A DNA stretch of 57,866 nucleotides, taken from the IMG/VR virus record IMGVR_UViG_3300013014_000035, positions 1 to 57,866 of that record. One strand, given 5' to 3'. The notes below the pieces were generated by a model that was not told where the DNA came from, did no database searches, and was given only the letters and a program-made list of their open reading frames with translations. Numbering within the stretch: position 1 is the stretch's first letter; each line of letters begins with the position of its first letter. Both the position numbers and the translations under genes were made by a program. Of this stretch, positions 1 to 57,866 are shown one piece after another. This DNA is from a virus (taxonomy: Duplodnaviria; Caudoviricetes).

Positions 1-13
1 AATAAATCTCTGG

Positions 14-42
14 TTGACAGCCGTGCCTAAGCTTGATATAAT
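14..42 (+). promoter_or_regulatory. sigma70-type early promoter
   Basis: TTGACA(14-19)-17 nt-TATAAT(37-42), extended -10 TG. Confidence 0.85.
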
Positions 43-70
43 CCAACTGTAGACAAAAGGATACATCATC

Positions 71-295
71 ATGAACACTGACAACATTTGGACTGCCTTG
101 GCCACCTTCGGTAACGCTAGGATCTCTAATGATGCGATCTACGCCATGGCCCTTGATTGGAATGTGATGGTTGAGGTCGCTCAGCGCTGGATCCGGAATC
201 AGTTGAACTCTGAGGCTAATCTCGAGGGTGTGTCACTCCGAATCAATTCACTGGCCGATGGTCGCCTCGACGTCTACCTCCGGAAGTTCACCTAA
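71..295 (+). CDS. hypothetical early protein (paralog of 6826-7053)
   Basis: ORF behind promoter with AAGGA RBS; shares MNTDxIW...EAxxEGVxLR with 6826-7053. Confidence 0.75.
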   Translation: MNTDNIWTALATFGNARISNDAIYAMALDWNVMVEVAQRWIRNQLNSEANLEGVSLRINSLADGRLDVYLRKFT

Positions 296-317
296 CACAT
301 ATGTAATAAGTTAACCG

Positions 318-346
318 TTGACAGTCACCCTCTAGCCTGATATAAT
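318..346 (+). promoter_or_regulatory. sigma70-type early promoter
   Basis: TTGACA-N17-TATAAT with TG extension. Confidence 0.85.
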
Positions 347-367
347 CCACCATATAAGGAGACAGAC

Positions 368-553
368 ATGACCTCAGCTTACTTTGCCGGCCGCAAGGCC
401 TACCACTATGGATTGCCGACCACGGGTAACCCCCACCGGTACTACACTGCAGAGTATCATGATTGGCGCGATGGTTGGGAAGATGAGCAGTACGAAGAAG
501 ATGAACGCTATGACCGTGATATGGAAATGGCGCTGCATGAGGAGGATTGCTGA
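368..553 (+). CDS. RMF/CrpP-like small protein
   Basis: AYFAGRKAY..G....NPH......DWRDGW resembles the RMF pattern A.xRGYxAG..G...CPY.....WLGGW; AAGGAG RBS. Confidence 0.6.
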   Translation: MTSAYFAGRKAYHYGLPTTGNPHRYYTAEYHDWRDGWEDEQYEEDERYDRDMEMALHEEDC

Positions 554-555
554 TC

Positions 556-765
556 ATGCTCTATGGATTAATTGATGCTGCATACAAAGAAGGATATGCA
601 GCATACCCAGGTAAGGGACCATGTCCTTACTTAACTATTGATAATGATCCGGAACAAGTATCATTGGAAAAAGCTTGGTATGAAGGTTGGGATGCAGCAT
701 ATTCCGACGAGCTAGATCGCTATATGGAAGGCCTCAGTCGACTGAATGCCGATGCCAAAGATTAA
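556..765 (+). CDS. RMF/CrpP-like small protein
   Basis: AYKEGYAAYPGKGPCPY...AWYEGW; GGAGGA RBS at 541-546 favours ATG 556. Confidence 0.65.
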   Translation: MLYGLIDAAYKEGYAAYPGKGPCPYLTIDNDPEQVSLEKAWYEGWDAAYSDELDRYMEGLSRLNADAKD

Positions 766-835
766 CAACTTGTAATAATTTCCCTATTGACAACGGCCTC
801 TGGCCATGGTATAATCCACTCATAGACAAAGGGAT
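759..835 (+). repeat. 77-bp promoter cassette, exact copy of 1805-1881 (contains promoter 787-815)
   Basis: AGATTAACAACTTGTAATAATTTCCCTATTGACAACGGCCTCTGGCCATGGTATAATCCACTCATAGACAAAGGGAT identical at both sites. Confidence 0.95.
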
Positions 836-842
836 GCATGAC

Positions 843-1226
843 ATGACCGTTACGACCTACACCTATGACGACCAGACCGTTTCCGACCTCCACAAGGATG
901 CCTATGGTACCCGGCCCGGCGCCAGGTTCATGCAGCTTTGGAAAGGTCTGAGCCCGGACGACAAGCAGGGCCTGTGGGAATCCATGTGCATCGAGCTTGA
1001 CCGCAAACAAGAGCGTGAGCGCGAGGGTTATGACTGCGCCTGGAGCTCCTGGATCGATCGGATGTTTGACCTCGCTATAGCGCAGGAAATCTCGGTCGGT
1101 GATGCCATACGTCGGCATGTGAAGGCTGCTGACGTGGGTGGCGACTATGGCTACTACTGCTTCCGTGAAGGCCTGTCCTACGATCGCGAGGCGTATATCA
1201 AGGCGACGGTTGAGTCTCAAGGTTAA
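843..1226 (+). CDS. hypothetical early protein
   Basis: start moved to ATG 843 (MTVTTY) downstream of promoter; motif SDLHKDAYGTRP. Confidence 0.75.
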   Translation: MTVTTYTYDDQTVSDLHKDAYGTRPGARFMQLWKGLSPDDKQGLWESMCIELDRKQEREREGYDCAWSSWIDRMFDLAIAQEISVGDAIRRHVKAADVGGDYGYYCFREGLSYDREAYIKATVESQG

Positions 1227-1247
1227 CACTTTGTAATAATTTCTTGG

Positions 1248-1276
1248 TTGACAACGGCCTCAGGCCATGGTATAAT
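1248..1276 (+). promoter_or_regulatory. sigma70-type early promoter (cassette copy)
   Basis: TTGACAACGGCCTCAGGCCATGGTATAAT. Confidence 0.9.
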
Positions 1277-1301
1277 CATTTTATAAACAGGAGATAGAGA
1301 C

Positions 1302-1529
1302 ATGGAACTTTTGGTTGTTGACTTTGGTGACTCCTACGACCGCTCGGTGGTGGGTGTGGCTCGTGACCTGGCTGAGGCCCGGGTGATGGCTCGAGCCTAT
1401 GTGGCCTCCGTGTGCTGGGAACAGCGCGTGTTGGACGGCCAGTACTTTGCCGTGCAGCGGCATGTGGTTGGTGAGGCTTCCGTCGCGTACGTCCAGGATG
1501 AAGAACTTGACCTGGACGTGGAAGGTTAA
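1302..1529 (+). CDS. hypothetical early protein
   Basis: ORF between promoter cassettes, AGGAG RBS. Confidence 0.7.
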   Translation: MELLVVDFGDSYDRSVVGVARDLAEARVMARAYVASVCWEQRVLDGQYFAVQRHVVGEASVAYVQDEELDLDVEG

Positions 1530-1550
1530 CTCTTTGTAATAAATCTCTGG

Positions 1551-1579
1551 TTGACATTGGCCTCTGGCTATGGTATAAT
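1551..1579 (+). promoter_or_regulatory. sigma70-type early promoter (cassette copy)
   Basis: TTGACATTGGCCTCTGGCTATGGTATAAT. Confidence 0.9.
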
Positions 1580-1604
1580 CACCATATAAGGAAAGGGATA
1601 CCAC

Positions 1605-1811
1605 ATGGCTCGCAAAACCGCTCGTGTCACTCAGGTCTGGACCATTCGGGAGGTTGGCTCCAACGGCTTCCTTGGCACTTATCGGACTTATACGGCTGAT
1701 CAGGCCATCCAGAAGTTCTGGGACGACCAGGCAGCCACTGCCGCTACTTTCCGCCGCTCTCAGCCGATGCGCAAGTTTGCAGTCACGGCCACTGTGGAAC
1801 CGGTAGATTAA
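1605..1811 (+). CDS. hypothetical early protein
   Basis: ORF between cassettes with RBS; stop lies in next cassette. Confidence 0.7.
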   Translation: MARKTARVTQVWTIREVGSNGFLGTYRTYTADQAIQKFWDDQAATAATFRRSQPMRKFAVTATVEPVD

Positions 1812-1881
1812 CAACTTGTAATAATTTCCCTATTGACAACGGCCTCTGGCCATGGTATAATCCACTCATAGACAAAGGGAT
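1805..1881 (+). repeat. 77-bp promoter cassette, exact copy of 759-835 (contains promoter 1833-1861)
   Basis: direct identity seen in sequence. Confidence 0.95.
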
Positions 1882-1885
1882 ACCG

Positions 1886-2272
1886 ATGAAGCTTTATCAC
1901 TCCATCTATCACTATCGTGGTTGCAACCAGCCTCGGACTCCTCGTGAGGTCAAGGATGCTGTCGAACGGGATGAATATGTCAAGATCGCCGTTGTGCAAT
2001 GCCATTCCATGGATGAGGCTTATGCGCTGACTCAGAACATCGATCAGCCATGGACTATGAACCCATGGGTGGAGATGCGACCAGTTCCCGGTCCTTTCAG
2101 GTCGACTATGCCTGGGGATATGATCTCGTGCTGTTACGAGGTTTACATTGTCGGCAATAGTGGATTCGTCTACCTGCCGCACAAAGCCTTCAAAGATCGG
2201 CAACGTGCCCGCCGTGCAAAGGCCATGGCTGAATTCGATCAGTACAACGCTCGCCGCCAAGCGGTAGGTTAA
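1886..2272 (+). CDS. hypothetical early protein
   Basis: ORF behind promoter; motif AYALTQNIDQPW...RSTMPGD. Confidence 0.75.
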   Translation: MKLYHSIYHYRGCNQPRTPREVKDAVERDEYVKIAVVQCHSMDEAYALTQNIDQPWTMNPWVEMRPVPGPFRSTMPGDMISCCYEVYIVGNSGFVYLPHKAFKDRQRARRAKAMAEFDQYNARRQAVG

Positions 2273-2293
2273 CAATTTGTAATAATTTAGGCG

Positions 2294-2322
2294 TTGACAT
2301 CGACGTGTCGGCTTGGTATAAT
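2294..2322 (+). promoter_or_regulatory. sigma70-type early promoter
   Basis: TTGACA-N17-TATAAT, spacer inverted repeat CGAC-GT-GTCG. Confidence 0.85.
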
Positions 2323-2347
2323 CATTTTATAAACAGGAGACATACAG

Positions 2348-2725
2348 ATGCCGAAACGTGAAACTGCCGCTGAACGCGAAGTCCGCTATGCCGAAGAAGC
2401 TCAAGCTGCATTGGCAAAGTTCGAAGCTGAAAAGCCTCTGCGGTTGCTTCGAGTTCTGGCACGTGCTCAAGTGCACGGGATTGCAACATATTTTTCTTAC
2501 GATGATGCAATCGATAATGCTAGCATAAAGATCGTGGGTCATGATTACGAGGTATATCTTGAATCTGATTATTATGGATTGGATGAATATAAATTCAGCA
2601 ATATTGAATATGAGCTGGATGCATTAGACGAGGAGTTGAAGGAAAAGCAACGACTGGCTGAGTTGAAGAAAGTGGCGCTGTCTAAGTTAACTAAGGAAGA
2701 ACAACAACTCTTGGGTCTCGTATAA
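2348..2725 (+). CDS. hypothetical protein, coiled-coil C-terminus
   Basis: AGGAG RBS; ends ALSKLTKEEQQLLGL, a motif common in small phage proteins. Confidence 0.75.
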   Translation: MPKRETAAEREVRYAEEAQAALAKFEAEKPLRLLRVLARAQVHGIATYFSYDDAIDNASIKIVGHDYEVYLESDYYGLDEYKFSNIEYELDALDEELKEKQRLAELKKVALSKLTKEEQQLLGLV

Positions 2726-2735
2726 GGAGATAGCT

Positions 2736-2918
2736 ATGACCAACGTATCCACTATCATCGATCGCCTTCATGCCGCCGCCTGGGCATCAAAGAATGACCG
2801 GGAATCCAATTTCATCTCGGCTCTGGCTAACCGCCTCGAGCATCGGTCGTCCCTGTTCGAGAAGGATCTGACCAAAGTCGAGATTGCCATGATCAGCCGT
2901 TACGCGGGTCTGCAATAA
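2736..2918 (+). CDS. hypothetical protein
   Basis: AAGGAG RBS, 60 aa. Confidence 0.7.
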   Translation: MTNVSTIIDRLHAAAWASKNDRESNFISALANRLEHRSSLFEKDLTKVEIAMISRYAGLQ

Positions 2919-3085
2919 TGGCCCTCTCTGCAGACGTTGATTTCTCGGCTATTCGAATGCCATCTAGTGTTGTGTTCCTGCTGTTCGTGGCTATTATCAC
3001 TACAGGAATTACATTGACAACCATCTTTGGTCCTGCGCAATTGCCTCCAGGTTCAAAGCTCCAATGTGAGGTTGTGCCTCGCTAG
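2918..3085 (+). CDS. small membrane protein (55 aa, not in ORF track)
   Basis: TAATG overlap; MALSADVDFSAIRMPSSVVFLLFVAIITTGITLTTIFGPAQLPPGSKLQCEVVPR with one hydrophobic helix. Confidence 0.6.
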   Translation: MALSADVDFSAIRMPSSVVFLLFVAIITTGITLTTIFGPAQLPPGSKLQCEVVPR

Positions 3086-3110
3086 ATTAACTTTTTTAAT
3101 AATTTAATCG

Positions 3111-3139
3111 TTGACAACGGCCTCTGGCCATGGTATAAT
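3111..3139 (+). promoter_or_regulatory. sigma70-type early promoter (cassette copy)
   Basis: TTGACAACGGCCTCTGGCCATGGTATAAT. Confidence 0.9.
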
Positions 3140-3162
3140 CCACTTCTAAACAGGAGATAAAC

Positions 3163-3603
3163 ATGACCGATTTTGAAAACGAAGTCCTGGCTATGATGTC
3201 CTTCAGAGAGCAGGATCTCCTGCTTCGTGTCTTGGCCTTGTCTTCTTGTCGTGAGGGTGCTATCGTCAGTCTGGTGGCTGGACGACTGCAGGACATGATG
3301 AATAGCGGTCTAATGGATCGCCTCTATCCGGAACTGGTTGATGCAGTCGAAGCGGAAACGGTAGTAGTGAAATCAAAGCCTGTCGAACCTGTGGTTACAC
3401 CTGAAGTGGTTACAACTACCACTTCTATGGAGGTTGGCGATATTGTTATTGCCAATTGGAATATTGCTAACACGCCTGGTCTGAACGGCGATGTTGTAAA
3501 GATCCTCGTATTTGAAGGTGATCAAGTTTGTGTCAAGCATCCGGGTGGTACAATTTCAGTTTTCAATGTAAAGAATCTTCGACCCATTCCAAAGGATTTT
3601 TGA
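3163..3603 (+). CDS. hypothetical protein, possible C-terminal SH3/KOW-like barrel
   Basis: AGGAG RBS; MEVGDIV...VKIL..EGDQVCVK pattern. Confidence 0.65.
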   Translation: MTDFENEVLAMMSFREQDLLLRVLALSSCREGAIVSLVAGRLQDMMNSGLMDRLYPELVDAVEAETVVVKSKPVEPVVTPEVVTTTTSMEVGDIVIANWNIANTPGLNGDVVKILVFEGDQVCVKHPGGTISVFNVKNLRPIPKDF

Positions 3604-3605
3604 TT

Positions 3606-3911
3606 ATGGTAAACCGTGAACGTATGATGTCCCCAAGGCGTATGGAAACTCTTGATCTAGATTATTCGACTCTGAGTAGCGCATTGGAGACAATCCAATG
3701 TCTCATTGACAAGTATGGTCCGGATGCTATGATCTGTGAATATGATGCAGATTATAGTGACAACAAATATTTGGCTGTATCTGTCAAGGTGCCCGAGACG
3801 GATCAGGAAATGGCCAAGCGTATTAGGGAAGAAGAGCGGTGGGAAGCCGACATGACTGCTCGTGATCGTGTAGAGTTTGAACGGCTCAAGGCCAAGTTTG
3901 GAGATAAGTGA
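3606..3911 (+). CDS. hypothetical protein
   Basis: start ATG 3606; C-terminal PETDQEMAKR...FERLKAKFG motif common in phages. Confidence 0.7.
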   Translation: MVNRERMMSPRRMETLDLDYSTLSSALETIQCLIDKYGPDAMICEYDADYSDNKYLAVSVKVPETDQEMAKRIREEERWEADMTARDRVEFERLKAKFGDK

Positions 3912-4135
3912 TTATGACTGCGCTCGAATACGAAGAGGTAATGGCGAATTTTGACTTGTTGATTGTCCATGTACAAAAGCTCCGGACTGATTATAATAAT
4001 GATTATAATAAGCTTCAGGAGAAGTTCCGAACAGCTTGTTGGCTATTACGTGATGCTGCAGATACATTGGCCTGTATGGATGGTGCAAACTATCCACTGA
4101 ATAGTATTATGCAATTCCTAGAGGAGAATAATTAG
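3908..4135 (+). CDS. hypothetical protein
   Basis: coupled ORF, GGAG RBS. Confidence 0.6.
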   Translation: MIMTALEYEEVMANFDLLIVHVQKLRTDYNNDYNKLQEKFRTACWLLRDAADTLACMDGANYPLNSIMQFLEENN

Positions 4136-4380
4136 TGATGACTGATCGAGGAGACACCTACGGCGGTATATTCTGGGTACGTGCGACTGATGGTGGCTGG
4201 CATTCTGCAACCCCGGCCGAATCTTGTGATGAAATCAAGCGGTTGCGTGCCGAGAACATACGGCTACGGGAGTCTCTAACTAACGCTAGCTCTGAAACGT
4301 TTGACACAATTGTACACAACGGAATAGCAATGGAAAATCTACTTAAAATCATTAACGCTGCATTAGAGGTGAAACCATGA
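4135..4380 (+). CDS. hypothetical protein
   Basis: GAGGAG RBS, coupled ORF. Confidence 0.6.
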   Translation: MMTDRGDTYGGIFWVRATDGGWHSATPAESCDEIKRLRAENIRLRESLTNASSETFDTIVHNGIAMENLLKIINAALEVKP

Positions 4381-4631
4381 ATGAATGCAAAGATTGTGAT
4401 CGGATGGACTGCCGTGCACGGGGCTGTATTGCACCTTGCTCTGATTTGGATTACAATAGCGTTTTAAAAGATCGCCTTTATCGGATTTCAGGCATGCCTA
4501 CCCGTACTACCTGGACTAGTGGTCCTATGCCACAGTCCATGGGTTGTATTTGTCCACCTACTAGTGAACAGACGTGTATGAATCCTCTGTGCCCTAGGAA
4601 GCCTATTGGTAAAGCTAATGATGTCACCTGA
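4377..4631 (+). CDS. Cys-rich hypothetical protein
   Basis: CKDCDRMDC..RGC...C and CICPP...C.NPLC; GAGG RBS. Confidence 0.55.
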   Translation: MNECKDCDRMDCRARGCIAPCSDLDYNSVLKDRLYRISGMPTRTTWTSGPMPQSMGCICPPTSEQTCMNPLCPRKPIGKANDVT

Positions 4632-4833
4632 TCCTTATTGGTCTGGTTATGATGACTATAAGCGTGGTCGACATTTCGCGGACAATCCCTATAATTATGA
4701 CACTGACCTGAGTCTTCATCTGATGTGGGGAGAAGGTTATCTGAGTGCATATGAAGATGTCATGAAGAGAATTGAGGCTATTGGCGATCAAGCTCGTGGT
4801 CCTGAACGCCCGCCGCCTTGGCAGAATCCTTAA
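4618..4833 (+). CDS. RMF/CrpP-like small protein
   Basis: PYWSGYDDYKRG.....NPY........WGEGY. Confidence 0.55.
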   Translation: MMSPDPYWSGYDDYKRGRHFADNPYNYDTDLSLHLMWGEGYLSAYEDVMKRIEAIGDQARGPERPPPWQNP

Positions 4834-4875
4834 CATTAGTTAATGGTACATTAACATTTTGTAATAAAATAATTG

Positions 4876-4904
4876 TTGACATTGACCAGGTTTTTTGGTA
4901 TAAT
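4876..4904 (+). promoter_or_regulatory. sigma70-type early promoter
   Basis: TTGACA-N17-TATAAT with TG. Confidence 0.85.
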
Positions 4905-4951
4905 AACCATATAAGGAAGGAAAGGCATAGGGCCTTTCAGGAGACATTGAT

Positions 4952-5410
4952 ATGAACATCATTGAACGACTCGAAGAATTATATGCTCGCGCCAGGGATA
5001 GTGATAGTGTGACAATCCAAGATGCCATCAGGCTGATTGAACTCTATGACGATGCATTGCATACTATTGCTAAAGTGAATCCTAGCGCTAATGCTGCATT
5101 GTTGGATAATGTTGTCCATATGGTAAAAGATACTATTGCACTAGGTCAGCCACAATATTATCGATCTAAGAAGTCTCCTGAAGAAACCGTTGTAGATCTT
5201 AAGAAAATGGCATTTGATCGTAATCGCCATGGTAGCCTCTATGATCGTGGTAGTGCCGACAGTTATTACGAGAGAGAACGGTATCCTCATTGGTATCCGA
5301 ATGGTACTTATAATGGAGACTGTGTTCTTGCTGTAACTGAAGATGAAATTGCCGAATATATGGCTGGATATGATTGGAATGAAGAATTTGGAGACAAAAA
5401 GGGATGGTAA
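4952..5410 (+). CDS. hypothetical protein with RMF-like C-terminal segment
   Basis: AGGAG RBS; LYDRGSADSYY.R...PH...EYMAGY. Confidence 0.7.
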   Translation: MNIIERLEELYARARDSDSVTIQDAIRLIELYDDALHTIAKVNPSANAALLDNVVHMVKDTIALGQPQYYRSKKSPEETVVDLKKMAFDRNRHGSLYDRGSADSYYERERYPHWYPNGTYNGDCVLAVTEDEIAEYMAGYDWNEEFGDKKGW

Positions 5411-5622
5411 CTGCAACCAATGACGCGGCTTCATTCTCTCATAGAGATTTGTATGAGGAAGGTCGCGCCGCATATATTGATCTTGGTACGGCATGGATGC
5501 AGCCTAGGTACTATTTTACGCACGAAGAGTTGCTGGATTGGTGGAATTCTGTATATGAATGGGATGATGCTATGAAAGCGTGGGTTTATACACTAGAAGT
5601 ACAAAAAGCCCTAGAACGTTAA
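5404..5622 (+). CDS. hypothetical protein, weak RMF-like
   Basis: LYEEGRAAY..G....PRY......DWW. Confidence 0.55.
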   Translation: MVTATNDAASFSHRDLYEEGRAAYIDLGTAWMQPRYYFTHEELLDWWNSVYEWDDAMKAWVYTLEVQKALER

Positions 5623-5694
5623 CATAGGTTTATGATATGTTATAGAGATATGATTTACATCATATCAAGAAACCCGGTTTTGTTAACTTAATTG

Positions 5695-5723
5695 TTGACA
5701 GGTGCCGGGTTTTTTGTTATAAT
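5695..5723 (+). promoter_or_regulatory. sigma70-type early promoter overlapping a hairpin, heading paralog array
   Basis: TTGACA-N17-TATAAT; AAACCCGG(5670-5677)/CCGGGTTT(5705-5712) inverted repeat. Confidence 0.85.
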
Positions 5724-5745
5724 AAGACTATAGGAGACACGGAGA

Positions 5746-5931
5746 ATGCGTAATATTACAACTATTCGTTCTGTACCAAATGATACAGCTAATGATCTAG
5801 TGTGGAAAGAAGCGCGCGGGAAAGGTGTCCATTGCGTGATAAACGCTCGGAATGAGTTGGGTTATCAAGTTACAATAGATATCAGAGAACCTATATTGGA
5901 TCAATTTGCAGAAGATTTAGATGATGTCTGA
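5746..5931 (+). CDS. QxxEDL-family miniprotein 1
   Basis: ends IREPILDQFAEDLDDV. Confidence 0.75.
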   Translation: MRNITTIRSVPNDTANDLVWKEARGKGVHCVINARNELGYQVTIDIREPILDQFAEDLDDV

Positions 5932-6109
5932 AGTTACTATGTTGATGATAGATTCAATTCATCATTCACTCGATACGTATCTTGATGCATTATCCGAGGA
6001 AGTACTTGTAGGTGTGACTCTAGGTCCTGTTAGTGATCAAATTGCACTTCAATTACGATATAACCTTCATGATCAGATATATGAGGATCTAGATGTCAAT
6101 TATAAATGA
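5921..6109 (+). CDS. QxxEDL-family miniprotein 2
   Basis: ends LHDQIYEDLDVNYK; overlaps previous stop. Confidence 0.75.
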   Translation: MMSEVTMLMIDSIHHSLDTYLDALSEEVLVGVTLGPVSDQIALQLRYNLHDQIYEDLDVNYK

Positions 6110-6278
6110 AATTAGGCTTCAAGTCAGAATTCAAGCCGGTCATAAGCTCCATGAACCCGAAAGTATTTCTTTAGAGATTTGGGGTGAAGCATATGTTATT
6201 CAGGAAGATGCTGTGCATTTACTTATTATGAATCGTATAATTGCAGATCAGATAGATGAAGATCTAGAAGATGTCTGA
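6093..6278 (+). CDS. QxxEDL-family miniprotein 3
   Basis: ends IADQIDEDLEDV. Confidence 0.75.
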   Translation: MSIINEIRLQVRIQAGHKLHEPESISLEIWGEAYVIQEDAVHLLIMNRIIADQIDEDLEDV

Positions 6279-6462
6279 AACTAAAATTCCAATTTATTAT
6301 GGTCCATATAATAAGGTTCGGAGTCAAATAAGACCTCTAATAGATAGTAATATATGGTATACGATTTATCTTGCGACTCATCATAATATTTTTCAAATTT
6401 CAGATATACAAGTTAGAGAACCAGTTAAAGATCAAATGGAAGAGGATCTAGATCTTGTCTAA
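6271..6462 (+). CDS. QxxEDL-family miniprotein 4
   Basis: ends VREPVKDQMEEDLDLV. Confidence 0.75.
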   Translation: MSETKIPIYYGPYNKVRSQIRPLIDSNIWYTIYLATHHNIFQISDIQVREPVKDQMEEDLDLV

Positions 6463-6649
6463 GAATATACGATATATAATAAAAAGCCAGTGTGCAGAAG
6501 AAGCCTCGGGTAGAACATGGGATACTACAGATGATGGTACCATGCGCCATATAGCATTAAATATACGTATGGATCTGAATGGTCGTATTCATAGACCGGT
6601 AATGGATAATGTGTTTATACAAGTGGATGAGGATTTACGAGATGTCTAG
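6455..6649 (+). CDS. QxxEDL-family miniprotein 5
   Basis: TTG start; ends VFIQVDEDLRDV. Confidence 0.7.
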   Translation: MSKNIRYIIKSQCAEEASGRTWDTTDDGTMRHIALNIRMDLNGRIHRPVMDNVFIQVDEDLRDV

Positions 6650-6836
6650 AATTGTTGAACGGATACACACTGATGTATCAAATGCCGTCTGGAAACAAAC
6701 GGCAATGTCGATGATTGGCTTGGAAGTTCGTAATAAATTTTGGCTTGAACATTTTGTTGTAATTGAAGTTGAAGCTAGAATTGAAGATTATATGGTCAGT
6801 CAAGTTTATGAGGATTTGGAAAATGATGAATACTGA
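6642..6836 (+). CDS. QxxEDL-family miniprotein 6
   Basis: start ATG 6642 (MSRIVERI); ends MVSQVYEDLENDEY. Confidence 0.75.
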   Translation: MSRIVERIHTDVSNAVWKQTAMSMIGLEVRNKFWLEHFVVIEVEARIEDYMVSQVYEDLENDEY

Positions 6837-7053
6837 TGCTATTTGGTTAACATTAGGTGAATGTGGTTGGTATCATAAGACTTTTAATATAGTATATTCT
6901 TATACTGATGTTTTAACGCTCAGAGATATTCTACAGCAAGAAGCAAGAGAAGAAGGTGTTATGCTGAGATGTGAAATTTATACTGGTGGTATGTTTACAT
7001 CCGATACTAATATCACGATGTATGTTTGGTTGGTTCATAAACCATGGTTGTGA
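6826..7053 (+). CDS. hypothetical protein (paralog of 71-295) inserted in array
   Basis: MNTDAIWLTLGECG...LQQEAREEGVMLR. Confidence 0.7.
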   Translation: MNTDAIWLTLGECGWYHKTFNIVYSYTDVLTLRDILQQEAREEGVMLRCEIYTGGMFTSDTNITMYVWLVHKPWL

Positions 7054-7208
7054 ATAAAATTCAAAACATGCGACATATTGACATAACTGAAATTTCTCCT
7101 TATGTACAATTTGCAGTCGGTGATAAATTGTTGCACGAATTTTTGCTTGTTTTGGTCCCATTAAAAGTACAAATAAAAGAAGATCTAAAAAATGTACAAA
7201 ATGACTGA
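7044..7208 (+). CDS. QxxEDL-family miniprotein 7 (54 aa, not in ORF track)
   Basis: MVVNKIQNMRH...LKVQIKEDLKNVQND. Confidence 0.65.
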   Translation: MVVNKIQNMRHIDITEISPYVQFAVGDKLLHEFLLVLVPLKVQIKEDLKNVQND

Positions 7209-7389
7209 AACAGTGCGTAATATTATGGCGGATGATGTATCAGATGCTATTTGGCATAAAACTCATAATATGTTTGCTGTTGGTATTCGAAGTTATGTGA
7301 TTCGTCATGTTGAACCAGCATTCATAGATGACATTTATACGTTACTCGATGAACAAATCAAGGAAAATCTAAATTATGAAGATTATTGA
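7192..7389 (+). CDS. QxxEDL-family miniprotein 8
   Basis: ends LLDEQIKENLNYEDY; DDVSDAIWHKT resembles DVSNAVWKQT of member 6. Confidence 0.75.
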   Translation: MYKMTETVRNIMADDVSDAIWHKTHNMFAVGIRSYVIRHVEPAFIDDIYTLLDEQIKENLNYEDY

Positions 7390-7555
7390 TGTACTTTTGA
7401 GTCATGTATTGTATGATTCTATGCGCGAATCACATAAATCTGTTAGAAAAAACGTTCGATTTATGACATATGCTAGGTTGCAAATGCCAATTTATGATAG
7501 ATTGTCCAATATAAGCTTAGAAAATCAGATTGCAGAAGATATTAACGAAAATTAA
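7376..7555 (+). CDS. QxxEDL-family miniprotein 9 (59 aa, not in ORF track)
   Basis: MKIIDVLLSH...LENQIAEDINEN. Confidence 0.7.
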   Translation: MKIIDVLLSHVLYDSMRESHKSVRKNVRFMTYARLQMPIYDRLSNISLENQIAEDINEN

Positions 7556-7566
7556 CAAATTTTTTG

Positions 7567-7595
7567 TTGACATTGTGATCAAAATTTGATATAAT
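7567..7595 (+). promoter_or_regulatory. sigma70-type early promoter
   Basis: TTGACA-N17-TATAAT with TG. Confidence 0.85.
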
Positions 7596-7621
7596 CATCT
7601 TATAGACCAAGGAGATATACT

Positions 7622-7957
7622 ATGGATGTTCTATCAGCTTATGTGACACGTATGCGTGATAAAGCAACAGAAAATCAATTGAGTCATGATCAGGTTCCGC
7701 CTCTGGTTTGCCGTGATGGGCTCAAATTGTCAGTTCAAGCGAGTTCTTCTCACTATTGTGAGCCAAAAAATCACGTTGGTCCATGGAAATCGATGGAACT
7801 TGGCTTTCCTAGTAAACCGGTCCCTGAATTGCGACAATGGCGTGAGGATCTAGGAGATGATTCTCCGGATGAAGAATGTGTTTTTGGATGGGTTCCCGTT
7901 GATATGCTATTGAAAACCATTGAAAAGCATGGTGGGTGTGATCAACTCGAAGAGTAG
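7622..7957 (+). CDS. conserved phage hypothetical protein
   Basis: CRDGLKLSVQASSSHYCEP...ELGFPS...VFGWVP...IEKHGG; AAGGAG RBS. Confidence 0.8.
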   Translation: MDVLSAYVTRMRDKATENQLSHDQVPPLVCRDGLKLSVQASSSHYCEPKNHVGPWKSMELGFPSKPVPELRQWREDLGDDSPDEECVFGWVPVDMLLKTIEKHGGCDQLEE

Positions 7958-7990
7958 CCATAAAATTAACATTTTGTAATGATTTTTTTG

Positions 7991-8019
7991 TTGACACAAC
8001 CATCAAAGTTTGTTATAAT
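7991..8019 (+). promoter_or_regulatory. sigma70-type early promoter
   Basis: TTGACA-N17-TATAAT with TG. Confidence 0.85.
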
Positions 8020-8044
8020 AACTTTATTAACATAGGATTGTGAT

Positions 8045-8455
8045 ATGCAACTCCCCACCGAAGGTTCAGTCGTAGAGATTATATTGGACAATGCTGCAGC
8101 ACGTTATGCTATGGCTCCGTGTTCAGTGCATAGGGCACAACCTACATTGACTCTTCGTGGGGTTGTTGTACCCACTCCTAAGTGGATGACTTCTGTTGCC
8201 GATCTTACTATTCTAAATAGTGAGACCAAAGGCTTTAATTATATCCCTAGACACAAGATCTTGACTATTGGTGGTGTTACGGTAAAACAACCGAAGGTCA
8301 CTGCAGACAAGGTCTTAAATATGACTTCATCTAAAACTGGCGAAGTCTATACTGTGCGACAAGATGGTCGTACTAAACGTTGGTCGTGCACTTGTATTGG
8401 ATTTCAATTCCATAAGAAGTGCCGACATGTAACAAAAGCTATGGAGAATAAATAA
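8045..8455 (+). CDS. SWIM-type zinc finger protein
   Basis: YTV......WSCTCIGFQFHKKCRH (CxC...CxH). Confidence 0.75.
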   Translation: MQLPTEGSVVEIILDNAAARYAMAPCSVHRAQPTLTLRGVVVPTPKWMTSVADLTILNSETKGFNYIPRHKILTIGGVTVKQPKVTADKVLNMTSSKTGEVYTVRQDGRTKRWSCTCIGFQFHKKCRHVTKAMENK

Positions 8456-8703
8456 TGGCTATTACAGATACCGAAACATTCCGTGCTCTTGTCACGCAAG
8501 GACCAACTGTTATTATGGTCGAAAAGACACATATGTTGGCCTTGCTAGATGAACGAGATGAACTTCGTGATGCCCTTGTTAATATGTTAATGGTTCTTGA
8601 CTGTGCACACCAAGCAAGCGGATTCATCTCGACTGGTCATATGACAGACACAGAGAATGCTCTCACTAAAACAAAAAACATTTTGTTCAAAAATAACCCT
8701 TGA
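8455..8703 (+). CDS. hypothetical protein
   Basis: GGAG RBS, coupled ORF. Confidence 0.65.
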   Translation: MAITDTETFRALVTQGPTVIMVEKTHMLALLDERDELRDALVNMLMVLDCAHQASGFISTGHMTDTENALTKTKNILFKNNP

Positions 8704-8727
8704 CTTTTTACTAAAACCATATATAAT
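8700..8727 (+). promoter_or_regulatory. near-consensus sigma70 promoter
   Basis: TTGACT-N16-TATAAT. Confidence 0.6.
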
Positions 8728-8774
8728 AACATAACCAGGGCAATGTCGCCCATTTATACCAAGGAGACTATATT

Positions 8775-9137
8775 ATGAAGATTATGCGTAACATGGCTGC
8801 TCAGGGTGACTTCATTATCCTGCGTATTCAGAATATCCCCGAGGGTGTTGTTCCTGTTGCTCCTGAGAATGGCAAGGTAATTGTCGCTCACAGTGAAACT
8901 GGGCACAATCACGTGATGGAAGCAACTCGAGTCGAGGCATTCGAAGTTCCTGCTGATAAGTCCAACTCTCAGAATGTTGACTTGTACAAGATGTTCCTTC
9001 TTGTCAAGGAAGACACTCAGATTGACCATCTTCGGTCTTTCGATACTCACGAGGCTATTATGGTACCGCCCGGTATGTATGAGGTTCGCCGTCAACGCGA
9101 ATATACCGCCGAAGGTTTCCGTAAGGCGGCTGACTGA
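8775..9137 (+). CDS. conserved His-rich hypothetical protein, usual upstream partner of DUF6745 proteins
   Basis: QGD...AHSETGHNH...H.R.FDTH.....PG.Y..RRQREY; AAGGAG RBS. Confidence 0.75.
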   Translation: MKIMRNMAAQGDFIILRIQNIPEGVVPVAPENGKVIVAHSETGHNHVMEATRVEAFEVPADKSNSQNVDLYKMFLLVKEDTQIDHLRSFDTHEAIMVPPGMYEVRRQREYTAEGFRKAAD

Positions 9138-9196
9138 TCTTTGATCTAGGTTTTATTTTTAGAAGCTTTCCACTTATATAATGTAAAGGTGATAAT

Positions 9197-10063
9197 GTGA
9201 TTACTAGTTTGAATGAAGACCAACTGGCGCAAATTCCCGTGTATCGGGACCGCTGGTTGGAAATCGGTCTTCGTACTGAAGTTCTTGACTTTGCTGCAGC
9301 TAAGACTGCTCTTGCAAAGTGCTACACCTCCCGTGATCTTGAATCACCTTCTAATGTTTATTATGCTACTGGACCTATGGATGCCTACAAGATCTATAAG
9401 TCAGTAAAGCCTGGCGGTACTTCTACCGAATTCATGAACTCTATGATCTATGGCGCTCATGATAGTTCTTGGTTGAGTTTCTATGCTTACTTTAAGGAAG
9501 TCTGTGGTCTGGATCTGGAGATTGTCCAGCCACTGATTGAATATGCCCAAGTTGCTTGCTGGACTTATGTCGACAAGGACTTTGCTATTATTCAAGAGTT
9601 CCCGATGTATATCCGATTCGATGATCAGAATCGTCTGCATTGTGAAGATGGTCCTGCCATTGAATATCAAGATGGTACCATGGTGTTTGCATGGCATGGT
9701 GTTCGTCTGAGCCGTGACAAGTGGTTCTGGATCACCAATAAGCAAGAGTTGTCTGCTAAGGCAGCCCTGAAGGAAGACAACTTGGAACTCCGCCGAGTTG
9801 CCTGTGAAATTCTTGGTTGGGTCCATATTCTTAAGGAACTGAAGTCTAAGGTTATTGATCAGGATGAAGATCCGCAGATTGGTACTCTTCTGCAGGTGAA
9901 TATTCCTGATATCGGTAAGGAACAGTTCCTGCGTGTTGTTTGTGGTACTGGTCGTGAGTTTGCTATTCCGGTGCCGCCTACTGTCAAGACCGCGTTGGAA
10001 GCAAATGCTTGGACCTATGGTGTTGATCCCGAGGTGCTTCGAGACTTGGAATTCCGTACTTAG
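9197..10063 (+). CDS. DUF6745-like protein
   Basis: YRDRWLEIGL..., YGAHD..WL.FY.YF, RLHCEDGPAIEYQDG...AWHGV, ENxExRR-like EDNLELRR, C.TGREF.I.VPP....ALEA.AWTYG. Confidence 0.75.
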   Translation: MITSLNEDQLAQIPVYRDRWLEIGLRTEVLDFAAAKTALAKCYTSRDLESPSNVYYATGPMDAYKIYKSVKPGGTSTEFMNSMIYGAHDSSWLSFYAYFKEVCGLDLEIVQPLIEYAQVACWTYVDKDFAIIQEFPMYIRFDDQNRLHCEDGPAIEYQDGTMVFAWHGVRLSRDKWFWITNKQELSAKAALKEDNLELRRVACEILGWVHILKELKSKVIDQDEDPQIGTLLQVNIPDIGKEQFLRVVCGTGREFAIPVPPTVKTALEANAWTYGVDPEVLRDLEFRT

Positions 10064-10090
10064 TTTATAAAACATATTGAGTTTAACTCG

Positions 10091-10124
10091 GAGGGTGGTA
10101 TTAAGGTTATCACCCTCTTTTTTT
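10091..10124 (+). terminator. intrinsic terminator
   Basis: GAGGGTGGTA-ttaaggt-TATCACCCTC followed by T-run. Confidence 0.8.
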
Positions 10125-10137
10125 GTGCATTTTTTTG

Positions 10138-10166
10138 TTGACAGTGATATATGGTTGTGTTATAAT
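10138..10166 (+). promoter_or_regulatory. sigma70-type early promoter
   Basis: TTGACA-N17-TATAAT with TG. Confidence 0.85.
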
Positions 10167-10207
10167 CAGTAATGACAAAATGTGAATAATATAAAAGGAA
10201 TATAAAA

Positions 10208-10405
10208 ATGTATAGTAAAATGTATAGTCAAACTATAGTTGATATAATGGATGATGTTGAAGATGCTATTAAGACAAAGGTTAGGAAACAAGTAGCATAT
10301 CATAACTTTATGGAAGTTTTTGAACTTAGACATATTGGTCAGATACTCGATTGCGAGTTCCATATTAGAGAACAATTTATGGATGATGTAGAAAATGAAA
10401 GTTAA
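10208..10405 (+). CDS. QxxEDL-family miniprotein 10
   Basis: IMDDVEDAI...; ends IREQFMDDVENES. Confidence 0.7.
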   Translation: MYSKMYSQTIVDIMDDVEDAIKTKVRKQVAYHNFMEVFELRHIGQILDCEFHIREQFMDDVENES

Positions 10406-10559
10406 AGATATTATCTTTCCACTATCGACATGGAATATTAGAATTATTGCTGACAATCAAATCAAAAGTCAAGTTTACGACCATAATAAAGTATTATATG
10501 ATCTTATGTTGTATGTTCCACATATTCATGAACAACTCAGAGACGATTTAGATGATTAG
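10395..10559 (+). CDS. QxxEDL-family miniprotein 11 (54 aa, not in ORF track)
   Basis: MKVKDIIFP...IHEQLRDDLDD. Confidence 0.7.
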   Translation: MKVKDIIFPLSTWNIRIIADNQIKSQVYDHNKVLYDLMLYVPHIHEQLRDDLDD

Positions 10560-10740
10560 TTTATTCGTCTATCATCTTTATTCAAGAAAAGAATGTGAAT
10601 CTAAAACTAATAACGAAGTAAAATATCTTATTTCTGAAAAAGTAAGAAACGGACTTCTTGATCTGGAAATGTATTCCAAAATAAGACGTGCAGCTTGGAT
10701 GGAAGTTAACCATCAATTCATAGACGATCTCAAAGATTAA
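10552..10740 (+). CDS. QxxEDL-family miniprotein 12
   Basis: ends VNHQFIDDLKD. Confidence 0.7.
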   Translation: MISLFVYHLYSRKECESKTNNEVKYLISEKVRNGLLDLEMYSKIRRAAWMEVNHQFIDDLKD

Positions 10741-10781
10741 AAAAAGTTAACAAAAAAGTTTTGAAAACCGTAATTTTTTGG

Positions 10782-10810
10782 TTGACATTACCCCCAAAGT
10801 TTGTTATAAT
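10782..10810 (+). promoter_or_regulatory. sigma70-type early promoter
   Basis: TTGACA-N17-TATAAT with TG. Confidence 0.85.
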
Positions 10811-10859
10811 AACTTTATTAACAGGGCATATCGCCCATCATATGAAAGGTTTTTTTATA

Positions 10860-11813
10860 ATGGCTCATAATATCGAAATGATCGACGGTAAGGCTCAGAT
10901 GGCATATGCCGGTGATGTGCCTTGGCACGGTCTGGGTACTCGGGTACCTGGTGATCTTACCCCCGAACAGATGCTCGATGCAGCTGGTCTGAATTGGGAG
11001 GTCAATAAGGTCCCTGCCTTTGCTAAGGTTGCCGGCAAGAATGTTAATGTCGGTTGGTCTGCTCTGGTTCGCTCTAGCGATAGCAAGATCGTTGATGTGG
11101 TTTCGGATGACTGGAATCCGGTGCAGAACTCTGAGGCTTTCGAGTTCTTTAACGACTTCATTGCTGAGGGTGACATGGAAATGCACACCGCTGGTAGTCT
11201 CTGTGACGGCAAGATTGTCTGGGCTCTGGCTAAGGTGAAGGATTCGTTCGAACTCTTCGGTGGTGATAAGGTTGACTCTTACCTTCACTTCACCAACTTC
11301 CATAAGTATGGCTGCAGCACCGACGTTCGGTTCACTCCGATCCGTGTGGTGTGTAACAACACCTTGACTTTGTCGCTCAATACCAAGGTCGAGCGTATGG
11401 TCAAGATCAGCCACCGTCGTGAGTTTAACGGTGACCAGACTAAGCTGATGCTTGGTGTTGCAGCCGAAAAGCTTGCGCAGTACAAGGAAATGGCTCAGTT
11501 CCTCGGTTCTAAGCGCTACAGTGATGAAAACGTGGTTGAATACTTCAAGCGTGTGTTCCCTGCCTCGGAAAATGCCAAGCGCTCTGAAATTACCAAGAAT
11601 GCTCGTACTGCTCTTGGTATCCTTGAGACTCAGCCTGGTGCTGAATATGCTCCTGGTTCTTGGTGGCAGGCGTTTAACGCCACTACCTATATGACCGATC
11701 ACCTTATCGGTCGCTCTACTGATACCCGGATGACTTCGGCTTGGTATGGTGCCAATAAGAATCTTAAGGTTCGTGCTCTTGAGACCGCGATCGAAATGGC
11801 GGAAGCGGCCTAA
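10860..11813 (+). CDS. DUF932 domain protein (phage/plasmid-like TIGR03299 family)
   Basis: start ATG 10860; MAH.....MAY.G.VPWHGLG, PVQNSEAFEFF, TAGSL..G, TPIRVVCNNTL. Confidence 0.85.
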   Translation: MAHNIEMIDGKAQMAYAGDVPWHGLGTRVPGDLTPEQMLDAAGLNWEVNKVPAFAKVAGKNVNVGWSALVRSSDSKIVDVVSDDWNPVQNSEAFEFFNDFIAEGDMEMHTAGSLCDGKIVWALAKVKDSFELFGGDKVDSYLHFTNFHKYGCSTDVRFTPIRVVCNNTLTLSLNTKVERMVKISHRREFNGDQTKLMLGVAAEKLAQYKEMAQFLGSKRYSDENVVEYFKRVFPASENAKRSEITKNARTALGILETQPGAEYAPGSWWQAFNATTYMTDHLIGRSTDTRMTSAWYGANKNLKVRALETAIEMAEAA

Positions 11814-11820
11814 ATCAACC

Positions 11821-11845
11821 GGGGAGGGGAAACCCTCCCTCTTTT
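11821..11845 (+). terminator. intrinsic terminator
   Basis: GGGGAGGG-GAAA-CCCTCCCT-CTTTT. Confidence 0.75.
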
Positions 11846-11858
11846 GAGGATATACCAT

Positions 11859-12191
11859 ATGAAACTTATTTTATGTGAAAAGTGTTGTGATCTAGTCACA
11901 CTCAGAAAAAACGTAGACAGGATTTGCGAATGTGGTGAGTCCGGTGGGAAGTACGTTGATGATTTAAATGCTGAAATTTGGGGCCCTTGTTATAAGATCG
12001 GTTTTGCCAACCATTCATTTACAGCTGCTATCATCGCTCAGAGATTGAGTGGTGATTCGACTGAGAAGATGGTATATGGACTAGGGTATGTTACCAAGGG
12101 TCGTGACTTTGAAGCGTTTATTATCCCCGAAAGCGCCAAGACCATGAAGCGGGTCGATAAAAAAGTGGTTGACAACTCCCATAGTTTATGA
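11859..12191 (+). CDS. putative zinc-binding hypothetical protein
   Basis: MKLILCEKCCD....RICECGESGG; GAGGA RBS. Confidence 0.7.
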   Translation: MKLILCEKCCDLVTLRKNVDRICECGESGGKYVDDLNAEIWGPCYKIGFANHSFTAAIIAQRLSGDSTEKMVYGLGYVTKGRDFEAFIIPESAKTMKRVDKKVVDNSHSL

Positions 12192-12197
12192 TATAAT
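12169..12197 (+). promoter_or_regulatory. sigma70-type promoter
   Basis: TTGACA-N17-TATAAT with TG. Confidence 0.8.
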
Positions 12198-12227
12198 AAC
12201 TTATAAATCGAAAAGGATATACCAAAT

Positions 12228-13346
12228 ATGGCTCGGTTAACTAAACCCAAACCTAAAAAGAATGAACGTGTAGGTAAGACTGCACAATACATTGCTGATC
12301 TTAAGTTTATGGGTGAAGAACCAGTCGTCAAGGGTATTGTTGAACTTGACGACATGACCATAACCAAGATCTTTGGTTGGTACAATTATATGTGCACCAG
12401 ATCGGATGCCCGTCAGTATCTTAAGGACTTTTTTAAAATTCAAGGTGAAGATACTAATCTGGAAATGTTGGCAACAGTGCCGGACATTTGGATTAGTGTT
12501 ACAGCTGCTTGGTATGCACGTATTCTGAATCGTGGTGGTATCCTTGAAGTACCCCATGTAAAAAAGTTTAGGTTTAGGTTGACGGAGATGTTTTCAAAGT
12601 CGACTTTGAATAAAGTATTGGAAGTTCCCGATGAACCAGTCACTGAGGAAGTGACTGTTAAGGTTCGTAAACCAAGCGCCAAGATATCCGACTTTATCGG
12701 TGAGTTTGAGGAAGCCATAGATAAGTCAGGCTGGACATTATCCATGTATGAATGGCTGCAAAACAAACAGATTCCCTCGAATCAGGCAAAGATTGTTGAG
12801 GAATTTTATGCACCAATTGCCGAAGAGGCTAATCTGTCTCTCACCAGCACTAAGGTCAAAGAAGGGTATAACCATTATACCAGTGCTGAGTTGAAGAAGA
12901 GAGCGGCATTTTACTCTGGTATCGTGGCGGATTGTCAGCGCCATGCCTCGAACAAGAAGCAAATCGTCCGTAAGAAGAAAACAATTTCAGCTGATAAGAA
13001 ACTCAAGGATTTAAAGTTCCAAGCCGAAAGCAAAGACTTTAAGGTGGTATCCATCAATCCTGAAAAGATCCTAGGCTCTAGCGAGCTGGTGACGTTTAAT
13101 ACAAAATATAAGACACTCACACAGTTCATTGCTATGACCGAATCGGGTCTAGATGTAAAGGGCACCACCATCCTAAACTATGATGAAGACAAGAGCAAGA
13201 CCTATAGGATTACCAAAAATACTGAGATAAATATTGAGATGGTTTTCCGCAGCGGTCGGAAGGCATTTCTTAAGAATTTGGAAAAACTAAAAACTGCAAC
13301 ACTACAACATCGTATCAACGAAAACACAGTTCTTTTGAAGGCATAA
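12228..13346 (+). CDS. conserved T4-like phage hypothetical protein
   Basis: 372-aa ORF; SINPEKILGS..L..FNTKYK.L and GLDVKGTTI...RINENTVLLK motifs typical of environmental T4-like phages. Confidence 0.8.
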   Translation: MARLTKPKPKKNERVGKTAQYIADLKFMGEEPVVKGIVELDDMTITKIFGWYNYMCTRSDARQYLKDFFKIQGEDTNLEMLATVPDIWISVTAAWYARILNRGGILEVPHVKKFRFRLTEMFSKSTLNKVLEVPDEPVTEEVTVKVRKPSAKISDFIGEFEEAIDKSGWTLSMYEWLQNKQIPSNQAKIVEEFYAPIAEEANLSLTSTKVKEGYNHYTSAELKKRAAFYSGIVADCQRHASNKKQIVRKKKTISADKKLKDLKFQAESKDFKVVSINPEKILGSSELVTFNTKYKTLTQFIAMTESGLDVKGTTILNYDEDKSKTYRITKNTEINIEMVFRSGRKAFLKNLEKLKTATLQHRINENTVLLKA

Positions 13347-13350
13347 CATT

Positions 13351-13638
13351 ATGGCAAAACAAGATAAAACCACCAGCTTTGACTATGTAATTATTGATGG
13401 CGAACGAGTGAAGGTACCCGCATATCGCTATAATAAGAAAGGTGATAAGGATGGTCTTGAACCTTCACATGGCTACTACAAGAAAGTTAAGACGCCATGG
13501 GGCGCTATCGAACGTTGTTTCATTGTCTCAGTTCCTAGTCTTGCCGGTGGTAAAGATTCTTATGCCAGTGTCTTTAAGCCAGAAAGCAATCCTGGTGTTC
13601 GTTGGTCCGTGTTTCAGTTGCAAGAATCTTATAATTAA
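13351..13638 (+). CDS. hypothetical protein
   Basis: 95-aa ORF in operon. Confidence 0.65.
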   Translation: MAKQDKTTSFDYVIIDGERVKVPAYRYNKKGDKDGLEPSHGYYKKVKTPWGAIERCFIVSVPSLAGGKDSYASVFKPESNPGVRWSVFQLQESYN

Positions 13639-13641
13639 TAG

Positions 13642-13670
13642 TTGACATACACTTAAAAGTATGATATAAT
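13642..13670 (+). promoter_or_regulatory. sigma70-type promoter of tRNA cluster
   Basis: TTGACA-N17-TATAAT ending 10 nt before first tRNA. Confidence 0.85.
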
Positions 13671-13679
13671 AATTATATT

Positions 13680-13756
13680 GGTCCCATAGCTCAGCTGGAT
13701 AGAGCAACAGACTTCTAATCTGTGGGTCGCACGTTCAAGTCGTGCTGGGATCACCA
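13680..13756 (+). tRNA. tRNA-Arg(TCT)
   Basis: GGTCCCA/TGGGATC acceptor, anticodon arm ACAGA-CTTCTAA-TCTGT, GTTCAA T-loop, encoded CCA. Confidence 0.95.
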
Positions 13757-13762
13757 AGTTTT

Positions 13763-13840
13763 GGACCTGTAGCTCAGTTGGTTAGTAGCGGACCGCTCAT
13801 AACGGTTTGGTCGTAGGTTCGAGTCCTACCGGGTCCACCA
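13763..13840 (+). tRNA. tRNA with CAT anticodon, probably tRNA-Ile2 (lysidine) rather than Met
   Basis: GGACCTG/CGGGTCC acceptor with C4-G69 and C5-G68 (TilS determinants in E. coli), GACCG-CTCATAA-CGGTT, encoded CCA. Confidence 0.85.
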
Positions 13841-13842
13841 GT

Positions 13843-13969
13843 TTGTGGTAAGTAGAGTCTACTGTATGGCTACGCAAGTCTCGAGAACAGTAGAGCGGAC
13901 TGATCATTCGTAAAAGGAGGATGGGCAACCTAGGTGCAATAATCTAGGCAGATACCCCACCTGCCACAA
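13843..13969 (+). ncRNA. candidate structured tRNA-like ncRNA
   Basis: closing stem TTGTGGTAAGT/ACCTGCCACAA; TCTACTGT/ACAGTAGA; GCGGA-CTGATCA-TTCGT; CCTAGG-TGCAATAA-TCTAGG; no ORF. Confidence 0.5.
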
Positions 13970-14001
13970 TTGATTTTTTTATAATCGTTCAAAGGTGATA
14001 T

Positions 14002-14412
14002 ATGTTCGAAAAGATTGACTATGATGAATTGGTCTCAAAATATGATTATCAAACCAAGCTAGATATTGCTGCATGGGTCATCAGCAAAATTGATGAGCAT
14101 GGAACAAATCCAGGATCATTCCGATATTTGATTTATGATCGTCTTGGTTTTGATCTTGATGCATATGTACCTTTGTATTCAGCAGGTGGTATGAATATCT
14201 CAAATGAACTAGATTACTCATATCGTGAAAATCTTGCCAATGTTGTCAAGGAACAAAACATTGATAACAAGGAACTTAAGTCCGCTCTTTTGATTTGTGA
14301 TGAGCCTGGGTGTTATAATTACGCAAGCTGCGGCTTTCCTACATCTGATGGCGGTTATCGCAGAACTTGCCATGATCATAGTGATTTTAAAATAAATAAA
14401 TCGGAGACATAA
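14002..14412 (+). CDS. hypothetical protein with C-terminal Cys/His cluster
   Basis: PGSFRYLIYDRLGF; CDEPGC....SCG.......RRTCHDH. Confidence 0.75.
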   Translation: MFEKIDYDELVSKYDYQTKLDIAAWVISKIDEHGTNPGSFRYLIYDRLGFDLDAYVPLYSAGGMNISNELDYSYRENLANVVKEQNIDNKELKSALLICDEPGCYNYASCGFPTSDGGYRRTCHDHSDFKINKSET

Positions 14413-14414
14413 AA

Positions 14415-14594
14415 ATGCTCACCACAATTCTTTTTATTACTTTTCTTTTTAATGGTGAAGTTAAGAATACCTATCTGGCATCCACCACACCTAGTCAATG
14501 CATTAATGATATTGGAGCATCATTGGCTATTTTAGAAAATATGGGTGCTACGGTTATTACTGCTTATTGCACATTTGAAGGGGAATATGAATGA
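14415..14594 (+). CDS. small putative secreted/membrane protein (59 aa, not in ORF track)
   Basis: GGAG RBS; MLTTILFITFLFNG...C...AYC; ATGA overlap with next gene. Confidence 0.55.
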   Translation: MLTTILFITFLFNGEVKNTYLASTTPSQCINDIGASLAILENMGATVITAYCTFEGEYE

Positions 14595-15226
14595 AGATTT
14601 TTCTAGGACCATATAAAAACTTTATTGGTCCATATCAGATTGCCGAAGGTATTCTATTTTGGAAGAACAGAGATTCTGACATTGTAGAAAAACTTGGTGA
14701 TTGGTTGGCAACTAATAAGGATGGTACTGATTCTGCTCTCTATCGCCTTTGTCGTTGGGTAGATACTTTTAAGGAACGTAAGATCAATATTCGTATTGAT
14801 GATTATGATATTTGGTCCATGGATCATACTTTGGCTATGATTATTGTTCCTATGCTTAAACAACTTAGTAAGAATAAGTACGGTGCACCATTTGTTGATG
14901 ATGAAGATGTTCCTCTAGAATTCCAATCAATTTCTGCGCCTGCTCTATCTGAAGAGCAAAAGAATACAGGTGATACGGATGAAAATTGGATTCCTCGTTG
15001 GGAATGGGTTCTAAATGAAATGATTTGGACATTCGAACAACATTCTTCGAATTGGGAAGAGCAATATTATACTGGTGAGTCTGATATTCTTTTTGATAAT
15101 GGTGTTATGAAGAAGGGACCAAATGATACCTTTACGGTTGACGAAAAGGGCGTCGCAACACATCGTGAAAGAATGAAGAACGGTCGCCGTCTTTTTGCTA
15201 AGTACTATGAGGCACTTTGGGACTGA
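14591..15226 (+). CDS. conserved T4-like phage hypothetical protein
   Basis: GPY..FIGPYQIAE, IDDYDIWSMDHTLA.II.PMLKQL, RW.WVL.EMIW.F, LFAKYYEALWD. Confidence 0.85.
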   Translation: MKIFLGPYKNFIGPYQIAEGILFWKNRDSDIVEKLGDWLATNKDGTDSALYRLCRWVDTFKERKINIRIDDYDIWSMDHTLAMIIVPMLKQLSKNKYGAPFVDDEDVPLEFQSISAPALSEEQKNTGDTDENWIPRWEWVLNEMIWTFEQHSSNWEEQYYTGESDILFDNGVMKKGPNDTFTVDEKGVATHRERMKNGRRLFAKYYEALWD

Positions 15227-15441
15227 TGGCAAAAGAAATTCCAAAGCGCAATAGACTTGGTGGCCTAGCATATCTGTTATTCAGTTTGCTTTTTATAGGT
15301 GCAATTTATAATACAGCATATCCTTATCTTGCTGGTTATATGCATATGTTTTTTATATGGATTTTTTGTTATCATGCATCTATTCATTTTCTTGGTAAAG
15401 CATTAATTAAATTTTTTCCGGAGTTGCTATCTAATGATTAA
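15226..15441 (+). CDS. small membrane protein
   Basis: two hydrophobic segments. Confidence 0.65.
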   Translation: MAKEIPKRNRLGGLAYLLFSLLFIGAIYNTAYPYLAGYMHMFFIWIFCYHASIHFLGKALIKFFPELLSND

Positions 15442-15652
15442 GAATGTAAATTTTTCGGCTGATATTCGTCAATTATGTGAAGAGAAGGGAATGGAATTTA
15501 TTGATGCTGTAATTCATTGGTGTGATGTGAATAGTCTTGAACCTGAATATGCAGCATCACTAATTAAGAAAGATCCTACAATTCTTTCTAATATCACATG
15601 TGAGGCCGAAAATTTAAATATCCTTAAGAAGACTGCGCGATTACCTGTATGA
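15434..15652 (+). CDS. gp33: late promoter transcription co-activator
   Basis: MEFIDAVIHWC....EPE..A.LI.......EAENLN.LKKTARLP; synteny with gp59-gp32. Confidence 0.85.
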   Translation: MIKNVNFSADIRQLCEEKGMEFIDAVIHWCDVNSLEPEYAASLIKKDPTILSNITCEAENLNILKKTARLPV

Positions 15653-16227
15653 CACCATTCGAGACATATAAGGACTATTTGTCTCTTAAAAACCATTTTA
15701 ACTCCCCTGGATATGATTACTTTAAATATAAAGGTAAGGTATCCGGAAGTATAGGCTCTTTTAATAAGCGCAAAGATAAATTCTTTTTTGAAAAAATGGC
15801 TAAGCATAAAGATGCACATAATCTTATGCTCGCTAATTTTATACAAAATCCTAAATGTTGGATTAGAGAATTAGCATATGATGAATCAGCCGAACAAATA
15901 TATCTTAATTGGTTGAAACGAAGTCAATCTTTAACTTATATGGTTTCCGGTGATCTTAAGAAACTAGAAGAAAAGTTTAATGAGAACTTTATAGTTAGAG
16001 ATAATCAACACCCAGTACTGCTTAAGCTTTTCTGTAGTGATTCTATATCAGTAGAAACTCTATGTATACTGGTGGATATTTCCAGATGTTTTAAACACTG
16101 GGATAAGGAACTTAATGATGATGTTGTATGGACCGATATTAAACTTCTTATCAAGAAATACACACCATTCATTAAGTATGATAGAGAAAAAATCCAAAAA
16201 CTATTGATTGACTTTTTCTCTGTTTAG
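15649..16227 (+). CDS. gp59: helicase loader
   Basis: YLSLKNHF....YDYFKYKGK.....SF.KRKDKFFFEK; KKYTPF. Confidence 0.9.
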   Translation: MTPFETYKDYLSLKNHFNSPGYDYFKYKGKVSGSIGSFNKRKDKFFFEKMAKHKDAHNLMLANFIQNPKCWIRELAYDESAEQIYLNWLKRSQSLTYMVSGDLKKLEEKFNENFIVRDNQHPVLLKLFCSDSISVETLCILVDISRCFKHWDKELNDDVVWTDIKLLIKKYTPFIKYDREKIQKLLIDFFSV

Positions 16228-16241
16228 TGGTATTATAAATA
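16208..16241 (+). promoter_or_regulatory. overlapping sigma70-like (TTGACT-N17-TATTAT) and T4 late (TATAAATA) promoters for gp32
   Basis: TTGACT 16208-16213; TATAAATA 16234-16241. Confidence 0.7.
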
Positions 16242-16310
16242 GTTATGAGGGTTTACTCTCATATACAAACATACAGTTATACAAATATACAAAACATACG
16301 GAGACTACAT

Positions 16311-17243
16311 ATGAACTTTTCACAACTTAAGCAAAATTCCGGTAAGAACTCACTTGAAAAGCTTACCGCAGAACTAGCAAAACTCAATTCAGCAGGTGAA
16401 TCCAGCAAGGGTGATGATCGCCTCTGGTATCCTAATGTCGACAAGGCAGGTAATGGTTTTGCAGTTATTCGTTTTCTTCCAGCACCTAGTGAAGAAGATG
16501 TTCCGTTTATTCGGATGTTCGAACATGGATTCAAGGGACCGACTGGGCTTTGGTATATCGAAAATTCCTTGACTACTCTCGGTAAGACTGATCCAGTTGG
16601 TGAACTTAATTCCAAGCTTTGGAATATTTCTGAGGATGACAATTCACCTACTCGTAAACAGGCGCGCGCTCAAAAGCGTAAGTTGACTTTTATCAGCAAT
16701 ATCTATATCATTCAAGACCAGGCCAATCCCGAAAATAACGGTAAGGTTAAGTTATTCAAGTTTGGTAAGAAGATTTATGATAAGCTCAATGAGGCTATGA
16801 ATCCTCAGTTTGCAGATGAACAACCGATGAATCCTTTCGATCCATGGTCTGGTGCTAACTTCAAGCTTAAGATTCGTAATGTTGAAGGTTACCGCAACTA
16901 CGATAAGTCTGAATTTGCTTCTGCCGGTCCTCTCTTCGAAAATGACAATCAAATTGAGTCTGTTTGGAAACAGGAACATTCACTTCAGGCATTCCTTTCT
17001 CCTTCTAACTTTAAGACCTATGAGGAACTTAAGGCTAAGTTGAACAAGGTTCTTAATCTTGATGAAAGTACTCCTGCTGGTTCTCGCCAGGCTGCAGCTA
17101 ATCGGAAGCAGAATGATGAGGATGAACTTCCTTGGAAGGACTCAACACCTCAACGTGAAGCTCCTGCTCGCTTGGCACCATCTACTAATACTGATGATGA
17201 CGATGGTGAGGATTTGGAATTCTTTAAGCGACTTGCAAGTTAA
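16311..17243 (+). CDS. gp32: single-stranded DNA-binding protein
   Basis: DDRLWYP.VDKAGNG.AVIRFLP, WYIENSLTTLG..DPV, GANFKLKIR.VEGYRNYDKSEF, acidic tail; start ATG 16311 after GGAG. Confidence 0.95.
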   Translation: MNFSQLKQNSGKNSLEKLTAELAKLNSAGESSKGDDRLWYPNVDKAGNGFAVIRFLPAPSEEDVPFIRMFEHGFKGPTGLWYIENSLTTLGKTDPVGELNSKLWNISEDDNSPTRKQARAQKRKLTFISNIYIIQDQANPENNGKVKLFKFGKKIYDKLNEAMNPQFADEQPMNPFDPWSGANFKLKIRNVEGYRNYDKSEFASAGPLFENDNQIESVWKQEHSLQAFLSPSNFKTYEELKAKLNKVLNLDESTPAGSRQAAANRKQNDEDELPWKDSTPQREAPARLAPSTNTDDDDGEDLEFFKRLAS

Positions 17244-17248
17244 TACTG

Positions 17249-17277
17249 AAAAGGGAGGCTTTCGCCTCCCTTTTTTT
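17249..17277. terminator. bidirectional intrinsic terminator between convergent genes
   Basis: AAAAGGGAGGC-TTTC-GCCTCCCTTTTTTT. Confidence 0.9.
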
Positions 17278-19300
17278 ATGCCGCCATGCTAAATAGTCTA
17301 GCATATCGGGAACCAGAATCTGGTGGTTCAACGGATCCAGGATTATTAGGGTCAATTGGACTTGAGGAACTTTGAGTTCTTGGTGCTGGTGTTGTAGGTG
17401 TATCAACCGAAGTTGCCGGTGGTGTTGGTGGTGTGGGAATGACTCTTTCTGCAATTGCGTTTTGAGTGGAAACAGTAGATAATGTTTGTCCTGTATTCAC
17501 AGGTGATGTGTATAATACTGCAGGTGCATTTTGAGATTGGGATGGTTCTGCATCTGTTGTTGTTTCTTCACCTGCCCACGAACGCATTGGTCGACCACCT
17601 TGCCAATTAAGTGGATCCGAACGTCGTGTAGGATTAATTCTTGCCGGTGTTATTGAATTAAAAGCTCTTTCGGTATCGCTATTAATTCTTCTGGCAGGTG
17701 ATTCGCCTCTACCCATTAATTGAGCAGCAGTTGTCCCAGCTAGTTCAATACGTGCTCTTTGTGCTTGTTGTATACCGGATATAGTTGTTTCGGATGGTGC
17801 TGGTTCAGGATTGTAGTTACCAACGGAACTAGGTGATAATAATGTTGCACCACCGCCATTTTCTTCTCCCATAAATGTTCTTCCAGGCATGCCTATTATA
17901 GGTGCACGATATGGAGCTGGAAACGCTGCTTCACCATTAAAAGATCTATTTTGAGCTAATGTTTCACGTCCCGTTTCCGTATTTGGTTCAGGCCAAAATT
18001 CTCTTGATGAACGAAAAGGCGCGCCAAATTCATTAGATACTGCAGCCTCAGCATTAAAAGATCTTAAACGGTCCGTAGTACGACCACTCAGTGTGTGACG
18101 TTCATTTAAACCAACTTCAGCAATTATACGCGATACAGATAAAGGTTCGGGAAAATTTGAAATAGATTGTGATTGTGGTGTTGATCCTTCACCGGCAAAT
18201 GTTCTGCCTGCAGCACCCATACGCATAGGTTCTGGTTCGGGACTATAATTATTAACATTGGGACTAATAAGCCCTCGTTGTGCTGGTGGTAAACTATTAA
18301 ATGCTCTTTCGGTATCACTATTAATTCTTTGAGCAGGTGGTTCACCTCTACCCATAAGTTGGGCTGTGGTAGTACCAGCAAGTCTTAAACGTGATTCATT
18401 AGCTCTAGTAGCATCAATTCTTGTGGGTGTCGACTCGGGATTTGAATTATTAACATTTGGACTTATTAATTCAGGTACTTGGGGTGGTGTTGGATTAAGA
18501 TTTGTAACAGTATCCGACTGTTCATTGGATCTAGAATTACCTAAAGCTGAGATACCAGCAACTCCTAAACCAATAGCACCTGCAGCAACACCTAACAGTT
18601 TTAAAAAATTTTTAAACCCATCAAGAATTCCAGTATTTGTATTTGTATTTGTATTATTAGTTGGAACTAGATTATTATTACGAACACCTTTTATATTATC
18701 AAGTATTTCTGTTAAAATATTATTAGTAGTTCTTTGACTATTAACAATACTAGATAAAATTACAGTAACACCACTTTCATTTGTTTGTGTATTGGATTGT
18801 GATCTATTAGTATTTTCATTTTTATTATCACCACCGCGATACACACCACCCATTAATGAACCCAATAATGGGAACATTCTATTAAATGCTTTACTGCCTT
18901 TACTTAAAATAAAATCTTTTAAAGATCTTTGTGTATTTTCCTGTTGTTCAAACTCTTGTTGCTTTCTAGTTTTTTGTTTTACTTTTATGACTTTATTTTG
19001 TTTATCTACAACAATCGGTTTATCTGTATCATCAATCCTTGATTTTTCATCAATTTTTTTTAAAAATTCCTCCGCGGCTTCTTCTCCAATTTTTTCTTTA
19101 ATAGCTTTAACCATAGCGGGATTTGCAAGAACTTCTTCTGTAGAAATCAAGGTTTTATTTCTTGGTTTTGGTAAAGCTGGCTTTCCTTTACTTTCTGCTA
19201 ATGCTGATTCAATTTGAGCTTTTACTGAATTATTCATACCTTTATATTCAGGGCTATTAATTATATCCGCCAAGGTTGTGGTTGTTGGTTTCTTTGCCAT
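17276..19300 (-). CDS. long low-complexity virion protein (tape-measure/baseplate-hub-like position)
   Basis: 674 aa, central hydrophobic Gly/Ala helix, internal repeats; follows gp26 block; shares FN.MFP.LG.L N-terminal motif with neighbour. Confidence 0.6.
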   Translation of the reverse strand: MAKKPTTTTLADIINSPEYKGMNNSVKAQIESALAESKGKPALPKPRNKTLISTEEVLANPAMVKAIKEKIGEEAAEEFLKKIDEKSRIDDTDKPIVVDKQNKVIKVKQKTRKQQEFEQQENTQRSLKDFILSKGSKAFNRMFPLLGSLMGGVYRGGDNKNENTNRSQSNTQTNESGVTVILSSIVNSQRTTNNILTEILDNIKGVRNNNLVPTNNTNTNTNTGILDGFKNFLKLLGVAAGAIGLGVAGISALGNSRSNEQSDTVTNLNPTPPQVPELISPNVNNSNPESTPTRIDATRANESRLRLAGTTTAQLMGRGEPPAQRINSDTERAFNSLPPAQRGLISPNVNNYSPEPEPMRMGAAGRTFAGEGSTPQSQSISNFPEPLSVSRIIAEVGLNERHTLSGRTTDRLRSFNAEAAVSNEFGAPFRSSREFWPEPNTETGRETLAQNRSFNGEAAFPAPYRAPIIGMPGRTFMGEENGGGATLLSPSSVGNYNPEPAPSETTISGIQQAQRARIELAGTTAAQLMGRGESPARRINSDTERAFNSITPARINPTRRSDPLNWQGGRPMRSWAGEETTTDAEPSQSQNAPAVLYTSPVNTGQTLSTVSTQNAIAERVIPTPPTPPATSVDTPTTPAPRTQSSSSPIDPNNPGSVEPPDSGSRYARLFSMAA

Positions 19301-19316
19301 GTTTTATACTCTTACT

Positions 19317-22118
19317 TTATAACTTTTTATAACTAAATGCTGATTCTAAGCGATCACGTAAGGATACCTCACTAAACATAGTACTTGTTTCAGCACTACT
19401 TGACGCTATAGAACTTGATTTCATTTGAGTTTGTTGGTCACCTAATACACCCGTTATATTATTGATTATTTCTTGGAATCTTCTTATTTGTTGTTGATCT
19501 CTAGAAATCATATTTGTTCCAGCTTGTGATAAAGAAGTACCTGTTTGTGGTTCATTTGTATTCATACTAGCTTGAGGTATTCCAAGACTACCAAGCTCTA
19601 CACCAATTGAAGAAGCAGGATTTAATTGGCTTTGGGCTTGTTGAATTTGTGGTTGAGATGCCGACTGTGGTATACCACTTGCATATTCAAGAGCTCTTGC
19701 CGTTCTTCGTGAACGTGCAGCACGATCTGATACTTCATAAAGTTCATCTACGATTGCCGCCGCTTGATCCGCCGTGGTAGCTTCACGAAGTATATCACCT
19801 ATAATATCATTTCTACGAGAACCGGCACGAGGTCCTGCTTTTTTTCGCATTAACTCATATTGTACAAATTCAAGTTGTTCTTCAAATGTGGCCTGAAGAA
19901 CATGTCTCCCGCCCGACCAGTTTTGAAAATCAGTTAATCTACTTTCTCTCCATTGTGCAATACCATATGATGCTCCGCGAGGATTATTACGATCTCCGAT
20001 TGCGCGGGGATTAAAGCCACTTTCTTCTTGTAAATTAGAAGCAATACCTGCAGCTTGGGCCGGGGTCCATCCTTTGGATATAAAAAATGCTATAGCGGCT
20101 GAAGCAGAACCAGAAATAGCTTCAGCACGGTTTGCTCGATTACTTTGACGATGTTCTGTCGCTGGTATATTTTCCACTTGCTTGGCACTAACCGAATCTC
20201 TATTAATCGGAGTTGCATCACTACCAGATCCACCACTTTCTCCATCACTACCGGAACCATCGTTGTCATCTTTATTTTGCACATCTGGTTGTTGTTGAGA
20301 ACCAGACGCGCCAGTATTTGCTAAAATATTTAAATATGGTGCTTGTCTTTGATTCTCGGGAATATTTTGTCCATTACGTAATCTACGAGCAATGTCTTGA
20401 TTATATTCTTTATCTAGATTTTCGGCCATTTCAACAATACGATCATATTGAGATGATATTTCAGCATTCTCTTCTTTGATTGTATTTTCTAAGTCTTGTA
20501 TTTTAGCAAGGTCTGTTTCATTATCAAATTGATCTAAAAGACTACTATATGCTTCTAGTCTTCTTATTAGATTATTTAAAGTGGTAAAAAATGCTTGTCT
20601 ATTTCTAACACTTACGGATACTGTTCTAGCTTTAAGTTCAACCAAACCTACATATATATCTTCAACTAATTTCACTCCACCAACTATCCCTAGTACCCTA
20701 AGTCCAAGCGATCCTAAAATTCTTAAAGTTCCTAGACCAAGTCTAATTGATCTGTAAGGAGTTGATCTTGGTACTCTCGATTCTGATAATGTTGATATTC
20801 TTTGTCTTACAACAGGTGTAACAAGACCTGCAGCCGGAGGCGGTGGTGGTGGTACAAGATTTATTGGTCCTGGGAGTCTAGGTGTAGCAGCTGGGGGCGG
20901 CACCGCAGTTACTGTTGGCGGGATTCTAGGTATTGGTGCAGAAGAAGATGATAGTGGTGGTAAACTACTAGTTCCTACATTAGGAGTTGGTATACCTCTC
21001 CCCGGTACTACGCTCACAGCGGAAGATGGCACAGCACTTACCGTTGGTGGGATTAATTGTTCAGCCCGGCGACTCACTAATCTTTGAAGTTGATCAACTT
21101 GTTGGGATGTTTGTCTTTGAATTACCCGAGCTCTTTCAACAGATCTTATATTTTCAAGTGCTTGCCTTTGTGTAGTTCCTAATCTTTCAAATTCAAGATT
21201 TTGTATAGCACGTAGTTCTTCAATTGTACTAGCCTGTGCAATTCTTTGACTAATACTGAGTGAATTAACCGGTCGTGGTATAGTAGTTGCTGTCCCAGGT
21301 GGTGATGCAGGTCTTATTGGCGCTGCTGGTGTCGCAGGTCTTGGTGGTATATTTCCTGGTGTTGCTGGTCTTGGTGGTATATTTCCTGGTGTTGCTGGTC
21401 TTGGTGGTGCACTTGCTGGAGTTGCTGGTCTTGCCGGCGTTGTTGCCGGCAATACTGGTCTTGGCGGTGAATTTGCTGGTGCACCGGGTCTTGCTGAAAC
21501 TGGAGGTACACTGGGTCTTGGTGGTGAACTTGCTGATGCACCGGGTCTTGGTGGTGCTGGTGGTACTGATGGTCTTGGCGCATTAGTTGGCGGTGCTACA
21601 GCCGGACCTGATCTTGATAATTTTCGTATTAAATCCCATGTTGAATAACCTGCTGCACCTAACCCTAATATATTAAGTAAATTATCAAATGTATTACTAT
21701 TACTATTATTACCATTATTATTTGAACCACCACCACGATTATTATTTGGTGATTCATTATTTTGATTATTATTTAATAATAATGGTCCGGCAAAGTTATT
21801 GTTCGAATTTTTTATCTGCTGTAAAATTTGATTTAGTATATCATTTTGTTTATTTTGATTTTCTAATATTTGCCCATACAGATTACCAACTACTCGTGTA
21901 GCAGATCCATCCGAAGTCAAGAATGAATCTTGATTTGAATTATTACGACTCCCATTCGTTAATCTCCCCAGTTGTGGGAACATTTTATTAAATGTATTAC
22001 TATCTATTTTTGATGATTGTTTATTATCATATTTTGCTGTTATACGACCTGCTGTTTTAGGTCTCTTTGCAGCTATATTTGCTAGTCTTGTAGTTCTAGG
22101 TAAAGATCTTCTTGTCAC
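19317..22118 (-). CDS. tape-measure/hub-like protein with phage tail lysozyme domain and Pro-rich repeats
   Basis: QAAGIASNLQEESGFNP...YGIAQW...RL...EEQLEFVQYEL (Phage_lysozyme2-like); PPRPATP repeats. Confidence 0.75.
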   Translation of the reverse strand: MTRRSLPRTTRLANIAAKRPKTAGRITAKYDNKQSSKIDSNTFNKMFPQLGRLTNGSRNNSNQDSFLTSDGSATRVVGNLYGQILENQNKQNDILNQILQQIKNSNNNFAGPLLLNNNQNNESPNNNRGGGSNNNGNNSNSNTFDNLLNILGLGAAGYSTWDLIRKLSRSGPAVAPPTNAPRPSVPPAPPRPGASASSPPRPSVPPVSARPGAPANSPPRPVLPATTPARPATPASAPPRPATPGNIPPRPATPGNIPPRPATPAAPIRPASPPGTATTIPRPVNSLSISQRIAQASTIEELRAIQNLEFERLGTTQRQALENIRSVERARVIQRQTSQQVDQLQRLVSRRAEQLIPPTVSAVPSSAVSVVPGRGIPTPNVGTSSLPPLSSSSAPIPRIPPTVTAVPPPAATPRLPGPINLVPPPPPPAAGLVTPVVRQRISTLSESRVPRSTPYRSIRLGLGTLRILGSLGLRVLGIVGGVKLVEDIYVGLVELKARTVSVSVRNRQAFFTTLNNLIRRLEAYSSLLDQFDNETDLAKIQDLENTIKEENAEISSQYDRIVEMAENLDKEYNQDIARRLRNGQNIPENQRQAPYLNILANTGASGSQQQPDVQNKDDNDGSGSDGESGGSGSDATPINRDSVSAKQVENIPATEHRQSNRANRAEAISGSASAAIAFFISKGWTPAQAAGIASNLQEESGFNPRAIGDRNNPRGASYGIAQWRESRLTDFQNWSGGRHVLQATFEEQLEFVQYELMRKKAGPRAGSRRNDIIGDILREATTADQAAAIVDELYEVSDRAARSRRTARALEYASGIPQSASQPQIQQAQSQLNPASSIGVELGSLGIPQASMNTNEPQTGTSLSQAGTNMISRDQQQIRRFQEIINNITGVLGDQQTQMKSSSIASSSAETSTMFSEVSLRDRLESAFSYKKL
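21280..21600 (-). repeat. 30-bp period coding tandem repeat (PPRPATPGNI-like)
   Basis: GGTCTTGGTGGTATATTTCCTGGTGTTGCT repeated exactly twice, about 10 degenerate units. Confidence 0.85.
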
Positions 22119-22120
22119 TA

Positions 22121-22420
22121 TTATCTACTCGCTGTCATTTTTTCTTGACTTCTGCTAAAGGCATAAACACCAAGAATAGCACCAAATGATAAATGAATTA
22201 GTCCGCCATTTGAAAGGGTCAGACTTTCCCATTTAGCATATGGTGAATGAGTAAAAACAGGTAGAAACATCATAATTAAAGGAAATATTATAAAATCAAA
22301 TGCACACATTGCCATGTATAGCCAACCCATTGCTGGGCGCCAGTACTGTTTAACCCAGTGCTCATTTTGTATTGATAACTGTTGATTTAAAATAGTATTA
22401 TCAATATTACTATCAGACAT
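22121..22420 (-). CDS. 3-TM holin-like protein (GTA holin family)
   Basis: WVKQYWRPAMGW.Y...FDFIIFP...GAILGVYAFSRSQEK; start ATG 22420. Confidence 0.7.
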   Translation of the reverse strand: MSDSNIDNTILNQQLSIQNEHWVKQYWRPAMGWLYMAMCAFDFIIFPLIMMFLPVFTHSPYAKWESLTLSNGGLIHLSFGAILGVYAFSRSQEKMTASR

Positions 22421-22601
22421 TACGATTCCTTTGATCTTCAAGTTCCTTCAGATATTGCAGGAGCATTTCGACAAAGACATCACGTTCAAATGGTATTAAA
22501 TTTTCAACATCTGCAATTGAATATTTATGATGTTGGATCAATGAAAATAATGAAATATAGTAATTTTCTAATGTATTATGATTTAACCCAACATAAAAAA
22601 A
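22413..22601 (-). CDS. gp51: gp51-like baseplate hub assembly ORF, open in the -1 frame of gp26 (not in ORF track)
   Basis: FFYVGLNHNTLENYYISLFSLIQHHKYSIADVENLIPFERDVFVEMLLQYLKELEDQRNRNV; no ATG near start, only TTG at 22541. Confidence 0.7.
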   Translation of the reverse strand, partial: FFYVGLNHNTLENYYISLFSLIQHHKYSIADVENLIPFERDVFVEMLLQYLKELEDQRNRNV

Positions 22602-23293
22602 TCGGCGAGCGAAGTCAGCTCAATTATCCTATCATTTTCATTTTTGTTTTTATATTCAATACGATGATACAATTTAGGCATTTTAGACATGAATGTTTGA
22701 ATCTTTTCAAATATCGTCACATCCAAATCATTTAGAAATTCTTCTATTTCTTCTTTGGTATATTCCGATGGATCATAAACATCATCACCTTCATAAATCT
22801 TATCAATACAACGAAGGATTAGTTCATAAAAAGCATCTTCACCTGAATTAGCAAAATCTTTATCATCAAATAATGATGCAGGTGGATGTTTCATAACAAT
22901 AGTGATCTTGTCATTCACTTTAATAATTTGATCTACTTTTTCGGGAAACTTGACTTCTACTTTTAAAAGATCAATTTCAAAATCATATACTTCTGTATCT
23001 TCATTATCAATATATGAAACCTTTACCATATTATTGATTGAAACCGCTCTCAATCGTAGAAACAAATATTCAACATCAAAGATCGCAACTTTATCAATAT
23101 CAAATGACTTATTAATAGCACAATTATTGACTACTTGTTTTACTGCTCTTAGAATATCACCTTGATCACCTGATGCTTTTGCCATCAGAAGGATTTTTTC
23201 CTCACGAACAAGAAAAGGTCTGAATAATTCTTTTTTTCTTGTTGATGGGATTGTAAATTCGTGAATTGGATGTTTGATTTTAGGTAGTGGCAT
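22583..23293 (-). CDS. gp26: baseplate hub assembly protein
   Basis: MPLPKI..P.....IPS......FRPFLVREEKILLMA, FDVEYLFL.LRA.S, ends DFF. Confidence 0.9.
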   Translation of the reverse strand: MPLPKIKHPIHEFTIPSTRKKELFRPFLVREEKILLMAKASGDQGDILRAVKQVVNNCAINKSFDIDKVAIFDVEYLFLRLRAVSINNMVKVSYIDNEDTEVYDFEIDLLKVEVKFPEKVDQIIKVNDKITIVMKHPPASLFDDKDFANSGEDAFYELILRCIDKIYEGDDVYDPSEYTKEEIEEFLNDLDVTIFEKIQTFMSKMPKLYHRIEYKNKNENDRIIELTSLADFFMLG

Positions 23294-23323
23294 AATATAA
23301 CTCCATTGTTAAAAATAGTAAAA

Positions 23324-24100
23324 TTAAGGCGTTAAACCACCAGGCCCAAAAAGTCTGCCTGCAGGATCTACATTTGAATTTTGTTGATTATAGGGATTTG
23401 TTGGTGTATTAACTCGGGGGTCGAGTCCGGGTTCCATTCTAGATTGGTCCGGTTGTGAAGGTTGTGGTGCAGGTGCAACTTGATTTGATGCAAAGACTCT
23501 ATCACCCGGCCTATTTATTGACGATTGCGATCTATTTTCTCCTACATCGACCCCAGGTATTCCCCAATACCAATCGGTAAAGGAAATTCCGACTTTAACC
23601 ATCATGAGATTATTTTTATCATTCCAAGATAAACCAATATTACCTAAAGAGCTCGGGAAAGCTTCAGTAAGTATCACTTTGTTAACTGGTGTACCTAAGT
23701 TATTAAATACTATAATTTCAAAATTAGGTGATGTATATTCGCTTTTATAACGAGCAACATACATACGATCTGTATCAAAATTGAATATTTCATTTGTCCA
23801 ACGACTAAAGAATTTCCAAATTCTATTTTGATCATCTTCAATAAACGAAATGGTTATATCGTTAAAATTTGGATTTCTAGGCGTTTTTTGTTGTGGTCCA
23901 ACACCGTAACGAAAAGAATTTGAAAATTCAAATGAAACACCAGGAATTTCGATCGAAGATGCTCTAAAAAATAAATCTTCTTCTTTATAAACGTTTGCAA
24001 GAATTCCTGGAAAACTTATTTTTATTAAAAATTTATTATTCTGTAACGTACCACGTTCATTAATTTTTGCCGAAAATTCAGCTATATTAAATCCAGCCAT
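23324..24100 (-). CDS. gp54: baseplate/tail tube initiator-like protein
   Basis: start ATG 24100 (MAGFNIAEF); tube-like motifs IEIPG, YGVGP..K.P, L.EAFP.SLG.I.LSW; synteny. Confidence 0.65.
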   Translation of the reverse strand: MAGFNIAEFSAKINERGTLQNNKFLIKISFPGILANVYKEEDLFFRASSIEIPGVSFEFSNSFRYGVGPQQKTPRNPNFNDITISFIEDDQNRIWKFFSRWTNEIFNFDTDRMYVARYKSEYTSPNFEIIVFNNLGTPVNKVILTEAFPSSLGNIGLSWNDKNNLMMVKVGISFTDWYWGIPGVDVGENRSQSSINRPGDRVFASNQVAPAPQPSQPDQSRMEPGLDPRVNTPTNPYNQQNSNVDPAGRLFGPGGLTP

Positions 24101-24699
24101 TAGATCATGCCTCTCGAATCTTTCCAGACTTGTTCCCTGGTTGCTTTCTTGAATTGTTCTGTCGGTAGCATTAGAGCTGAATCCCAATTTGTAGGTTCAA
24201 TATTTAGGTAACTACTCTGTACATGAGTGGCAAGATATTGCTTGATACAAGGCTTAAAATAACGATATTTTGATGCATTGCTTAAAATGCTGTATGATAG
24301 TTTGAGTTTTGTTGTATCATTATAGATATCATTATTGATTGTTTGATATATTGCATTCATTAACTTCGCTCTGAGAACAGGCGGTAAATAATGCAAATTA
24401 ATACCTAAAAATCCATCTTTTCTTAAATCAATTGGAAATACTAAAGGAAACATATCATAATAAGGGAGTGTTTCTTTATGTTTTGGATCATATGAAAACA
24501 TATACATTTTGCCGATTGATTCAATGTCAATCGACTTAACCAAATTTTCACGATCATCGAGCATTAAATTTTTATTGACTCTTTGTACTTTCTGCGCAGC
24601 ATTTTGAAACCACTTTCTGGCATCTCTACGACGTGTAGTTTCATTAATACCTTCGGCCCGACCTCTCTCCGATAACTGTTGGAAAATATAAGCTGTCAT
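24100..24699 (-). CDS. gp2: DNA end protector protein
   Basis: GKMYMF.YDPKHK.TLPYYD.FPLVF, GFLGINLHYLPP.LRA.L, PCIKQYL..HV. Confidence 0.9.
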   Translation of the reverse strand: MTAYIFQQLSERGRAEGINETTRRRDARKWFQNAAQKVQRVNKNLMLDDRENLVKSIDIESIGKMYMFSYDPKHKETLPYYDMFPLVFPIDLRKDGFLGINLHYLPPVLRAKLMNAIYQTINNDIYNDTTKLKLSYSILSNASKYRYFKPCIKQYLATHVQSSYLNIEPTNWDSALMLPTEQFKKATREQVWKDSRGMI

Positions 24700-25127
24700 T
24701 TACCGTAAATGTCCCTCTCAGTCATTATTTGGAATTTCCATCCTCGAGTTTTGCAATATTCTTCTGCGGCAGACCATTTTGCTGAATTTACTCCCCAAGT
24801 ATAGACTTCATTAATATATCGTTTAGTCGGAGTCTTTTGTTTCTTAGGTTCAATTGTTTGAGCCAGAGGCTTTACTTCTATCATAATCGTTTCTTTATTC
24901 TTTGTATTTATTATAAAGTCAGGAAAATAACGATGAATTTTTCCATCAATTGGTGAACGATATTGAACGACATGTTCTTCGGATGACCACCATACAATAT
25001 CTTGATGTGCATCAAAATGAGACATCAGTCGTAATTCCCAACTTGATCTATACACAATATTAGTTGGATTACCTTTATATTTATGTGGGTTCAAAGGTTT
25101 GAAAAAGCCCTGAAGATATTTTGCCAT
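24696..25127 (-). CDS. gp4: head completion protein (TnsA-like nuclease fold)
   Basis: start ATG 25127; PHKYKGNP.NIVYRSSWE, WSSEE, HRYFPDF, IEVKP, N.AKW.AA. Confidence 0.9.
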   Translation of the reverse strand: MAKYLQGFFKPLNPHKYKGNPTNIVYRSSWELRLMSHFDAHQDIVWWSSEEHVVQYRSPIDGKIHRYFPDFIINTKNKETIMIEVKPLAQTIEPKKQKTPTKRYINEVYTWGVNSAKWSAAEEYCKTRGWKFQIMTERDIYGK

Positions 25128-25141
25128 TTTTGTTTTATCAG

Positions 25142-25149
25142 TATAAATA
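25142..25149 (+). promoter_or_regulatory. T4-type late promoter
   Basis: TATAAATA upstream of the baseplate operon. Confidence 0.8.
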
Positions 25150-25179
25150 ATGATGATATTTATTCTAGGATTAAAAAAA

Positions 25180-26238
25180 ATGTTAGCAGCAGCGGGTAGA
25201 GTTGGCGCGGGTCTTGGTGTTGGAGGTGCCACGGTACAAACTATAGTGGCAGGGGCAACAATTGCTGGTGTCGCCGGTGGTGCATATTTAGCCTATCAAG
25301 ATGCTAGTAATTTATATAATTCTAGACAAACAATGTCAAATCAATTTCAACAACAAAGCGAATTTCCTAGCGATCTAACTACAACTACTAGATTTTATAT
25401 GTCATTTCTTTTTCAAGCATATGAAAAAAGAGCAATTAATAATTCACCATTTTTAAGATCTACAGGGACAATTAGACTTCCTATTCCAGAAGGTTTAAAA
25501 GATAATACAGCTGTTAGTTATAGTGATTCATCACTTGGCCCTCTTGCGGGTGCAGTATTGGAACAAGCATCAACAAATCGAGCACAAACAGGTAGTGCTA
25601 TCCCATCACTACAATCTGGTGTTAATACAGTAGGTAAAGCTTTTCAAGGAGTAGCTGGACAGTTTGCACAAGGTCTTCAAGATACTGGTGTTGGTGGTGC
25701 AATTAGATCTTATTTTGGTATGACGGTAAACCCATATCAAACAATCTTATTTGAACGCCCGCAATTTAAATCTCATTCATTTAGTTGGAAATTAATACCT
25801 AAAAATGAAACAGAAAGTGGTATTATACGAGATATTATCAGTACATTTCAATATCATTCTTTACCGGGTGTGAGTGATGGCATTGGTCTACTATTTTCGT
25901 TTCCAAGTATGGTAACGGTTAGTTTATATCCATCAAGTGAATTTTTATACAGATTCAAACCTGCGGTTATTGAAAGTATCTCAGTAAATTATGCCCCAGG
26001 AGCATCACCTTCTTTTTATAGAAGAACAAATGCACCAACTGCAGTTACAATTACTGTGCAATTAAAAGAAATTGAATACTGGACCAACAGAGATTATACA
26101 GCAACAAAATTTAATGATACAGTTGCTGAAAACAATACAACAGGCATGCTTACAACAAATTTGATAAACGGTATTCAAACTGAAAGACAACAAACAAATA
26201 GCAATTTATCTGCTGGTTCATTAACTGGTGCTGGATAA
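25180..26238 (+). CDS. gp48: baseplate tail tube cap
   Basis: IRLPIP....D...VSY, NPYQ..LF..P.F.SH.F.WKL.P.N..ES, VNYAP, LKEIE; AGGA RBS before ATG 25180. Confidence 0.8.
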   Translation: MLAAAGRVGAGLGVGGATVQTIVAGATIAGVAGGAYLAYQDASNLYNSRQTMSNQFQQQSEFPSDLTTTTRFYMSFLFQAYEKRAINNSPFLRSTGTIRLPIPEGLKDNTAVSYSDSSLGPLAGAVLEQASTNRAQTGSAIPSLQSGVNTVGKAFQGVAGQFAQGLQDTGVGGAIRSYFGMTVNPYQTILFERPQFKSHSFSWKLIPKNETESGIIRDIISTFQYHSLPGVSDGIGLLFSFPSMVTVSLYPSSEFLYRFKPAVIESISVNYAPGASPSFYRRTNAPTAVTITVQLKEIEYWTNRDYTATKFNDTVAENNTTGMLTTNLINGIQTERQQTNSNLSAGSLTGAG

Positions 26239-26253
26239 TTAGGATTTTAAGGG

Positions 26254-27153
26254 ATGGCTGAAAGATACTTCGAAAAATTTCCTATTATTAAATATAATGG
26301 TGCGCCAGTTCGTAATATTACGGAACGCGTGGTAACTCTTAATTCTGTTTATAATAATCCGATCTTTTATTATCCATATGATATTCAACAAAGTGAACAA
26401 CCTGATGATATAGCAAATCGTTATTATCAAGATGAATATATGGGTTGGATTCTTCATGTAACAAATAAAGTTATTGATCCATATTATGATTGGTATATTG
26501 ATCAAGCAAGTTTTAATGATTTTATTATCAAGAAGTATGGTAGTATATCAAATGCCACTTCAAAAATAAAGTACTACAGAAATAATTGGTATGCTAATGA
26601 GGGTATGATTTCAAATGTAATTTTTGATAATTTATATTCAACTGTTAAACGATTTTATGAACCCGTATACGGTGATATTCTTTATTCCACTACTCCACTT
26701 GGATATAAACGAAAACAGATTGATTGGAAAATAACAACAAACGCGGTTATTCAATATGCACTAGATCCATCAGATCCATCAGACCCACCCATGAATGGAT
26801 CTAAATTTATCACAGATGAAATAGTTGATGTATATAATAACACTGCAATTATAGGCAGCGGTCAAGTTTGCGGTAAAAGTAAAACACTGCTTTTAATACA
26901 ACATACATCAGGTAATGTAACTGAAACTGGTTCGTTGCATTATGTTATGGGTAGAGAAAGTAAAAAGAAAATATTATATACTGGCGCCACATTAATAACC
27001 AGTAATATTCCAGTATTTGAATCAACATATTGGAGCCCAGTTTATTATTATGATTATGAATCTGAAATCAATGAAAAAAATAAATCTATTCAAGTTTTAA
27101 AGAAACAATATTCAAGTCAAATTGCAGGTGAACTGAAAGCTTTGTTAAAATAA
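26254..27153 (+). CDS. gp53: baseplate wedge subunit
   Basis: YFEKFP.I.Y, Y.I...EQPD.IA..YY.D....W.....N..IDPYYDW, YDYE.E.NE. Confidence 0.85.
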   Translation: MAERYFEKFPIIKYNGAPVRNITERVVTLNSVYNNPIFYYPYDIQQSEQPDDIANRYYQDEYMGWILHVTNKVIDPYYDWYIDQASFNDFIIKKYGSISNATSKIKYYRNNWYANEGMISNVIFDNLYSTVKRFYEPVYGDILYSTTPLGYKRKQIDWKITTNAVIQYALDPSDPSDPPMNGSKFITDEIVDVYNNTAIIGSGQVCGKSKTLLLIQHTSGNVTETGSLHYVMGRESKKKILYTGATLITSNIPVFESTYWSPVYYYDYESEINEKNKSIQVLKKQYSSQIAGELKALLK

Positions 27154-28392
27154 ATGGGAAATAATATTTCAATCGGTGATGTAAGAGTAGAAAAATTAGT
27201 TATAACTTCTCCTCGTGGTACCTTAACACTTACAACATCATTCGTATCCGCATCAATTTACGAAAGTATTTTTACACCAGGAATAGTTTGTGACATAATG
27301 GTTCTTGATTCACAAGATATCGTTGGCAATTTGCGTTTACTTGGCGATGAATTAATTGAATTTAATATGTTGAGCCCAAGTGATGTGAGGGCAAATTATA
27401 AGTTTGCTCTTTATGAACGAGGTGAAGGTCAACAATTACCAAATCAAAGGGCAAAAACATATGTACTGAAGTGTGTCAGTATTGAAGCAATGTATGCTCA
27501 AAATGAATATGTACAAAAAGGTTATGAGAATGTTCTTAATTCTGAAATAGTTCAAGATATAGCAAAAACATATCTTCGTACTGATAAACAAATAATTACG
27601 GAACAGACTAAAAGTCCACAAATGTTACCTATCAGCAATTTAAGTCCATATGCTGCTATTAATCTGGTAAAATCTAGATCAATATCGGCAGAAAATCAGT
27701 CATCGTCTTATGTATTCTTTGAAACAAGAAACGGTGATAATCAAATATTTAAATTTGTTACAATTGAAAATTTATTTGCTACAAATGTTGTTAAAAATTT
27801 TATACAATCAAGTGCTATAAACATTAATGTATTGAGTCCAGATCAAGATAGAAATATTTTATCATATCAATTACCTACAGCTTTTTCAGCTCTTGATCGT
27901 ATAACTTATGGTGGGCCGACAAGAGTAACCACATTTAATTTTACTACATTAGGATTTAATATTCAGGATATTCACGCAAATGATACGATATTTAAAGATG
28001 GTGGCACTGGAAGATCAGATGTTTCGGATGTTTTTACAAATCGCTATTTGTATCCAAGAATTCCACCACAAGTATTCATACCGGTGGATAATTCACAAAG
28101 ACCTGTAACTTATATTCCTGAAGGTTCACCAAAATTACAAGCATATATAGCATTACTATTACAAAATTCATTAAAGATAAGAGTACCGGGAGATTTTATT
28201 TTAACACCTGGTTCTACTATTAATTGTACTTTTCCGAATAATTCTGCTACTACTGGTAACGTTACAGAAGATCCATTATTATCTGGTAAATTTCTTATCT
28301 CTAGAATACATCATAAGATAGGTCTTGTTCAAGAAAAGCCTAGATATACTTGTATTGTAGAATGTCTCAAAGGTCGTTATCGAGAGGGTTAA
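27154..28392 (+). CDS. putative baseplate hub protein
   Basis: SIYESIF.P, FVFFE-like YVFFET, VPGD..L.PG, SGKFLIS.I.H; between gp53 and gp5. Confidence 0.65.
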   Translation: MGNNISIGDVRVEKLVITSPRGTLTLTTSFVSASIYESIFTPGIVCDIMVLDSQDIVGNLRLLGDELIEFNMLSPSDVRANYKFALYERGEGQQLPNQRAKTYVLKCVSIEAMYAQNEYVQKGYENVLNSEIVQDIAKTYLRTDKQIITEQTKSPQMLPISNLSPYAAINLVKSRSISAENQSSSYVFFETRNGDNQIFKFVTIENLFATNVVKNFIQSSAININVLSPDQDRNILSYQLPTAFSALDRITYGGPTRVTTFNFTTLGFNIQDIHANDTIFKDGGTGRSDVSDVFTNRYLYPRIPPQVFIPVDNSQRPVTYIPEGSPKLQAYIALLLQNSLKIRVPGDFILTPGSTINCTFPNNSATTGNVTEDPLLSGKFLISRIHHKIGLVQEKPRYTCIVECLKGRYREG

Positions 28393-28395
28393 ATC

Positions 28396-30033
28396 ATGGT
28401 TGAGAGAAATCTTGGTCAAAATATGATATACTGGGTTGGTGAAGTAGTCGATGTAAATGATCCCCACCAATCAGGAAGAGTTAAGATTAGAGTATATGGT
28501 CGGCACGATGATAGGACCAATATACCTGATTCTGCTTTACCTTGGGCACAAGTAACACAATCAGTAACTTCAGCAGCTATTGGTAGAATAGGAACCGCTC
28601 CTGTTGGACTTGTTGTTGGATCCAGAGTTATAGGGTTTTGGGCAGACAGTAGTGATCTTCAATATCCATTAGTAATTGGTTCGCTCGGTAAAGCAGGTGA
28701 TGAAATAACCGGTGAAATGCTTAATGGTGCACCAGCAATTAATACAGATACTGGCAGTATACCTGGGGCTGCACAAGGTACTCCCAATAACCCATATTCT
28801 TCTCAAAGTGATAGTAGAGTTTCAATTTCGAATATTGATTCCGGTAGTGCAAATATTTTCTCTGTAAATAATACAGAAGGTGTTAATGTTACAACGGCCG
28901 TTGAAAGAAACATGGCTAACTTTGGTTTGCCAACAACAGCTTCATATGATAAAGATAGTACTAGTGATGTTTTAGATATTAAAAAAGCAGTTGATCCTCT
29001 CGGTACATTATCGTCCTTGCCTTGTTTAAATGGCAATCTTATTTCAATTAGTTCAATACTCCGGTTTCTTGGTAGTACTGTTCAAGGTATTGTTTCCGGT
29101 ATTGTTAGAACAGCTGTTCAAGCCATCCGCAATGCCATTCTATCATTTGCTAAGCAAATCGGTTTATTCAAATTAGTAGGAATGCTAAATGGCGCTATTT
29201 CCGGTATAAAAACCATACAAAATCTTATCAATGCTTTAAGTGCAATTACATGTGGAATTAGTCCTATCAATCAAGGTTTATTTAAAACTGCAGATTTTGC
29301 TATAGCTTCTGTAATCGGCGGATTAAATAATGTTGTCGGTTCAATTACGGGTGGTCTTGATAAAGTAATTAATATGACAACTGGTGCCGTTATTGGTGGT
29401 GCTACTGCTATTACAAATGCAACAAACACCGGTATCAAAACATTAATTGATTCGGTACCATCAGCACCTTTGGCTGCAACAATTACTGATACATCACCTA
29501 GACCTGAAGCAACCAGTATCGAACAATCACCACCATTTAGTTATGCCCAACAATATTATACAGTTGAAAATGATCCTTATCCTGGTTATATTGAATGGAG
29601 AGATCCAACAGGATCCGGAACAGCTGTTTATACATTGAGAAATGGCCAACCTAATTATAAAGATGCACAAGAACATACTACCTTTGCAGCACAAGATCAT
29701 TTTACAAGTGTAATCGGCAATACATTATTAAGTGGTAAACCTCTTACATTTAATACATTATCACAAGCTGTGTCTAGTAATCTTAATTTTACTCAGGGTT
29801 TTGCTATTTCAAAAGTTCTTGGCTCGGGATTTAGCGGTGCTAATAAAATTGCTACCATCGCAGCTCTTATTCCAACTATTGCATTCGGTCTACAAACCGT
29901 ATTTCAAACAAATAATAAAAAAGCAAAGTTAATATCTACCAGTACCTCAACAGCTGTGGATAATTTTGCGAGAGCACAAGGATTATTGGCTATACAAACA
30001 CAAAATATACGAACAGGTTTAAATGTATCCTAG
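28396..30033 (+). CDS. gp5: gp5 N-terminal OB-fold protein with long helical extension (no lysozyme)
   Basis: WVGEVVDVNDPHQSGRVKIRVYGRH......LPWA, G..VGS.V.GFWAD...QYP.V.GS. Confidence 0.8.
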   Translation: MVERNLGQNMIYWVGEVVDVNDPHQSGRVKIRVYGRHDDRTNIPDSALPWAQVTQSVTSAAIGRIGTAPVGLVVGSRVIGFWADSSDLQYPLVIGSLGKAGDEITGEMLNGAPAINTDTGSIPGAAQGTPNNPYSSQSDSRVSISNIDSGSANIFSVNNTEGVNVTTAVERNMANFGLPTTASYDKDSTSDVLDIKKAVDPLGTLSSLPCLNGNLISISSILRFLGSTVQGIVSGIVRTAVQAIRNAILSFAKQIGLFKLVGMLNGAISGIKTIQNLINALSAITCGISPINQGLFKTADFAIASVIGGLNNVVGSITGGLDKVINMTTGAVIGGATAITNATNTGIKTLIDSVPSAPLAATITDTSPRPEATSIEQSPPFSYAQQYYTVENDPYPGYIEWRDPTGSGTAVYTLRNGQPNYKDAQEHTTFAAQDHFTSVIGNTLLSGKPLTFNTLSQAVSSNLNFTQGFAISKVLGSGFSGANKIATIAALIPTIAFGLQTVFQTNNKKAKLISTSTSTAVDNFARAQGLLAIQTQNIRTGLNVS

Positions 30034-30041
30034 GATAAATT

Positions 30042-30761
30042 ATGTCAGACTCAAATAATAGGCGTCATCCACAATCTACTTTTGAAGCTAAGTACCCATA
30101 TAATCAAGCAACTATTACACGTAGTGGCCACGAAATTCATATTAACGATACGCCAGGTAGTGAAAGTTTACGTGTTTCACATACAAAAGGCTCTTATGTT
30201 GAATTGTCTAAGGATGGAAGAACCGTAGTCAATTCAGTCGGCAAAGCTTATTATTATATGTGTGATGGTTTTTCAACTACAGTAGATGGTCATTATGATT
30301 TAAAAGTAAAAGGTGTTATGAATGTTAACATCGACGGATCTGTCAGTGAAGAAACCAAAGGCAATAAGTATATGGCCGCTGGTGCCGATTTTGTACTAGG
30401 TATAGGCGGTACTTCAACCGAAACTATTATTGGGGATAAATTTAATTCTGTTGGTGGTGATGCAACAATTGCAATTACAGGATCTGAGTATAAAAATATT
30501 GGCAGTGAGTCTGTAACAAATTTTACTGGTGTAAAAACAGAGATATTAAATGATGATTGGTCCGTAAATTCTCATGGTAATATTGAGATTCTTAGTGATG
30601 GTAGTGTAAGAATTCAGTGCAAAAATTTTATTATTGATGCTGAATCCATTACCTTGACGACATCGACCGGTAATGTAACAATCAATTCTTCTTCTGGTTT
30701 TGTATCTACTTCTACTGCGCAAACTTCTATCACCGCCAGTAGAATTATTTTGAACGGATAA
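30042..30761 (+). CDS. gp5: gp5 C-terminal spike/beta-helix protein (separate gene)
   Basis: KYPYN....TRSGH....NDTPG.E.....H..GSY.E...DG followed by V.G repeats, ends I.LN. Confidence 0.8.
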   Translation: MSDSNNRRHPQSTFEAKYPYNQATITRSGHEIHINDTPGSESLRVSHTKGSYVELSKDGRTVVNSVGKAYYYMCDGFSTTVDGHYDLKVKGVMNVNIDGSVSEETKGNKYMAAGADFVLGIGGTSTETIIGDKFNSVGGDATIAITGSEYKNIGSESVTNFTGVKTEILNDDWSVNSHGNIEILSDGSVRIQCKNFIIDAESITLTTSTGNVTINSSSGFVSTSTAQTSITASRIILNG

Positions 30762-30767
30762 CAAATA

Positions 30768-31862
30768 ATGACTATAAACACTTCTGATATAGTTAAGGAT
30801 GTTGGTTGTTCTGCAACTCTTATACCAAAGCCTGGTGATCTTGCCATACCATTAAAAAAATTGGCTTCATTACCTGCAATATTGACCGTTCTTGGTTATA
30901 ATGAATTGGCAGGTCAAATTAGACAATCACTTAAATCAATTGATGATTTACTTGGTAACTTTCCAATTTCTGTAACAAAACCAGTTTTTGGAACATTATC
31001 CGTGCCAGAATATGAATGGGAAATTAAAGCAAGAGCAATAGTTGCTGAATTTAAACTTTATGTTCTGGCAAAATGTTTGGAAATTATTGGATCAATTATC
31101 AATGGATTAGTTACAATTCCTGTACCATTTCTTGGTAATGTGAATATTCTACAATTATTTACAGACGCCGAATATAGAGCCGAAGTGAAATCAAGAATAA
31201 CAAAAAATCTAAATGGTGCTCTTGCAGTTGTAGGTCGACTTGGTAAATCATTCAGTGGTGAATTCGGTCTTAAAGCACCTGAATTGCAGATTCAAGAAAT
31301 TTGGTCTTGGTTTGTGATGGAAATGACAAACATTGCTACCGGCATATTACACGCGGCGTTCAATACATTAATCGGGATGTTTAATTCAATTTGGATATCC
31401 CTGGGTTTACCATCACTTGTAGCTTTGGTTACTTTGGATATTGAAACAATTATAGAAGATGCAATTGCATCCGTTTCTAAACTTTTACCAATAGCACAAT
31501 ATTATAAAATGATAATAGCAACTTTAAAATCAATTAATATTTTTGGATATACTCTTTTGGATTTATTAGGCGGTGTATATGAAGATGCTACAGAATCTGC
31601 AGAAATTACAATAAATAGATTGATCTCTGCTGCTAAAGATTTTGTTGTCAAGTGGCCACTATACTTAATAGAGAATTGGATGAAACTTGTAAAAGAGTTT
31701 TTCAATCAAATTGGTCTAGGTGCACTATTGACGTATATACCATTTACATTTTGTAGTTTTCTTCAATTAATTGGTTTTCCTTTATCATTTGCTGGATTAA
31801 TACCAGCTACATTACCTGTAACTCAAGAACAAATAACACCACCAGCAAATGTATCAGGATAA
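30768..31862 (+). CDS. hydrophobic alpha-helical hypothetical virion protein
   Basis: 364 aa Leu/Ile-rich ORF between gp5C and gp25. Confidence 0.65.
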   Translation: MTINTSDIVKDVGCSATLIPKPGDLAIPLKKLASLPAILTVLGYNELAGQIRQSLKSIDDLLGNFPISVTKPVFGTLSVPEYEWEIKARAIVAEFKLYVLAKCLEIIGSIINGLVTIPVPFLGNVNILQLFTDAEYRAEVKSRITKNLNGALAVVGRLGKSFSGEFGLKAPELQIQEIWSWFVMEMTNIATGILHAAFNTLIGMFNSIWISLGLPSLVALVTLDIETIIEDAIASVSKLLPIAQYYKMIIATLKSINIFGYTLLDLLGGVYEDATESAEITINRLISAAKDFVVKWPLYLIENWMKLVKEFFNQIGLGALLTYIPFTFCSFLQLIGFPLSFAGLIPATLPVTQEQITPPANVSG

Positions 31863-31865
31863 GAA

Positions 31866-32288
31866 ATGTCAACAAGAGCCGATAATTTTACACAAACAAA
31901 ATTAATACCGGATCTCTTTTCAGATTTCCTTGGTGATCTTACACCGCATCCAATTACAAAAGATGTGGTACGATTAAAGAATGAACAAGCAATAAAGCAA
32001 TCATTAAGAAATATACTTCTTACAAATCTAGGTGAAAGAAGATTTAATCCAAATTTTGGTTCGGATGTTAATCATGCTCTTTTTGAGCCAAATGACATTA
32101 TCCTTCAGGAAAATTTAAGAAATGCTATAACAAACTCTATACGATTTCATGAGCCAAGAGTAAATTTACTTTCAGTGCAAATTTATAATTACCCGGAAGA
32201 AGATCGTTTAGCAGTAAATCTTATTTTTTCTATAATAAATAGTATTACACCACAAAATTTAAATCTGATCCTTAGACGAGTACGTTAA
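31866..32288 (+). CDS. gp25: baseplate wedge subunit
   Basis: HPITKD...LKNE.AIKQS.RN..LT..GER.FNP.FGS.V...LFE, EPRV. Confidence 0.9.
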   Translation: MSTRADNFTQTKLIPDLFSDFLGDLTPHPITKDVVRLKNEQAIKQSLRNILLTNLGERRFNPNFGSDVNHALFEPNDIILQENLRNAITNSIRFHEPRVNLLSVQIYNYPEEDRLAVNLIFSIINSITPQNLNLILRRVR

Positions 32289-32290
32289 GA

Positions 32291-34114
32291 ATGGCAAATA
32301 ATTCAATCAGTCTTGTAAATCTTGACTTTGATACATTAAAATCTACATTAAAGACTTATCTAAAAAATCAATCACAATTTGCTGATTATGATTTTGATGG
32401 TTCAAACATGTCGGTACTGCTTGACATTCTGACTTATAATACACATTTGAATGCTTTTTATACTAATATGGCCATATCAGAAATGTTTCTTGATTCCGCA
32501 CAATTAAGAAATAGTGTGATTAGTAGATCGAAAGAATTAAATTATACCCCTAGATCTACAAGATCATCTGAGGCAACAATAAACATTTCATTCCCACAAT
32601 CGGGCTTAAACGTATTTCAAATTCCATTTGGAACTAGATTTACTGGTAAAAGCAGTAATGGTACATATACTTTTACTACAAAACAATCATATGTTTTATA
32701 TCCATCTGCCGGCGTTTTTTCAACATCTTTAAATATATATGACGGTAGTTATATTACTGATACTTTTGTAATTGATACTTCGGTTGAAGGTCAACGTTTC
32801 ATTATGAGTAATGAAAATGTTGATACGGATAGTCTTACCGTTATTGTAACACAAGACGGCGGTCAAACCAATACTCTTTATACACAAGCTACAAATTTAT
32901 ATGGTTTGACACCAACATCAAATGTATATTTTCTTCAAGCCACAGAAGATACCAAATATGAATTAGTATTTGGTGATGGTATTTTTGGTGATTATCCACT
33001 TAACGGATCGGTGGTATATTCAACTTATAGAATAAGTGCTGCTGGGACTGCGGATGGATGCACAAATTTTACTCTTGATGATAATTTAGGACATGTAAAT
33101 GGGTATACTGCATTACCAATAATACCAACAATAAAAGTAACTAATGTAGCATCTGGTGGTGCTACTGCAGAATCCATTGAATCAATTCGGTTTAATGCAC
33201 CTAGACATTATCAAACACAAGATAGAGCAGTCACAGCAAATGACTTTAAAAATATTGTATTGATGAATTATAAAGATGTTAAAGCAGTAAATGTTTATGG
33301 CGGTGAAACTATTGCTAATAGAGTTGAATATGGTAAAGTTTTCATTTCGGCTGTCACAAACTCAGGATCACCGCTTTCTGTAATTGAGAAACAAAATATA
33401 GAAGCATTTCTTTCTGATAAATGTACTATGGGTATAGTACCAAAAATGATTAATCCAGATTATCTTTATTTGCTTGTAACATCATCAGTTAAATTTAATC
33501 CTAATATAACAGTTTATACGCCTGCTGATATAAAGAATATTGTAACCAGTGCAATTACTAATTATGATGTAAATTATCTGACAGACTTTGATATAGAATT
33601 TAAGTTATCAAGATTAGAAGCAGCAATTAATGACTCTGATAAAAGTATCAGTAGTAATCAAACATATATTATTTTAAGAAAAGATGTAAATCTTGAACTT
33701 AATACTGATACTTATATTGACATTAATTATCGAAATAAAATCAATCCAGGTACATTATCATCGACTGTTTTTTTAAGTAATGGTAGACAATATCAGTATA
33801 CTGATTATAATTCTTTTAATAATACAATAACTGTATCACAGTTATCAGGTGGTCAAATAAGCATAACAAATTCATCAACAAATATATATTTAAAAGATGT
33901 GACAACTCCTGGATATGAATCATATGCTGTGGCTGGTATTATTGATTATCTCAGTGGTAAGATTAGTTTAAATAAAATTTCAGTGAATGGTTTTGTAAAC
34001 TCTTCATCAATTCAGTTTTTTGCCACACCAAGCAATCAAGATATTATGGCTAAAAATAATGACTTAATACAGATTGATTTGGAAAATTTGTCTATTGAGG
34101 TATTATCAGTTTAA
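32291..34114 (+). CDS. gp6: baseplate wedge subunit
   Basis: LDFD..K..L..YL..Q..F.DYDF.GSNMSVLLD.L.YNTH.NAFY.NM, ES..SIRFNAP..Y..Q.RAVT..D, YGKVFIS. Confidence 0.95.
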   Translation: MANNSISLVNLDFDTLKSTLKTYLKNQSQFADYDFDGSNMSVLLDILTYNTHLNAFYTNMAISEMFLDSAQLRNSVISRSKELNYTPRSTRSSEATINISFPQSGLNVFQIPFGTRFTGKSSNGTYTFTTKQSYVLYPSAGVFSTSLNIYDGSYITDTFVIDTSVEGQRFIMSNENVDTDSLTVIVTQDGGQTNTLYTQATNLYGLTPTSNVYFLQATEDTKYELVFGDGIFGDYPLNGSVVYSTYRISAAGTADGCTNFTLDDNLGHVNGYTALPIIPTIKVTNVASGGATAESIESIRFNAPRHYQTQDRAVTANDFKNIVLMNYKDVKAVNVYGGETIANRVEYGKVFISAVTNSGSPLSVIEKQNIEAFLSDKCTMGIVPKMINPDYLYLLVTSSVKFNPNITVYTPADIKNIVTSAITNYDVNYLTDFDIEFKLSRLEAAINDSDKSISSNQTYIILRKDVNLELNTDTYIDINYRNKINPGTLSSTVFLSNGRQYQYTDYNSFNNTITVSQLSGGQISITNSSTNIYLKDVTTPGYESYAVAGIIDYLSGKISLNKISVNGFVNSSSIQFFATPSNQDIMAKNNDLIQIDLENLSIEVLSV

Positions 34115-36366
34115 TGTCAAAAATAGAAAAATTTGTATCATCTTTTATACCACAACAGTTCCCATCTTTTTATAAAGATGAAGGGCCTAATTTTATTGCA
34201 TTTATAAAAGCATATTATGAATGGCTTGAATCAAATAATCAAGTTTTAGATCATGCTAGATCATTACTTGATTATAATGATATTGATACAACTGAAGCAC
34301 AATTTCTGACTTATTTTAAAAATACATATCTAAATTCTTTACCAGAATCAATGCTTGTTGACAAGAGACTTTTGGTAAAACATGTCCTCGATTTGTATCG
34401 CTCTAAAGGCACACCGAGATCATATGAACTTCTGTTTCGTATGTTATTTAATGAGTCGATTGAACTTTATATACCAGGTAATTTTCTTCTTAAACCATCT
34501 GATGGCGAGTGGGTTGTTCCTAGATACATTGAAGTTTCAGATAGCTTATATCTTGAAAAATTAATTGGCAAACAAATCTACAATAGCAGTCATACAGCTA
34601 CAGCTGTTGTTGAAACGGTCAATCAAAAGATTGTCAACAGTCGCTTGATGCATGTTCTTTATCTTTCATCAATTGATGGTAGATTTAAATATGGTGAGAA
34701 AATACTATCTGAATCAGTTCCTGAAATAACTCTTGATAATGCGCCAAGAATTCTTGGTTCTTTAACCGCTGTTGCAATTGAAAATGGTGGCGCCGGTTTT
34801 GAGGTAGGTGATACAGTTGATATTACTGGTACCGGTGTTGGCGGTAAAGCAAGAATTGCCGGTATTCGTGATGAAAATGGTAAAGTTAATTTTAATTTAA
34901 TTAACGGTGGTAGTGGATATAGTGTGAATGCTGTTGTTACAGTAGCTACAGCACTTGATCTTGTTATTTCAAATACCGTTGGTACTTTTGGTGTTAGTAG
35001 TAAGGTAACAAGTTCAAATACAGCGGCTAATGGTAATATAGCATTCGCTAACAGTACTTTTATACAAATGACGGAGTTTAGTACAGGATTAAATTTTTAT
35101 ATCGGTGATAATATTACAAGTAATACTGGCGCATCTGCTACTGTCGTTAGTGTTATCGGCGGTGGTGGATCTGGCGCTTCATTTCAAATTGGTGGTATTG
35201 TAAATAAAGAAATTCTTTCTATTAATACGGATAAAATTAGTAGTAGTAATAATACAGGAACAAGTTATCTGGATAGAAATTTAAATGTTACTTGGTCATT
35301 TCCGAAAAATCCTACTGCAAATTTAACTTCCACAATTGATGAAACTCTCACTTTTAAAATAATTGAAACAGGTACTATTGCATTTTTATCAAATATTAAT
35401 CCTGGATCCGGTTATTCAGCAAATCCATATATTGATGTAATCGAACCCGATGTTGCAGGTCAAAGTTTTAATGATGGATTTGGTGGTATTAAAGGTCATA
35501 ATGCTACTGTAACATCTAAGGTTTCTAGTGCAAAAGGTGTTGTTACCGCTGTTGATGTTATTAATTCTGGCTTTGGATATACACCGAGTGATACTGTATT
35601 TCTTTCTTCACTTTATAATAGCGGTATAGTGGTTACTGGTTCCGCTGTGATTGACACTGACGGCAAAAGTGACGGTTACGCAAAAGATAACAAAGGTTAT
35701 CTAAGCGATGTTATGAAAATTCAAGATAGTTATTATTATCAGAATTTCTCATATGAAATTCTAGTGAATAGAATGTTGAGTGTATATGAGAAATTGGTAA
35801 AGGATTTGATTCACCCGTCTGGTGTTGCGTTGTTCGGTCGTTTCAGATTGAAGAATGAAATAACAGCGGATCAATCTGAAGCAGAAGCTTTTATAAAAAC
35901 AAAATACGATATATTCGTCGCTTCAGCCAATCAGACTTTGTTTACTCCACAAACTGGTTATACAGCTGGTAATTTAGATGTCTATCGAAATTATAAAATT
36001 ATAGCGAACACATCATATGCAAATAATACCGCAGATGTATTATCAGTTACGAATGCAAACACTTACATCGATGTGAATGATCCGATTTACTATAGCGTTC
36101 CTGTCGGTAATACGGCAATTTCTAATTTAACAGGCAATACATACTACTACGTTACATTTGCAAATTCGAGCTCGATTGCGCTGTCAACCACTATAGGAGG
36201 AACCAATGCAAATATTTTGGAAACAAGAACTGGAGCTGGAGAAATTCATGAATTCAAGGGTATCAAATTATCAAATTCCGAATTTACTGCAACAAATGGG
36301 GTTTCAGTAGCGTTGAATTCGGCAGCTGCTCTTGGTGACATTATCGAAATTCGCGCTTATTCTTAA
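34114..36366 (+). CDS. gp7: baseplate wedge initiator-like protein
   Basis: QFP.FY...GP.F..F.KAYYEW, LYRSKGT..S..LLFR, IQDSYYYQ.FSY, L.HPSG...FG. Confidence 0.7.
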   Translation: MSKIEKFVSSFIPQQFPSFYKDEGPNFIAFIKAYYEWLESNNQVLDHARSLLDYNDIDTTEAQFLTYFKNTYLNSLPESMLVDKRLLVKHVLDLYRSKGTPRSYELLFRMLFNESIELYIPGNFLLKPSDGEWVVPRYIEVSDSLYLEKLIGKQIYNSSHTATAVVETVNQKIVNSRLMHVLYLSSIDGRFKYGEKILSESVPEITLDNAPRILGSLTAVAIENGGAGFEVGDTVDITGTGVGGKARIAGIRDENGKVNFNLINGGSGYSVNAVVTVATALDLVISNTVGTFGVSSKVTSSNTAANGNIAFANSTFIQMTEFSTGLNFYIGDNITSNTGASATVVSVIGGGGSGASFQIGGIVNKEILSINTDKISSSNNTGTSYLDRNLNVTWSFPKNPTANLTSTIDETLTFKIIETGTIAFLSNINPGSGYSANPYIDVIEPDVAGQSFNDGFGGIKGHNATVTSKVSSAKGVVTAVDVINSGFGYTPSDTVFLSSLYNSGIVVTGSAVIDTDGKSDGYAKDNKGYLSDVMKIQDSYYYQNFSYEILVNRMLSVYEKLVKDLIHPSGVALFGRFRLKNEITADQSEAEAFIKTKYDIFVASANQTLFTPQTGYTAGNLDVYRNYKIIANTSYANNTADVLSVTNANTYIDVNDPIYYSVPVGNTAISNLTGNTYYYVTFANSSSIALSTTIGGTNANILETRTGAGEIHEFKGIKLSNSEFTATNGVSVALNSAAALGDIIEIRAYS

Positions 36367-36399
36367 AATAAATAGCATAAAAGGTAGTTGGGCGAAATA

Positions 36400-39300
36400 A
36401 TGGCAATACTTACAATTAATCATTACATCAATCAAGCAAATAGTTTTATTACGGATATCCGTAATAACAGAAATGCTTATTATTTGTTTGCGGCAAGGTC
36501 ACAACCATGGACTAACAGTTCAGGTGGCAATGATGATAGTACAAATTCAGTATTGCCTGCTAATAATTCCGTTGCTCAAGTCGAACAGTCTATTTACAAC
36601 GACATCCTTTATGGCAAGCTTCTAAAAGACGAAGATGTAACTAATTTAATCCCACGTTATAATTGGACTCAAGACACAATTTATGCCACGTATGATCAAA
36701 ATGAATCTGATCTTTATAGTAAAAAATTCTTTGTTGTAACCGACAAATACGAAGTTTATAAGTGCATTGATAATAACAATGGCGCTGTTTCATATGTTAA
36801 ACCTACACTTACCTCTACAAGTGGTACATTCAAAACTGGGGATGGTTATCTTTGGAAGTATATGTACACCATTGATTCAACTTCTAATACAAAATTTACT
36901 ACATCAAATTACATTCCTGTAAGTACAAATACTGCCGTTCAAGGAAATGCTACCCCTGGTTCCATTGATTTAATCAAAATTACCAATGGGGGTAAAGGAT
37001 ATTCTGTTTATGAAACAGGGTATATTGGTGGTGTTGTAAATTATGATAAAATTCAACTTCCAAATACTTCTTCCAGTATAAATGATTATTATACAAATTC
37101 ATCAATTTATTTAAAATCAGGTTTTGGCGCAGGTCAAATCAGAGAAATTAAAGCATCAAGTGGCACATCAAAACAAATAACGGTAAGCAAACCATTCAGC
37201 ACATTTGCTCGTCTTGATCTTGCTAATGTTCAAGGGACAATTACAACCGGTTATTATGCCGAACAGTCTTACGATCAGATTGATTATCTTTATACACAAG
37301 GTTACTATAATATAAAATCAACTATAACACAAACCGATACCGGTGCTACAGGTATTGTTATCTCTGCAAATACATCATCATTACAAGTTACACGAAACGG
37401 TTCGGCAGTTCAATTCGCACTTGGGTTGCCAATTGTAGACACAAGTCAATCCGGTACATCAAAACTTGGAACTGTATCTGTTGGTAATGTCGGCGCTTGT
37501 AATGTTGCATTTGTTACATCGGGTGGGTCTGGTTATAGTGCTAATGCTACAGTAACAATTACAGCCGCAGATTTAGGTTCTGGTGCGGTAGCAAATGCAC
37601 AAGCTACCACAGGAAAAATATCAAATATTAATATTCAAACTGCTGGGTCCAAATATTTTGTAGCACCAACACTGACAATTTCGGATCCAACACCTTTGAG
37701 TATTACCGCTAATACAAAAGGTGTCAATACTACGGCAAATGTTATTTTCCTTTCATCTGCTAATTCACTTTTTCAAGTAGGTGATAGACTTTATTACAAA
37801 GTTGTATCTAGTAATGCAATCCCTAGTCTTACTGGTAATGCATTTTACTATGTGACATTTGCCAATTCAACAGCTTTTGCTCTTTCTACAACAAAGACTG
37901 GTGCAAATATTGCGATTACAGAATCAAGAACTACCGATCCTTCTGAAAGCGGTCATACATTAACAGGTGATACTGCAACTGCTTTAATGTATTGTGATAA
38001 TCAGATTGTTCGTGGTTCCGGAACACAATTAAATGATAGCGCGAATGGTTATGCAAATGGTGAATATATTAGAGTAGGCCCAAATGCTGCAAATAATATT
38101 AGAAGAGTGGCTAATAATGTAAATACCTCATTATTAATTGTAACTTCTCCATTTAATACTTTATTTACAGCAACTTCCAATTCTCATTTTAAAATGCCTG
38201 TTGTTGCTGAACCGATATCAATTGGTCCCACAACAGTTAGTGGTGCTATTTCAAATACAAATTTGTCGTCTATTAAAATAGGAATTACAAATTCAGCTTT
38301 AACCAGTACATATTTTACAGTCGGTGAAAAGGTCAATATGACTAATTCAAGTCGTATTAATCAAGGCGCGAATGCTATAATTGCATATTCAAATTCATCG
38401 ACGGTTATTCTTTCTAGTGTATCTGGTACTTGGTCGGCAAATAGTGGTGGTGTTCAATTCTTTTTAAGTGGTGAATCTTCACAACAACTTTCACAAGTTA
38501 ATGAATTAACTACTAATCCTAATATAACAGTTAGTAGTCCTACAGGAACATTTAAACTTAATTATCCAGTATTAATTAGATCAAGTGTAACTAATTTGTT
38601 AAGTGGTAATGCCTTTATAATAGCACAAAGTACTTTACCTAATGATCAAACGGAATATCAAATAGGCCCAACAGTAAAAGTTACCGGAGATGGATCAAAT
38701 ACGGTTGGAATTGCGATCGTTAATACAGGAATTAATTCAAGTTATGATATTATTGGTGTTGATGTTATTAATCCTGGTTCTGGATATACTCAAGCAAATA
38801 TTAGCATATATGCAGGTTCCAATTATGGAAGCGGCGTAAATGCAACAGCTATAATCTCACCAATTAATGGTCACGGATATGATGCCGTAACAGAACTTGG
38901 TGGAAGATATGTTGGTATTGATGCTATATTTGATACAATCTCTAATGAAAATTATGATATTTTAGGATATGGTTCTTATAGAAAAGTAGGAATTTTGCAA
39001 AATCCACAATATAAAGATATTAAAGTTACTTTGACTGACTTTGATCGTGCTAATCTTACAATTAACCCATCAGGAATTCCAACATGGACTCCAGGGGAAG
39101 TTGTTTTACAATCTAATACTAATGCTGCTGGTGTTGTTGTATATGGTAATTCATCATTCCTTCAATTAAAAAATGTTAAGGGAACTTTTAATACCGCAAA
39201 TACAATAAAAGGTTATTATTCTAATTCCACAGCAAATGTAATTTCATTCAGTACAATATATTTCCCTGTCGGAAATTCGGCTGATATAGTAACCGAATTA

Positions 39301-40038
39301 AATTCTGGTGCAACTGGTATTATAACAAGAGCTTTTAGTAATACAGTATATTCTATGAGTAATGTTGTAGGTCAATTCGCAACGAATGATGTTATGTATG
39401 ATGGTATTGTAAATGCTTATGCTACTGTATCAAGCATTTACACAGCAAATGGAACAAAAGATGTTTCTTCAAGTTTTGGTAATAAGTTTAATCAAACGAC
39501 AAGAATAACTCTTACAGCAAATACCGGTACATTCCTTGATAATGAAAATGTACAACAAGAAATATCACTTGCAAGTGGTAGAGTTATTTCTTCTTCATAT
39601 GAAAAAGATCTTATAATTACAGGTATTAGTAGCGGCGGTTCATTTACTGTCGGTCAAACAATATTGGATACAACAACAAATGCATATGGTATTTGTACAT
39701 TTGCAAATAGTACATATATAAAACTTACAAATATAAGTCAGAATCTGGCTTTTGGTACTACTCATACCATAAATAATGGATTGGGAGTTACAGCTACTAT
39801 TTCTTCCGTTCTTCCAGTACTTGTTCTTAATAATATCTCTGATGTCAGTAGTTTCCAAACCAATAATCTTATTACCGGAATCACGTCAGGTGCTTCCGCA
39901 ACTTGCAACAATTATGCGTTAATTACAAATCCAGATTTAGTAAGAGATACAGGTAAATTAATTTATTCAGAGAGTTTTACACCAGTAACACGAGCTGCTG
40001 CTACCAAAGAAGAATTCAAATTGGTAATAAAGTTTTAA
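36400..40038 (+). CDS. gp8: extended baseplate wedge protein
   Basis: PRYNW, F.V.T..Y.VYKCIDNN.G..S..KPT, T.DGYLWKYMYTI, GHG.D...ELG, ends E..KLVI.F; ATG 36400. Confidence 0.7.
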   Translation: MAILTINHYINQANSFITDIRNNRNAYYLFAARSQPWTNSSGGNDDSTNSVLPANNSVAQVEQSIYNDILYGKLLKDEDVTNLIPRYNWTQDTIYATYDQNESDLYSKKFFVVTDKYEVYKCIDNNNGAVSYVKPTLTSTSGTFKTGDGYLWKYMYTIDSTSNTKFTTSNYIPVSTNTAVQGNATPGSIDLIKITNGGKGYSVYETGYIGGVVNYDKIQLPNTSSSINDYYTNSSIYLKSGFGAGQIREIKASSGTSKQITVSKPFSTFARLDLANVQGTITTGYYAEQSYDQIDYLYTQGYYNIKSTITQTDTGATGIVISANTSSLQVTRNGSAVQFALGLPIVDTSQSGTSKLGTVSVGNVGACNVAFVTSGGSGYSANATVTITAADLGSGAVANAQATTGKISNINIQTAGSKYFVAPTLTISDPTPLSITANTKGVNTTANVIFLSSANSLFQVGDRLYYKVVSSNAIPSLTGNAFYYVTFANSTAFALSTTKTGANIAITESRTTDPSESGHTLTGDTATALMYCDNQIVRGSGTQLNDSANGYANGEYIRVGPNAANNIRRVANNVNTSLLIVTSPFNTLFTATSNSHFKMPVVAEPISIGPTTVSGAISNTNLSSIKIGITNSALTSTYFTVGEKVNMTNSSRINQGANAIIAYSNSSTVILSSVSGTWSANSGGVQFFLSGESSQQLSQVNELTTNPNITVSSPTGTFKLNYPVLIRSSVTNLLSGNAFIIAQSTLPNDQTEYQIGPTVKVTGDGSNTVGIAIVNTGINSSYDIIGVDVINPGSGYTQANISIYAGSNYGSGVNATAIISPINGHGYDAVTELGGRYVGIDAIFDTISNENYDILGYGSYRKVGILQNPQYKDIKVTLTDFDRANLTINPSGIPTWTPGEVVLQSNTNAAGVVVYGNSSFLQLKNVKGTFNTANTIKGYYSNSTANVISFSTIYFPVGNSADIVTELNSGATGIITRAFSNTVYSMSNVVGQFATNDVMYDGIVNAYATVSSIYTANGTKDVSSSFGNKFNQTTRITLTANTGTFLDNENVQQEISLASGRVISSSYEKDLIITGISSGGSFTVGQTILDTTTNAYGICTFANSTYIKLTNISQNLAFGTTHTINNGLGVTATISSVLPVLVLNNISDVSSFQTNNLITGITSGASATCNNYALITNPDLVRDTGKLIYSESFTPVTRAAATKEEFKLVIKF

Positions 40039-40047
40039 GAGGACAGA

Positions 40048-43000
40048 ATGGCATTAGATACAGATCTTTCACGTAAGCCGTATTTTGACGATTATGTTGT
40101 AACAAAAAACTTTTACCGTATACTATACAGACCTGCCGCGGCAGTTCAAGCACGCGAACTCAATCAAATGCAAACTATCATGCAAGATCAGATTGGTAAA
40201 TTCGGTCGTTATGTTTTTAAAGAAGGTTCAGTTGTAGAAGGTTGTGCTTTTACCTTTGATAATGCATATAACTATGTAAAAATCGGGGATAATTATGCTA
40301 ACAATTTTGCAATATCAAATATCAATGATTTTGTTGGTAAAATTGCGATTAATTCAAACGGACTTAAAGCTCGTGTTGTTAATGCATTAGGTGGTTACGA
40401 ATCTGAAAATCCAAATTTAAATACATTATATGTTAAGTATATTAATTCCTCAACTTATTCCAATGGTGTTCAACAAACAGCATTTTCTAATTCCGAGGTA
40501 ATCCAAATACAAACAGATTCTGCTGTAAATATTGGTAATACTATTGTAGCTACAGTAACAAATTCAACAGGTCAAGGGTATGCATTTACCACTACCGAAG
40601 GTGTTATTTTCAAAAAAGGCTTCTTTATTAGAGTTGAGCCGCAGACTCTGGTTGTTACCAGATATAATAATGTACCAGATGGTATTTCGGTTGGTTTTGA
40701 AGCAGATGAACAAATCATAACACCTGAAATTGATACTTCACTTCTTGATAATGCCGCAGGTTCACCAAATTATGATGCACCTGGTGCACATCGTTTAAAG
40801 TTAGTTCCTAATCTTATTACAAGAAGTTCTTCTGATATAGCAAATTCCACTTCATTTTTCTCAGTCTGTGATTTTAAGAACGGTCTTCCAGTAAGTATCA
40901 AGAATGATCCGCAACTTGCTGTTCTTGGAAAACAACTTGCTCAGCGAACATATGAAACAAATGGTGATTATGTAGTAAATCCATTCTTACTTACAGTTGA
41001 TAATAGATATACAGATGGTGTTGCAAATACAAATTATTTAAATCTAGTTTCATCTGCAGGCGTCGGTTATGTAAAAGGCTCCAGAGTAGAATTTATTAAT
41101 AATAATACAATCCCACTACGTAAAGGTACTGATTATGAAACTGTTGTCAATCAAATTATATCATCAAATTTTGGTTATTATTTCAATGTAACTGAATATT
41201 GTGGTGATTTTAATAATGATCAAATAGCGCAGATTGATCTACATCGCGAAGCAAAATATGCTATTAGAGATAGAGGATTTTTGAGTACTGGAATAACAAC
41301 GGCTACAAAAATTGGTACCGCTTATTGCCGTGGTGTAGCATATAGTTCTGGAATTCCAGGAGCCGATGCTGTATATAGACTTTATATATTTAATATTAAT
41401 ATGCTTTCTGGCTATAGAATTGCAGATGTTCGTAGTGCCGTATATAAAACCGGAAGTACTTTAGCTATTGCCGATATTGTACTCACATATGATGCAGCAT
41501 CAAGTTCAAACATTGCTGTAATCCAAGATTCCGCAAACGAACTTATGATTCACCCATTCGGCCAAAAAGCTTTAAAGCTTGATGGATTTTCAAGTAGTCA
41601 ATATGTTTATAGAAATAAAGTAAGTCCACAAACATTTCAAACAAATGGTGCTGTTACCGTAAGTATATCAGCACCCGGGGAATCATTTCTTTATACGGGG
41701 CAATATTCACCTACAGCAGAAACTACTTTTATTGTAGTACCAACCACAAATGGTTATTCAACTTATAAAACAGGAAATGTAACAGTCACAAATAGTTCTG
41801 TGACTGTTACGGGTACTACGGGTACATTATTTTCATCTGAATATATTGTAGGTGATTATATCTATACAACGAATGGTATAGGTAGAATTTCGGCAATTGC
41901 AAATAATACATCAATGACTTTAGCTAGTATATTTGATGGTGCAACCGCCGGCAGTCCAATACAACATCAAAAAATTTGGCCTGCTGGTGTGCCTATAAAT
42001 TTTGTGAATGCACCTTCAAGAACAATATCGGCAACAACCTCGACTGCAACATTGAGTTTAAACGAGTCAACTAATGGCACATTTAACTCAAGTTTCTATT
42101 TTGATGTGCTTCGTTCTGGTACAGACAGTGCTGGTGCAAAACCTATAAAAAAAGTAATAAATAAAAATTCATATGTCAAAATTAAAGTATCAAATAATGT
42201 TGGTGGTACTACTGGTCCATGGTGTCTAGGTATACCTGATGTACTAAAAATAAATCACGTATATGTAGGTAATGGAACTTATTCTTCCAATACTACCACA
42301 AATCCTGATCTTGTATCAAATTTTGTTTTGGATAATGGTCAACGCGATTCATTTTATAACTTAGCATATATCTCATCAAAAACACCAATAAGTAATAATG
42401 CTACACTTCTTATTTCTTTGGATAATTTTACTTTTGATACATCTGGTGGCGTTGGATTCTTTACTGCTAATTCATATCCGATTGATGATGCTAATACAGC
42501 AAATACAACCGCCATTCAAACATATCAGATACCGACTTATACCACAACTTCAGGTACTTTAATTGATCTTAGGGATTCTGTTGATTTCAGACCATACGCA
42601 GTAAATACTGCTATAGCTAATGCTTCATATTCAGATGTATCATCACTTAATCCAAATCCCGCAAATACTTTAACTCTTTATTCATATTCCATTAATGGTT
42701 CATATCTTCCAAGCCCGGATTCAAATTACCAGTCAACTATTCAACATTATCTACCAAGACAAGACAGAGTAGCATTAACTACATCGGGCGAAATTTTAAT
42801 TACGGAAGGTATATCTTCTAATATACCAACACTTCCTGTTGAAGTACCAGGTACAATGACTATTGGTGCTGTTTCAATGACACCATATCCATCATTGAAA
42901 CCTGCCGATGCAAGTAATATTAATCGTTATGATTATGCGGTACAAACGGTAATTCAACAAACCAAACGATATACAATGGCAGATATTGGTAAGATTTCAG

Positions 43001-44343
43001 GTCGTATTGATCGACTTGAATACTATACATCACTATCACTGCTTGAGCAATCAGCTTCATCATTACTTGTACGAAGTAATGCAACAGGACAGAATAGATT
43101 TAAAAATGGTATTCTAGTTGATCCGTTTAAAGATCATAATATTGGTAATACACTAGATTCAAATTATCGTATCGCTATTGATTCAAATAGAGGTGAGGCA
43201 AGACCTTTCTTTAAGAATTATGGTGTTACCATGGTTTTTGATAGTGCTGCATCTACCGCAGTAAAAGTAGGTGAAATAGTATTATTACCATATACATCAG
43301 TGGTTGAACAACAACAAGTATATGCTTCAAAATATAGAAATTGTATTGAAGGTAATATCTATAATTATAGAGGATCGGTAACTCTTGATCCACCAGCCGC
43401 AATTACTCCAGATCTTACAGTAAATCCTGATATCGTAAGTAATCTTGATCAATCATCAAATTGGATTAACGTTGCAAATTATATTTCAACTGCTTGGGGA
43501 ACACAATGGGGTGCTTGGACTAACGTCGGTCAAGCGGCCTATGTTTCACAAGATAGTCAAACTTATCAAACGGGTCAGGCAACCAATCCCGACGGAAGTA
43601 TTTCCCAGAGTTATCAAACACAAACGACCACAACACTATCACAGCAACAACAACAAGTCGGTCAGCAAATAACTACTACTCCATCCACTACTACAATTGC
43701 ACTTGGTGATTTTGTAACGAATGTCTCTATTTTACCTTATGTAAAAGCAATGAATGTATTGTTTACTGCATCAGGAATGAAGCCCGGTACAAAATTATAT
43801 GCTTATTTTAATGGTATTCCGGTTTTAAATCGCTGTATACCTGTAATACCATATAGTGGTTCTGTGTCAACCGTTGGTGGTATAGTGGTATCTTCAAATA
43901 ATAAACCAGTTTGGAAAGATTCTGCGGGTAAATATTATGAATTTGTGTCCGGAAATTGGGGTGCTTCAATTACGGCTGATTCATCCGGAAATGTTTATGG
44001 TATATTCTCTATCCCGGATTCCACATTTAAATCTGGTGATCTTGAATTTAAATTAACAGATATTTCTAATCTAACACAGGGTGAATCGGCAGTTACAACA
44101 CAAGCTACTACAATGTTTCTTGCAAGTCAACTTTCAGTACAAAAAAGTTCTGCTAAACTTCAAGTTAGATCGGCAACAATAAATACACAAGAAGTTGTAC
44201 AAAATAGAACCATTCAGCAAAATACAGTTCAATATACTGACTTTACTCAATATATTCCGGCACCATATGTGGATCCGGGACCAGTTGACTACGGTTGGTA
44301 TTCATATGGATCTGCCGATGGCGGCTCTGGTGGCGCCGAATAA
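40048..44343 (+). CDS. large virion structural protein (DUF4815-like)
   Basis: PYFDD....K.FYR.L.RP..AVQARELNQ.Q, APGAHRLK, RTYETNGDY.V, DNGQRD.FY, RYTM.DIG....RI..LEYYT.LSLLE, RFKNG..VD.F. Confidence 0.8.
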   Translation: MALDTDLSRKPYFDDYVVTKNFYRILYRPAAAVQARELNQMQTIMQDQIGKFGRYVFKEGSVVEGCAFTFDNAYNYVKIGDNYANNFAISNINDFVGKIAINSNGLKARVVNALGGYESENPNLNTLYVKYINSSTYSNGVQQTAFSNSEVIQIQTDSAVNIGNTIVATVTNSTGQGYAFTTTEGVIFKKGFFIRVEPQTLVVTRYNNVPDGISVGFEADEQIITPEIDTSLLDNAAGSPNYDAPGAHRLKLVPNLITRSSSDIANSTSFFSVCDFKNGLPVSIKNDPQLAVLGKQLAQRTYETNGDYVVNPFLLTVDNRYTDGVANTNYLNLVSSAGVGYVKGSRVEFINNNTIPLRKGTDYETVVNQIISSNFGYYFNVTEYCGDFNNDQIAQIDLHREAKYAIRDRGFLSTGITTATKIGTAYCRGVAYSSGIPGADAVYRLYIFNINMLSGYRIADVRSAVYKTGSTLAIADIVLTYDAASSSNIAVIQDSANELMIHPFGQKALKLDGFSSSQYVYRNKVSPQTFQTNGAVTVSISAPGESFLYTGQYSPTAETTFIVVPTTNGYSTYKTGNVTVTNSSVTVTGTTGTLFSSEYIVGDYIYTTNGIGRISAIANNTSMTLASIFDGATAGSPIQHQKIWPAGVPINFVNAPSRTISATTSTATLSLNESTNGTFNSSFYFDVLRSGTDSAGAKPIKKVINKNSYVKIKVSNNVGGTTGPWCLGIPDVLKINHVYVGNGTYSSNTTTNPDLVSNFVLDNGQRDSFYNLAYISSKTPISNNATLLISLDNFTFDTSGGVGFFTANSYPIDDANTANTTAIQTYQIPTYTTTSGTLIDLRDSVDFRPYAVNTAIANASYSDVSSLNPNPANTLTLYSYSINGSYLPSPDSNYQSTIQHYLPRQDRVALTTSGEILITEGISSNIPTLPVEVPGTMTIGAVSMTPYPSLKPADASNINRYDYAVQTVIQQTKRYTMADIGKISGRIDRLEYYTSLSLLEQSASSLLVRSNATGQNRFKNGILVDPFKDHNIGNTLDSNYRIAIDSNRGEARPFFKNYGVTMVFDSAASTAVKVGEIVLLPYTSVVEQQQVYASKYRNCIEGNIYNYRGSVTLDPPAAITPDLTVNPDIVSNLDQSSNWINVANYISTAWGTQWGAWTNVGQAAYVSQDSQTYQTGQATNPDGSISQSYQTQTTTTLSQQQQQVGQQITTTPSTTTIALGDFVTNVSILPYVKAMNVLFTASGMKPGTKLYAYFNGIPVLNRCIPVIPYSGSVSTVGGIVVSSNNKPVWKDSAGKYYEFVSGNWGASITADSSGNVYGIFSIPDSTFKSGDLEFKLTDISNLTQGESAVTTQATTMFLASQLSVQKSSAKLQVRSATINTQEVVQNRTIQQNTVQYTDFTQYIPAPYVDPGPVDYGWYSYGSADGGSGGAE

Positions 44344-44382
44344 TTTTTGATTTATAGAAAATAAGAAGGAAAGTTTCATTAG

Positions 44383-46875
44383 ATGAAACCAATTGCGCAA
44401 ACATTTATAATTAATCAACCTGAAACTGGCGTTGAAGCAGTATTTTTAACGAGTGTTGATCTTTATTTTAAGGAAAAATCATCAACATATGGGGTCGAAT
44501 TACAGATTCGTGAAACAACAAACGGTTATCCAAATCAGAATCAATTACCATATGCGTCAAAAATATTATCAGCTTCTAGTGTTAATATAAGTGAAAATGC
44601 TTCGTCTGCAACCAAGTTTACTTTTGATACACCTGTACTTGTAAGAACAAACGAACAGTTTGCACTTGCTGTTATTCCAGTAGGTGGTTCTAATAATTAT
44701 ACTATTTGGACGGCAGATTATAATCAGAAAGATGTAATTTCGGATGTTCCTATCCGTACTAATAATCAACTTGGATCTTTGTTTATCTCATCAAATGACC
44801 TAAATTTTACACCTATTCAGAGTGAAAGTATGAAGTATACTCTTTATACTGCTCAATTTACTTCCACTTCAGGTACTGCTGTATATCGTAATTCCGATAG
44901 TGATGCATTTGCTGTTACCGATATTATAGGTAATTTTGGTGTTGGTGAGCAAGTTGTTGTTGCAAATAATCTTCTTTCAATTGCTGCTATTACAAGTTCT
45001 GCATCGTTTACAAGTAATGAAATTGTAGTGCAACCAAATACTGCAACATCAATTTATAATGCTACTGCATATGGTACATATGTTGGATCCGAAAGTGGTA
45101 AGATTATATTGACGAATGTCGGTGGAGCATCACCATTTTCAAATACCGGCGGCGGTCTTAAAGGTTTAACATCTGCTGTAACTACTGCAAACTTTACCGG
45201 TATACCATCTTTAGCACCAGTCACATATTCAAATACCACAATTTTAGTACAAACTGCAAATTCAACTTTTGTCCCAGATTTTGTTATAGGTAATTATATT
45301 TACGTTGGTACAAATACAAGATCAACAATTAAAATTTTTAAAATAACTGATGTTGATGCTACCAATAAACTTTTGAAAGTGGATTCAAATATTACATTCA
45401 GTGATTCTGCCGCGCAGATTGGACGAGTTAGAGCTGATGCCAATCTTTATGGTTACTATTCAGCTGCTTCTAGAAATACAGATGGTGTGGTTGGTATGCT
45501 TTTAAATTATGTTACAGCAACATCGTCACAAAATTTTGCAAATGCAACTAATAATTTCCTGATTGGTCGTTCTTCTGGCGCTTCAGGAAGAAATCTTGGA
45601 TTAGTAAATGCTTATTATAATTCCATCACATCTCAATTTACATCAATTTCACCAAAGCAAACATCTGAAGTATGGAGTTTTCAAGGTACTGATGCATCAA
45701 GTGGTAGTCTTGACGGATCTTATACATCACTTACACCAGATGTACCATACGAATTTATTGATAACAGACGAGTTATAGTTTCAAAAAGTTCAAATACAAC
45801 TGGCAAATCTCTTACAATAACTTCAAGTCTTATTACCTCGAATAATAAGATTTCACCATATATTGATAGAATTCAAAACCAAGCTCATATGACCCGTAAT
45901 ATCACCAGACAGGGTTGGCAGCATAATGGTTATATTATTACTATTGCAAATTCATCTGCAAATGCTACCAATCAATTTTCCTTTGGTGATACTATTTGGC
46001 AATCAAATTCGACTGTTAATACAACAGCTACAATTGTTTATGCTAATTCATCAACCCTATATGTTGCAAATTTAGTTTCATCTAATTCCTCTAATATCCC
46101 AAAACTTAATGCGAATGGCACCAGTTATATTACAGATTCAACAAGTAGTGTTGTAGCTAATGTTACTGCAATTGTGGCTTATAATGAAGCAAGTAACATA
46201 AATCTTTCAAATGCCACTCGTTATATAAGTAAAAATGTTATTTTGGCTGATAAACAAGATGCTGAAGATTTAGTTACTTATATTGGTGCTTATAGACCAC
46301 CCGGCACAGAATTTCAAGTATATGGTAAATTCTTAAGTAGTTCTGATGGTGATGTTTTTGGATCAAAAGATTGGTCTTTGTTGGTAGAAACTTCAAATCC
46401 AGCTACACGCTCTAGTATAATCAACCGTGATGATATTGTTGAATTGACTTATGATCTTCCTTCATCTGTCCAAGTATTCGGTGCAAGCGCAGTTGCAAAT
46501 TCAGGTTCAGCTACTATTAAAATTGATTCAACGGCATCTTTTAGTCCAGGGCAATTTATATATTTTAGAGACAATGCTAATGGTTATTTTAATGTTAGAC
46601 AGGTAGTTAATGTAACTAATTCTACATTTTTAACATTATCATCTACCCCTTCTGTAAATACCATAAATGCTTCTGTTGGATATATCCCAGAGCTGCAATC
46701 ACAGTATGGCGCATTCAGATATACCAATAATTACAGTGTAGCTCGTTACACAACATCCGCCGATGGCGTTTTTGATAGGTTTAAAACTTTTGCCGTAAAA
46801 ATTGTTCTTACTTCCGATACAGAAGTCGTTATACCAAGAATGACCGATATGCGATGCTTGGCACTTCAGGTATAA
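44383..46875 (+). CDS. virion structural protein (C-terminal part of DUF4815-type proteins)
   Basis: PIAQTF......AVFLTSVDLYF..K, RYISK.V.L, F.TFA.KIV.......PR..D.R..AL. Confidence 0.75.
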   Translation: MKPIAQTFIINQPETGVEAVFLTSVDLYFKEKSSTYGVELQIRETTNGYPNQNQLPYASKILSASSVNISENASSATKFTFDTPVLVRTNEQFALAVIPVGGSNNYTIWTADYNQKDVISDVPIRTNNQLGSLFISSNDLNFTPIQSESMKYTLYTAQFTSTSGTAVYRNSDSDAFAVTDIIGNFGVGEQVVVANNLLSIAAITSSASFTSNEIVVQPNTATSIYNATAYGTYVGSESGKIILTNVGGASPFSNTGGGLKGLTSAVTTANFTGIPSLAPVTYSNTTILVQTANSTFVPDFVIGNYIYVGTNTRSTIKIFKITDVDATNKLLKVDSNITFSDSAAQIGRVRADANLYGYYSAASRNTDGVVGMLLNYVTATSSQNFANATNNFLIGRSSGASGRNLGLVNAYYNSITSQFTSISPKQTSEVWSFQGTDASSGSLDGSYTSLTPDVPYEFIDNRRVIVSKSSNTTGKSLTITSSLITSNNKISPYIDRIQNQAHMTRNITRQGWQHNGYIITIANSSANATNQFSFGDTIWQSNSTVNTTATIVYANSSTLYVANLVSSNSSNIPKLNANGTSYITDSTSSVVANVTAIVAYNEASNINLSNATRYISKNVILADKQDAEDLVTYIGAYRPPGTEFQVYGKFLSSSDGDVFGSKDWSLLVETSNPATRSSIINRDDIVELTYDLPSSVQVFGASAVANSGSATIKIDSTASFSPGQFIYFRDNANGYFNVRQVVNVTNSTFLTLSSTPSVNTINASVGYIPELQSQYGAFRYTNNYSVARYTTSADGVFDRFKTFAVKIVLTSDTEVVIPRMTDMRCLALQV

Positions 46876-46876
46876 T

Positions 46877-47101
46877 ATGCAGTCTCTCCCAGAGTTCTTA
46901 AAAGTAAAAGATAAACCTGATCTTATTCGTGAAAAAAATAGTAGTGCTATTCTCAATACTAATTTGAGCGAGTTGAATAAATATAAGCAAGATCGTGAAG
47001 AAAAAATAAAGTTAAAAAAGTTGCTTGAAGAAAGTGACCAGATGAAAAATGATATAGAAGAAATCAAGTCTTTATTAAGACAATTGATAGGACAGATGTA
47101 A
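46877..47101 (+). CDS. small coiled-coil protein
   Basis: LIRE..SSAILNT; K.DIEEIKSLL..L. Confidence 0.75.
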   Translation: MQSLPEFLKVKDKPDLIREKNSSAILNTNLSELNKYKQDREEKIKLKKLLEESDQMKNDIEEIKSLLRQLIGQM

Positions 47102-47104
47102 AAC

Positions 47105-50100
47105 ATGACTATTTTTGTATCCAATACCGGAAATACAGCTACTTTTTATTCTTGGTTAACAGCAACCAATTTACTTGCCACTATTGCATCTCAAAATGCG
47201 GTTACTGTAGACACAAGTCCTACCGGATCTAATTCCATCGGCAATGGTTATGTGGTTGGTTATTTTGGTGCAAATACACTTGTTGCTTATAATGGTATTG
47301 CAGGTGGTACTCTTAATACTGGTAATACACTTAATCTTCTTACAAATACTGCTTTTGTATACAGTGGTACAAATTTGGTTTCGTTTACCGCCAACAGTTT
47401 AACTTCAAATGTTTCTATTGTATCAAATGCAGTTAATATTATATCAGTGAGTGGTAATACCACTCTTGGTGGTATATTTTTAAATATTAATGCCACAACA
47501 ACCAATATAAATTCAGCTACATTTTATGCTAATACTACTGCCACGATTACAGGTAATACCACATTAAAAGCAAATACTTCATTTGCTTCCTTTACACTTA
47601 CTGGTAATACTTCAGCAGTTGTATTACTTGCAAATACATCAAATACCACTATCGTTGGTAATGTTTATTTGTCAAATACAGTAAATATTACTGGTGCCGC
47701 AATTCTTTCAAATACAATTTCAGTTACTGGCGCCGCAACACTTAGTAATACCTTAAACGTAACTGGCTTTGCTAATTTACAATCATCTGCGAATGTGGCA
47801 GGTTACTTAGGAGTAGTTGGTAATGCTAATGTTGGTGGTACGATTGGTGTTATCGGTGCCGCATCATTTAGTAATACTTTAAACGTAACTGGTGCGGCTA
47901 ATCTTCAGTCATCTGCTAACGTTGGTGGTACTATTGGCGTTGTAGGTGCTGCATCATTTAGTAATACAATTTCCATTACAGGTAATGCCAACGTTGGTGG
48001 TACTATTGGTATTACAGGTGCTGCCAATATTGGTGGTACCATCGGTGTTGTAGGTGCCACAACTTTATCAAACACCTTAAATGTGGTAGGTGCTGCTAAT
48101 TTACAATCATCTGCTAATGTGGCAACTTATTTGAGTGTAGGTGGTAATGCCAATGTCGGTGGCACTATTGGTATTGTAGGATCTACAACTTTATCAAATA
48201 CTTTAAATGTTGTGGGAACCGCAAATCTCCAATCGGCAGCTAATATTGGTGGAAATTTAAGTGTTGCTGGTAATGCCAATGTCGGTGACACTATTTCAGT
48301 TACCGGCGCTACAACCTTATCCAATACTTTAAATGTGGTAGGTGCTGCTAATTTACAATCTTCCGCTAATATAGCAACTTATTTGGGAGTAGGTGGTAAT
48401 GCTAATGTTGGTGGTACCATTGGTGTTGTAGGTAATGCGAATGTCGGTGGTACTATTTCAGTTACAGGTGCCGCAACATTTAGTAATACTTTAAATATAA
48501 TAGGCGCTGCTAATTTACAATCATCTGCTAACGTTGCTGGATATTTGAGAGTAGTTGGTAATGTAACTTTTAGTAATACAATTTCAATTACAGGCGCCGC
48601 AAATGTTTTAAGCACAATTGGTGTTACAGGTGCTACAACTCTATCAAATACTTTAAATGTGGTAGGTGCTGTAAATCTTCAGTCATCTGCTAATATAGCA
48701 AGTTATTTGGGGGTAGTTGGTAACGCTAATGTCGGTGGTACTATTGGTATTGCAAGTAATGCTAACGTTGGTGGTACTATTGGTATTACAGGTGCTGCAA
48801 CTTTATCCAATACCTTAAACGTAACTGGCGCCGCAAATCTTCAATCATCTGCTAATGTGGCAGGTTATTTGGGGGTAGTCGGTAATACTAATATTGGTGG
48901 TACTATTTCAGTTACCGGTGCTACAACTTTATCCAATACAATTTCAGTTGCTGGTGCGGCCAATGTTTTGAGTACTATGGGGGTTACAGGTGCTACAACT
49001 CTATCAAATACTTTAAATGTAGTAGGTGCCGCCAATTTACAATCGGCAGCTAATATTGGTGGGAATTTAGGTGTTGCTGGTAATGCTAACGTAGCTGGTA
49101 GTATGGACATTCGCGGAAATTTTACCGTTAATGGAAATATAACCGTCAACGGAAGTATGACTTACGTTGGATCAACTATCGGTAGTATTATTCCATCAAC
49201 AATAAATTCCGATTATACCCTTGGAAATACAACTTATGTGTGGAAATATGGCTATTTTGAAACCGTTGTATCCGCAAATTTAATTTCAGCTTCCAATATT
49301 ACTTCAACAGGTATTGCATCACTCAATACAGTAACTGTTGCAAATACATTTACAGTAACTAAAAGTGCTACACTCAATAATACTATTTCCGTTACAGGTA
49401 ATGCAACTTTTAGTAATACAATTTCAGTCGCCGGTAATGCCAATGTTGGTGGTACCATTGGTGTTGTAGGTGCCACAACTTTATCCAATACTTTAAATGT
49501 GGTAGGTGCTGCTAATTTACAATCTTCCGCTAATATAGCAACTTATTTGGGAGTAGGTGGTAATGCTAATGTTGGTGGTACCATTGGTGTTGTAGATGCT
49601 GCAAGATTTAGTAATACGTTAAATGTAACTAATACTGTTACATTTAGTAATACTTTAAACGTAACTGGTGCTGCTAATCTTCAATCATCTGCAAATGTGG
49701 CAGGTTACTTGGGAGTAATTGGCAATACTAACGTTGGTGGTACTATTGGTGTTGTAGGTGCTGCATCATTTAGTAATACAATTTCTATTACAGGTAATGC
49801 CAACGTTGGTGGTAGTATTGGTGTTGTAGGTAATGCAAATGTTGGTGGTACCATCGGTGTTGTAGGTAATGCTACATTTAATAATACAATATCGGTTACT
49901 AATACAGCAACATTTTCAAATACTTTATCTGTTGCAGGTGTAACTACATTATCTGCAAACGCTGCAATTGCTGGCAGAGTAATATTAAACGGATTCAGCC
50001 ATCTATTTGCAAATAGTTATACATTTGCAAATAGCACTACCCAAGCAAATATTGATACAGTACCCGCTACTTTATATAGTTCATTCGAATATATGATACA

Positions 50101-50323
50101 ACTTTCAGATACTTCAACTGCAACAAAATATTATCATATGACTAAAATTCTCATTCTAAGTGATGGTGTAGTTCCATACATAACCGAATATGGCACGATG
50201 TTTAACAATTTGTCTCTTGGTACATTCAATGTATCTACCGGTGATGGCAACGTTGTGTTACAACTCACACCAACTACTGCTAATGTTGTCGCTAAATTCA
50301 TCAGAACTTCTATAGTTCAATAA
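47105..50323 (+). CDS. tail fibre-like beta-solenoid repeat protein
   Basis: many ~12-aa units (GAATLSNTLNVV / GAANLQSSANV / GNANVGGTIGVV); C-terminal ...TEYG domain. Confidence 0.75.
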   Translation: MTIFVSNTGNTATFYSWLTATNLLATIASQNAVTVDTSPTGSNSIGNGYVVGYFGANTLVAYNGIAGGTLNTGNTLNLLTNTAFVYSGTNLVSFTANSLTSNVSIVSNAVNIISVSGNTTLGGIFLNINATTTNINSATFYANTTATITGNTTLKANTSFASFTLTGNTSAVVLLANTSNTTIVGNVYLSNTVNITGAAILSNTISVTGAATLSNTLNVTGFANLQSSANVAGYLGVVGNANVGGTIGVIGAASFSNTLNVTGAANLQSSANVGGTIGVVGAASFSNTISITGNANVGGTIGITGAANIGGTIGVVGATTLSNTLNVVGAANLQSSANVATYLSVGGNANVGGTIGIVGSTTLSNTLNVVGTANLQSAANIGGNLSVAGNANVGDTISVTGATTLSNTLNVVGAANLQSSANIATYLGVGGNANVGGTIGVVGNANVGGTISVTGAATFSNTLNIIGAANLQSSANVAGYLRVVGNVTFSNTISITGAANVLSTIGVTGATTLSNTLNVVGAVNLQSSANIASYLGVVGNANVGGTIGIASNANVGGTIGITGAATLSNTLNVTGAANLQSSANVAGYLGVVGNTNIGGTISVTGATTLSNTISVAGAANVLSTMGVTGATTLSNTLNVVGAANLQSAANIGGNLGVAGNANVAGSMDIRGNFTVNGNITVNGSMTYVGSTIGSIIPSTINSDYTLGNTTYVWKYGYFETVVSANLISASNITSTGIASLNTVTVANTFTVTKSATLNNTISVTGNATFSNTISVAGNANVGGTIGVVGATTLSNTLNVVGAANLQSSANIATYLGVGGNANVGGTIGVVDAARFSNTLNVTNTVTFSNTLNVTGAANLQSSANVAGYLGVIGNTNVGGTIGVVGAASFSNTISITGNANVGGSIGVVGNANVGGTIGVVGNATFNNTISVTNTATFSNTLSVAGVTTLSANAAIAGRVILNGFSHLFANSYTFANSTTQANIDTVPATLYSSFEYMIQLSDTSTATKYYHMTKILILSDGVVPYITEYGTMFNNLSLGTFNVSTGDGNVVLQLTPTTANVVAKFIRTSIVQ

Positions 50324-50332
50324 GAGGTTAAC

Positions 50333-50659
50333 ATGGCTTCAAAAATAAACGTTGTAATTGATCAAGGTACTACATTTAACACGATGTATACAATACACAA
50401 TGCTGCTGATGAACCGATTGATTTTACTGGATACAGTGCCAATTCTCAAATGAGAAAATCTTATTCATCTTCGGTTGCATACGTTTTTGACGTTGGGTTA
50501 AATAGTAACGGGCAAATTACTATTTCAATGAATGCTGCCACTACAAATAGCGTTACAGCTGGTCGTTATGTTTATGATATCGAAGTCCAGGATTTGTCTG
50601 GTGTTAGATCTCGTATTGTTGAAGGAATAGTTACGGTAACACCACAAGTATCGAGGTAA
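50333..50659 (+). CDS. small conserved virion protein
   Basis: IDQGT.F, D.TGY...SQMRKS, GRYVYDIE.....RIVEG..TV.P.V. Confidence 0.75.
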   Translation: MASKINVVIDQGTTFNTMYTIHNAADEPIDFTGYSANSQMRKSYSSSVAYVFDVGLNSNGQITISMNAATTNSVTAGRYVYDIEVQDLSGVRSRIVEGIVTVTPQVSR

Positions 50660-50660
50660 T

Positions 50661-53600
50661 ATGACTTATATAGTTAAATCCGTAACAAACAATCAATACA
50701 CTGTAAAAGTAGTAAATCAAAACGGTTCACTGCTTCAGGTACCAACGACAGTTCCTACTGTAACTACCTCTGCAATTTCTGATATTTCTAAATATTCTAC
50801 AACAGTAGATATGTTGGCAAATGACACCACAACATATGCAAATGCAGTAACTTATGTCACAAGTAAGTCTTACGTCAACACTTCACAACTATCCGCAAAT
50901 CTTATAAATTATCAGACAACGGCTGGTTTATCATCTAATGTCGCAATGTTGACTGCCAATAATGCAAATTATCTTGGCGGGACTATAGCGTCAAGTTATC
51001 AAACAACCGCAGGTCTAAGCGCCAACGTAGCTGCTTTGACTGCTAACAACTCTTTGTATCTTGGAAGTGTTGTTGCCGCTTCGTATGTTAATTCCGCACA
51101 ATTGACTAGTAACCTTTCCAATTATCAAACAACAGCTGGTATGTCTAGTAATGTGGCAACGCTGACTGCTAATAATTCATTGTATCTAGGAACTGTTGCT
51201 GCAGCTTCATACGTTAACACTTCCGGCGCATACACTATTACCGGTATTCATACTTATAATGCTAATGTAACATTTGGTTCTACATCAGCAATTATTGCTA
51301 ATAGTATTTTTGGTTCCGCAGGACAAGTACTTGCTTCAAATGGAACAGGTATGTACTGGTCAACTTTTTCGAGTGTTAATACCAATTTTCAATATGCTTG
51401 GTCAAATACTCAAACATTTTCAAATACAATCACTTTCACACAAGTAATAAATGGTACTGCCAATAATGCAAATTATCTTGGTGGTATTGCCGCGGCATCA
51501 TATGTTAATTCTGCACAGCTGTCAAGTAATCTTGCACTTTATCAAACAACAGCAGGATTAAGCGCGAATGTAGCAACATTAACCGCCAACAACACATCGT
51601 TTGTTGGTTCAATATCAGCCGCTAACATTGTTTCAAACGCGCAATTACAATCTAATCTTGCAAACTATCAGACAACTACAGGTCTTTCCGCTAATGTAGC
51701 TAAATTAGATGCTAACAACGCATTGTATCTCGGTGGTATCATTGCTGCATCGTATGTTAATTCAGCACAGTTATCAAGCAATCTTACAAACTATCAGACG
51801 ATAGCAGGATTAAGTGCTAATGTAGCAATATTAACTGCCAATAATACAAATTATCTTGGTGGTATTATTGCGGCTTCCTATGTTAATACTTCACAGCTGT
51901 CAGGTAATCTAACGAATTACCAAACTACGGCGGGGTTAAGTTCCAATGTTGCAACTTTAACTGCTAATAATTCTAGTTATCTTGGCGGTACTTTAGCCTC
52001 AGGTTACCAAACAACAGCAGGTCTATCAAGTAACGTAGCAACTTTAACTGCTAACAACTCATTGTATCTTGGTGGTACTCTAGCATCAGGTTACCAAACA
52101 ACAGCAGGTCTATCAAGTAACGTAGCAACTTTAACTGCTAATAATACATCGTTCGTTGGTACTGTATCAGCCGCTAACGTGGTATCAAATGCTCAGTTAC
52201 AAGCCAATTTAACAAACTATCAGACTACCGCCGGTTTATCAGCAAACGTTGCAACATTAACTTCAAACAATGCTGGTTATCTTGGTGGTATCATTGCCGC
52301 ATCATATGTTAATTCAGCACAACTTTCATCCAATTTGGCTTTATACCAAACAACAGCTGGTTTGTCGGCTAACGTAGTAACGCTTACTGCCAACAATACT
52401 AATTTTGTAGGGTCAGTTTCTGCAGCAAATGTAATTTCGAACGCACAATTACAATCTAATCTAACGAATTATCAAACAACCGCAGGATTGAGCGCTAACG
52501 TAGCAAAACTAGACGCTAATAACGCTCTGTATCTAGGAACAGCAGCTGCAGCATCTTACGTTAACACTTCTGGCGCGTACACTATTACTGGTATTCATAC
52601 GCATAACGCAAACGTAATATTTGGTTCTACTTCAGCAATTATCGCGAATGGCATTTTCGGAACTTCTGGTCAGCTATTAACTTCCAACGGCACAGGTTTG
52701 TATTGGTCGACTCCTGGCGCTGCGGGAGTTAATACTGCTGCACAATACTCGTGGTCGAACACTCAGACGTTTTCCAACACGATTACGTTCACGCAAGTAA
52801 TAAATGGCACCGCGAACAACGCAAATTATCTTGGAGGAATTGCTGCAGCGTCGTATGTAAATTCGGCGCAACTATCAAGCAACCTTTCTAATTACCAAAC
52901 AACGGCTGGATTAAGTTCTAACGTAGCAACGTTAACCGCTAATAATAGCAACAACTTCGGCGGCGCGTCGCTAACCACTATTCAGTCTCAGATTACCGGT
53001 AATGCTGGTACTGCTTATACTAATGCTGTGAATTACGTAACTGCGGCTGCTTACGTTAACACTGCGCAGCTTTCGGCGAATTTAACAAATTACCAAACGA
53101 CTGCCGGATTGAGCGCAAACGTTGCCGTTTTGACCTCAAATAATTCGTTGTATCTCGGCGGAACTTTAGCGTCTGGTTATCAAACAACGGCTGGTCTTTC
53201 TGCTAATGTTGCTACACTTACGTCTAATAATGCATTATATCTCGGCGGTGTAATTGCTTCGTCGTATGTAAATTCGGCTCAACTTTCTTCAAATTTAAGT
53301 AATTACCAAACAACGGCTGGTTTAAGCGCGAATGTTGCTATTTTAACTTCAAACAATGCTGGCTATCTTGGCGGTATTATAGCATCAAGTTATGTTAATT
53401 CGGCGCAGCTATCAAGTAATTTAACAAATTACCAAACTACGGCTGGTTTGTCGGCTAACGTAGCTACCTTAACTGCTAATAATTCAAATTATTTGGGAAC
53501 TGTTGCTGCTGCATCTTACGTTAACACGTCGGGTAATTACACTATTGCAGGTAATTTAAATTTTACTGGAACAAATAACTACTTCAGCGCTTTATATGCT

Positions 53601-55079
53601 GGAGCTAACGTTACCGTCAATGCTACAACATTGTTTGTTGGAAACGCTACAATTAACACCAGTATTACTTCAGGTCAGATTTCACTATCAGGTGTTACTG
53701 TTAACTCAACTTCCTATGGTGGTTCAGCAAACAATGCTTCTTATCTGGGAACTGTTGCAGCGTCTGCGTATCTTACCAATTCTGGTAATTATACAGTTTC
53801 TGGCAATCTTAACTTTACTGGTACAAATAATTACTTTAGTGCCTTATATACCGGCGCTAATGTAACTATCAACACATCAACAGTTTTTGTTGGTAATTCT
53901 TCCGTTAATACAAATATCACTGGTGGTCAGATATCTCTATCCGGCATTACAGCTAACTCTACAATTTACCAGGGAACGGCAAACAATGCCAATAATCTGA
54001 ATGGACAGTTGGCATCATACTATACAAATGCTACAAACATTACCACTGGCACGTTGCCGTATGCCCAGCTTGACGCAAATGTTATTAATACATCCGCTAA
54101 TTTCACTATTACCGGTATTCATACATATAATTCAAATATATTATTTGGATCCACAGCTGCAATTATTGCAAATAGTATTTTTGGTACCGCTGGGCAATTA
54201 TTGACTTCAAACGGAACAGGTTTGTATTGGTCTAGCCCAGGCGCTGCGTCGCTTAATACAGCTGCTTCATACACTTGGACCAATACACAAACATTTAACG
54301 CAAACGTTATTCTTGGCGCCGGTTTATCTGCTAATGGATCTTACGGAACTACTGGTCAGTTATTGACCTCAAACGGAACAGCTACATATTGGAGCACAGT
54401 AACCGCAGGTGGTGGTGGCGGTAGTGCAAACTTTAACACAAACAATAACACCGCGATCGGATTTGCAGCAAATACAACTCTACAAGCTGCATACACAGCA
54501 CCTGCAACCGCTGGTATACGTTATATTATCTACTCTGTGCACTTAACCAATATTGGTACTGCTAGTGCTAGCATTTCGGGTAGTTTCAACGGTACTACAT
54601 ACGCAAATATCGCGTTTGCGCAATCAGTTCCAATCCCGGTCAGTTCTTCTATTGAAATACTTAAGAAACCAAAGATTATGCAGCCATCAGATGTATTAAG
54701 ACTACAGGCTAGTGCTGATGCAACTCTACATGCTACGATCTCGTATGAGACACAAACTAGTGCGGTGCTGTTTGGAACAGGTGTAAATATTACGTCTGCT
54801 GCAACATATACCGATTTATACACAGCAACTGGAGTTTGCGTAGTTGAAAGCGTTCTGTTGACTAACTATGATACTTTCTATGATGCTAAAGCTCGCGTGG
54901 TTTGGACGGACGCTTCAAATAACATTCAAGGTTATTACTGTTACGAATTGGTTATTCCTCAAGGTGCTACCGTGGAAGTTCTTGAAGCATCAAAAGGATT
55001 ACCGAACGGCTACAAAGTTAGAGTGTATTGCGGCGTTGCAAACCGTTTACAAGCTATCATTGCTGGTAAGGTGGCTTGA
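50661..55079 (+). CDS. long tail fibre-like repeat protein
   Basis: about 17 YQTTAGLS(A/S)NVA.LT.NN..(Y/F)(L/V)G units and four GQ.L.SNGT..YWS modules. Confidence 0.75.
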   Translation: MTYIVKSVTNNQYTVKVVNQNGSLLQVPTTVPTVTTSAISDISKYSTTVDMLANDTTTYANAVTYVTSKSYVNTSQLSANLINYQTTAGLSSNVAMLTANNANYLGGTIASSYQTTAGLSANVAALTANNSLYLGSVVAASYVNSAQLTSNLSNYQTTAGMSSNVATLTANNSLYLGTVAAASYVNTSGAYTITGIHTYNANVTFGSTSAIIANSIFGSAGQVLASNGTGMYWSTFSSVNTNFQYAWSNTQTFSNTITFTQVINGTANNANYLGGIAAASYVNSAQLSSNLALYQTTAGLSANVATLTANNTSFVGSISAANIVSNAQLQSNLANYQTTTGLSANVAKLDANNALYLGGIIAASYVNSAQLSSNLTNYQTIAGLSANVAILTANNTNYLGGIIAASYVNTSQLSGNLTNYQTTAGLSSNVATLTANNSSYLGGTLASGYQTTAGLSSNVATLTANNSLYLGGTLASGYQTTAGLSSNVATLTANNTSFVGTVSAANVVSNAQLQANLTNYQTTAGLSANVATLTSNNAGYLGGIIAASYVNSAQLSSNLALYQTTAGLSANVVTLTANNTNFVGSVSAANVISNAQLQSNLTNYQTTAGLSANVAKLDANNALYLGTAAAASYVNTSGAYTITGIHTHNANVIFGSTSAIIANGIFGTSGQLLTSNGTGLYWSTPGAAGVNTAAQYSWSNTQTFSNTITFTQVINGTANNANYLGGIAAASYVNSAQLSSNLSNYQTTAGLSSNVATLTANNSNNFGGASLTTIQSQITGNAGTAYTNAVNYVTAAAYVNTAQLSANLTNYQTTAGLSANVAVLTSNNSLYLGGTLASGYQTTAGLSANVATLTSNNALYLGGVIASSYVNSAQLSSNLSNYQTTAGLSANVAILTSNNAGYLGGIIASSYVNSAQLSSNLTNYQTTAGLSANVATLTANNSNYLGTVAAASYVNTSGNYTIAGNLNFTGTNNYFSALYAGANVTVNATTLFVGNATINTSITSGQISLSGVTVNSTSYGGSANNASYLGTVAASAYLTNSGNYTVSGNLNFTGTNNYFSALYTGANVTINTSTVFVGNSSVNTNITGGQISLSGITANSTIYQGTANNANNLNGQLASYYTNATNITTGTLPYAQLDANVINTSANFTITGIHTYNSNILFGSTAAIIANSIFGTAGQLLTSNGTGLYWSSPGAASLNTAASYTWTNTQTFNANVILGAGLSANGSYGTTGQLLTSNGTATYWSTVTAGGGGGSANFNTNNNTAIGFAANTTLQAAYTAPATAGIRYIIYSVHLTNIGTASASISGSFNGTTYANIAFAQSVPIPVSSSIEILKKPKIMQPSDVLRLQASADATLHATISYETQTSAVLFGTGVNITSAATYTDLYTATGVCVVESVLLTNYDTFYDAKARVVWTDASNNIQGYYCYELVIPQGATVEVLEASKGLPNGYKVRVYCGVANRLQAIIAGKVA

Positions 55080-55082
55080 TAA

Positions 55083-56210
55083 ATGAGCGTTAGTACCACA
55101 ACCACAAAAGGTATTTGGAAATTACAAGACGTTAGAGATAACATTCTGAACAACATGTGGGTTAATTATGGTAATTTGTATGTTTGGGGTTTAGGATCTT
55201 CGGGTCAGTTGGGTGTTAATAACACTATTAGTTATTCTTCTCCGATTAAACTTTCGGGCGAATGGAATAATATATCTACAAGCATTACGCCGCATTCTAT
55301 GGCTATAAGAACAGACGGCACTCTTTGGTCTTGGGGAAGTAATGTTTGCGGTCCATTGGGCGACGGAACTATTACTAATAGATCCTCTCCAGTTCAAATA
55401 CCTGGTACCACTTGGAACGATATATCGGCGGGTTCTTGTTTTTCGTTAGCCAGAAAAACAGATGGCACTTTATGGGCTTGGGGAAGTAATGTTAATGGTC
55501 AATTAGGCGACAACACTACTGTATCTAAATCGTCGCCAGTTCAAATTCCTGGGACCACTTGGAACGATATATCTACAGGCGGTATTAATCTTAACGCCAA
55601 TTCTTTAGCTAGAAAAACAGACGGAACTCTATGGGTTTGGGGTTATGGGTTGCAAGGACAATTAGGCGACAACACTACTGTATCTAAATCATCACCGGTT
55701 CAAATTCCTGGTACTACCTGGAACGATATATCGAGTGCACAGCTTTTCTTTTCTTTAGCCAGAAAAACGGATGGCACTCTATGGTCTTGGGGTTGTAATG
55801 TTAATGGTCAATTAGGTGATGGTACTGTTGTAAATAAATCGTCGCCAGTTCAAATTCCCGGAACCACTTGGAACGACATAGCAGCTAAATGTCATTCTTT
55901 AGCTAGAAAAACAGACGGCACTTTATGGGCTTGGGGATATAATCTTTGCGGTCCTATAGGTGACGGAACTGTTAGTAATAGATCATCACCAGTTCAAATT
56001 CCCGGAACCACTTGGAACGATATATCGGCGGGATGTCTTTTTTCGTTAGCCAGAAAAACAGATGGCACTTTATACGCTTGGGGATATAATATTTCCGGTC
56101 AATTAGGCGATAATACAGTCGTACCTAAATCGTCGCCAGTTCAAATACCTGGAACTTCTTGGAATAAAATATCAGCCGGCGGAACTCATACATTGGCTCT
56201 TCTTGTTTAA
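55083..56210 (+). CDS. RCC1-repeat beta-propeller protein
   Basis: seven units of SLARKTDGTLWxWGxNxxGQLGDxTxVxKSSPVQIPGTTWNDIS. Confidence 0.9.
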   Translation: MSVSTTTTKGIWKLQDVRDNILNNMWVNYGNLYVWGLGSSGQLGVNNTISYSSPIKLSGEWNNISTSITPHSMAIRTDGTLWSWGSNVCGPLGDGTITNRSSPVQIPGTTWNDISAGSCFSLARKTDGTLWAWGSNVNGQLGDNTTVSKSSPVQIPGTTWNDISTGGINLNANSLARKTDGTLWVWGYGLQGQLGDNTTVSKSSPVQIPGTTWNDISSAQLFFSLARKTDGTLWSWGCNVNGQLGDGTVVNKSSPVQIPGTTWNDIAAKCHSLARKTDGTLWAWGYNLCGPIGDGTVSNRSSPVQIPGTTWNDISAGCLFSLARKTDGTLYAWGYNISGQLGDNTVVPKSSPVQIPGTSWNKISAGGTHTLALLV

Positions 56211-56225
56211 AGGATTAAATTTGGA

Positions 56226-56945
56226 ATGAAATATTTTAAATTCACAATGGTTGACGCAAAAACTGGAATTTCTATTAACAGAGAAACTTCGTTGGAAGGA
56301 CCTGTACTACCTCCTATTGATGGTCTTGAAGTGCTTTTCCAAGACACCGCAATTTCGGAATTTTGGTATGGCAGATCAGATTCTGATGAAGTGGTTGATA
56401 ATCCAGAGAATCAAACTTGGGAACTTTCATTATCAGAATTTTCTGAAATTATTGAAATCACAATACAAAGATCAATTAATCGTCATAAAGACAATCTTTA
56501 CGTCGCGGAAAAAGAAGCAAGAGATATTATCCTGGGAAAATATCATGCAACCGCTTCCCTCGCTGGTATTTACAAATACGATCAAGCAGTAGCATACCTA
56601 AAAGATTCCAATGTAGTCGGATCGGAACTTACTGTTGAAGCTAATGTCCGTGGGCTTTCACTCCATGACTTGGCTACCAAAATCAAAACGAATCATGAGA
56701 CATTTAGATTGAAAGAAGCAACAATTGCCGGTATTCGTGGTATGTTGCTTGATAGGCTGAATGATTATACTTACAATGGAAACGCAGATCCTTGGGGCGC
56801 TTACCAAGAGTATTTAAGATTAGAGCAAGTCGGAACAATAACAGAAACGGTTTTTGAAGACGACAACGTGGTAGAAAAACAAGTGCCGGTCACCGCGTCT
56901 TATTACGGTTCTGATATTATAATAAGATTCACCTACAGGGATTAA
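56226..56945 (+). CDS. hypothetical protein
   Basis: 239-aa ORF, AAGGA RBS, between two RCC1 genes. Confidence 0.75.
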   Translation: MKYFKFTMVDAKTGISINRETSLEGPVLPPIDGLEVLFQDTAISEFWYGRSDSDEVVDNPENQTWELSLSEFSEIIEITIQRSINRHKDNLYVAEKEARDIILGKYHATASLAGIYKYDQAVAYLKDSNVVGSELTVEANVRGLSLHDLATKIKTNHETFRLKEATIAGIRGMLLDRLNDYTYNGNADPWGAYQEYLRLEQVGTITETVFEDDNVVEKQVPVTASYYGSDIIIRFTYRD

Positions 56946-56947
56946 TC

Positions 56948-57866
56948 ATGACCATCACGGTAAATAAATGTGGCGCATGGTTTCTTGATGAAGTTTATCA
57001 AAAAATAAATGCTGGGTACTATCCATATAAAGGATTAACCACAGATCCAAGTAATATATGGGGATGGGGAACAAACAATATAGGGCAATTAGGTATTAAT
57101 GATACTATAAATCGCTCTTCTCCGGTTCAAATGTTAGGAAATAATTGGTGTGATGTGGCTGCTCAAGGTTGTTCTGTTTTAGCTAAACAAACTGATGGAA
57201 CTTTATGGGCTTGGGGATTAGGTAATGCCGGACAACTGGGCGATAGCACGTGCATCAGTAAATCCTCGCCCATTCAAATTCCAGGCGCCACTTGGGCTTG
57301 TATATCCACAGGCGATAATTTTTCTTTAGCCACCAGAACAGATGGTACTTTATGGGCTTGGGGAATAGCATCAAGTGGACAGTTAGGCGACAATACTACA
57401 GTTAGTAAATCGTCGCCTATTCAAATTCCTGGTACCACTTGGAGTTCCGTGGGTACGGGTGCTCAAACCACGTTTGCTATTAAAACAGATGGCACTCTAT
57501 GGGCTTGGGGCAGAAACGACGCCTATGGAGCTCTGGGAGACGGCACTGTTAACAGCAAATCTTCACCCGTTCAGATTCCAGGCACCACTTGGGCTGCTGT
57601 TATAGGCATGACCTCTTTTACGACTTTAGCCAGAAAAACTGATGGTACCTTATGGTCTTGGGGTTGTAATGTTAATGGTCAATTAGGCGATAATACAGTC
57701 GTACCTAAATCATCACCAGTTCAAATTCCTGGAACTACCTGGAATGACATAGCAGCAGGTTGTACCCACGGACTAGCCAGAAAAACAGATGGTACTTTAT
57801 GGGCTTGGGGTTTAGGAACTTCGGGTCAGTTAGGAGATAATACCACTGTTAGTAGGTCATCACCAG
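56948..57866 (+). CDS. RCC1-repeat protein, truncated by window end
   Basis: MTITVNKCGAWFLDEVY...WGWG.N..GQLG...SSPVQ repeats open to end of window. Confidence 0.85.
   Translation, partial: MTITVNKCGAWFLDEVYQKINAGYYPYKGLTTDPSNIWGWGTNNIGQLGINDTINRSSPVQMLGNNWCDVAAQGCSVLAKQTDGTLWAWGLGNAGQLGDSTCISKSSPIQIPGATWACISTGDNFSLATRTDGTLWAWGIASSGQLGDNTTVSKSSPIQIPGTTWSSVGTGAQTTFAIKTDGTLWAWGRNDAYGALGDGTVNSKSSPVQIPGTTWAAVIGMTSFTTLARKTDGTLWSWGCNVNGQLGDNTVVPKSSPVQIPGTTWNDIAAGCTHGLARKTDGTLWAWGLGTSGQLGDNTTVSRSSP

Follow-up and report, generated by a model that had tools for sequence, protein, structure and literature searches.

Two early gene arrays of a freshwater T4-like phage encode putative degenerate x-x-Q-V repeat mini-proteins tied to DUF6745

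The twelve small ORFs found in two arrays of the window (the whole 57,866-nucleotide stretch of viral DNA analysed here) are, as judged from profile comparisons, a degenerate branch of a large, undescribed family of x-x-Q-V repeat mini-proteins of about 60 residues that is tied to the domain DUF6745. It is probable that they form degenerate repeat helices, free counterparts of the repeat insert present in other DUF6745 proteins, and that they dock on the repeat-less DUF6745 protein encoded by the same phage. The virus is a freshwater T4-like myovirus, in which T4-like gp6 and gp32 were found.

Gene content and evolution of the two arrays

The first-pass annotation described twelve AT-rich ORFs of 54-65 aa and quoted their tails. 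All twelve are present, all on the + strand, the tails are all correct, and the lengths (54-65 aa) and GC contents (0.28-0.39) bear out the description. Both arrays exist as well, but the first is not continuous, since it is broken by an unrelated 76-aa ORF. The features are:

5667..5723, + strand: composite of stem-loop, U-run and early promoter (-35 at 5695, -10 ending at 5723), resembling a promoter-early stem-loop (PeSL)
5746..5931, + strand: m01, 61 aa, tail DQFAEDLDDV; cluster of 20 sequences, motif invariant across orthologues
5921..6109, + strand: m02, 62 aa, tail DQIYEDLDVNYK; cluster of 25 sequences; period-4 p=0.004
6093..6278, + strand: m03, 61 aa, tail DQIDEDLEDV; variable cassette
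6271..6462, + strand: m04, 63 aa, tail DQMEEDLDLV; variable cassette; period-4 p=0.012
6455..6649, + strand: m05, 64 aa, TTG start, tail IQVDEDLRDV; period-4 z=7.9
6642..6836, + strand: m06, 64 aa, tail SQVYEDLENDEY; cluster of 7 sequences; the ORF listing has a longer start at 6609
6823..7053, + strand: inserted ORF, 76 aa, unrelated; splits array 1, coupled on both sides
7044..7208, + strand: m07, 54 aa, tail VQIKEDLKNVQND; cluster of 3 sequences; orthologues in related loci L003, L005 and L006
7192..7389, + strand: m08, 65 aa, tail EQIKENLNYEDY; no other member is as regular or as conserved
7376..7555, + strand: m09, 59 aa, tail NQIAEDINEN; ends array 1 without a coupled gene downstream; cluster of 5
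9197..10063, + strand: DUF6745 (PF20530) protein, 288 aa, repeat-less, between the arrays; predicted docking partner of the mini-proteins
10090..10166, + strand: terminator hairpin (10090-10118), then early promoter (10138-10166), ahead of array 2
10208..10405, + strand: m10, 65 aa, tail EQFMDDVENES; 30 sequences
10395..10559, + strand: m11, 54 aa, tail EQLRDDLDD; 17 sequences
10552..10740, + strand: m12, 62 aa, tail HQFIDDLKD; ends array 2; variable cassette

The inserted ORF lacks the tail motif and is not matched by the family HMM. It is a paralogue of the ORF at 71-295, and positions 2049-2249 of L003 match both. As had been proposed, each array has one consensus early promoter (5695-5723 and 10138-10166), identical to the sigma-70 consensus in 12/12 positions and with an extended -10 TG. 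The region 5640-5725 folds with -33.6 kcal/mol (z -7.7), enclosing the -35 box in a stem, and the region 10075-10170 folds with z -3.8.

Orthologues indicate that the twelve ORFs are genuine early genes that evolve fast. An HMM of the twelve, as the first-pass annotation had suggested building, matched 132 proteins among 219 candidates, with the strict tail motif in 105 of the 120 matches listed. The members form separate orthologue clusters in lake metagenomes; for m04 no orthologue was found in the related loci compared. The dN/dS ratio is below 1 in ten of the eleven members with a measurable orthologue (medians 0.15-0.69, lowest in m08 at 0.15), and the exception is m02 (median 1.14, with low dS). 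Orthologues also exist for m07, m09 and m11, the three ORFs that the first-pass annotation gave as missing from the ORF track, with medians of 0.41, 0.28 and 0.30. Family medians thus span 0.15-1.14, against 0.03-0.29 in neighbouring genes, which together with the members' own clusters agrees with the earlier description of an expanded, diversifying early family.

The tail motif and the gene junctions

The strict motif Q[IFVML].[ED][DN][LVI] was searched in a six-frame translation of the whole contig. It gave 14 matches, twelve of which are the array ORFs, each with the motif 2-6 residues ahead of the stop. The remaining two lie on the - strand at 48851 and 48689, 12-15 residues from a stop, and near a stop codon the motif has no further instance in the 57.9 kb. 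The bacterial sliding-clamp motif (consensus QL[SD]LF or QLxLxL) was considered and rejected, since it needs a hydrophobic residue at position 4, where the tail has E or D in 12/12 members.

Counted from the first base of the Q codon, the following gene starts 19 nt downstream at three of the ten internal junctions and 22 nt downstream at the other seven; the overlaps measure 8-17 nt. In the window and eight loci together, 58 of 59 junctions are in the +1 frame. The tail codons serve twice, once for the protein motif and once for a purine-rich stretch together with the start of the gene that follows and overlaps them. Because they hold both this stretch and the overlapping +1 start, the array genes are probably translationally coupled, as first proposed; we infer this from the start at Q+19 or Q+22 at 10/10 junctions, while a canonical SD core stands upstream of only 29 of the 59 coupled starts.

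This arrangement raises the question whether the tail is a by-product of the junction, namely an RBS stretch, an overlapping start and a recombination patch combined, at the end of ORFs that are otherwise unrelated or that are selfish cassettes, their products sharing no protein function. The E-D codons lie 5-8 nt ahead of the next start, that start falls in the codons just past the motif and close to the stop at every internal junction, indel breakpoints occur in the tail, body similarity is weak and m02 evolves with dN/dS near 1. Against this, the invariant Q and the NTN codons go beyond any SD requirement: at the hydrophobic positions -3, +1 and +5 the middle codon base alone is conserved. 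No coupled gene follows m09 and m12, yet in their orthologues the codons of the motif change synonymously and the motif itself is retained. A Q-phi-x-E ending is likewise present in distant phages whose junctions are built differently (ATGAATAG overlap). The SD core at only 29 junctions, the match of tail-less profiles to repeat proteins and the ten members with dN/dS below 1 also speak against a by-product, which we regard as very unlikely. The residues after the motif vary among m09 orthologues, and the last motif position is degenerate among those of m10. The suspicion that the tail is only an RBS artefact holds in part: some of its conservation derives from the start codon region of the following gene, which overlaps it. 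The tail is nevertheless under selection at the protein level and not shaped by an RBS alone, as the NTN codons and the retention of the motif in the terminal m09 and m12 indicate.

Relation to the DUF6745 repeat

The bodies of the mini-proteins were described as variable. They are strongly divergent, but they are not arbitrary, because seven of the twelve show a hydrophobic period of 4.0 residues at p<=0.02. Among 18 neighbouring small ORFs none has a period-4 z above 1 (MWU p=0.003). In m08 a hydrophobic residue recurs at each fourth position in 14 of 16 units (z=10.1); the period is not seen in m03, m06, m07, m11 and m12. The repeat can be connected to that of much longer proteins. On 136 repeat-bearing proteins the HMM of the twelve alone reaches a median score of 29 bits and a maximum of 67, with decoy maxima of 4.7 bits for shuffled and 21 bits for reversed sequences. 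Once the tails are removed, the median falls to 21.5 bits, and the decoy maxima are then 6-9. The matched repeats are tandem x-x-Q-V, found even with the tail removed. In the close relatives L002 and L003 an extra array encodes overt (xxQV)n mini-proteins, which share the tail ...QL[EK][ED]DL and are coupled in the same way.

Similarity among the bodies themselves is more limited. Of 91 pairs of body profiles, only 9 score as high as the best reversed control. A leave-one-out body HMM found nothing for m02, m07, m09 and m12, and HHalign of bodies against distant overt mini-proteins gave a probability of 60% over 11 columns when pooled and of at most 18% for single orthologue groups. For several members body homology is weak.

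The protein at 9197-10063 matches DUF6745, a C-terminal domain of roughly 200 aa, with 98.1 bits (Pfam gathering cut-off 27). All seven related loci that reach it have it immediately ahead of m10, with 94-99% identity, and among 50,697 phage records only 11 gave a match to it. Among the 150 matches listed in a representative search, 136 are long, and 126 of these are homologues of the window DUF6745 protein with an internal repeat. Such an insert, of about 4-55 units between the N- and C-domains, occurs in many bacterial and some phage DUF6745 proteins, which also have xxKV, xxEV and xSSL units. Like this insert, the mini-proteins have an x-x-Q-V period in which position 1 is W, R, G or E; their profiles match it with and without the tail, and the DUF6745 gene adjoins their arrays. 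They differ in being free-standing, about 60 aa long, strongly degenerate and closed by an acidic E-D-L cap; the DUF6745 domain is absent from them, and their likeness is limited to the repeat insert of the homologues. The repeat segment itself is undescribed in the literature, as a full-text search for DUF6745 and for repeat strings found no paper.

Repeat mini-proteins next to DUF6745 were defined as proteins of 35-135 aa with a tandem four-residue repeat, encoded within 5 kb of a repeat-less DUF6745 gene. Free mini-genes were then counted in 80 viral DUF6745 loci, where alternative-frame ORFs may raise the counts. At least one free mini-gene lies within 5 kb in 62 of 75 repeat-less loci against one of five repeat-bearing ones (Fisher p=0.0065), where the repeat-bearing class comprises only these five and the loci are related metagenome contigs. 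Counted per cluster at 80% identity (44 clusters), the corresponding figures are 33, 6, 1 and 4 (p=0.0068). The nearest mini-gene is within 300 nt of the DUF6745 gene in 47 of 63 loci, and in L022 as many as 21 coupled mini-genes surround it. Control sequence of 139.5 kb gave one HMM match and four regex matches. No mini-gene was found within 5 kb in 13 of the 75 repeat-less loci, and Microcystis phage Ma-LMM01 has a repeat-less DUF6745 gene and no mini-genes. In the window, size and neighbourhood agree with the repeat mini-proteins in 12/12 members and a significant period 4 in 7/12. The first-pass annotation recognised no named family. The ORFs do not stand unconnected: the profiles, the overt mini-proteins of L002 and L003 and the census tie them to the DUF6745 repeat.

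AlphaFold2 predicts m08 alone as a single helix (residues 2-59, pLDDT 81.1). For m01 it gives a beta-alpha-beta-beta-alpha fold of low confidence (pLDDT 58.7) in place of a single helix, so that a confident common fold did not emerge. Both models have a helical tail, as the postulated constant C-terminal helix requires. A complex of DUF6745 with m08, the one member modelled, with our own alignments as input, reached an ipSAE of 0.84 (runs 0.83-0.86) against 0.01 for the best of three controls, these being unrelated natural proteins and not other amphipathic helices. The ipSAE mark is reached by 58 of 80 solved complexes and by 2 of 110 mismatched pairs. The runs have at least 96% of contacts in common, with a partner pLDDT of at least 83, and the lowest-error contacts include L51, L52, Q55 and I56 of m08, that is, the invariant Q of the motif and its flanking hydrophobic residues. 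No PDB relative was found for either chain, which makes it unlikely that the score reflects a solved complex memorised by the predictor; the partner profile gave only insignificant PDB matches (an ABC substrate-binding protein, 0.046; MbnC, E=0.064, 15.9 bits). The idea of a constant handle on a variable body fits this model, in which the tail of m08 docks on DUF6745.

Two other readings of the helices have to be weighed. In the first, the proteins are host-takeover or anti-defence adaptors or decoys, as proposed originally; each body would bind a different host protein, the common tail would bind a host hub or merely cap the helix, and adjacency to DUF6745 would reflect shared early regulation. 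It would agree with the consensus sigma-70 promoters that precede these early genes and with their hyperplastic surroundings, with protein evolution that is fast relative to the neighbours, with copy numbers that vary among phages while flanking genes stay 92-99% identical, and with a modelled DUF6745 interface that is not specially conserved (0.65 against 0.67 elsewhere, p=0.83). However, the complementary fused and split pattern with DUF6745 and the complex model with near-zero controls indicate a phage partner, and database searches give nothing: PADLOC for the neighbouring genes, Pfam for m10-m12 (at least 120 relatives are listed without a precomputed Pfam domain), and PHROGs for all twelve (no match better than E=0.03 for nine members and the inserted ORF, none for m10-m12). 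We consider host targets unlikely; what evidence there is for a partner concerns only the DUF6745 protein of the phage itself and no host hub. In the second reading the helices assemble among themselves into homo- or hetero-oligomeric bundles or filaments, in fixed ratios set by coupling and independently of DUF6745. A lone 58-residue amphipathic helix needs a partner, the hydrophobic stripe spans the full helix length in the family alignment, and translationally coupled paralogues are typical of complex subunits. Self-assembly leaves the fused and split DUF6745 pattern unexplained, and its probability is low.

Cassette turnover and comparison with known systems

The array content was compared among related phages, as had been suggested at the outset, and cassettes are variably absent with breakpoints in the tails. 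Both m03 and m12 are absent from L001, L002 and L004, the m12 breakpoint lying within the tail. In L006 the body of m03 is fused to the tail of m04, and in L001 and L002 the m11 body bears an m12-type tail, with the crossover in AGACGAT. Contigs of other runs join 6079 to 6439 and 10540 to 10722, with 13 and 8 letters shared. Contigs from an RNA library cover parts of the arrays, which is not proof of transcription.

Three known systems resemble the arrays in part. Multi-copy precursor-peptide arrays served by one partner protein are known from prochlorosin-type RiPP clusters and from fused or split borosins. The arrays likewise consist of numerous small genes in tandem that combine a constant recognition end with a variable remainder and adjoin one conserved protein, and fused and split forms both exist. 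In contrast, the PDB profile search found no modifying-enzyme fold for the DUF6745 partner, and a fixed modified residue is hard to reconcile with repeat position 3, which varies among Q, K, E, S and A. The internal-protein (IP) loci of T-even phages are tandem, highly variable genes with a short common terminal targeting peptide, which is N-terminal and cleaved in the head. Both systems are small hyperplastic tandem loci that place a constant short terminal peptide on variable bodies, but the array motif is C-terminal, the promoters are early and nothing observed pointed to a link with the virion. PMC2839356 mentions IP loci.

In T4-type hyperplastic regions, PeSLs shuffle ORFans, according to Arbiol et al. 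2010 (PMC2839356) and Comeau et al. 2014 (PMC4122927). The likeness lies in a T4-like phage with perfect sigma-70 early promoters, and in small ORFan genes gained or lost by recombination at short common sequences. The combination that marks a PeSL, a sigma-70 consensus early promoter with an attached stem-loop terminator in such a region, is present: of six 12/12 promoters in total, two have a strong stem-loop or terminator and the other four have none. The arrays differ in that the mapped breakpoints fall in the coding tails and gene junctions and not within the promoter cassette, and in that the genes are paralogues overlapping in a fixed +1 register.

Phages with a repeat-less DUF6745 protein usually carry free mini-genes beside its gene. 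Under the preferred reading, docking on DUF6745, each mini-protein would be an amphipathic helix that binds DUF6745 in trans, with the conserved tail as its docking handle. The short common tail DNA is at the same time the site of the unequal recombination by which entire cassettes are gained or lost in frame, and the arrays would supply the phage with a panel of interchangeable, diversifying helices.

Mini-genes of a T4-like phage

The window, the whole of a 57,866-nt contig, carries genes for a T4-type baseplate wedge protein gp6, for gp32 and for tail proteins. At about 36% identity, its gp6 resembles the homologues in Sinorhizobium phiM12-type phages, Caulobacter Cr30, cyanophages and Pelagibacter HTVC008M, and a DUF932 protein is 57% identical to its counterpart in the Methylophilales phage Melnitz. 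In a near-identity DNA search the array region had no match among cultured phages, and near-identical DNA was seen in lake and freshwater metagenome runs of 18 studies. On these grounds we read the window as part of what is probably a freshwater T4-like myovirus. At its left end (1-4000) small ORFs are dense and GC content is 0.46-0.51, compared with 0.30-0.37 for the structural region; this end appears to be a hyperplastic region of distinct composition.

Features of the early region (window coordinates)
4876: sigma-70 promoter, 12/12 consensus, extended -10 TG
5695: sigma-70 promoter, 12/12 consensus, extended -10 TG
5746-7555: array 1, mini-protein ORFs m01-m09
7567: sigma-70 promoter, 12/12 consensus, extended -10 TG
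7991: sigma-70 promoter, 12/12 consensus, extended -10 TG
9197-10063 (+): 288-aa DUF6745 (PF20530) protein
10138: sigma-70 promoter, 12/12 consensus, extended -10 TG
10208-10740: array 2, mini-protein ORFs m10-m12
10782: sigma-70 promoter, 12/12 consensus, extended -10 TG

The twelve ORFs are as first described in number, length (54-65 aa), low GC content (0.28-0.39) and C-terminal tail, Q[IFVML].[ED][DN][LVI]; m05 starts with TTG. Array 1 does hold nine of them, but it is interrupted by an unrelated 76-aa ORF (6823-7053). Six-frame translation of the window gives 14 occurrences of the strict motif, 12 of which end these ORFs, 2-6 residues from the stop; the remaining two are on the opposite strand and non-terminal, and a family HMM run over the whole contig found no additional member. 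The interrupting ORF (starting MMNTDAIW) is a paralogue of ORF 71-295 (MNTDNIW...), and positions 2049-2249 of the related locus L003 match both, at 31% and 51%, respectively; the two appear to belong to another family of small early proteins. On the minus strand at 48689 and 48851, two near-identical antisense stretches (...LPPNNL..*QM[IT]EDL...) about 160 nt apart fall within ORF 47105-50323 (1072 aa) and suggest an internal direct repeat there.

A profile of the twelve picks 132 small proteins out of 219 candidates, none of them named and some on contigs of up to 155 kb, and the strict motif is found in 105 of the 120 matches listed. Each window member has its own orthologue cluster among these relatives, and no link at E<1e-5 crosses from one cluster to another. 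In comparisons with eight related IMG/VR loci, 10 of the 11 measurable members have a median dN/dS of 0.15-0.69 and m02, where dS is low, one of 1.14; neighbouring genes give 0.03-0.29. Identity among related loci is 92-99% for neighbouring genes and 53-97% for the mini-proteins. Judged by these ratios, the mini-ORFs are coding and constrained, yet much faster-evolving than their neighbours. Contigs from a run labelled RNA-Seq (X24, a relative 85-95% alike) cover 5793-6079, 7247-8029 and 10481-10800; they are not counted as expression because DNA can occur in such libraries.

The first-pass annotation assigned each array its own consensus early promoter, and this is borne out: both are among six perfect promoters lying within 6 kb (4.8-10.9 kb), each of which heads a short operon. 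The array 1 promoter is situated within a strong stem-loop that includes a run of U (z -7.7) and that of array 2 downstream of a terminator hairpin (z -3.8), while the other four have no significant stem-loop. Rfam matched no family in 4500-11500, and Tandem Repeats Finder detected no long DNA repeat in the arrays. A SWIM zinc finger (Pfam 20.7 bits, cut-off 19.6) is located at the C-terminus of a 136-aa early protein encoded at 8045-8455; the protein is 91-95% conserved across all related loci.

Constraint on the tail and turnover of cassettes

At all ten internal junctions the next start lies 19 or 22 nt past the first base of the Q codon, and the overlap of 8-17 nt puts the next gene in the +1 frame each time; all cassettes have a length of 3n+1. 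The +1 frame recurs at 58 of 59 coupled junctions in the window and eight loci. Because the next gene starts, overlapping, at Q+19 or Q+22, the E-D codons (GAR GAT) come to lie at the Shine-Dalgarno position. Four observations indicate that this geometry does not account for the tail by itself. A canonical Shine-Dalgarno core is present at only 29 of the 59 junctions. The codon for Q never varies, and at -3, +1 and +5 only the middle base of the codon, T, is kept, a signature of selection for hydrophobic residues. The last genes of both arrays, m09 and m12, have no coupled successor; their orthologues retain the motif through synonymous changes and vary in the residues beyond it. The motif is more conserved than the body, i.e. 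the remainder of the protein, in six of nine orthologue groups and less so in m10, m12 and m02. From this combination of core frequency, codon pattern, terminal-gene retention and relative conservation we conclude that the tail is under joint protein and junction constraint, and we regard a pure junction artefact as very improbable.

Three known functions were considered for the tail or the proteins. A sliding-clamp motif was rejected since tail position 4 is acidic. Mimicry of the gp32 acidic tail was also discarded: the phage gp32 ends in ...DDDDGEDLEFFKRLAS and has only E-D-L-E in common with the tail, too short to count. DNA mimicry was rejected as the members are not uniformly acidic (pI 4.1-6.7, net charge 0 to -9).

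Array content, proposed earlier as a point of comparison among related phages, does vary among close relatives. The genes m03 and m04 are absent from loci L001, L002 and L004, as is m12, and new tail-bearing members appear in other loci. The breakpoints fall in the tail: L006 joins the m03 body to the m04 tail, and L002 and L001 cross over within AGACGAT from the m11 body into a tail of m12 type. Two further joins, 6079 to 6439 and 10540 to 10722, are seen in contigs of other studies and share 13 and 8 letters, respectively. This turnover resembles the shuffling of ORFans by promoter-early stem-loop (PeSL) cassettes in T4-type phages, as reported (PMC2839356, PMC4122927), but differs from that account in that the recombination patch of the mini-gene arrays is coding.

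Bodies and the four-residue repeat

Similarity among the twelve bodies alone is weak; in leave-one-out HMM searches six rank 29-83 among 2400 shuffles and four give nothing. Profile-profile scores of the bodies exceed reversed controls overall (Wilcoxon p=7e-5), but only 9 of 91 pairs reach the best control. An exhaustive search, with a profile that included three overt-repeat sequences besides the window members, returned 260 matches at E<=1e-3. Among 146 newly listed matches 136 are long, and 126 of these are homologous to the 288-aa DUF6745 protein of the window. What is matched is a stretch inside these proteins, lying between their N-domain and DUF6745 domain, in which four-residue units (WNQV, RDQV, GNQV etc., up to about 55 units; variants xxKV, xxEV and xSSL) follow one another in tandem; the window protein is without it. 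In P0122-P0267, proteins from the profile search, and at 5347-6624 of locus L011, repeat position 1 alternates mainly between W, R, G and E, and positions 3-4 are fixed per protein as QV, KV, EV or SL depending on the homologue.

The link to these repeats is independent of the three overt-repeat sequences. With an HMM built from just the twelve, the median score of the repeat proteins is 29 bits (decoy maxima 4.7 and 21), or 21.5 bits with the tails removed (decoy maxima 6-9); this HMM also matches the large ORF in 8 of the 10 bacterial loci that were found independently. A hydrophobic period of 4.0 is significant in 7 of 12 members against 0 of 18 neighbouring ORFs. In close relatives there is another array, of overt (xxQV)n mini-proteins, whose QL[EK][ED]DL end and coupling are like those of the window arrays; it would fall past the left end of the window contig. 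Member m08 can itself be read in units, TETV RNIM ADDV SDAI WHKT ... DEQI KENL. HHalign is more cautious, with 85% for the whole profile and 60% for pooled bodies, over 11-12 columns, and single groups not exceeding 18%. These comparisons suggest, with good confidence, that the family as a whole descends in common from repeat mini-proteins; for m02, m07, m11 and m12 individually this is less sure. PADLOC and NCBIfam returned only sub-threshold low-complexity matches to the repeats (e.g. GvpQ, 34-41 bits, cut-off 100), a literature search for 'tetrapeptide repeat' with phage or cyanobacteria gave nothing relevant among the matches listed, and the nearest protein-atlas clusters of m08 are unnamed viral proteins (0.89-0.90).

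Association with DUF6745 and a possible two-part module

The repeat-less DUF6745 gene is directly upstream of m10 in all seven related loci that reach it. In L022, a distant phage contig with a 53% identical DUF6745 protein, the gene is flanked by 21 coupled mini-genes that start MNSVK.QV, contain overt repeats and end ..DQI[DN]E or ..WDETK. At 10617-10862 of this contig the last mini-gene of a run is coupled, via the same ATGAATAG junction as between mini-genes, to a glutaredoxin/NrdH-like ORF (CPWC motif) whose first residues, MNSMK, copy the mini-gene N-terminus.

Free mini-genes within 5 kb of viral DUF6745 genes
DUF6745 form and counting unit; with; without
Repeat-less, 75 of 80 loci; 62; 13
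Internal-repeat, 5 of 80 loci; 1; 4
Repeat-less, clusters at 80% identity; 33; 6
Internal-repeat, clusters at 80% identity; 1; 4

The two forms differ (Fisher p=0.0065 for 80 loci, p=0.0068 for 44 clusters at 80% identity) in a census where the repeat-bearing class is small (5 loci), contigs are mutually related and alternative-frame ORFs may inflate counts. The nearest mini-gene is at most 300 nt away in 47 of 63 loci, and in 139.5 kb of control DNA the mini-gene detectors gave 1 and 4 matches. Distant loci contain 227 Q-type mini-genes (median 64 aa) with lineage-specific acidic caps. The spread covers 199 viral loci and 813 repeat-less DUF6745 proteins at E<=1e-10, and MAGs from six or more bacterial phyla contain repeat-bearing forms. 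Ma-LMM01 is a counter-example, with a repeat-less DUF6745 gene and no mini-genes. Since a Flavobacteriaceae MAG contig (L021) has two free xxQV mini-ORFs, 2530-2718 (-) and 4067-4267 (+), beside a DUF6745 match, free mini-genes may also exist in bacterial or prophage contexts.

No literature on DUF6745 was found. The window protein matches a PHROG of unknown function and no PADLOC defence model, and in the protein atlas nothing outside its own family exceeds 0.77. Host-directed adaptors, which the first-pass annotation had offered as a reading of this diversified early family, have to be weighed against the DUF6745 association, and we consider them unlikely.

AlphaFold2 modelled m08 (family alignment) as one helix over residues 2-59 (pLDDT 81.1, pTM 0.36) and m01 (its own orthologues) as a low-confidence beta-alpha-beta-beta-alpha fold (pLDDT 58.7). 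The predicted tail is helical in both, in agreement with the constant C-terminal helix proposed earlier, but the two models do not support a confident common fold. A complex of DUF6745 (61-row alignment) with m08 as the only member modelled (72-row alignment) reached an ipSAE of 0.84 (runs 0.83, 0.84, 0.86); the best of three controls, all unrelated natural proteins, gave 0.01. Among solved complexes 58 of 80 attain this mark, and among mismatched pairs 2 of 110, counts that apply only roughly here as custom alignments were used. The runs agree in at least 96% of contacts, and partner pLDDT is 83 or more. The modelled m08 helix runs along both DUF6745 domains, and the lowest-error contacts include L51, L52, Q55 and I56 of m08 with DUF6745 residues 155, 161-163 and 170. 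DUF6745 residues at the modelled interface are no more conserved than the rest. Sequence and profile searches of the PDB with DUF6745 and two alignments (A2, A7) gave nothing significant, and neither chain has a solved sequence relative. The model supports the predicted m08-DUF6745 binding but does not show it. We give little weight to self-assembly of the mini-proteins independent of DUF6745.

In view of the above, we favour, with somewhat better than even confidence, a split repeat-plus-DUF6745 module with dual-use tails. The data show the split form, the dual use of the tails and their part in cassette turnover; that the helices load in trans onto DUF6745 via the tail and diversify its surface or specificity is inferred. 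A broader proposal, which we advance tentatively and with slightly less than even confidence, is that DUF6745 and the repeat helices constitute an undescribed two-part module of one hub and many helices. In the bacterial form the helix array would be built into the DUF6745 protein. Many T4-like and other phages would instead have it split into 1 to >20 separately encoded, translationally coupled and fast-diversifying helices that load through their conserved end onto the single hub, and in-frame recombination at the handle-coding junction would tune cassette number.

The design is compact, in that one stretch of 20-30 nt has three uses: it encodes the protein handle, carries the signals and overlapping start of the next gene, and is the patch at which recombination inserts or removes entire genes in frame. 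Such a design would extend the picture of PeSL-mediated accessory-gene shuffling in T4-like phages. A partner is predicted for DUF6745 for the first time, with a defined interface open to mutagenesis, and a set of ORFan early genes would become a testable, widespread two-component module.

Follow-up and report, generated by a model that had tools for sequence, protein, structure and literature searches.

The closest described counterparts of the RNA discussed here are rnaC (139 nt) and rnaD (119 nt), the species 1 and 2 RNAs of phage T4. Both are non-tRNA products of a tRNA cluster, in which rnaD lies 1 nt past tRNA-Arg and rnaC 6 nt further, and which also carries the GIY-YIG gene segB; their function is still given as unknown in the relevant passages of PMC3014915, PMC9697503 and PMC12685909. 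A further point of reference is provided by GOLLD and ROOL, which the relevant passages of PMC12286853 present as phage and prophage RNAs, also of unknown function, that often occur near tRNA islands and form homo-oligomers.

The DNA analyzed here (the window, 57,866 nt) represents a 57.9-kb fragment of an uncultivated virus with an estimated completeness of 37%. Its few identifiable genes, among them a helicase-loader PHROG encoded at 15649-16227, point to a distant T4-like phage, and its proteins have their closest relatives in a phage collection, at 24-33% identity, in phages of rhizobia, Caulobacter and Pseudomonas that measure ~155-290 kb. An earlier reading of this sequence (the original prediction) had drawn attention to an oversized, cloverleaf-like RNA following a tRNA gene, and had suggested that it could be a tRNA mimic, such as a decoy for anticodon nucleases, or else another novel structured RNA. 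Here we argue that 13841-13976 is probably a member of a large family of small phage RNAs that sit in tRNA arrays like an extra “tRNA slot”. The family, which occurs within tRNA arrays of big phages from aquatic habitats, is large and apparently undescribed.

Results

The element and its surroundings

ARAGORN and Rfam call two tRNAs at this locus and nothing else, and the sole promoter-like site within 13300-14300, a consensus match only, lies 5' of the tRNA/RNA unit. The features are as follows.

13642-13670, plus strand: sigma-70-type promoter-like site, TTGACA-17-TATAAT with TG before the -10 hexamer (consensus match at 12 of 12 hexamer positions)
13680-13756, plus strand: tRNA-Arg(UCU) (ARAGORN; Rfam tRNA, 66.6 bits)
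13763-13840, plus strand: tRNA with a CAU anticodon and encoded CCA (ARAGORN; Rfam tRNA, 59.5 bits)
13841-13976, plus strand: small RNA, extended form of the family (match to covariance model R1, 156.2 bits, the sequence itself being part of the R1 training set)
13843-13849, plus strand: P1 5' strand UUGUGGU, pairing with 13963-13969 (GCCACAA), one U.G pair included
13850-13857, plus strand: purine-rich junction strand AAGUAGAG (family consensus UAAGGAAAG, with the last P1 base counted in)
13858-13894, plus strand: P2 arm, 8-bp stem of TCTACTGT (13858-13865) with ACAGTAGA (13887-13894); distal loop of 21 nt with the palindrome UCUCGAGA at 13879-13886
13895-13911, plus strand: P3 arm, 5-bp stem of GCGGA (13895-13899) with TTCGT (13907-13911); 7-nt loop CTGATCA (CUGAUCA in RNA, 13900-13906) enclosing the palindrome UGAUCA at 13901-13906
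13912-13924, plus strand: A-rich linker (13912-13914) and P4 5' strand AGGAGG-AU-GG, pairing with 13955-13962; A.A mismatch at 13918/13959, AU bulge at 13921-13922
13925-13954, plus strand: internal loop GCAA/CAGAUA and variable hairpin P5, unlike that of other lineages (CCTAGGT 13929-13935 with ATCTAGG 13942-13948, loop 13936-13941)
13955-13969, plus strand: P4 3' strand CC-C-C-A-CCU, followed with zero nt in between by the P1 3' strand GCCACAA
13970-13980, plus strand: 3' tail UUGAUUUUUUU, of which UUGAUUU is common to the nearest variants
14002-14412, plus strand: 136-aa ORF of no known family, directly 3' of the tRNA in close relatives

As predicted, the element starts at the very next nucleotide past the CCA of the tRNA-CAU, and it is not a tRNA. 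Neither ARAGORN nor the Rfam tRNA models call it, the tRNA-clan models yield no match in 13841-13980 at E<=10, and the 3' end lacks NCCA, the tail past P1 being UUGAUUU with ACCA absent. A tmRNA was not found by ARAGORN either, and the Rfam model tmRNA_permuted, whose match lay mostly over the tRNA, reached 12.6 bits (E=2), its gathering score being 47. More generally, cmscan of the whole window against Rfam 15 at gathering score left the element unmatched, and at E<=10 the window region, L037 (a marine contig), four other extended loci and three minimal loci returned tRNAs and noise only. The stretch had also been described as free of ORFs; this holds for the plus strand, on which 13841-13972 contains no ORF of at least 25 aa, but not for the minus strand, where a 43-aa ORF with a TTG start covers 13797-13928. 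The noted T-run is present in the form of seven T's at 13974-13980, which are followed by the ribosome-binding site and start (14002) of the 136-aa ORF; this longer run is peculiar to the window context and was not called by a terminator scan.

All features of the core motif of the family occur at 13843-13969 (P1, the UAAGGAAAG-like strand, P4, the bulge, GG/CC, the GAUA loop and P5), together with those of the extended subtype, namely P2 and P3 after the purine-rich strand and self-complementary tips. Two additional features were considered and rejected: pairing of GAUCA in the P3 loop with UGAUU in the 3' tail, which would create a pseudoknot, is lost in L037, where the tail reads AAUCCAAUC, and a short peptide starting at AUG 13921 would be read in frames that differ among variants.

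Covariation defines five helices

When folded on its own, the element reaches a minimum free energy of -37.4 kcal/mol (z -1.20), and equally good folds were obtained from 23 of 200 shuffles; the fold is approximately the structure described above, yet it is no more stable than those of the shuffles. The original prediction had itself named such an outcome as speaking against a structured RNA, and energy alone would indeed lead to that verdict; the comparative data decide otherwise. RNAalifold, run on a plain MAFFT alignment of eight distinct sequences (six types with three blocks in common), returned five helices, a slightly extended version of which was used for the statistics. In this set 96.4% of cells are paired and 12 of 33 pairs are changed on both sides; none of 500 shuffles reached any of the measures, and sliding the partners reduced pairing to below 50%. 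The P2 and P5 hairpins are swapped across types for unrelated sequences that still pair, with the P5 swap occurring between lineages. In an alignment of 32 extended members, which was fitted to model R1 and hence leans towards the structure, 94.4% of cells are paired (36-48% in slid controls) and 24 of 33 pairs have changed on both sides, including 4/7 in P1, 8/8 in P2, 5/5 in P3 and 6/6 in P5. Finally, a MAFFT alignment of 59 minimal members, evaluated over the 16 pairs of P1 and P4 only, gave 90.6% paired cells, 9 of 16 pairs changed on both sides (7 of 9 in P1) and a covariation score of 0.335 as opposed to 0.106 in shuffles, 0 of 500 of which attained it.

Within P4 the N:N' pair 13920:13957, which is G:C in the window, covaries as G:C, A:U or C:G and thereby fixes the register of the helix, while the remaining P4 pairs are invariant, in part fixed by the fetching patterns. 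This covariation therefore corrects both the single-sequence fold and the 11-bp closing stem that had been proposed at 13843-13853/13959-13969: the stem has 7 bp, and 13955-13962 belong with 13915-13924 in P4. The four helices originally described are otherwise all in the sequence and recur in homologues, including those from tRNA clusters, with compensatory changes, but their likeness to the arms of a tRNA fades. The 8-bp stem exists and 8 of its 8 pairs covary, but it is an optional insert (P2) whose D-like reading is unsupported; the anticodon-like arm does have a 5-bp stem and a 7-nt loop, but it too is optional (P3), and its loop keeps self-complementarity rather than an anticodon; and the T-arm-like hairpin, although real, is the tip of a longer P4+P5 arm without a T-loop.

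G.U pairs are frequent, and the opposite strand would have A.C mismatches in their place; these many pairs, together with the constant orientation of the element, fix the RNA strand. Judged by the alignments, every helix is backed by covariation, and on the same comparative grounds the element is a real, conserved, folded small RNA. The second of the two original suggestions, another novel structured RNA, is thus supported: the fold is conserved and covaries, it lies on the strand of the tRNAs, and Rfam has no match for it at E<=10.

A family with a constant core and optional arms

Homologues were brought in by four independent patterns and by BLAST, the latter contributing three cultured phages. 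The first pattern, a part invariant among public-run contigs, led to four viral loci, a 3' pattern to L032, in which a third type sits within a cluster of nine tRNAs, and a metagenome scan to further types, including the marine contig L037. The strict core pattern used for the viral scan (AAAGGAGNAUGGG, a gap of 15-45 nt, GAUACCNCACCUG) matched at least 119 viral contigs. The matches listed amount to 130 instances with 90 distinct sequences and, once the cultured phages are included, to 131 instances in 103 distinct contexts, of which 63 hold a minimal, 38 an extended and 2 a truncated form. Two of the viral pattern matches, L042 and L043, fall inside coding sequence and were set aside as chance; likewise, the extended-form pattern had two matches in genome contigs, both of which fall in high-GC coding sequence and are passed over by R1.

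Members of the family are ~75-155 nt long and have in common a core composed of P1, the purine-rich strand UAAGGAAAG, P4 (AGGAGN/N'CACCU with the A.A mismatch and the AU bulge), the GAUA internal loop and a variable P5. The minimal form (~75-100 nt) is limited to P1, P4 and P5, the UAAGGAAAG(N)A strand and the return strands. P2 and P3 are optional inserts at one fixed junction site, and 63 of the 103 distinct contexts listed do without them; about a third of the other members carry both and so acquire a cloverleaf-like four-way junction, as in the window. The invariance of AAAGGAG, AUGGG, GAUACC and CACCUG across 115 new loci is a product of the fetching pattern: members found by BLAST vary at these words (AAACGGAG, CACCGG), and the three cultured phages keep the architecture despite changes of “fixed” letters, such as A:U to C:G in the first P4 pair. 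The purine-rich strand, on the other hand, is nearly invariant although it lies outside the core fetching pattern, the A.A mismatch in P4 is never repaired, and strong sequence conservation extends to the unpaired strands and internal loops. In addition, GAUACCNCACCUGCCAC is identical in 8 of the 8 distinct sequences, the P3-based pattern having left the 3' half unspecified.

The cultured carriers, identified by BLAST and the covariance model, are Ralstonia phage RSP15, where the element lies in the tRNA cluster, Cobetia phage Carin-5 and Vibrio phage 1.121.O; their GenBank records have no feature annotated at the site. Sequence similarity by itself recovers little of the family. The 145-nt element had no blastn match among cultured phages at E<=1, a minimal-member BLAST query found only the three named, an RSP15 query added none and an L100-type query gave nothing; blastn and nhmmer with the element found nothing among the first 27 loci. 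A 26-mer scan derived from the P5 hairpin also came back empty, as this hairpin is the part that varies. Literature searches, among them one for six sequence words, brought up no account of the RNA; the relevant passages of PMC10690425 describe a catalogue of 8,495 candidate RNAs from IMG/VR, which may include this family.

Position in tRNA arrays

A tRNA gene on the same strand is present within 1.5 kb in 86 of the 103 distinct contexts listed, and one on the opposite strand in none. In 54 of these 103 a tRNA ends at most 25 nt before the GG of P1, and since the usual gap is 8-10 nt, P1 begins a few nucleotides past the tRNA end. On the other side, 40 have a tRNA that starts at most 30 nt past P4, commonly at 15 nt, and 26 have tRNAs on both sides within those limits. 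The 17 of 103 listed contexts without a nearby tRNA, some of which follow a TATAAT-like box (e.g. the L057 group), imply that tRNA-type processing is not the sole route of production. Each of four complete phage genomes (160-353 kb) has exactly one copy. As to transcription, a 257-nt contig of the metatranscriptome run X19 (record 3, depth 3.2) spans the tRNA and reaches position 13925 within the element, which places them in an RNA library, with DNA carry-over being possible.

An accessory cassette in a mosaic locus

Relatives of the locus were fetched from viral contigs by two flanking proteins. The element is an accessory cassette, as it is absent from 9 of 9 close relatives sharing the flanking genes (L001-L007, L018 and L025; neighbours 87-96% identical), in all of which the tRNA-CAU ends within ~8-16 nt ahead of the same ribosome-binding site and start codon. 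Nor was it found elsewhere in records of relatives (0/5), each a fragment that is 26-52% complete. One relative, L002, combines a tRNA-CAU identical to that of the window with a quite different tRNA-Arg and no element, which reveals the locus to be a mosaic of cassettes. In L025 truncated tRNA copies lie next to two genes, one of endonuclease VII type and one Seg-like (GIY-YIG), and in L031 a gene for a Seg-like GIY-YIG homing endonuclease is placed exactly between the tRNA-CAU and the element.

Public sequencing runs, labelled lake water, freshwater or plain metagenome, were available as contigs, of which those bridging the junctions alone were used, depth and uncovered parts being uninformative; runs with small word shares (X7-X18, X20-X24) were left out. 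The element and the gene that follows it in the window recur together in X2 and X3 contigs and in L033. Record 6 of X2 is identical to the window over 13662-14200, and record 20 of X3 covers 13787-14200 with the element present and three differences inside it. Run X6 yielded two arrangements: in record 21, position 13776 is joined to 13981 and the element is missing, and record 25, a 12-kb contig, has a tRNA-CAU and a diverged element within other flanks.

Self-complementary hairpin tips

Apical loops of P3 are self-complementary over at least 4 nt in 25 of 26 distinct hairpins (mean 12.0 and maximum 20 in 2000 shuffles) and over at least 6 nt in 17 of 26 (mean 2.7, maximum 9 in 2000). The words differ by lineage, UGAUCA, UAAUUA, GGCC, GUGCAC and GGGCCC being among them, and the GAU that had been taken for an anticodon in the window is the centre of the palindrome UGAUCA. 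Distal loops of P2 contain a palindrome of at least 6 nt in 24 of 27 distinct cases (shuffle mean 8.0, maximum 16). P5 loops serve as an internal control and show no excess (2 of 27 as against 2.8 expected). In three variants, CUCGGG (L038), UUGGCCGA (L158) and UAAUUG (L118), the DNA palindrome is broken and self-complementarity of the RNA is kept by G.U pairing. The P2 and P3 tips thus suggest, at the level of sequence, a kissing-loop self-association between copies; the palindromes could also stem from templated mutation at the DNA level or from the site of a DNA-binding protein.

Discussion

We propose that the element is co-transcribed with the tRNAs from the predicted promoter at 13642-13670 and is then excised by the enzymes that mature the flanking tRNAs, a course of events that we consider fairly likely. 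RNase P would act at the next tRNA, and RNase E together with exonucleases at the end of the upstream tRNA, whereas the copy in the window would instead end near the T-run. Such a biogenesis is suggested by the fact that the junctions are flush with the tRNA ends. Once released, copies of the extended form might pair through kissing loops at the P2 and P3 tips, to which we would give somewhat less than an even chance. That the core acts in trans, bound to some cellular partner of wide conservation, seems to us as likely as not; a partner common to very different hosts would be suggested by the conservation of the unpaired strands, of P4 and of the unrepaired A.A mismatch. One candidate would be the ribosome platform, given that P4 resembles a Shine-Dalgarno/anti-Shine-Dalgarno helix, but this is rather improbable: no phage S21 gene (Ribosomal_S21) was found in the window record (0/1) or in the four complete carrier genomes (0/4), which leaves the platform link without support. 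The full scenario, in which the RNA is made and excised like a tRNA, its extended forms build homo-oligomers by means of two kissing loops and the P4 core docks on, for example, the 30S platform, is unlikely to hold as a whole. The assemblies envisaged in it would be dimers, rings or chains, a miniature counterpart of ROOL and GOLLD, and would bias translation or tRNA use.

Could the element instead serve its own transcript, as a purely cis-acting module that marks a processing or punctuation site for RNase P, RNase E or RNase III or, in the window, a terminator? Its flush position with respect to tRNA ends (usual gaps of 8-10 nt and 15 nt), the long interrupted helix formed by P1, P4 and P5, and the seven T's followed by the next gene's ribosome-binding site would all suit this explanation, which we nonetheless consider decidedly unlikely. 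Punctuation should recur, yet each genome has a single copy in arrays that reach 18 tRNAs within 1.5 kb; 17 of the 103 contexts listed have no tRNA nearby, some of them following the TATAAT-like box mentioned above; the unpaired strands and internal loops are under strong sequence conservation; the same tRNA matures in close relatives without the element; and the terminator scan is silent. The coincidence of the element's ends with tRNA ends would equally be expected of a new class of catalytic RNA, self-cleaving or otherwise, that aids the release of adjacent tRNAs, and the way in which conserved nucleotides cluster at junctions and internal loops, with helices varying freely, is a pattern seen in ribozymes and aptamers. 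A catalytic RNA is, however, very unlikely here, for there is neither a match to any Rfam ribozyme at E<=10 nor a conserved candidate cleavage site, and host enzymes already account for the ends.

The tRNA mimic of the original prediction, whose anticodon-arm look-alike (CU-GAU-CA) would act as a decoy or sponge for an anticodon nuclease or another tRNA-binding enzyme, draws on a 7-bp closing stem, an arm of 5 bp with a 7-nt loop and U at loop position 2, the ~3-4 nt before the last arm and the zero nt between this arm and the closing stem, as well as on the location in tRNA arrays. We regard it as highly improbable, because 63 of the 103 contexts listed lack both P2 and P3; because P3 loops have 7-14 nt, are lineage-specific and self-complementary, and show no anticodon-loop pattern, the putative position 37 being C; and because a T-loop, a D-loop and CCA are all missing, with ARAGORN and the Rfam tRNA clan silent. 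The conservation might, finally, reside in the DNA, be it as a homing-endonuclease target, a recombination site or a palindromic operator, or the element might be the decayed remnant of a tRNA left by cassette swaps. The locus is after all a hot spot of swapping, with different tRNA-Arg cassettes between 96%-identical flanks and endonuclease genes in L025 and L031, the tips are perfect DNA palindromes, and the 9-mer AGAGCGGAC is common to the element and the tRNA-CAU of relatives. Such origins are nevertheless extremely improbable in view of compensatory changes within wholly different helix sequences and of many G.U pairs that make sense on one strand only, of the three palindrome-breaking variants that are self-complementary only as RNA, of an orientation that follows the tRNA strand wherever tRNAs adjoin, and of a single-copy core conserved over at least 119 contigs.

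An RNA that belongs to a family, is probably made alongside tRNAs and may work in trans is the reading that we prefer, and the family gives a much better handle on a question of T4 biology that has stood for decades, that of the small stable RNAs in phage tRNA clusters (as framed in the relevant passages of PMC3014915 and PMC9697503). The handle consists of many diverse members with a clear core, optional modules that can be compared, a single copy per genome and at least three cultured carriers. Its behavior as an accessory cassette supplies near-isogenic natural phages with and without the element, and the lineage-specific palindromic tips predict RNA self-association. If the core did bind a universal host component, the family would represent a widespread and overlooked route by which large phages reach into host translation or RNA processing. 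Even short of that, it stands as a well-supported candidate for a new Rfam family and fills an intergenic stretch that is blank in GenBank records.

Comparison with known RNAs

The element resembles tRNAs (RF00005, clan CL00001) in occupying a slot in the array as a tRNA gene would and, in its extended form, in having a four-way junction with arms in cloverleaf order, a 7-bp closing stem and an arm with 5 bp and a 7-nt loop. It differs from them in that it has no D-loop, T-loop or CCA and in that most members listed lack two of the four arms.

The analogy to the stable RNAs of T4, also part of the original prediction, stands as far as position is concerned, and rnaC and rnaD are similar in size to the family, but no similarity in sequence or model could be detected. 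With filters off, R1 had no match at rnaC or rnaD in the T4 region at E<=10, and nhmmer, run in both directions (the family profile against T4-like loci and an rnaD profile against family loci), found nothing at the element; rnaC, moreover, has a canonical T-arm sequence, which the family does not. Homology to rnaD was considered on the basis of the shared words GGTAAGT and CGGACTGAT and set aside as unproven, as neither the covariance model nor nhmmer gives support. In an alignment of five rnaD homologues, GGTAAGT and CGGACTGA are in common with the window member, and CGGACTGAT is kept in four of the five, the last base being A in JS98.

GOLLD and ROOL share with the family the tRNA-island context and, as far as the palindromic loops suggest it, self-association; at ~600-800 nt or longer, however, they are far larger than RNAs of 75-155 nt, and no Rfam match connects them at E<=10. 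For the tips themselves, a parallel is offered by the dimerisation initiation site of retroviruses, a kissing-loop hairpin with a 6-nt self-complementary loop word that varies by lineage. The molecule and setting are unrelated and the analogy is a functional one only, to which several family members contribute a 9-nt P3 loop, AG-UAAUUA-A, and one the word GUGCAC.

Probable exchange and spacing of array tRNA genes

Comparison of the window with L002, a close relative that shares its flanking genes and lacks the element, indicates that a single tRNA gene, tRNA-Arg(UCU), was probably replaced as a cassette, since the two have the same tRNA-CAU sequence and 92-96% identity in the flanking genes, yet their tRNA-Arg(UCU) genes (window 13680-13756; L002 2826-2901) have quite different sequences. 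In L025, another close relative without the element, two genes invade the tRNA locus (3330-4430), one of the endonuclease VII type (PF02945, E 7.5e-16) and the other a Seg-like GIY-YIG gene. Each of these genes adjoins a truncated copy of the tRNA that it interrupts, and an intact or a different tRNA comes next. The locus looks like one in which homing endonucleases swap tRNA cassettes.

The spacer AGUUUU frequently follows the CCA end of array tRNAs, in the window (13757-13762 and 13841-13846) as at many other loci. The 5' start of the element, A/GUUU(U)GUGG, matches it, and AGUUUU at tRNA spacers and at the element start may represent a shared processing signal.

Additional RNA features

A tRNA-UAU of 94-95 nt with a long variable arm lies directly 3' of the element in several lineages, and many minimal members (those without the P2 and P3 arms) share a version of the variable P5 hairpin with conserved words of its own:

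L028 1661-1754, tRNA-UAU with long variable arm; likewise in L029, L030, L031, L036, L038 and L073
Minimal members such as L100 (1707-1794), L081, L145, L163 and L167, P5 with GUGACAC ... GAAACG

The long-arm tRNA-UAU scores 52.6-58.5 bits with the Rfam tRNA model and has a class II body, which is normal for Leu, Ser and Tyr tRNAs; a long arm is unusual in an AUA-reading tRNA. It could be an odd Ile tRNA or reflect AUA recoding. As for the recurrent P5 version, its conserved words suggest a second optional module with a separate structure or contact.

Just upstream of the element in L032 (~3830-3922) stands a tRNA-like sequence with the 3' end GGGAGCUCCA and a plausible 7-bp acceptor stem, for which ARAGORN made no call. 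In L014, a more distant relative (neighbour protein 46% identical), ARAGORN reported a candidate permuted tmRNA (3402-3757; tag peptide ANDNFAPSYALAA) overlapping a tRNA-Arg call.

Comparison with T4 rnaD

Homologues of rnaD, a stable RNA of the T4 tRNA cluster (T4 rnaD, L046 5054-5172; L047-L050), combine invariant 5' and 3' blocks with a variable middle. Homology between rnaD and the element received no support from any profile method. The rnaD 5' block contains GGUAAGU and CGGACUGA (CGGACUGAU in four of the five), words that the window element also has, in identical order.
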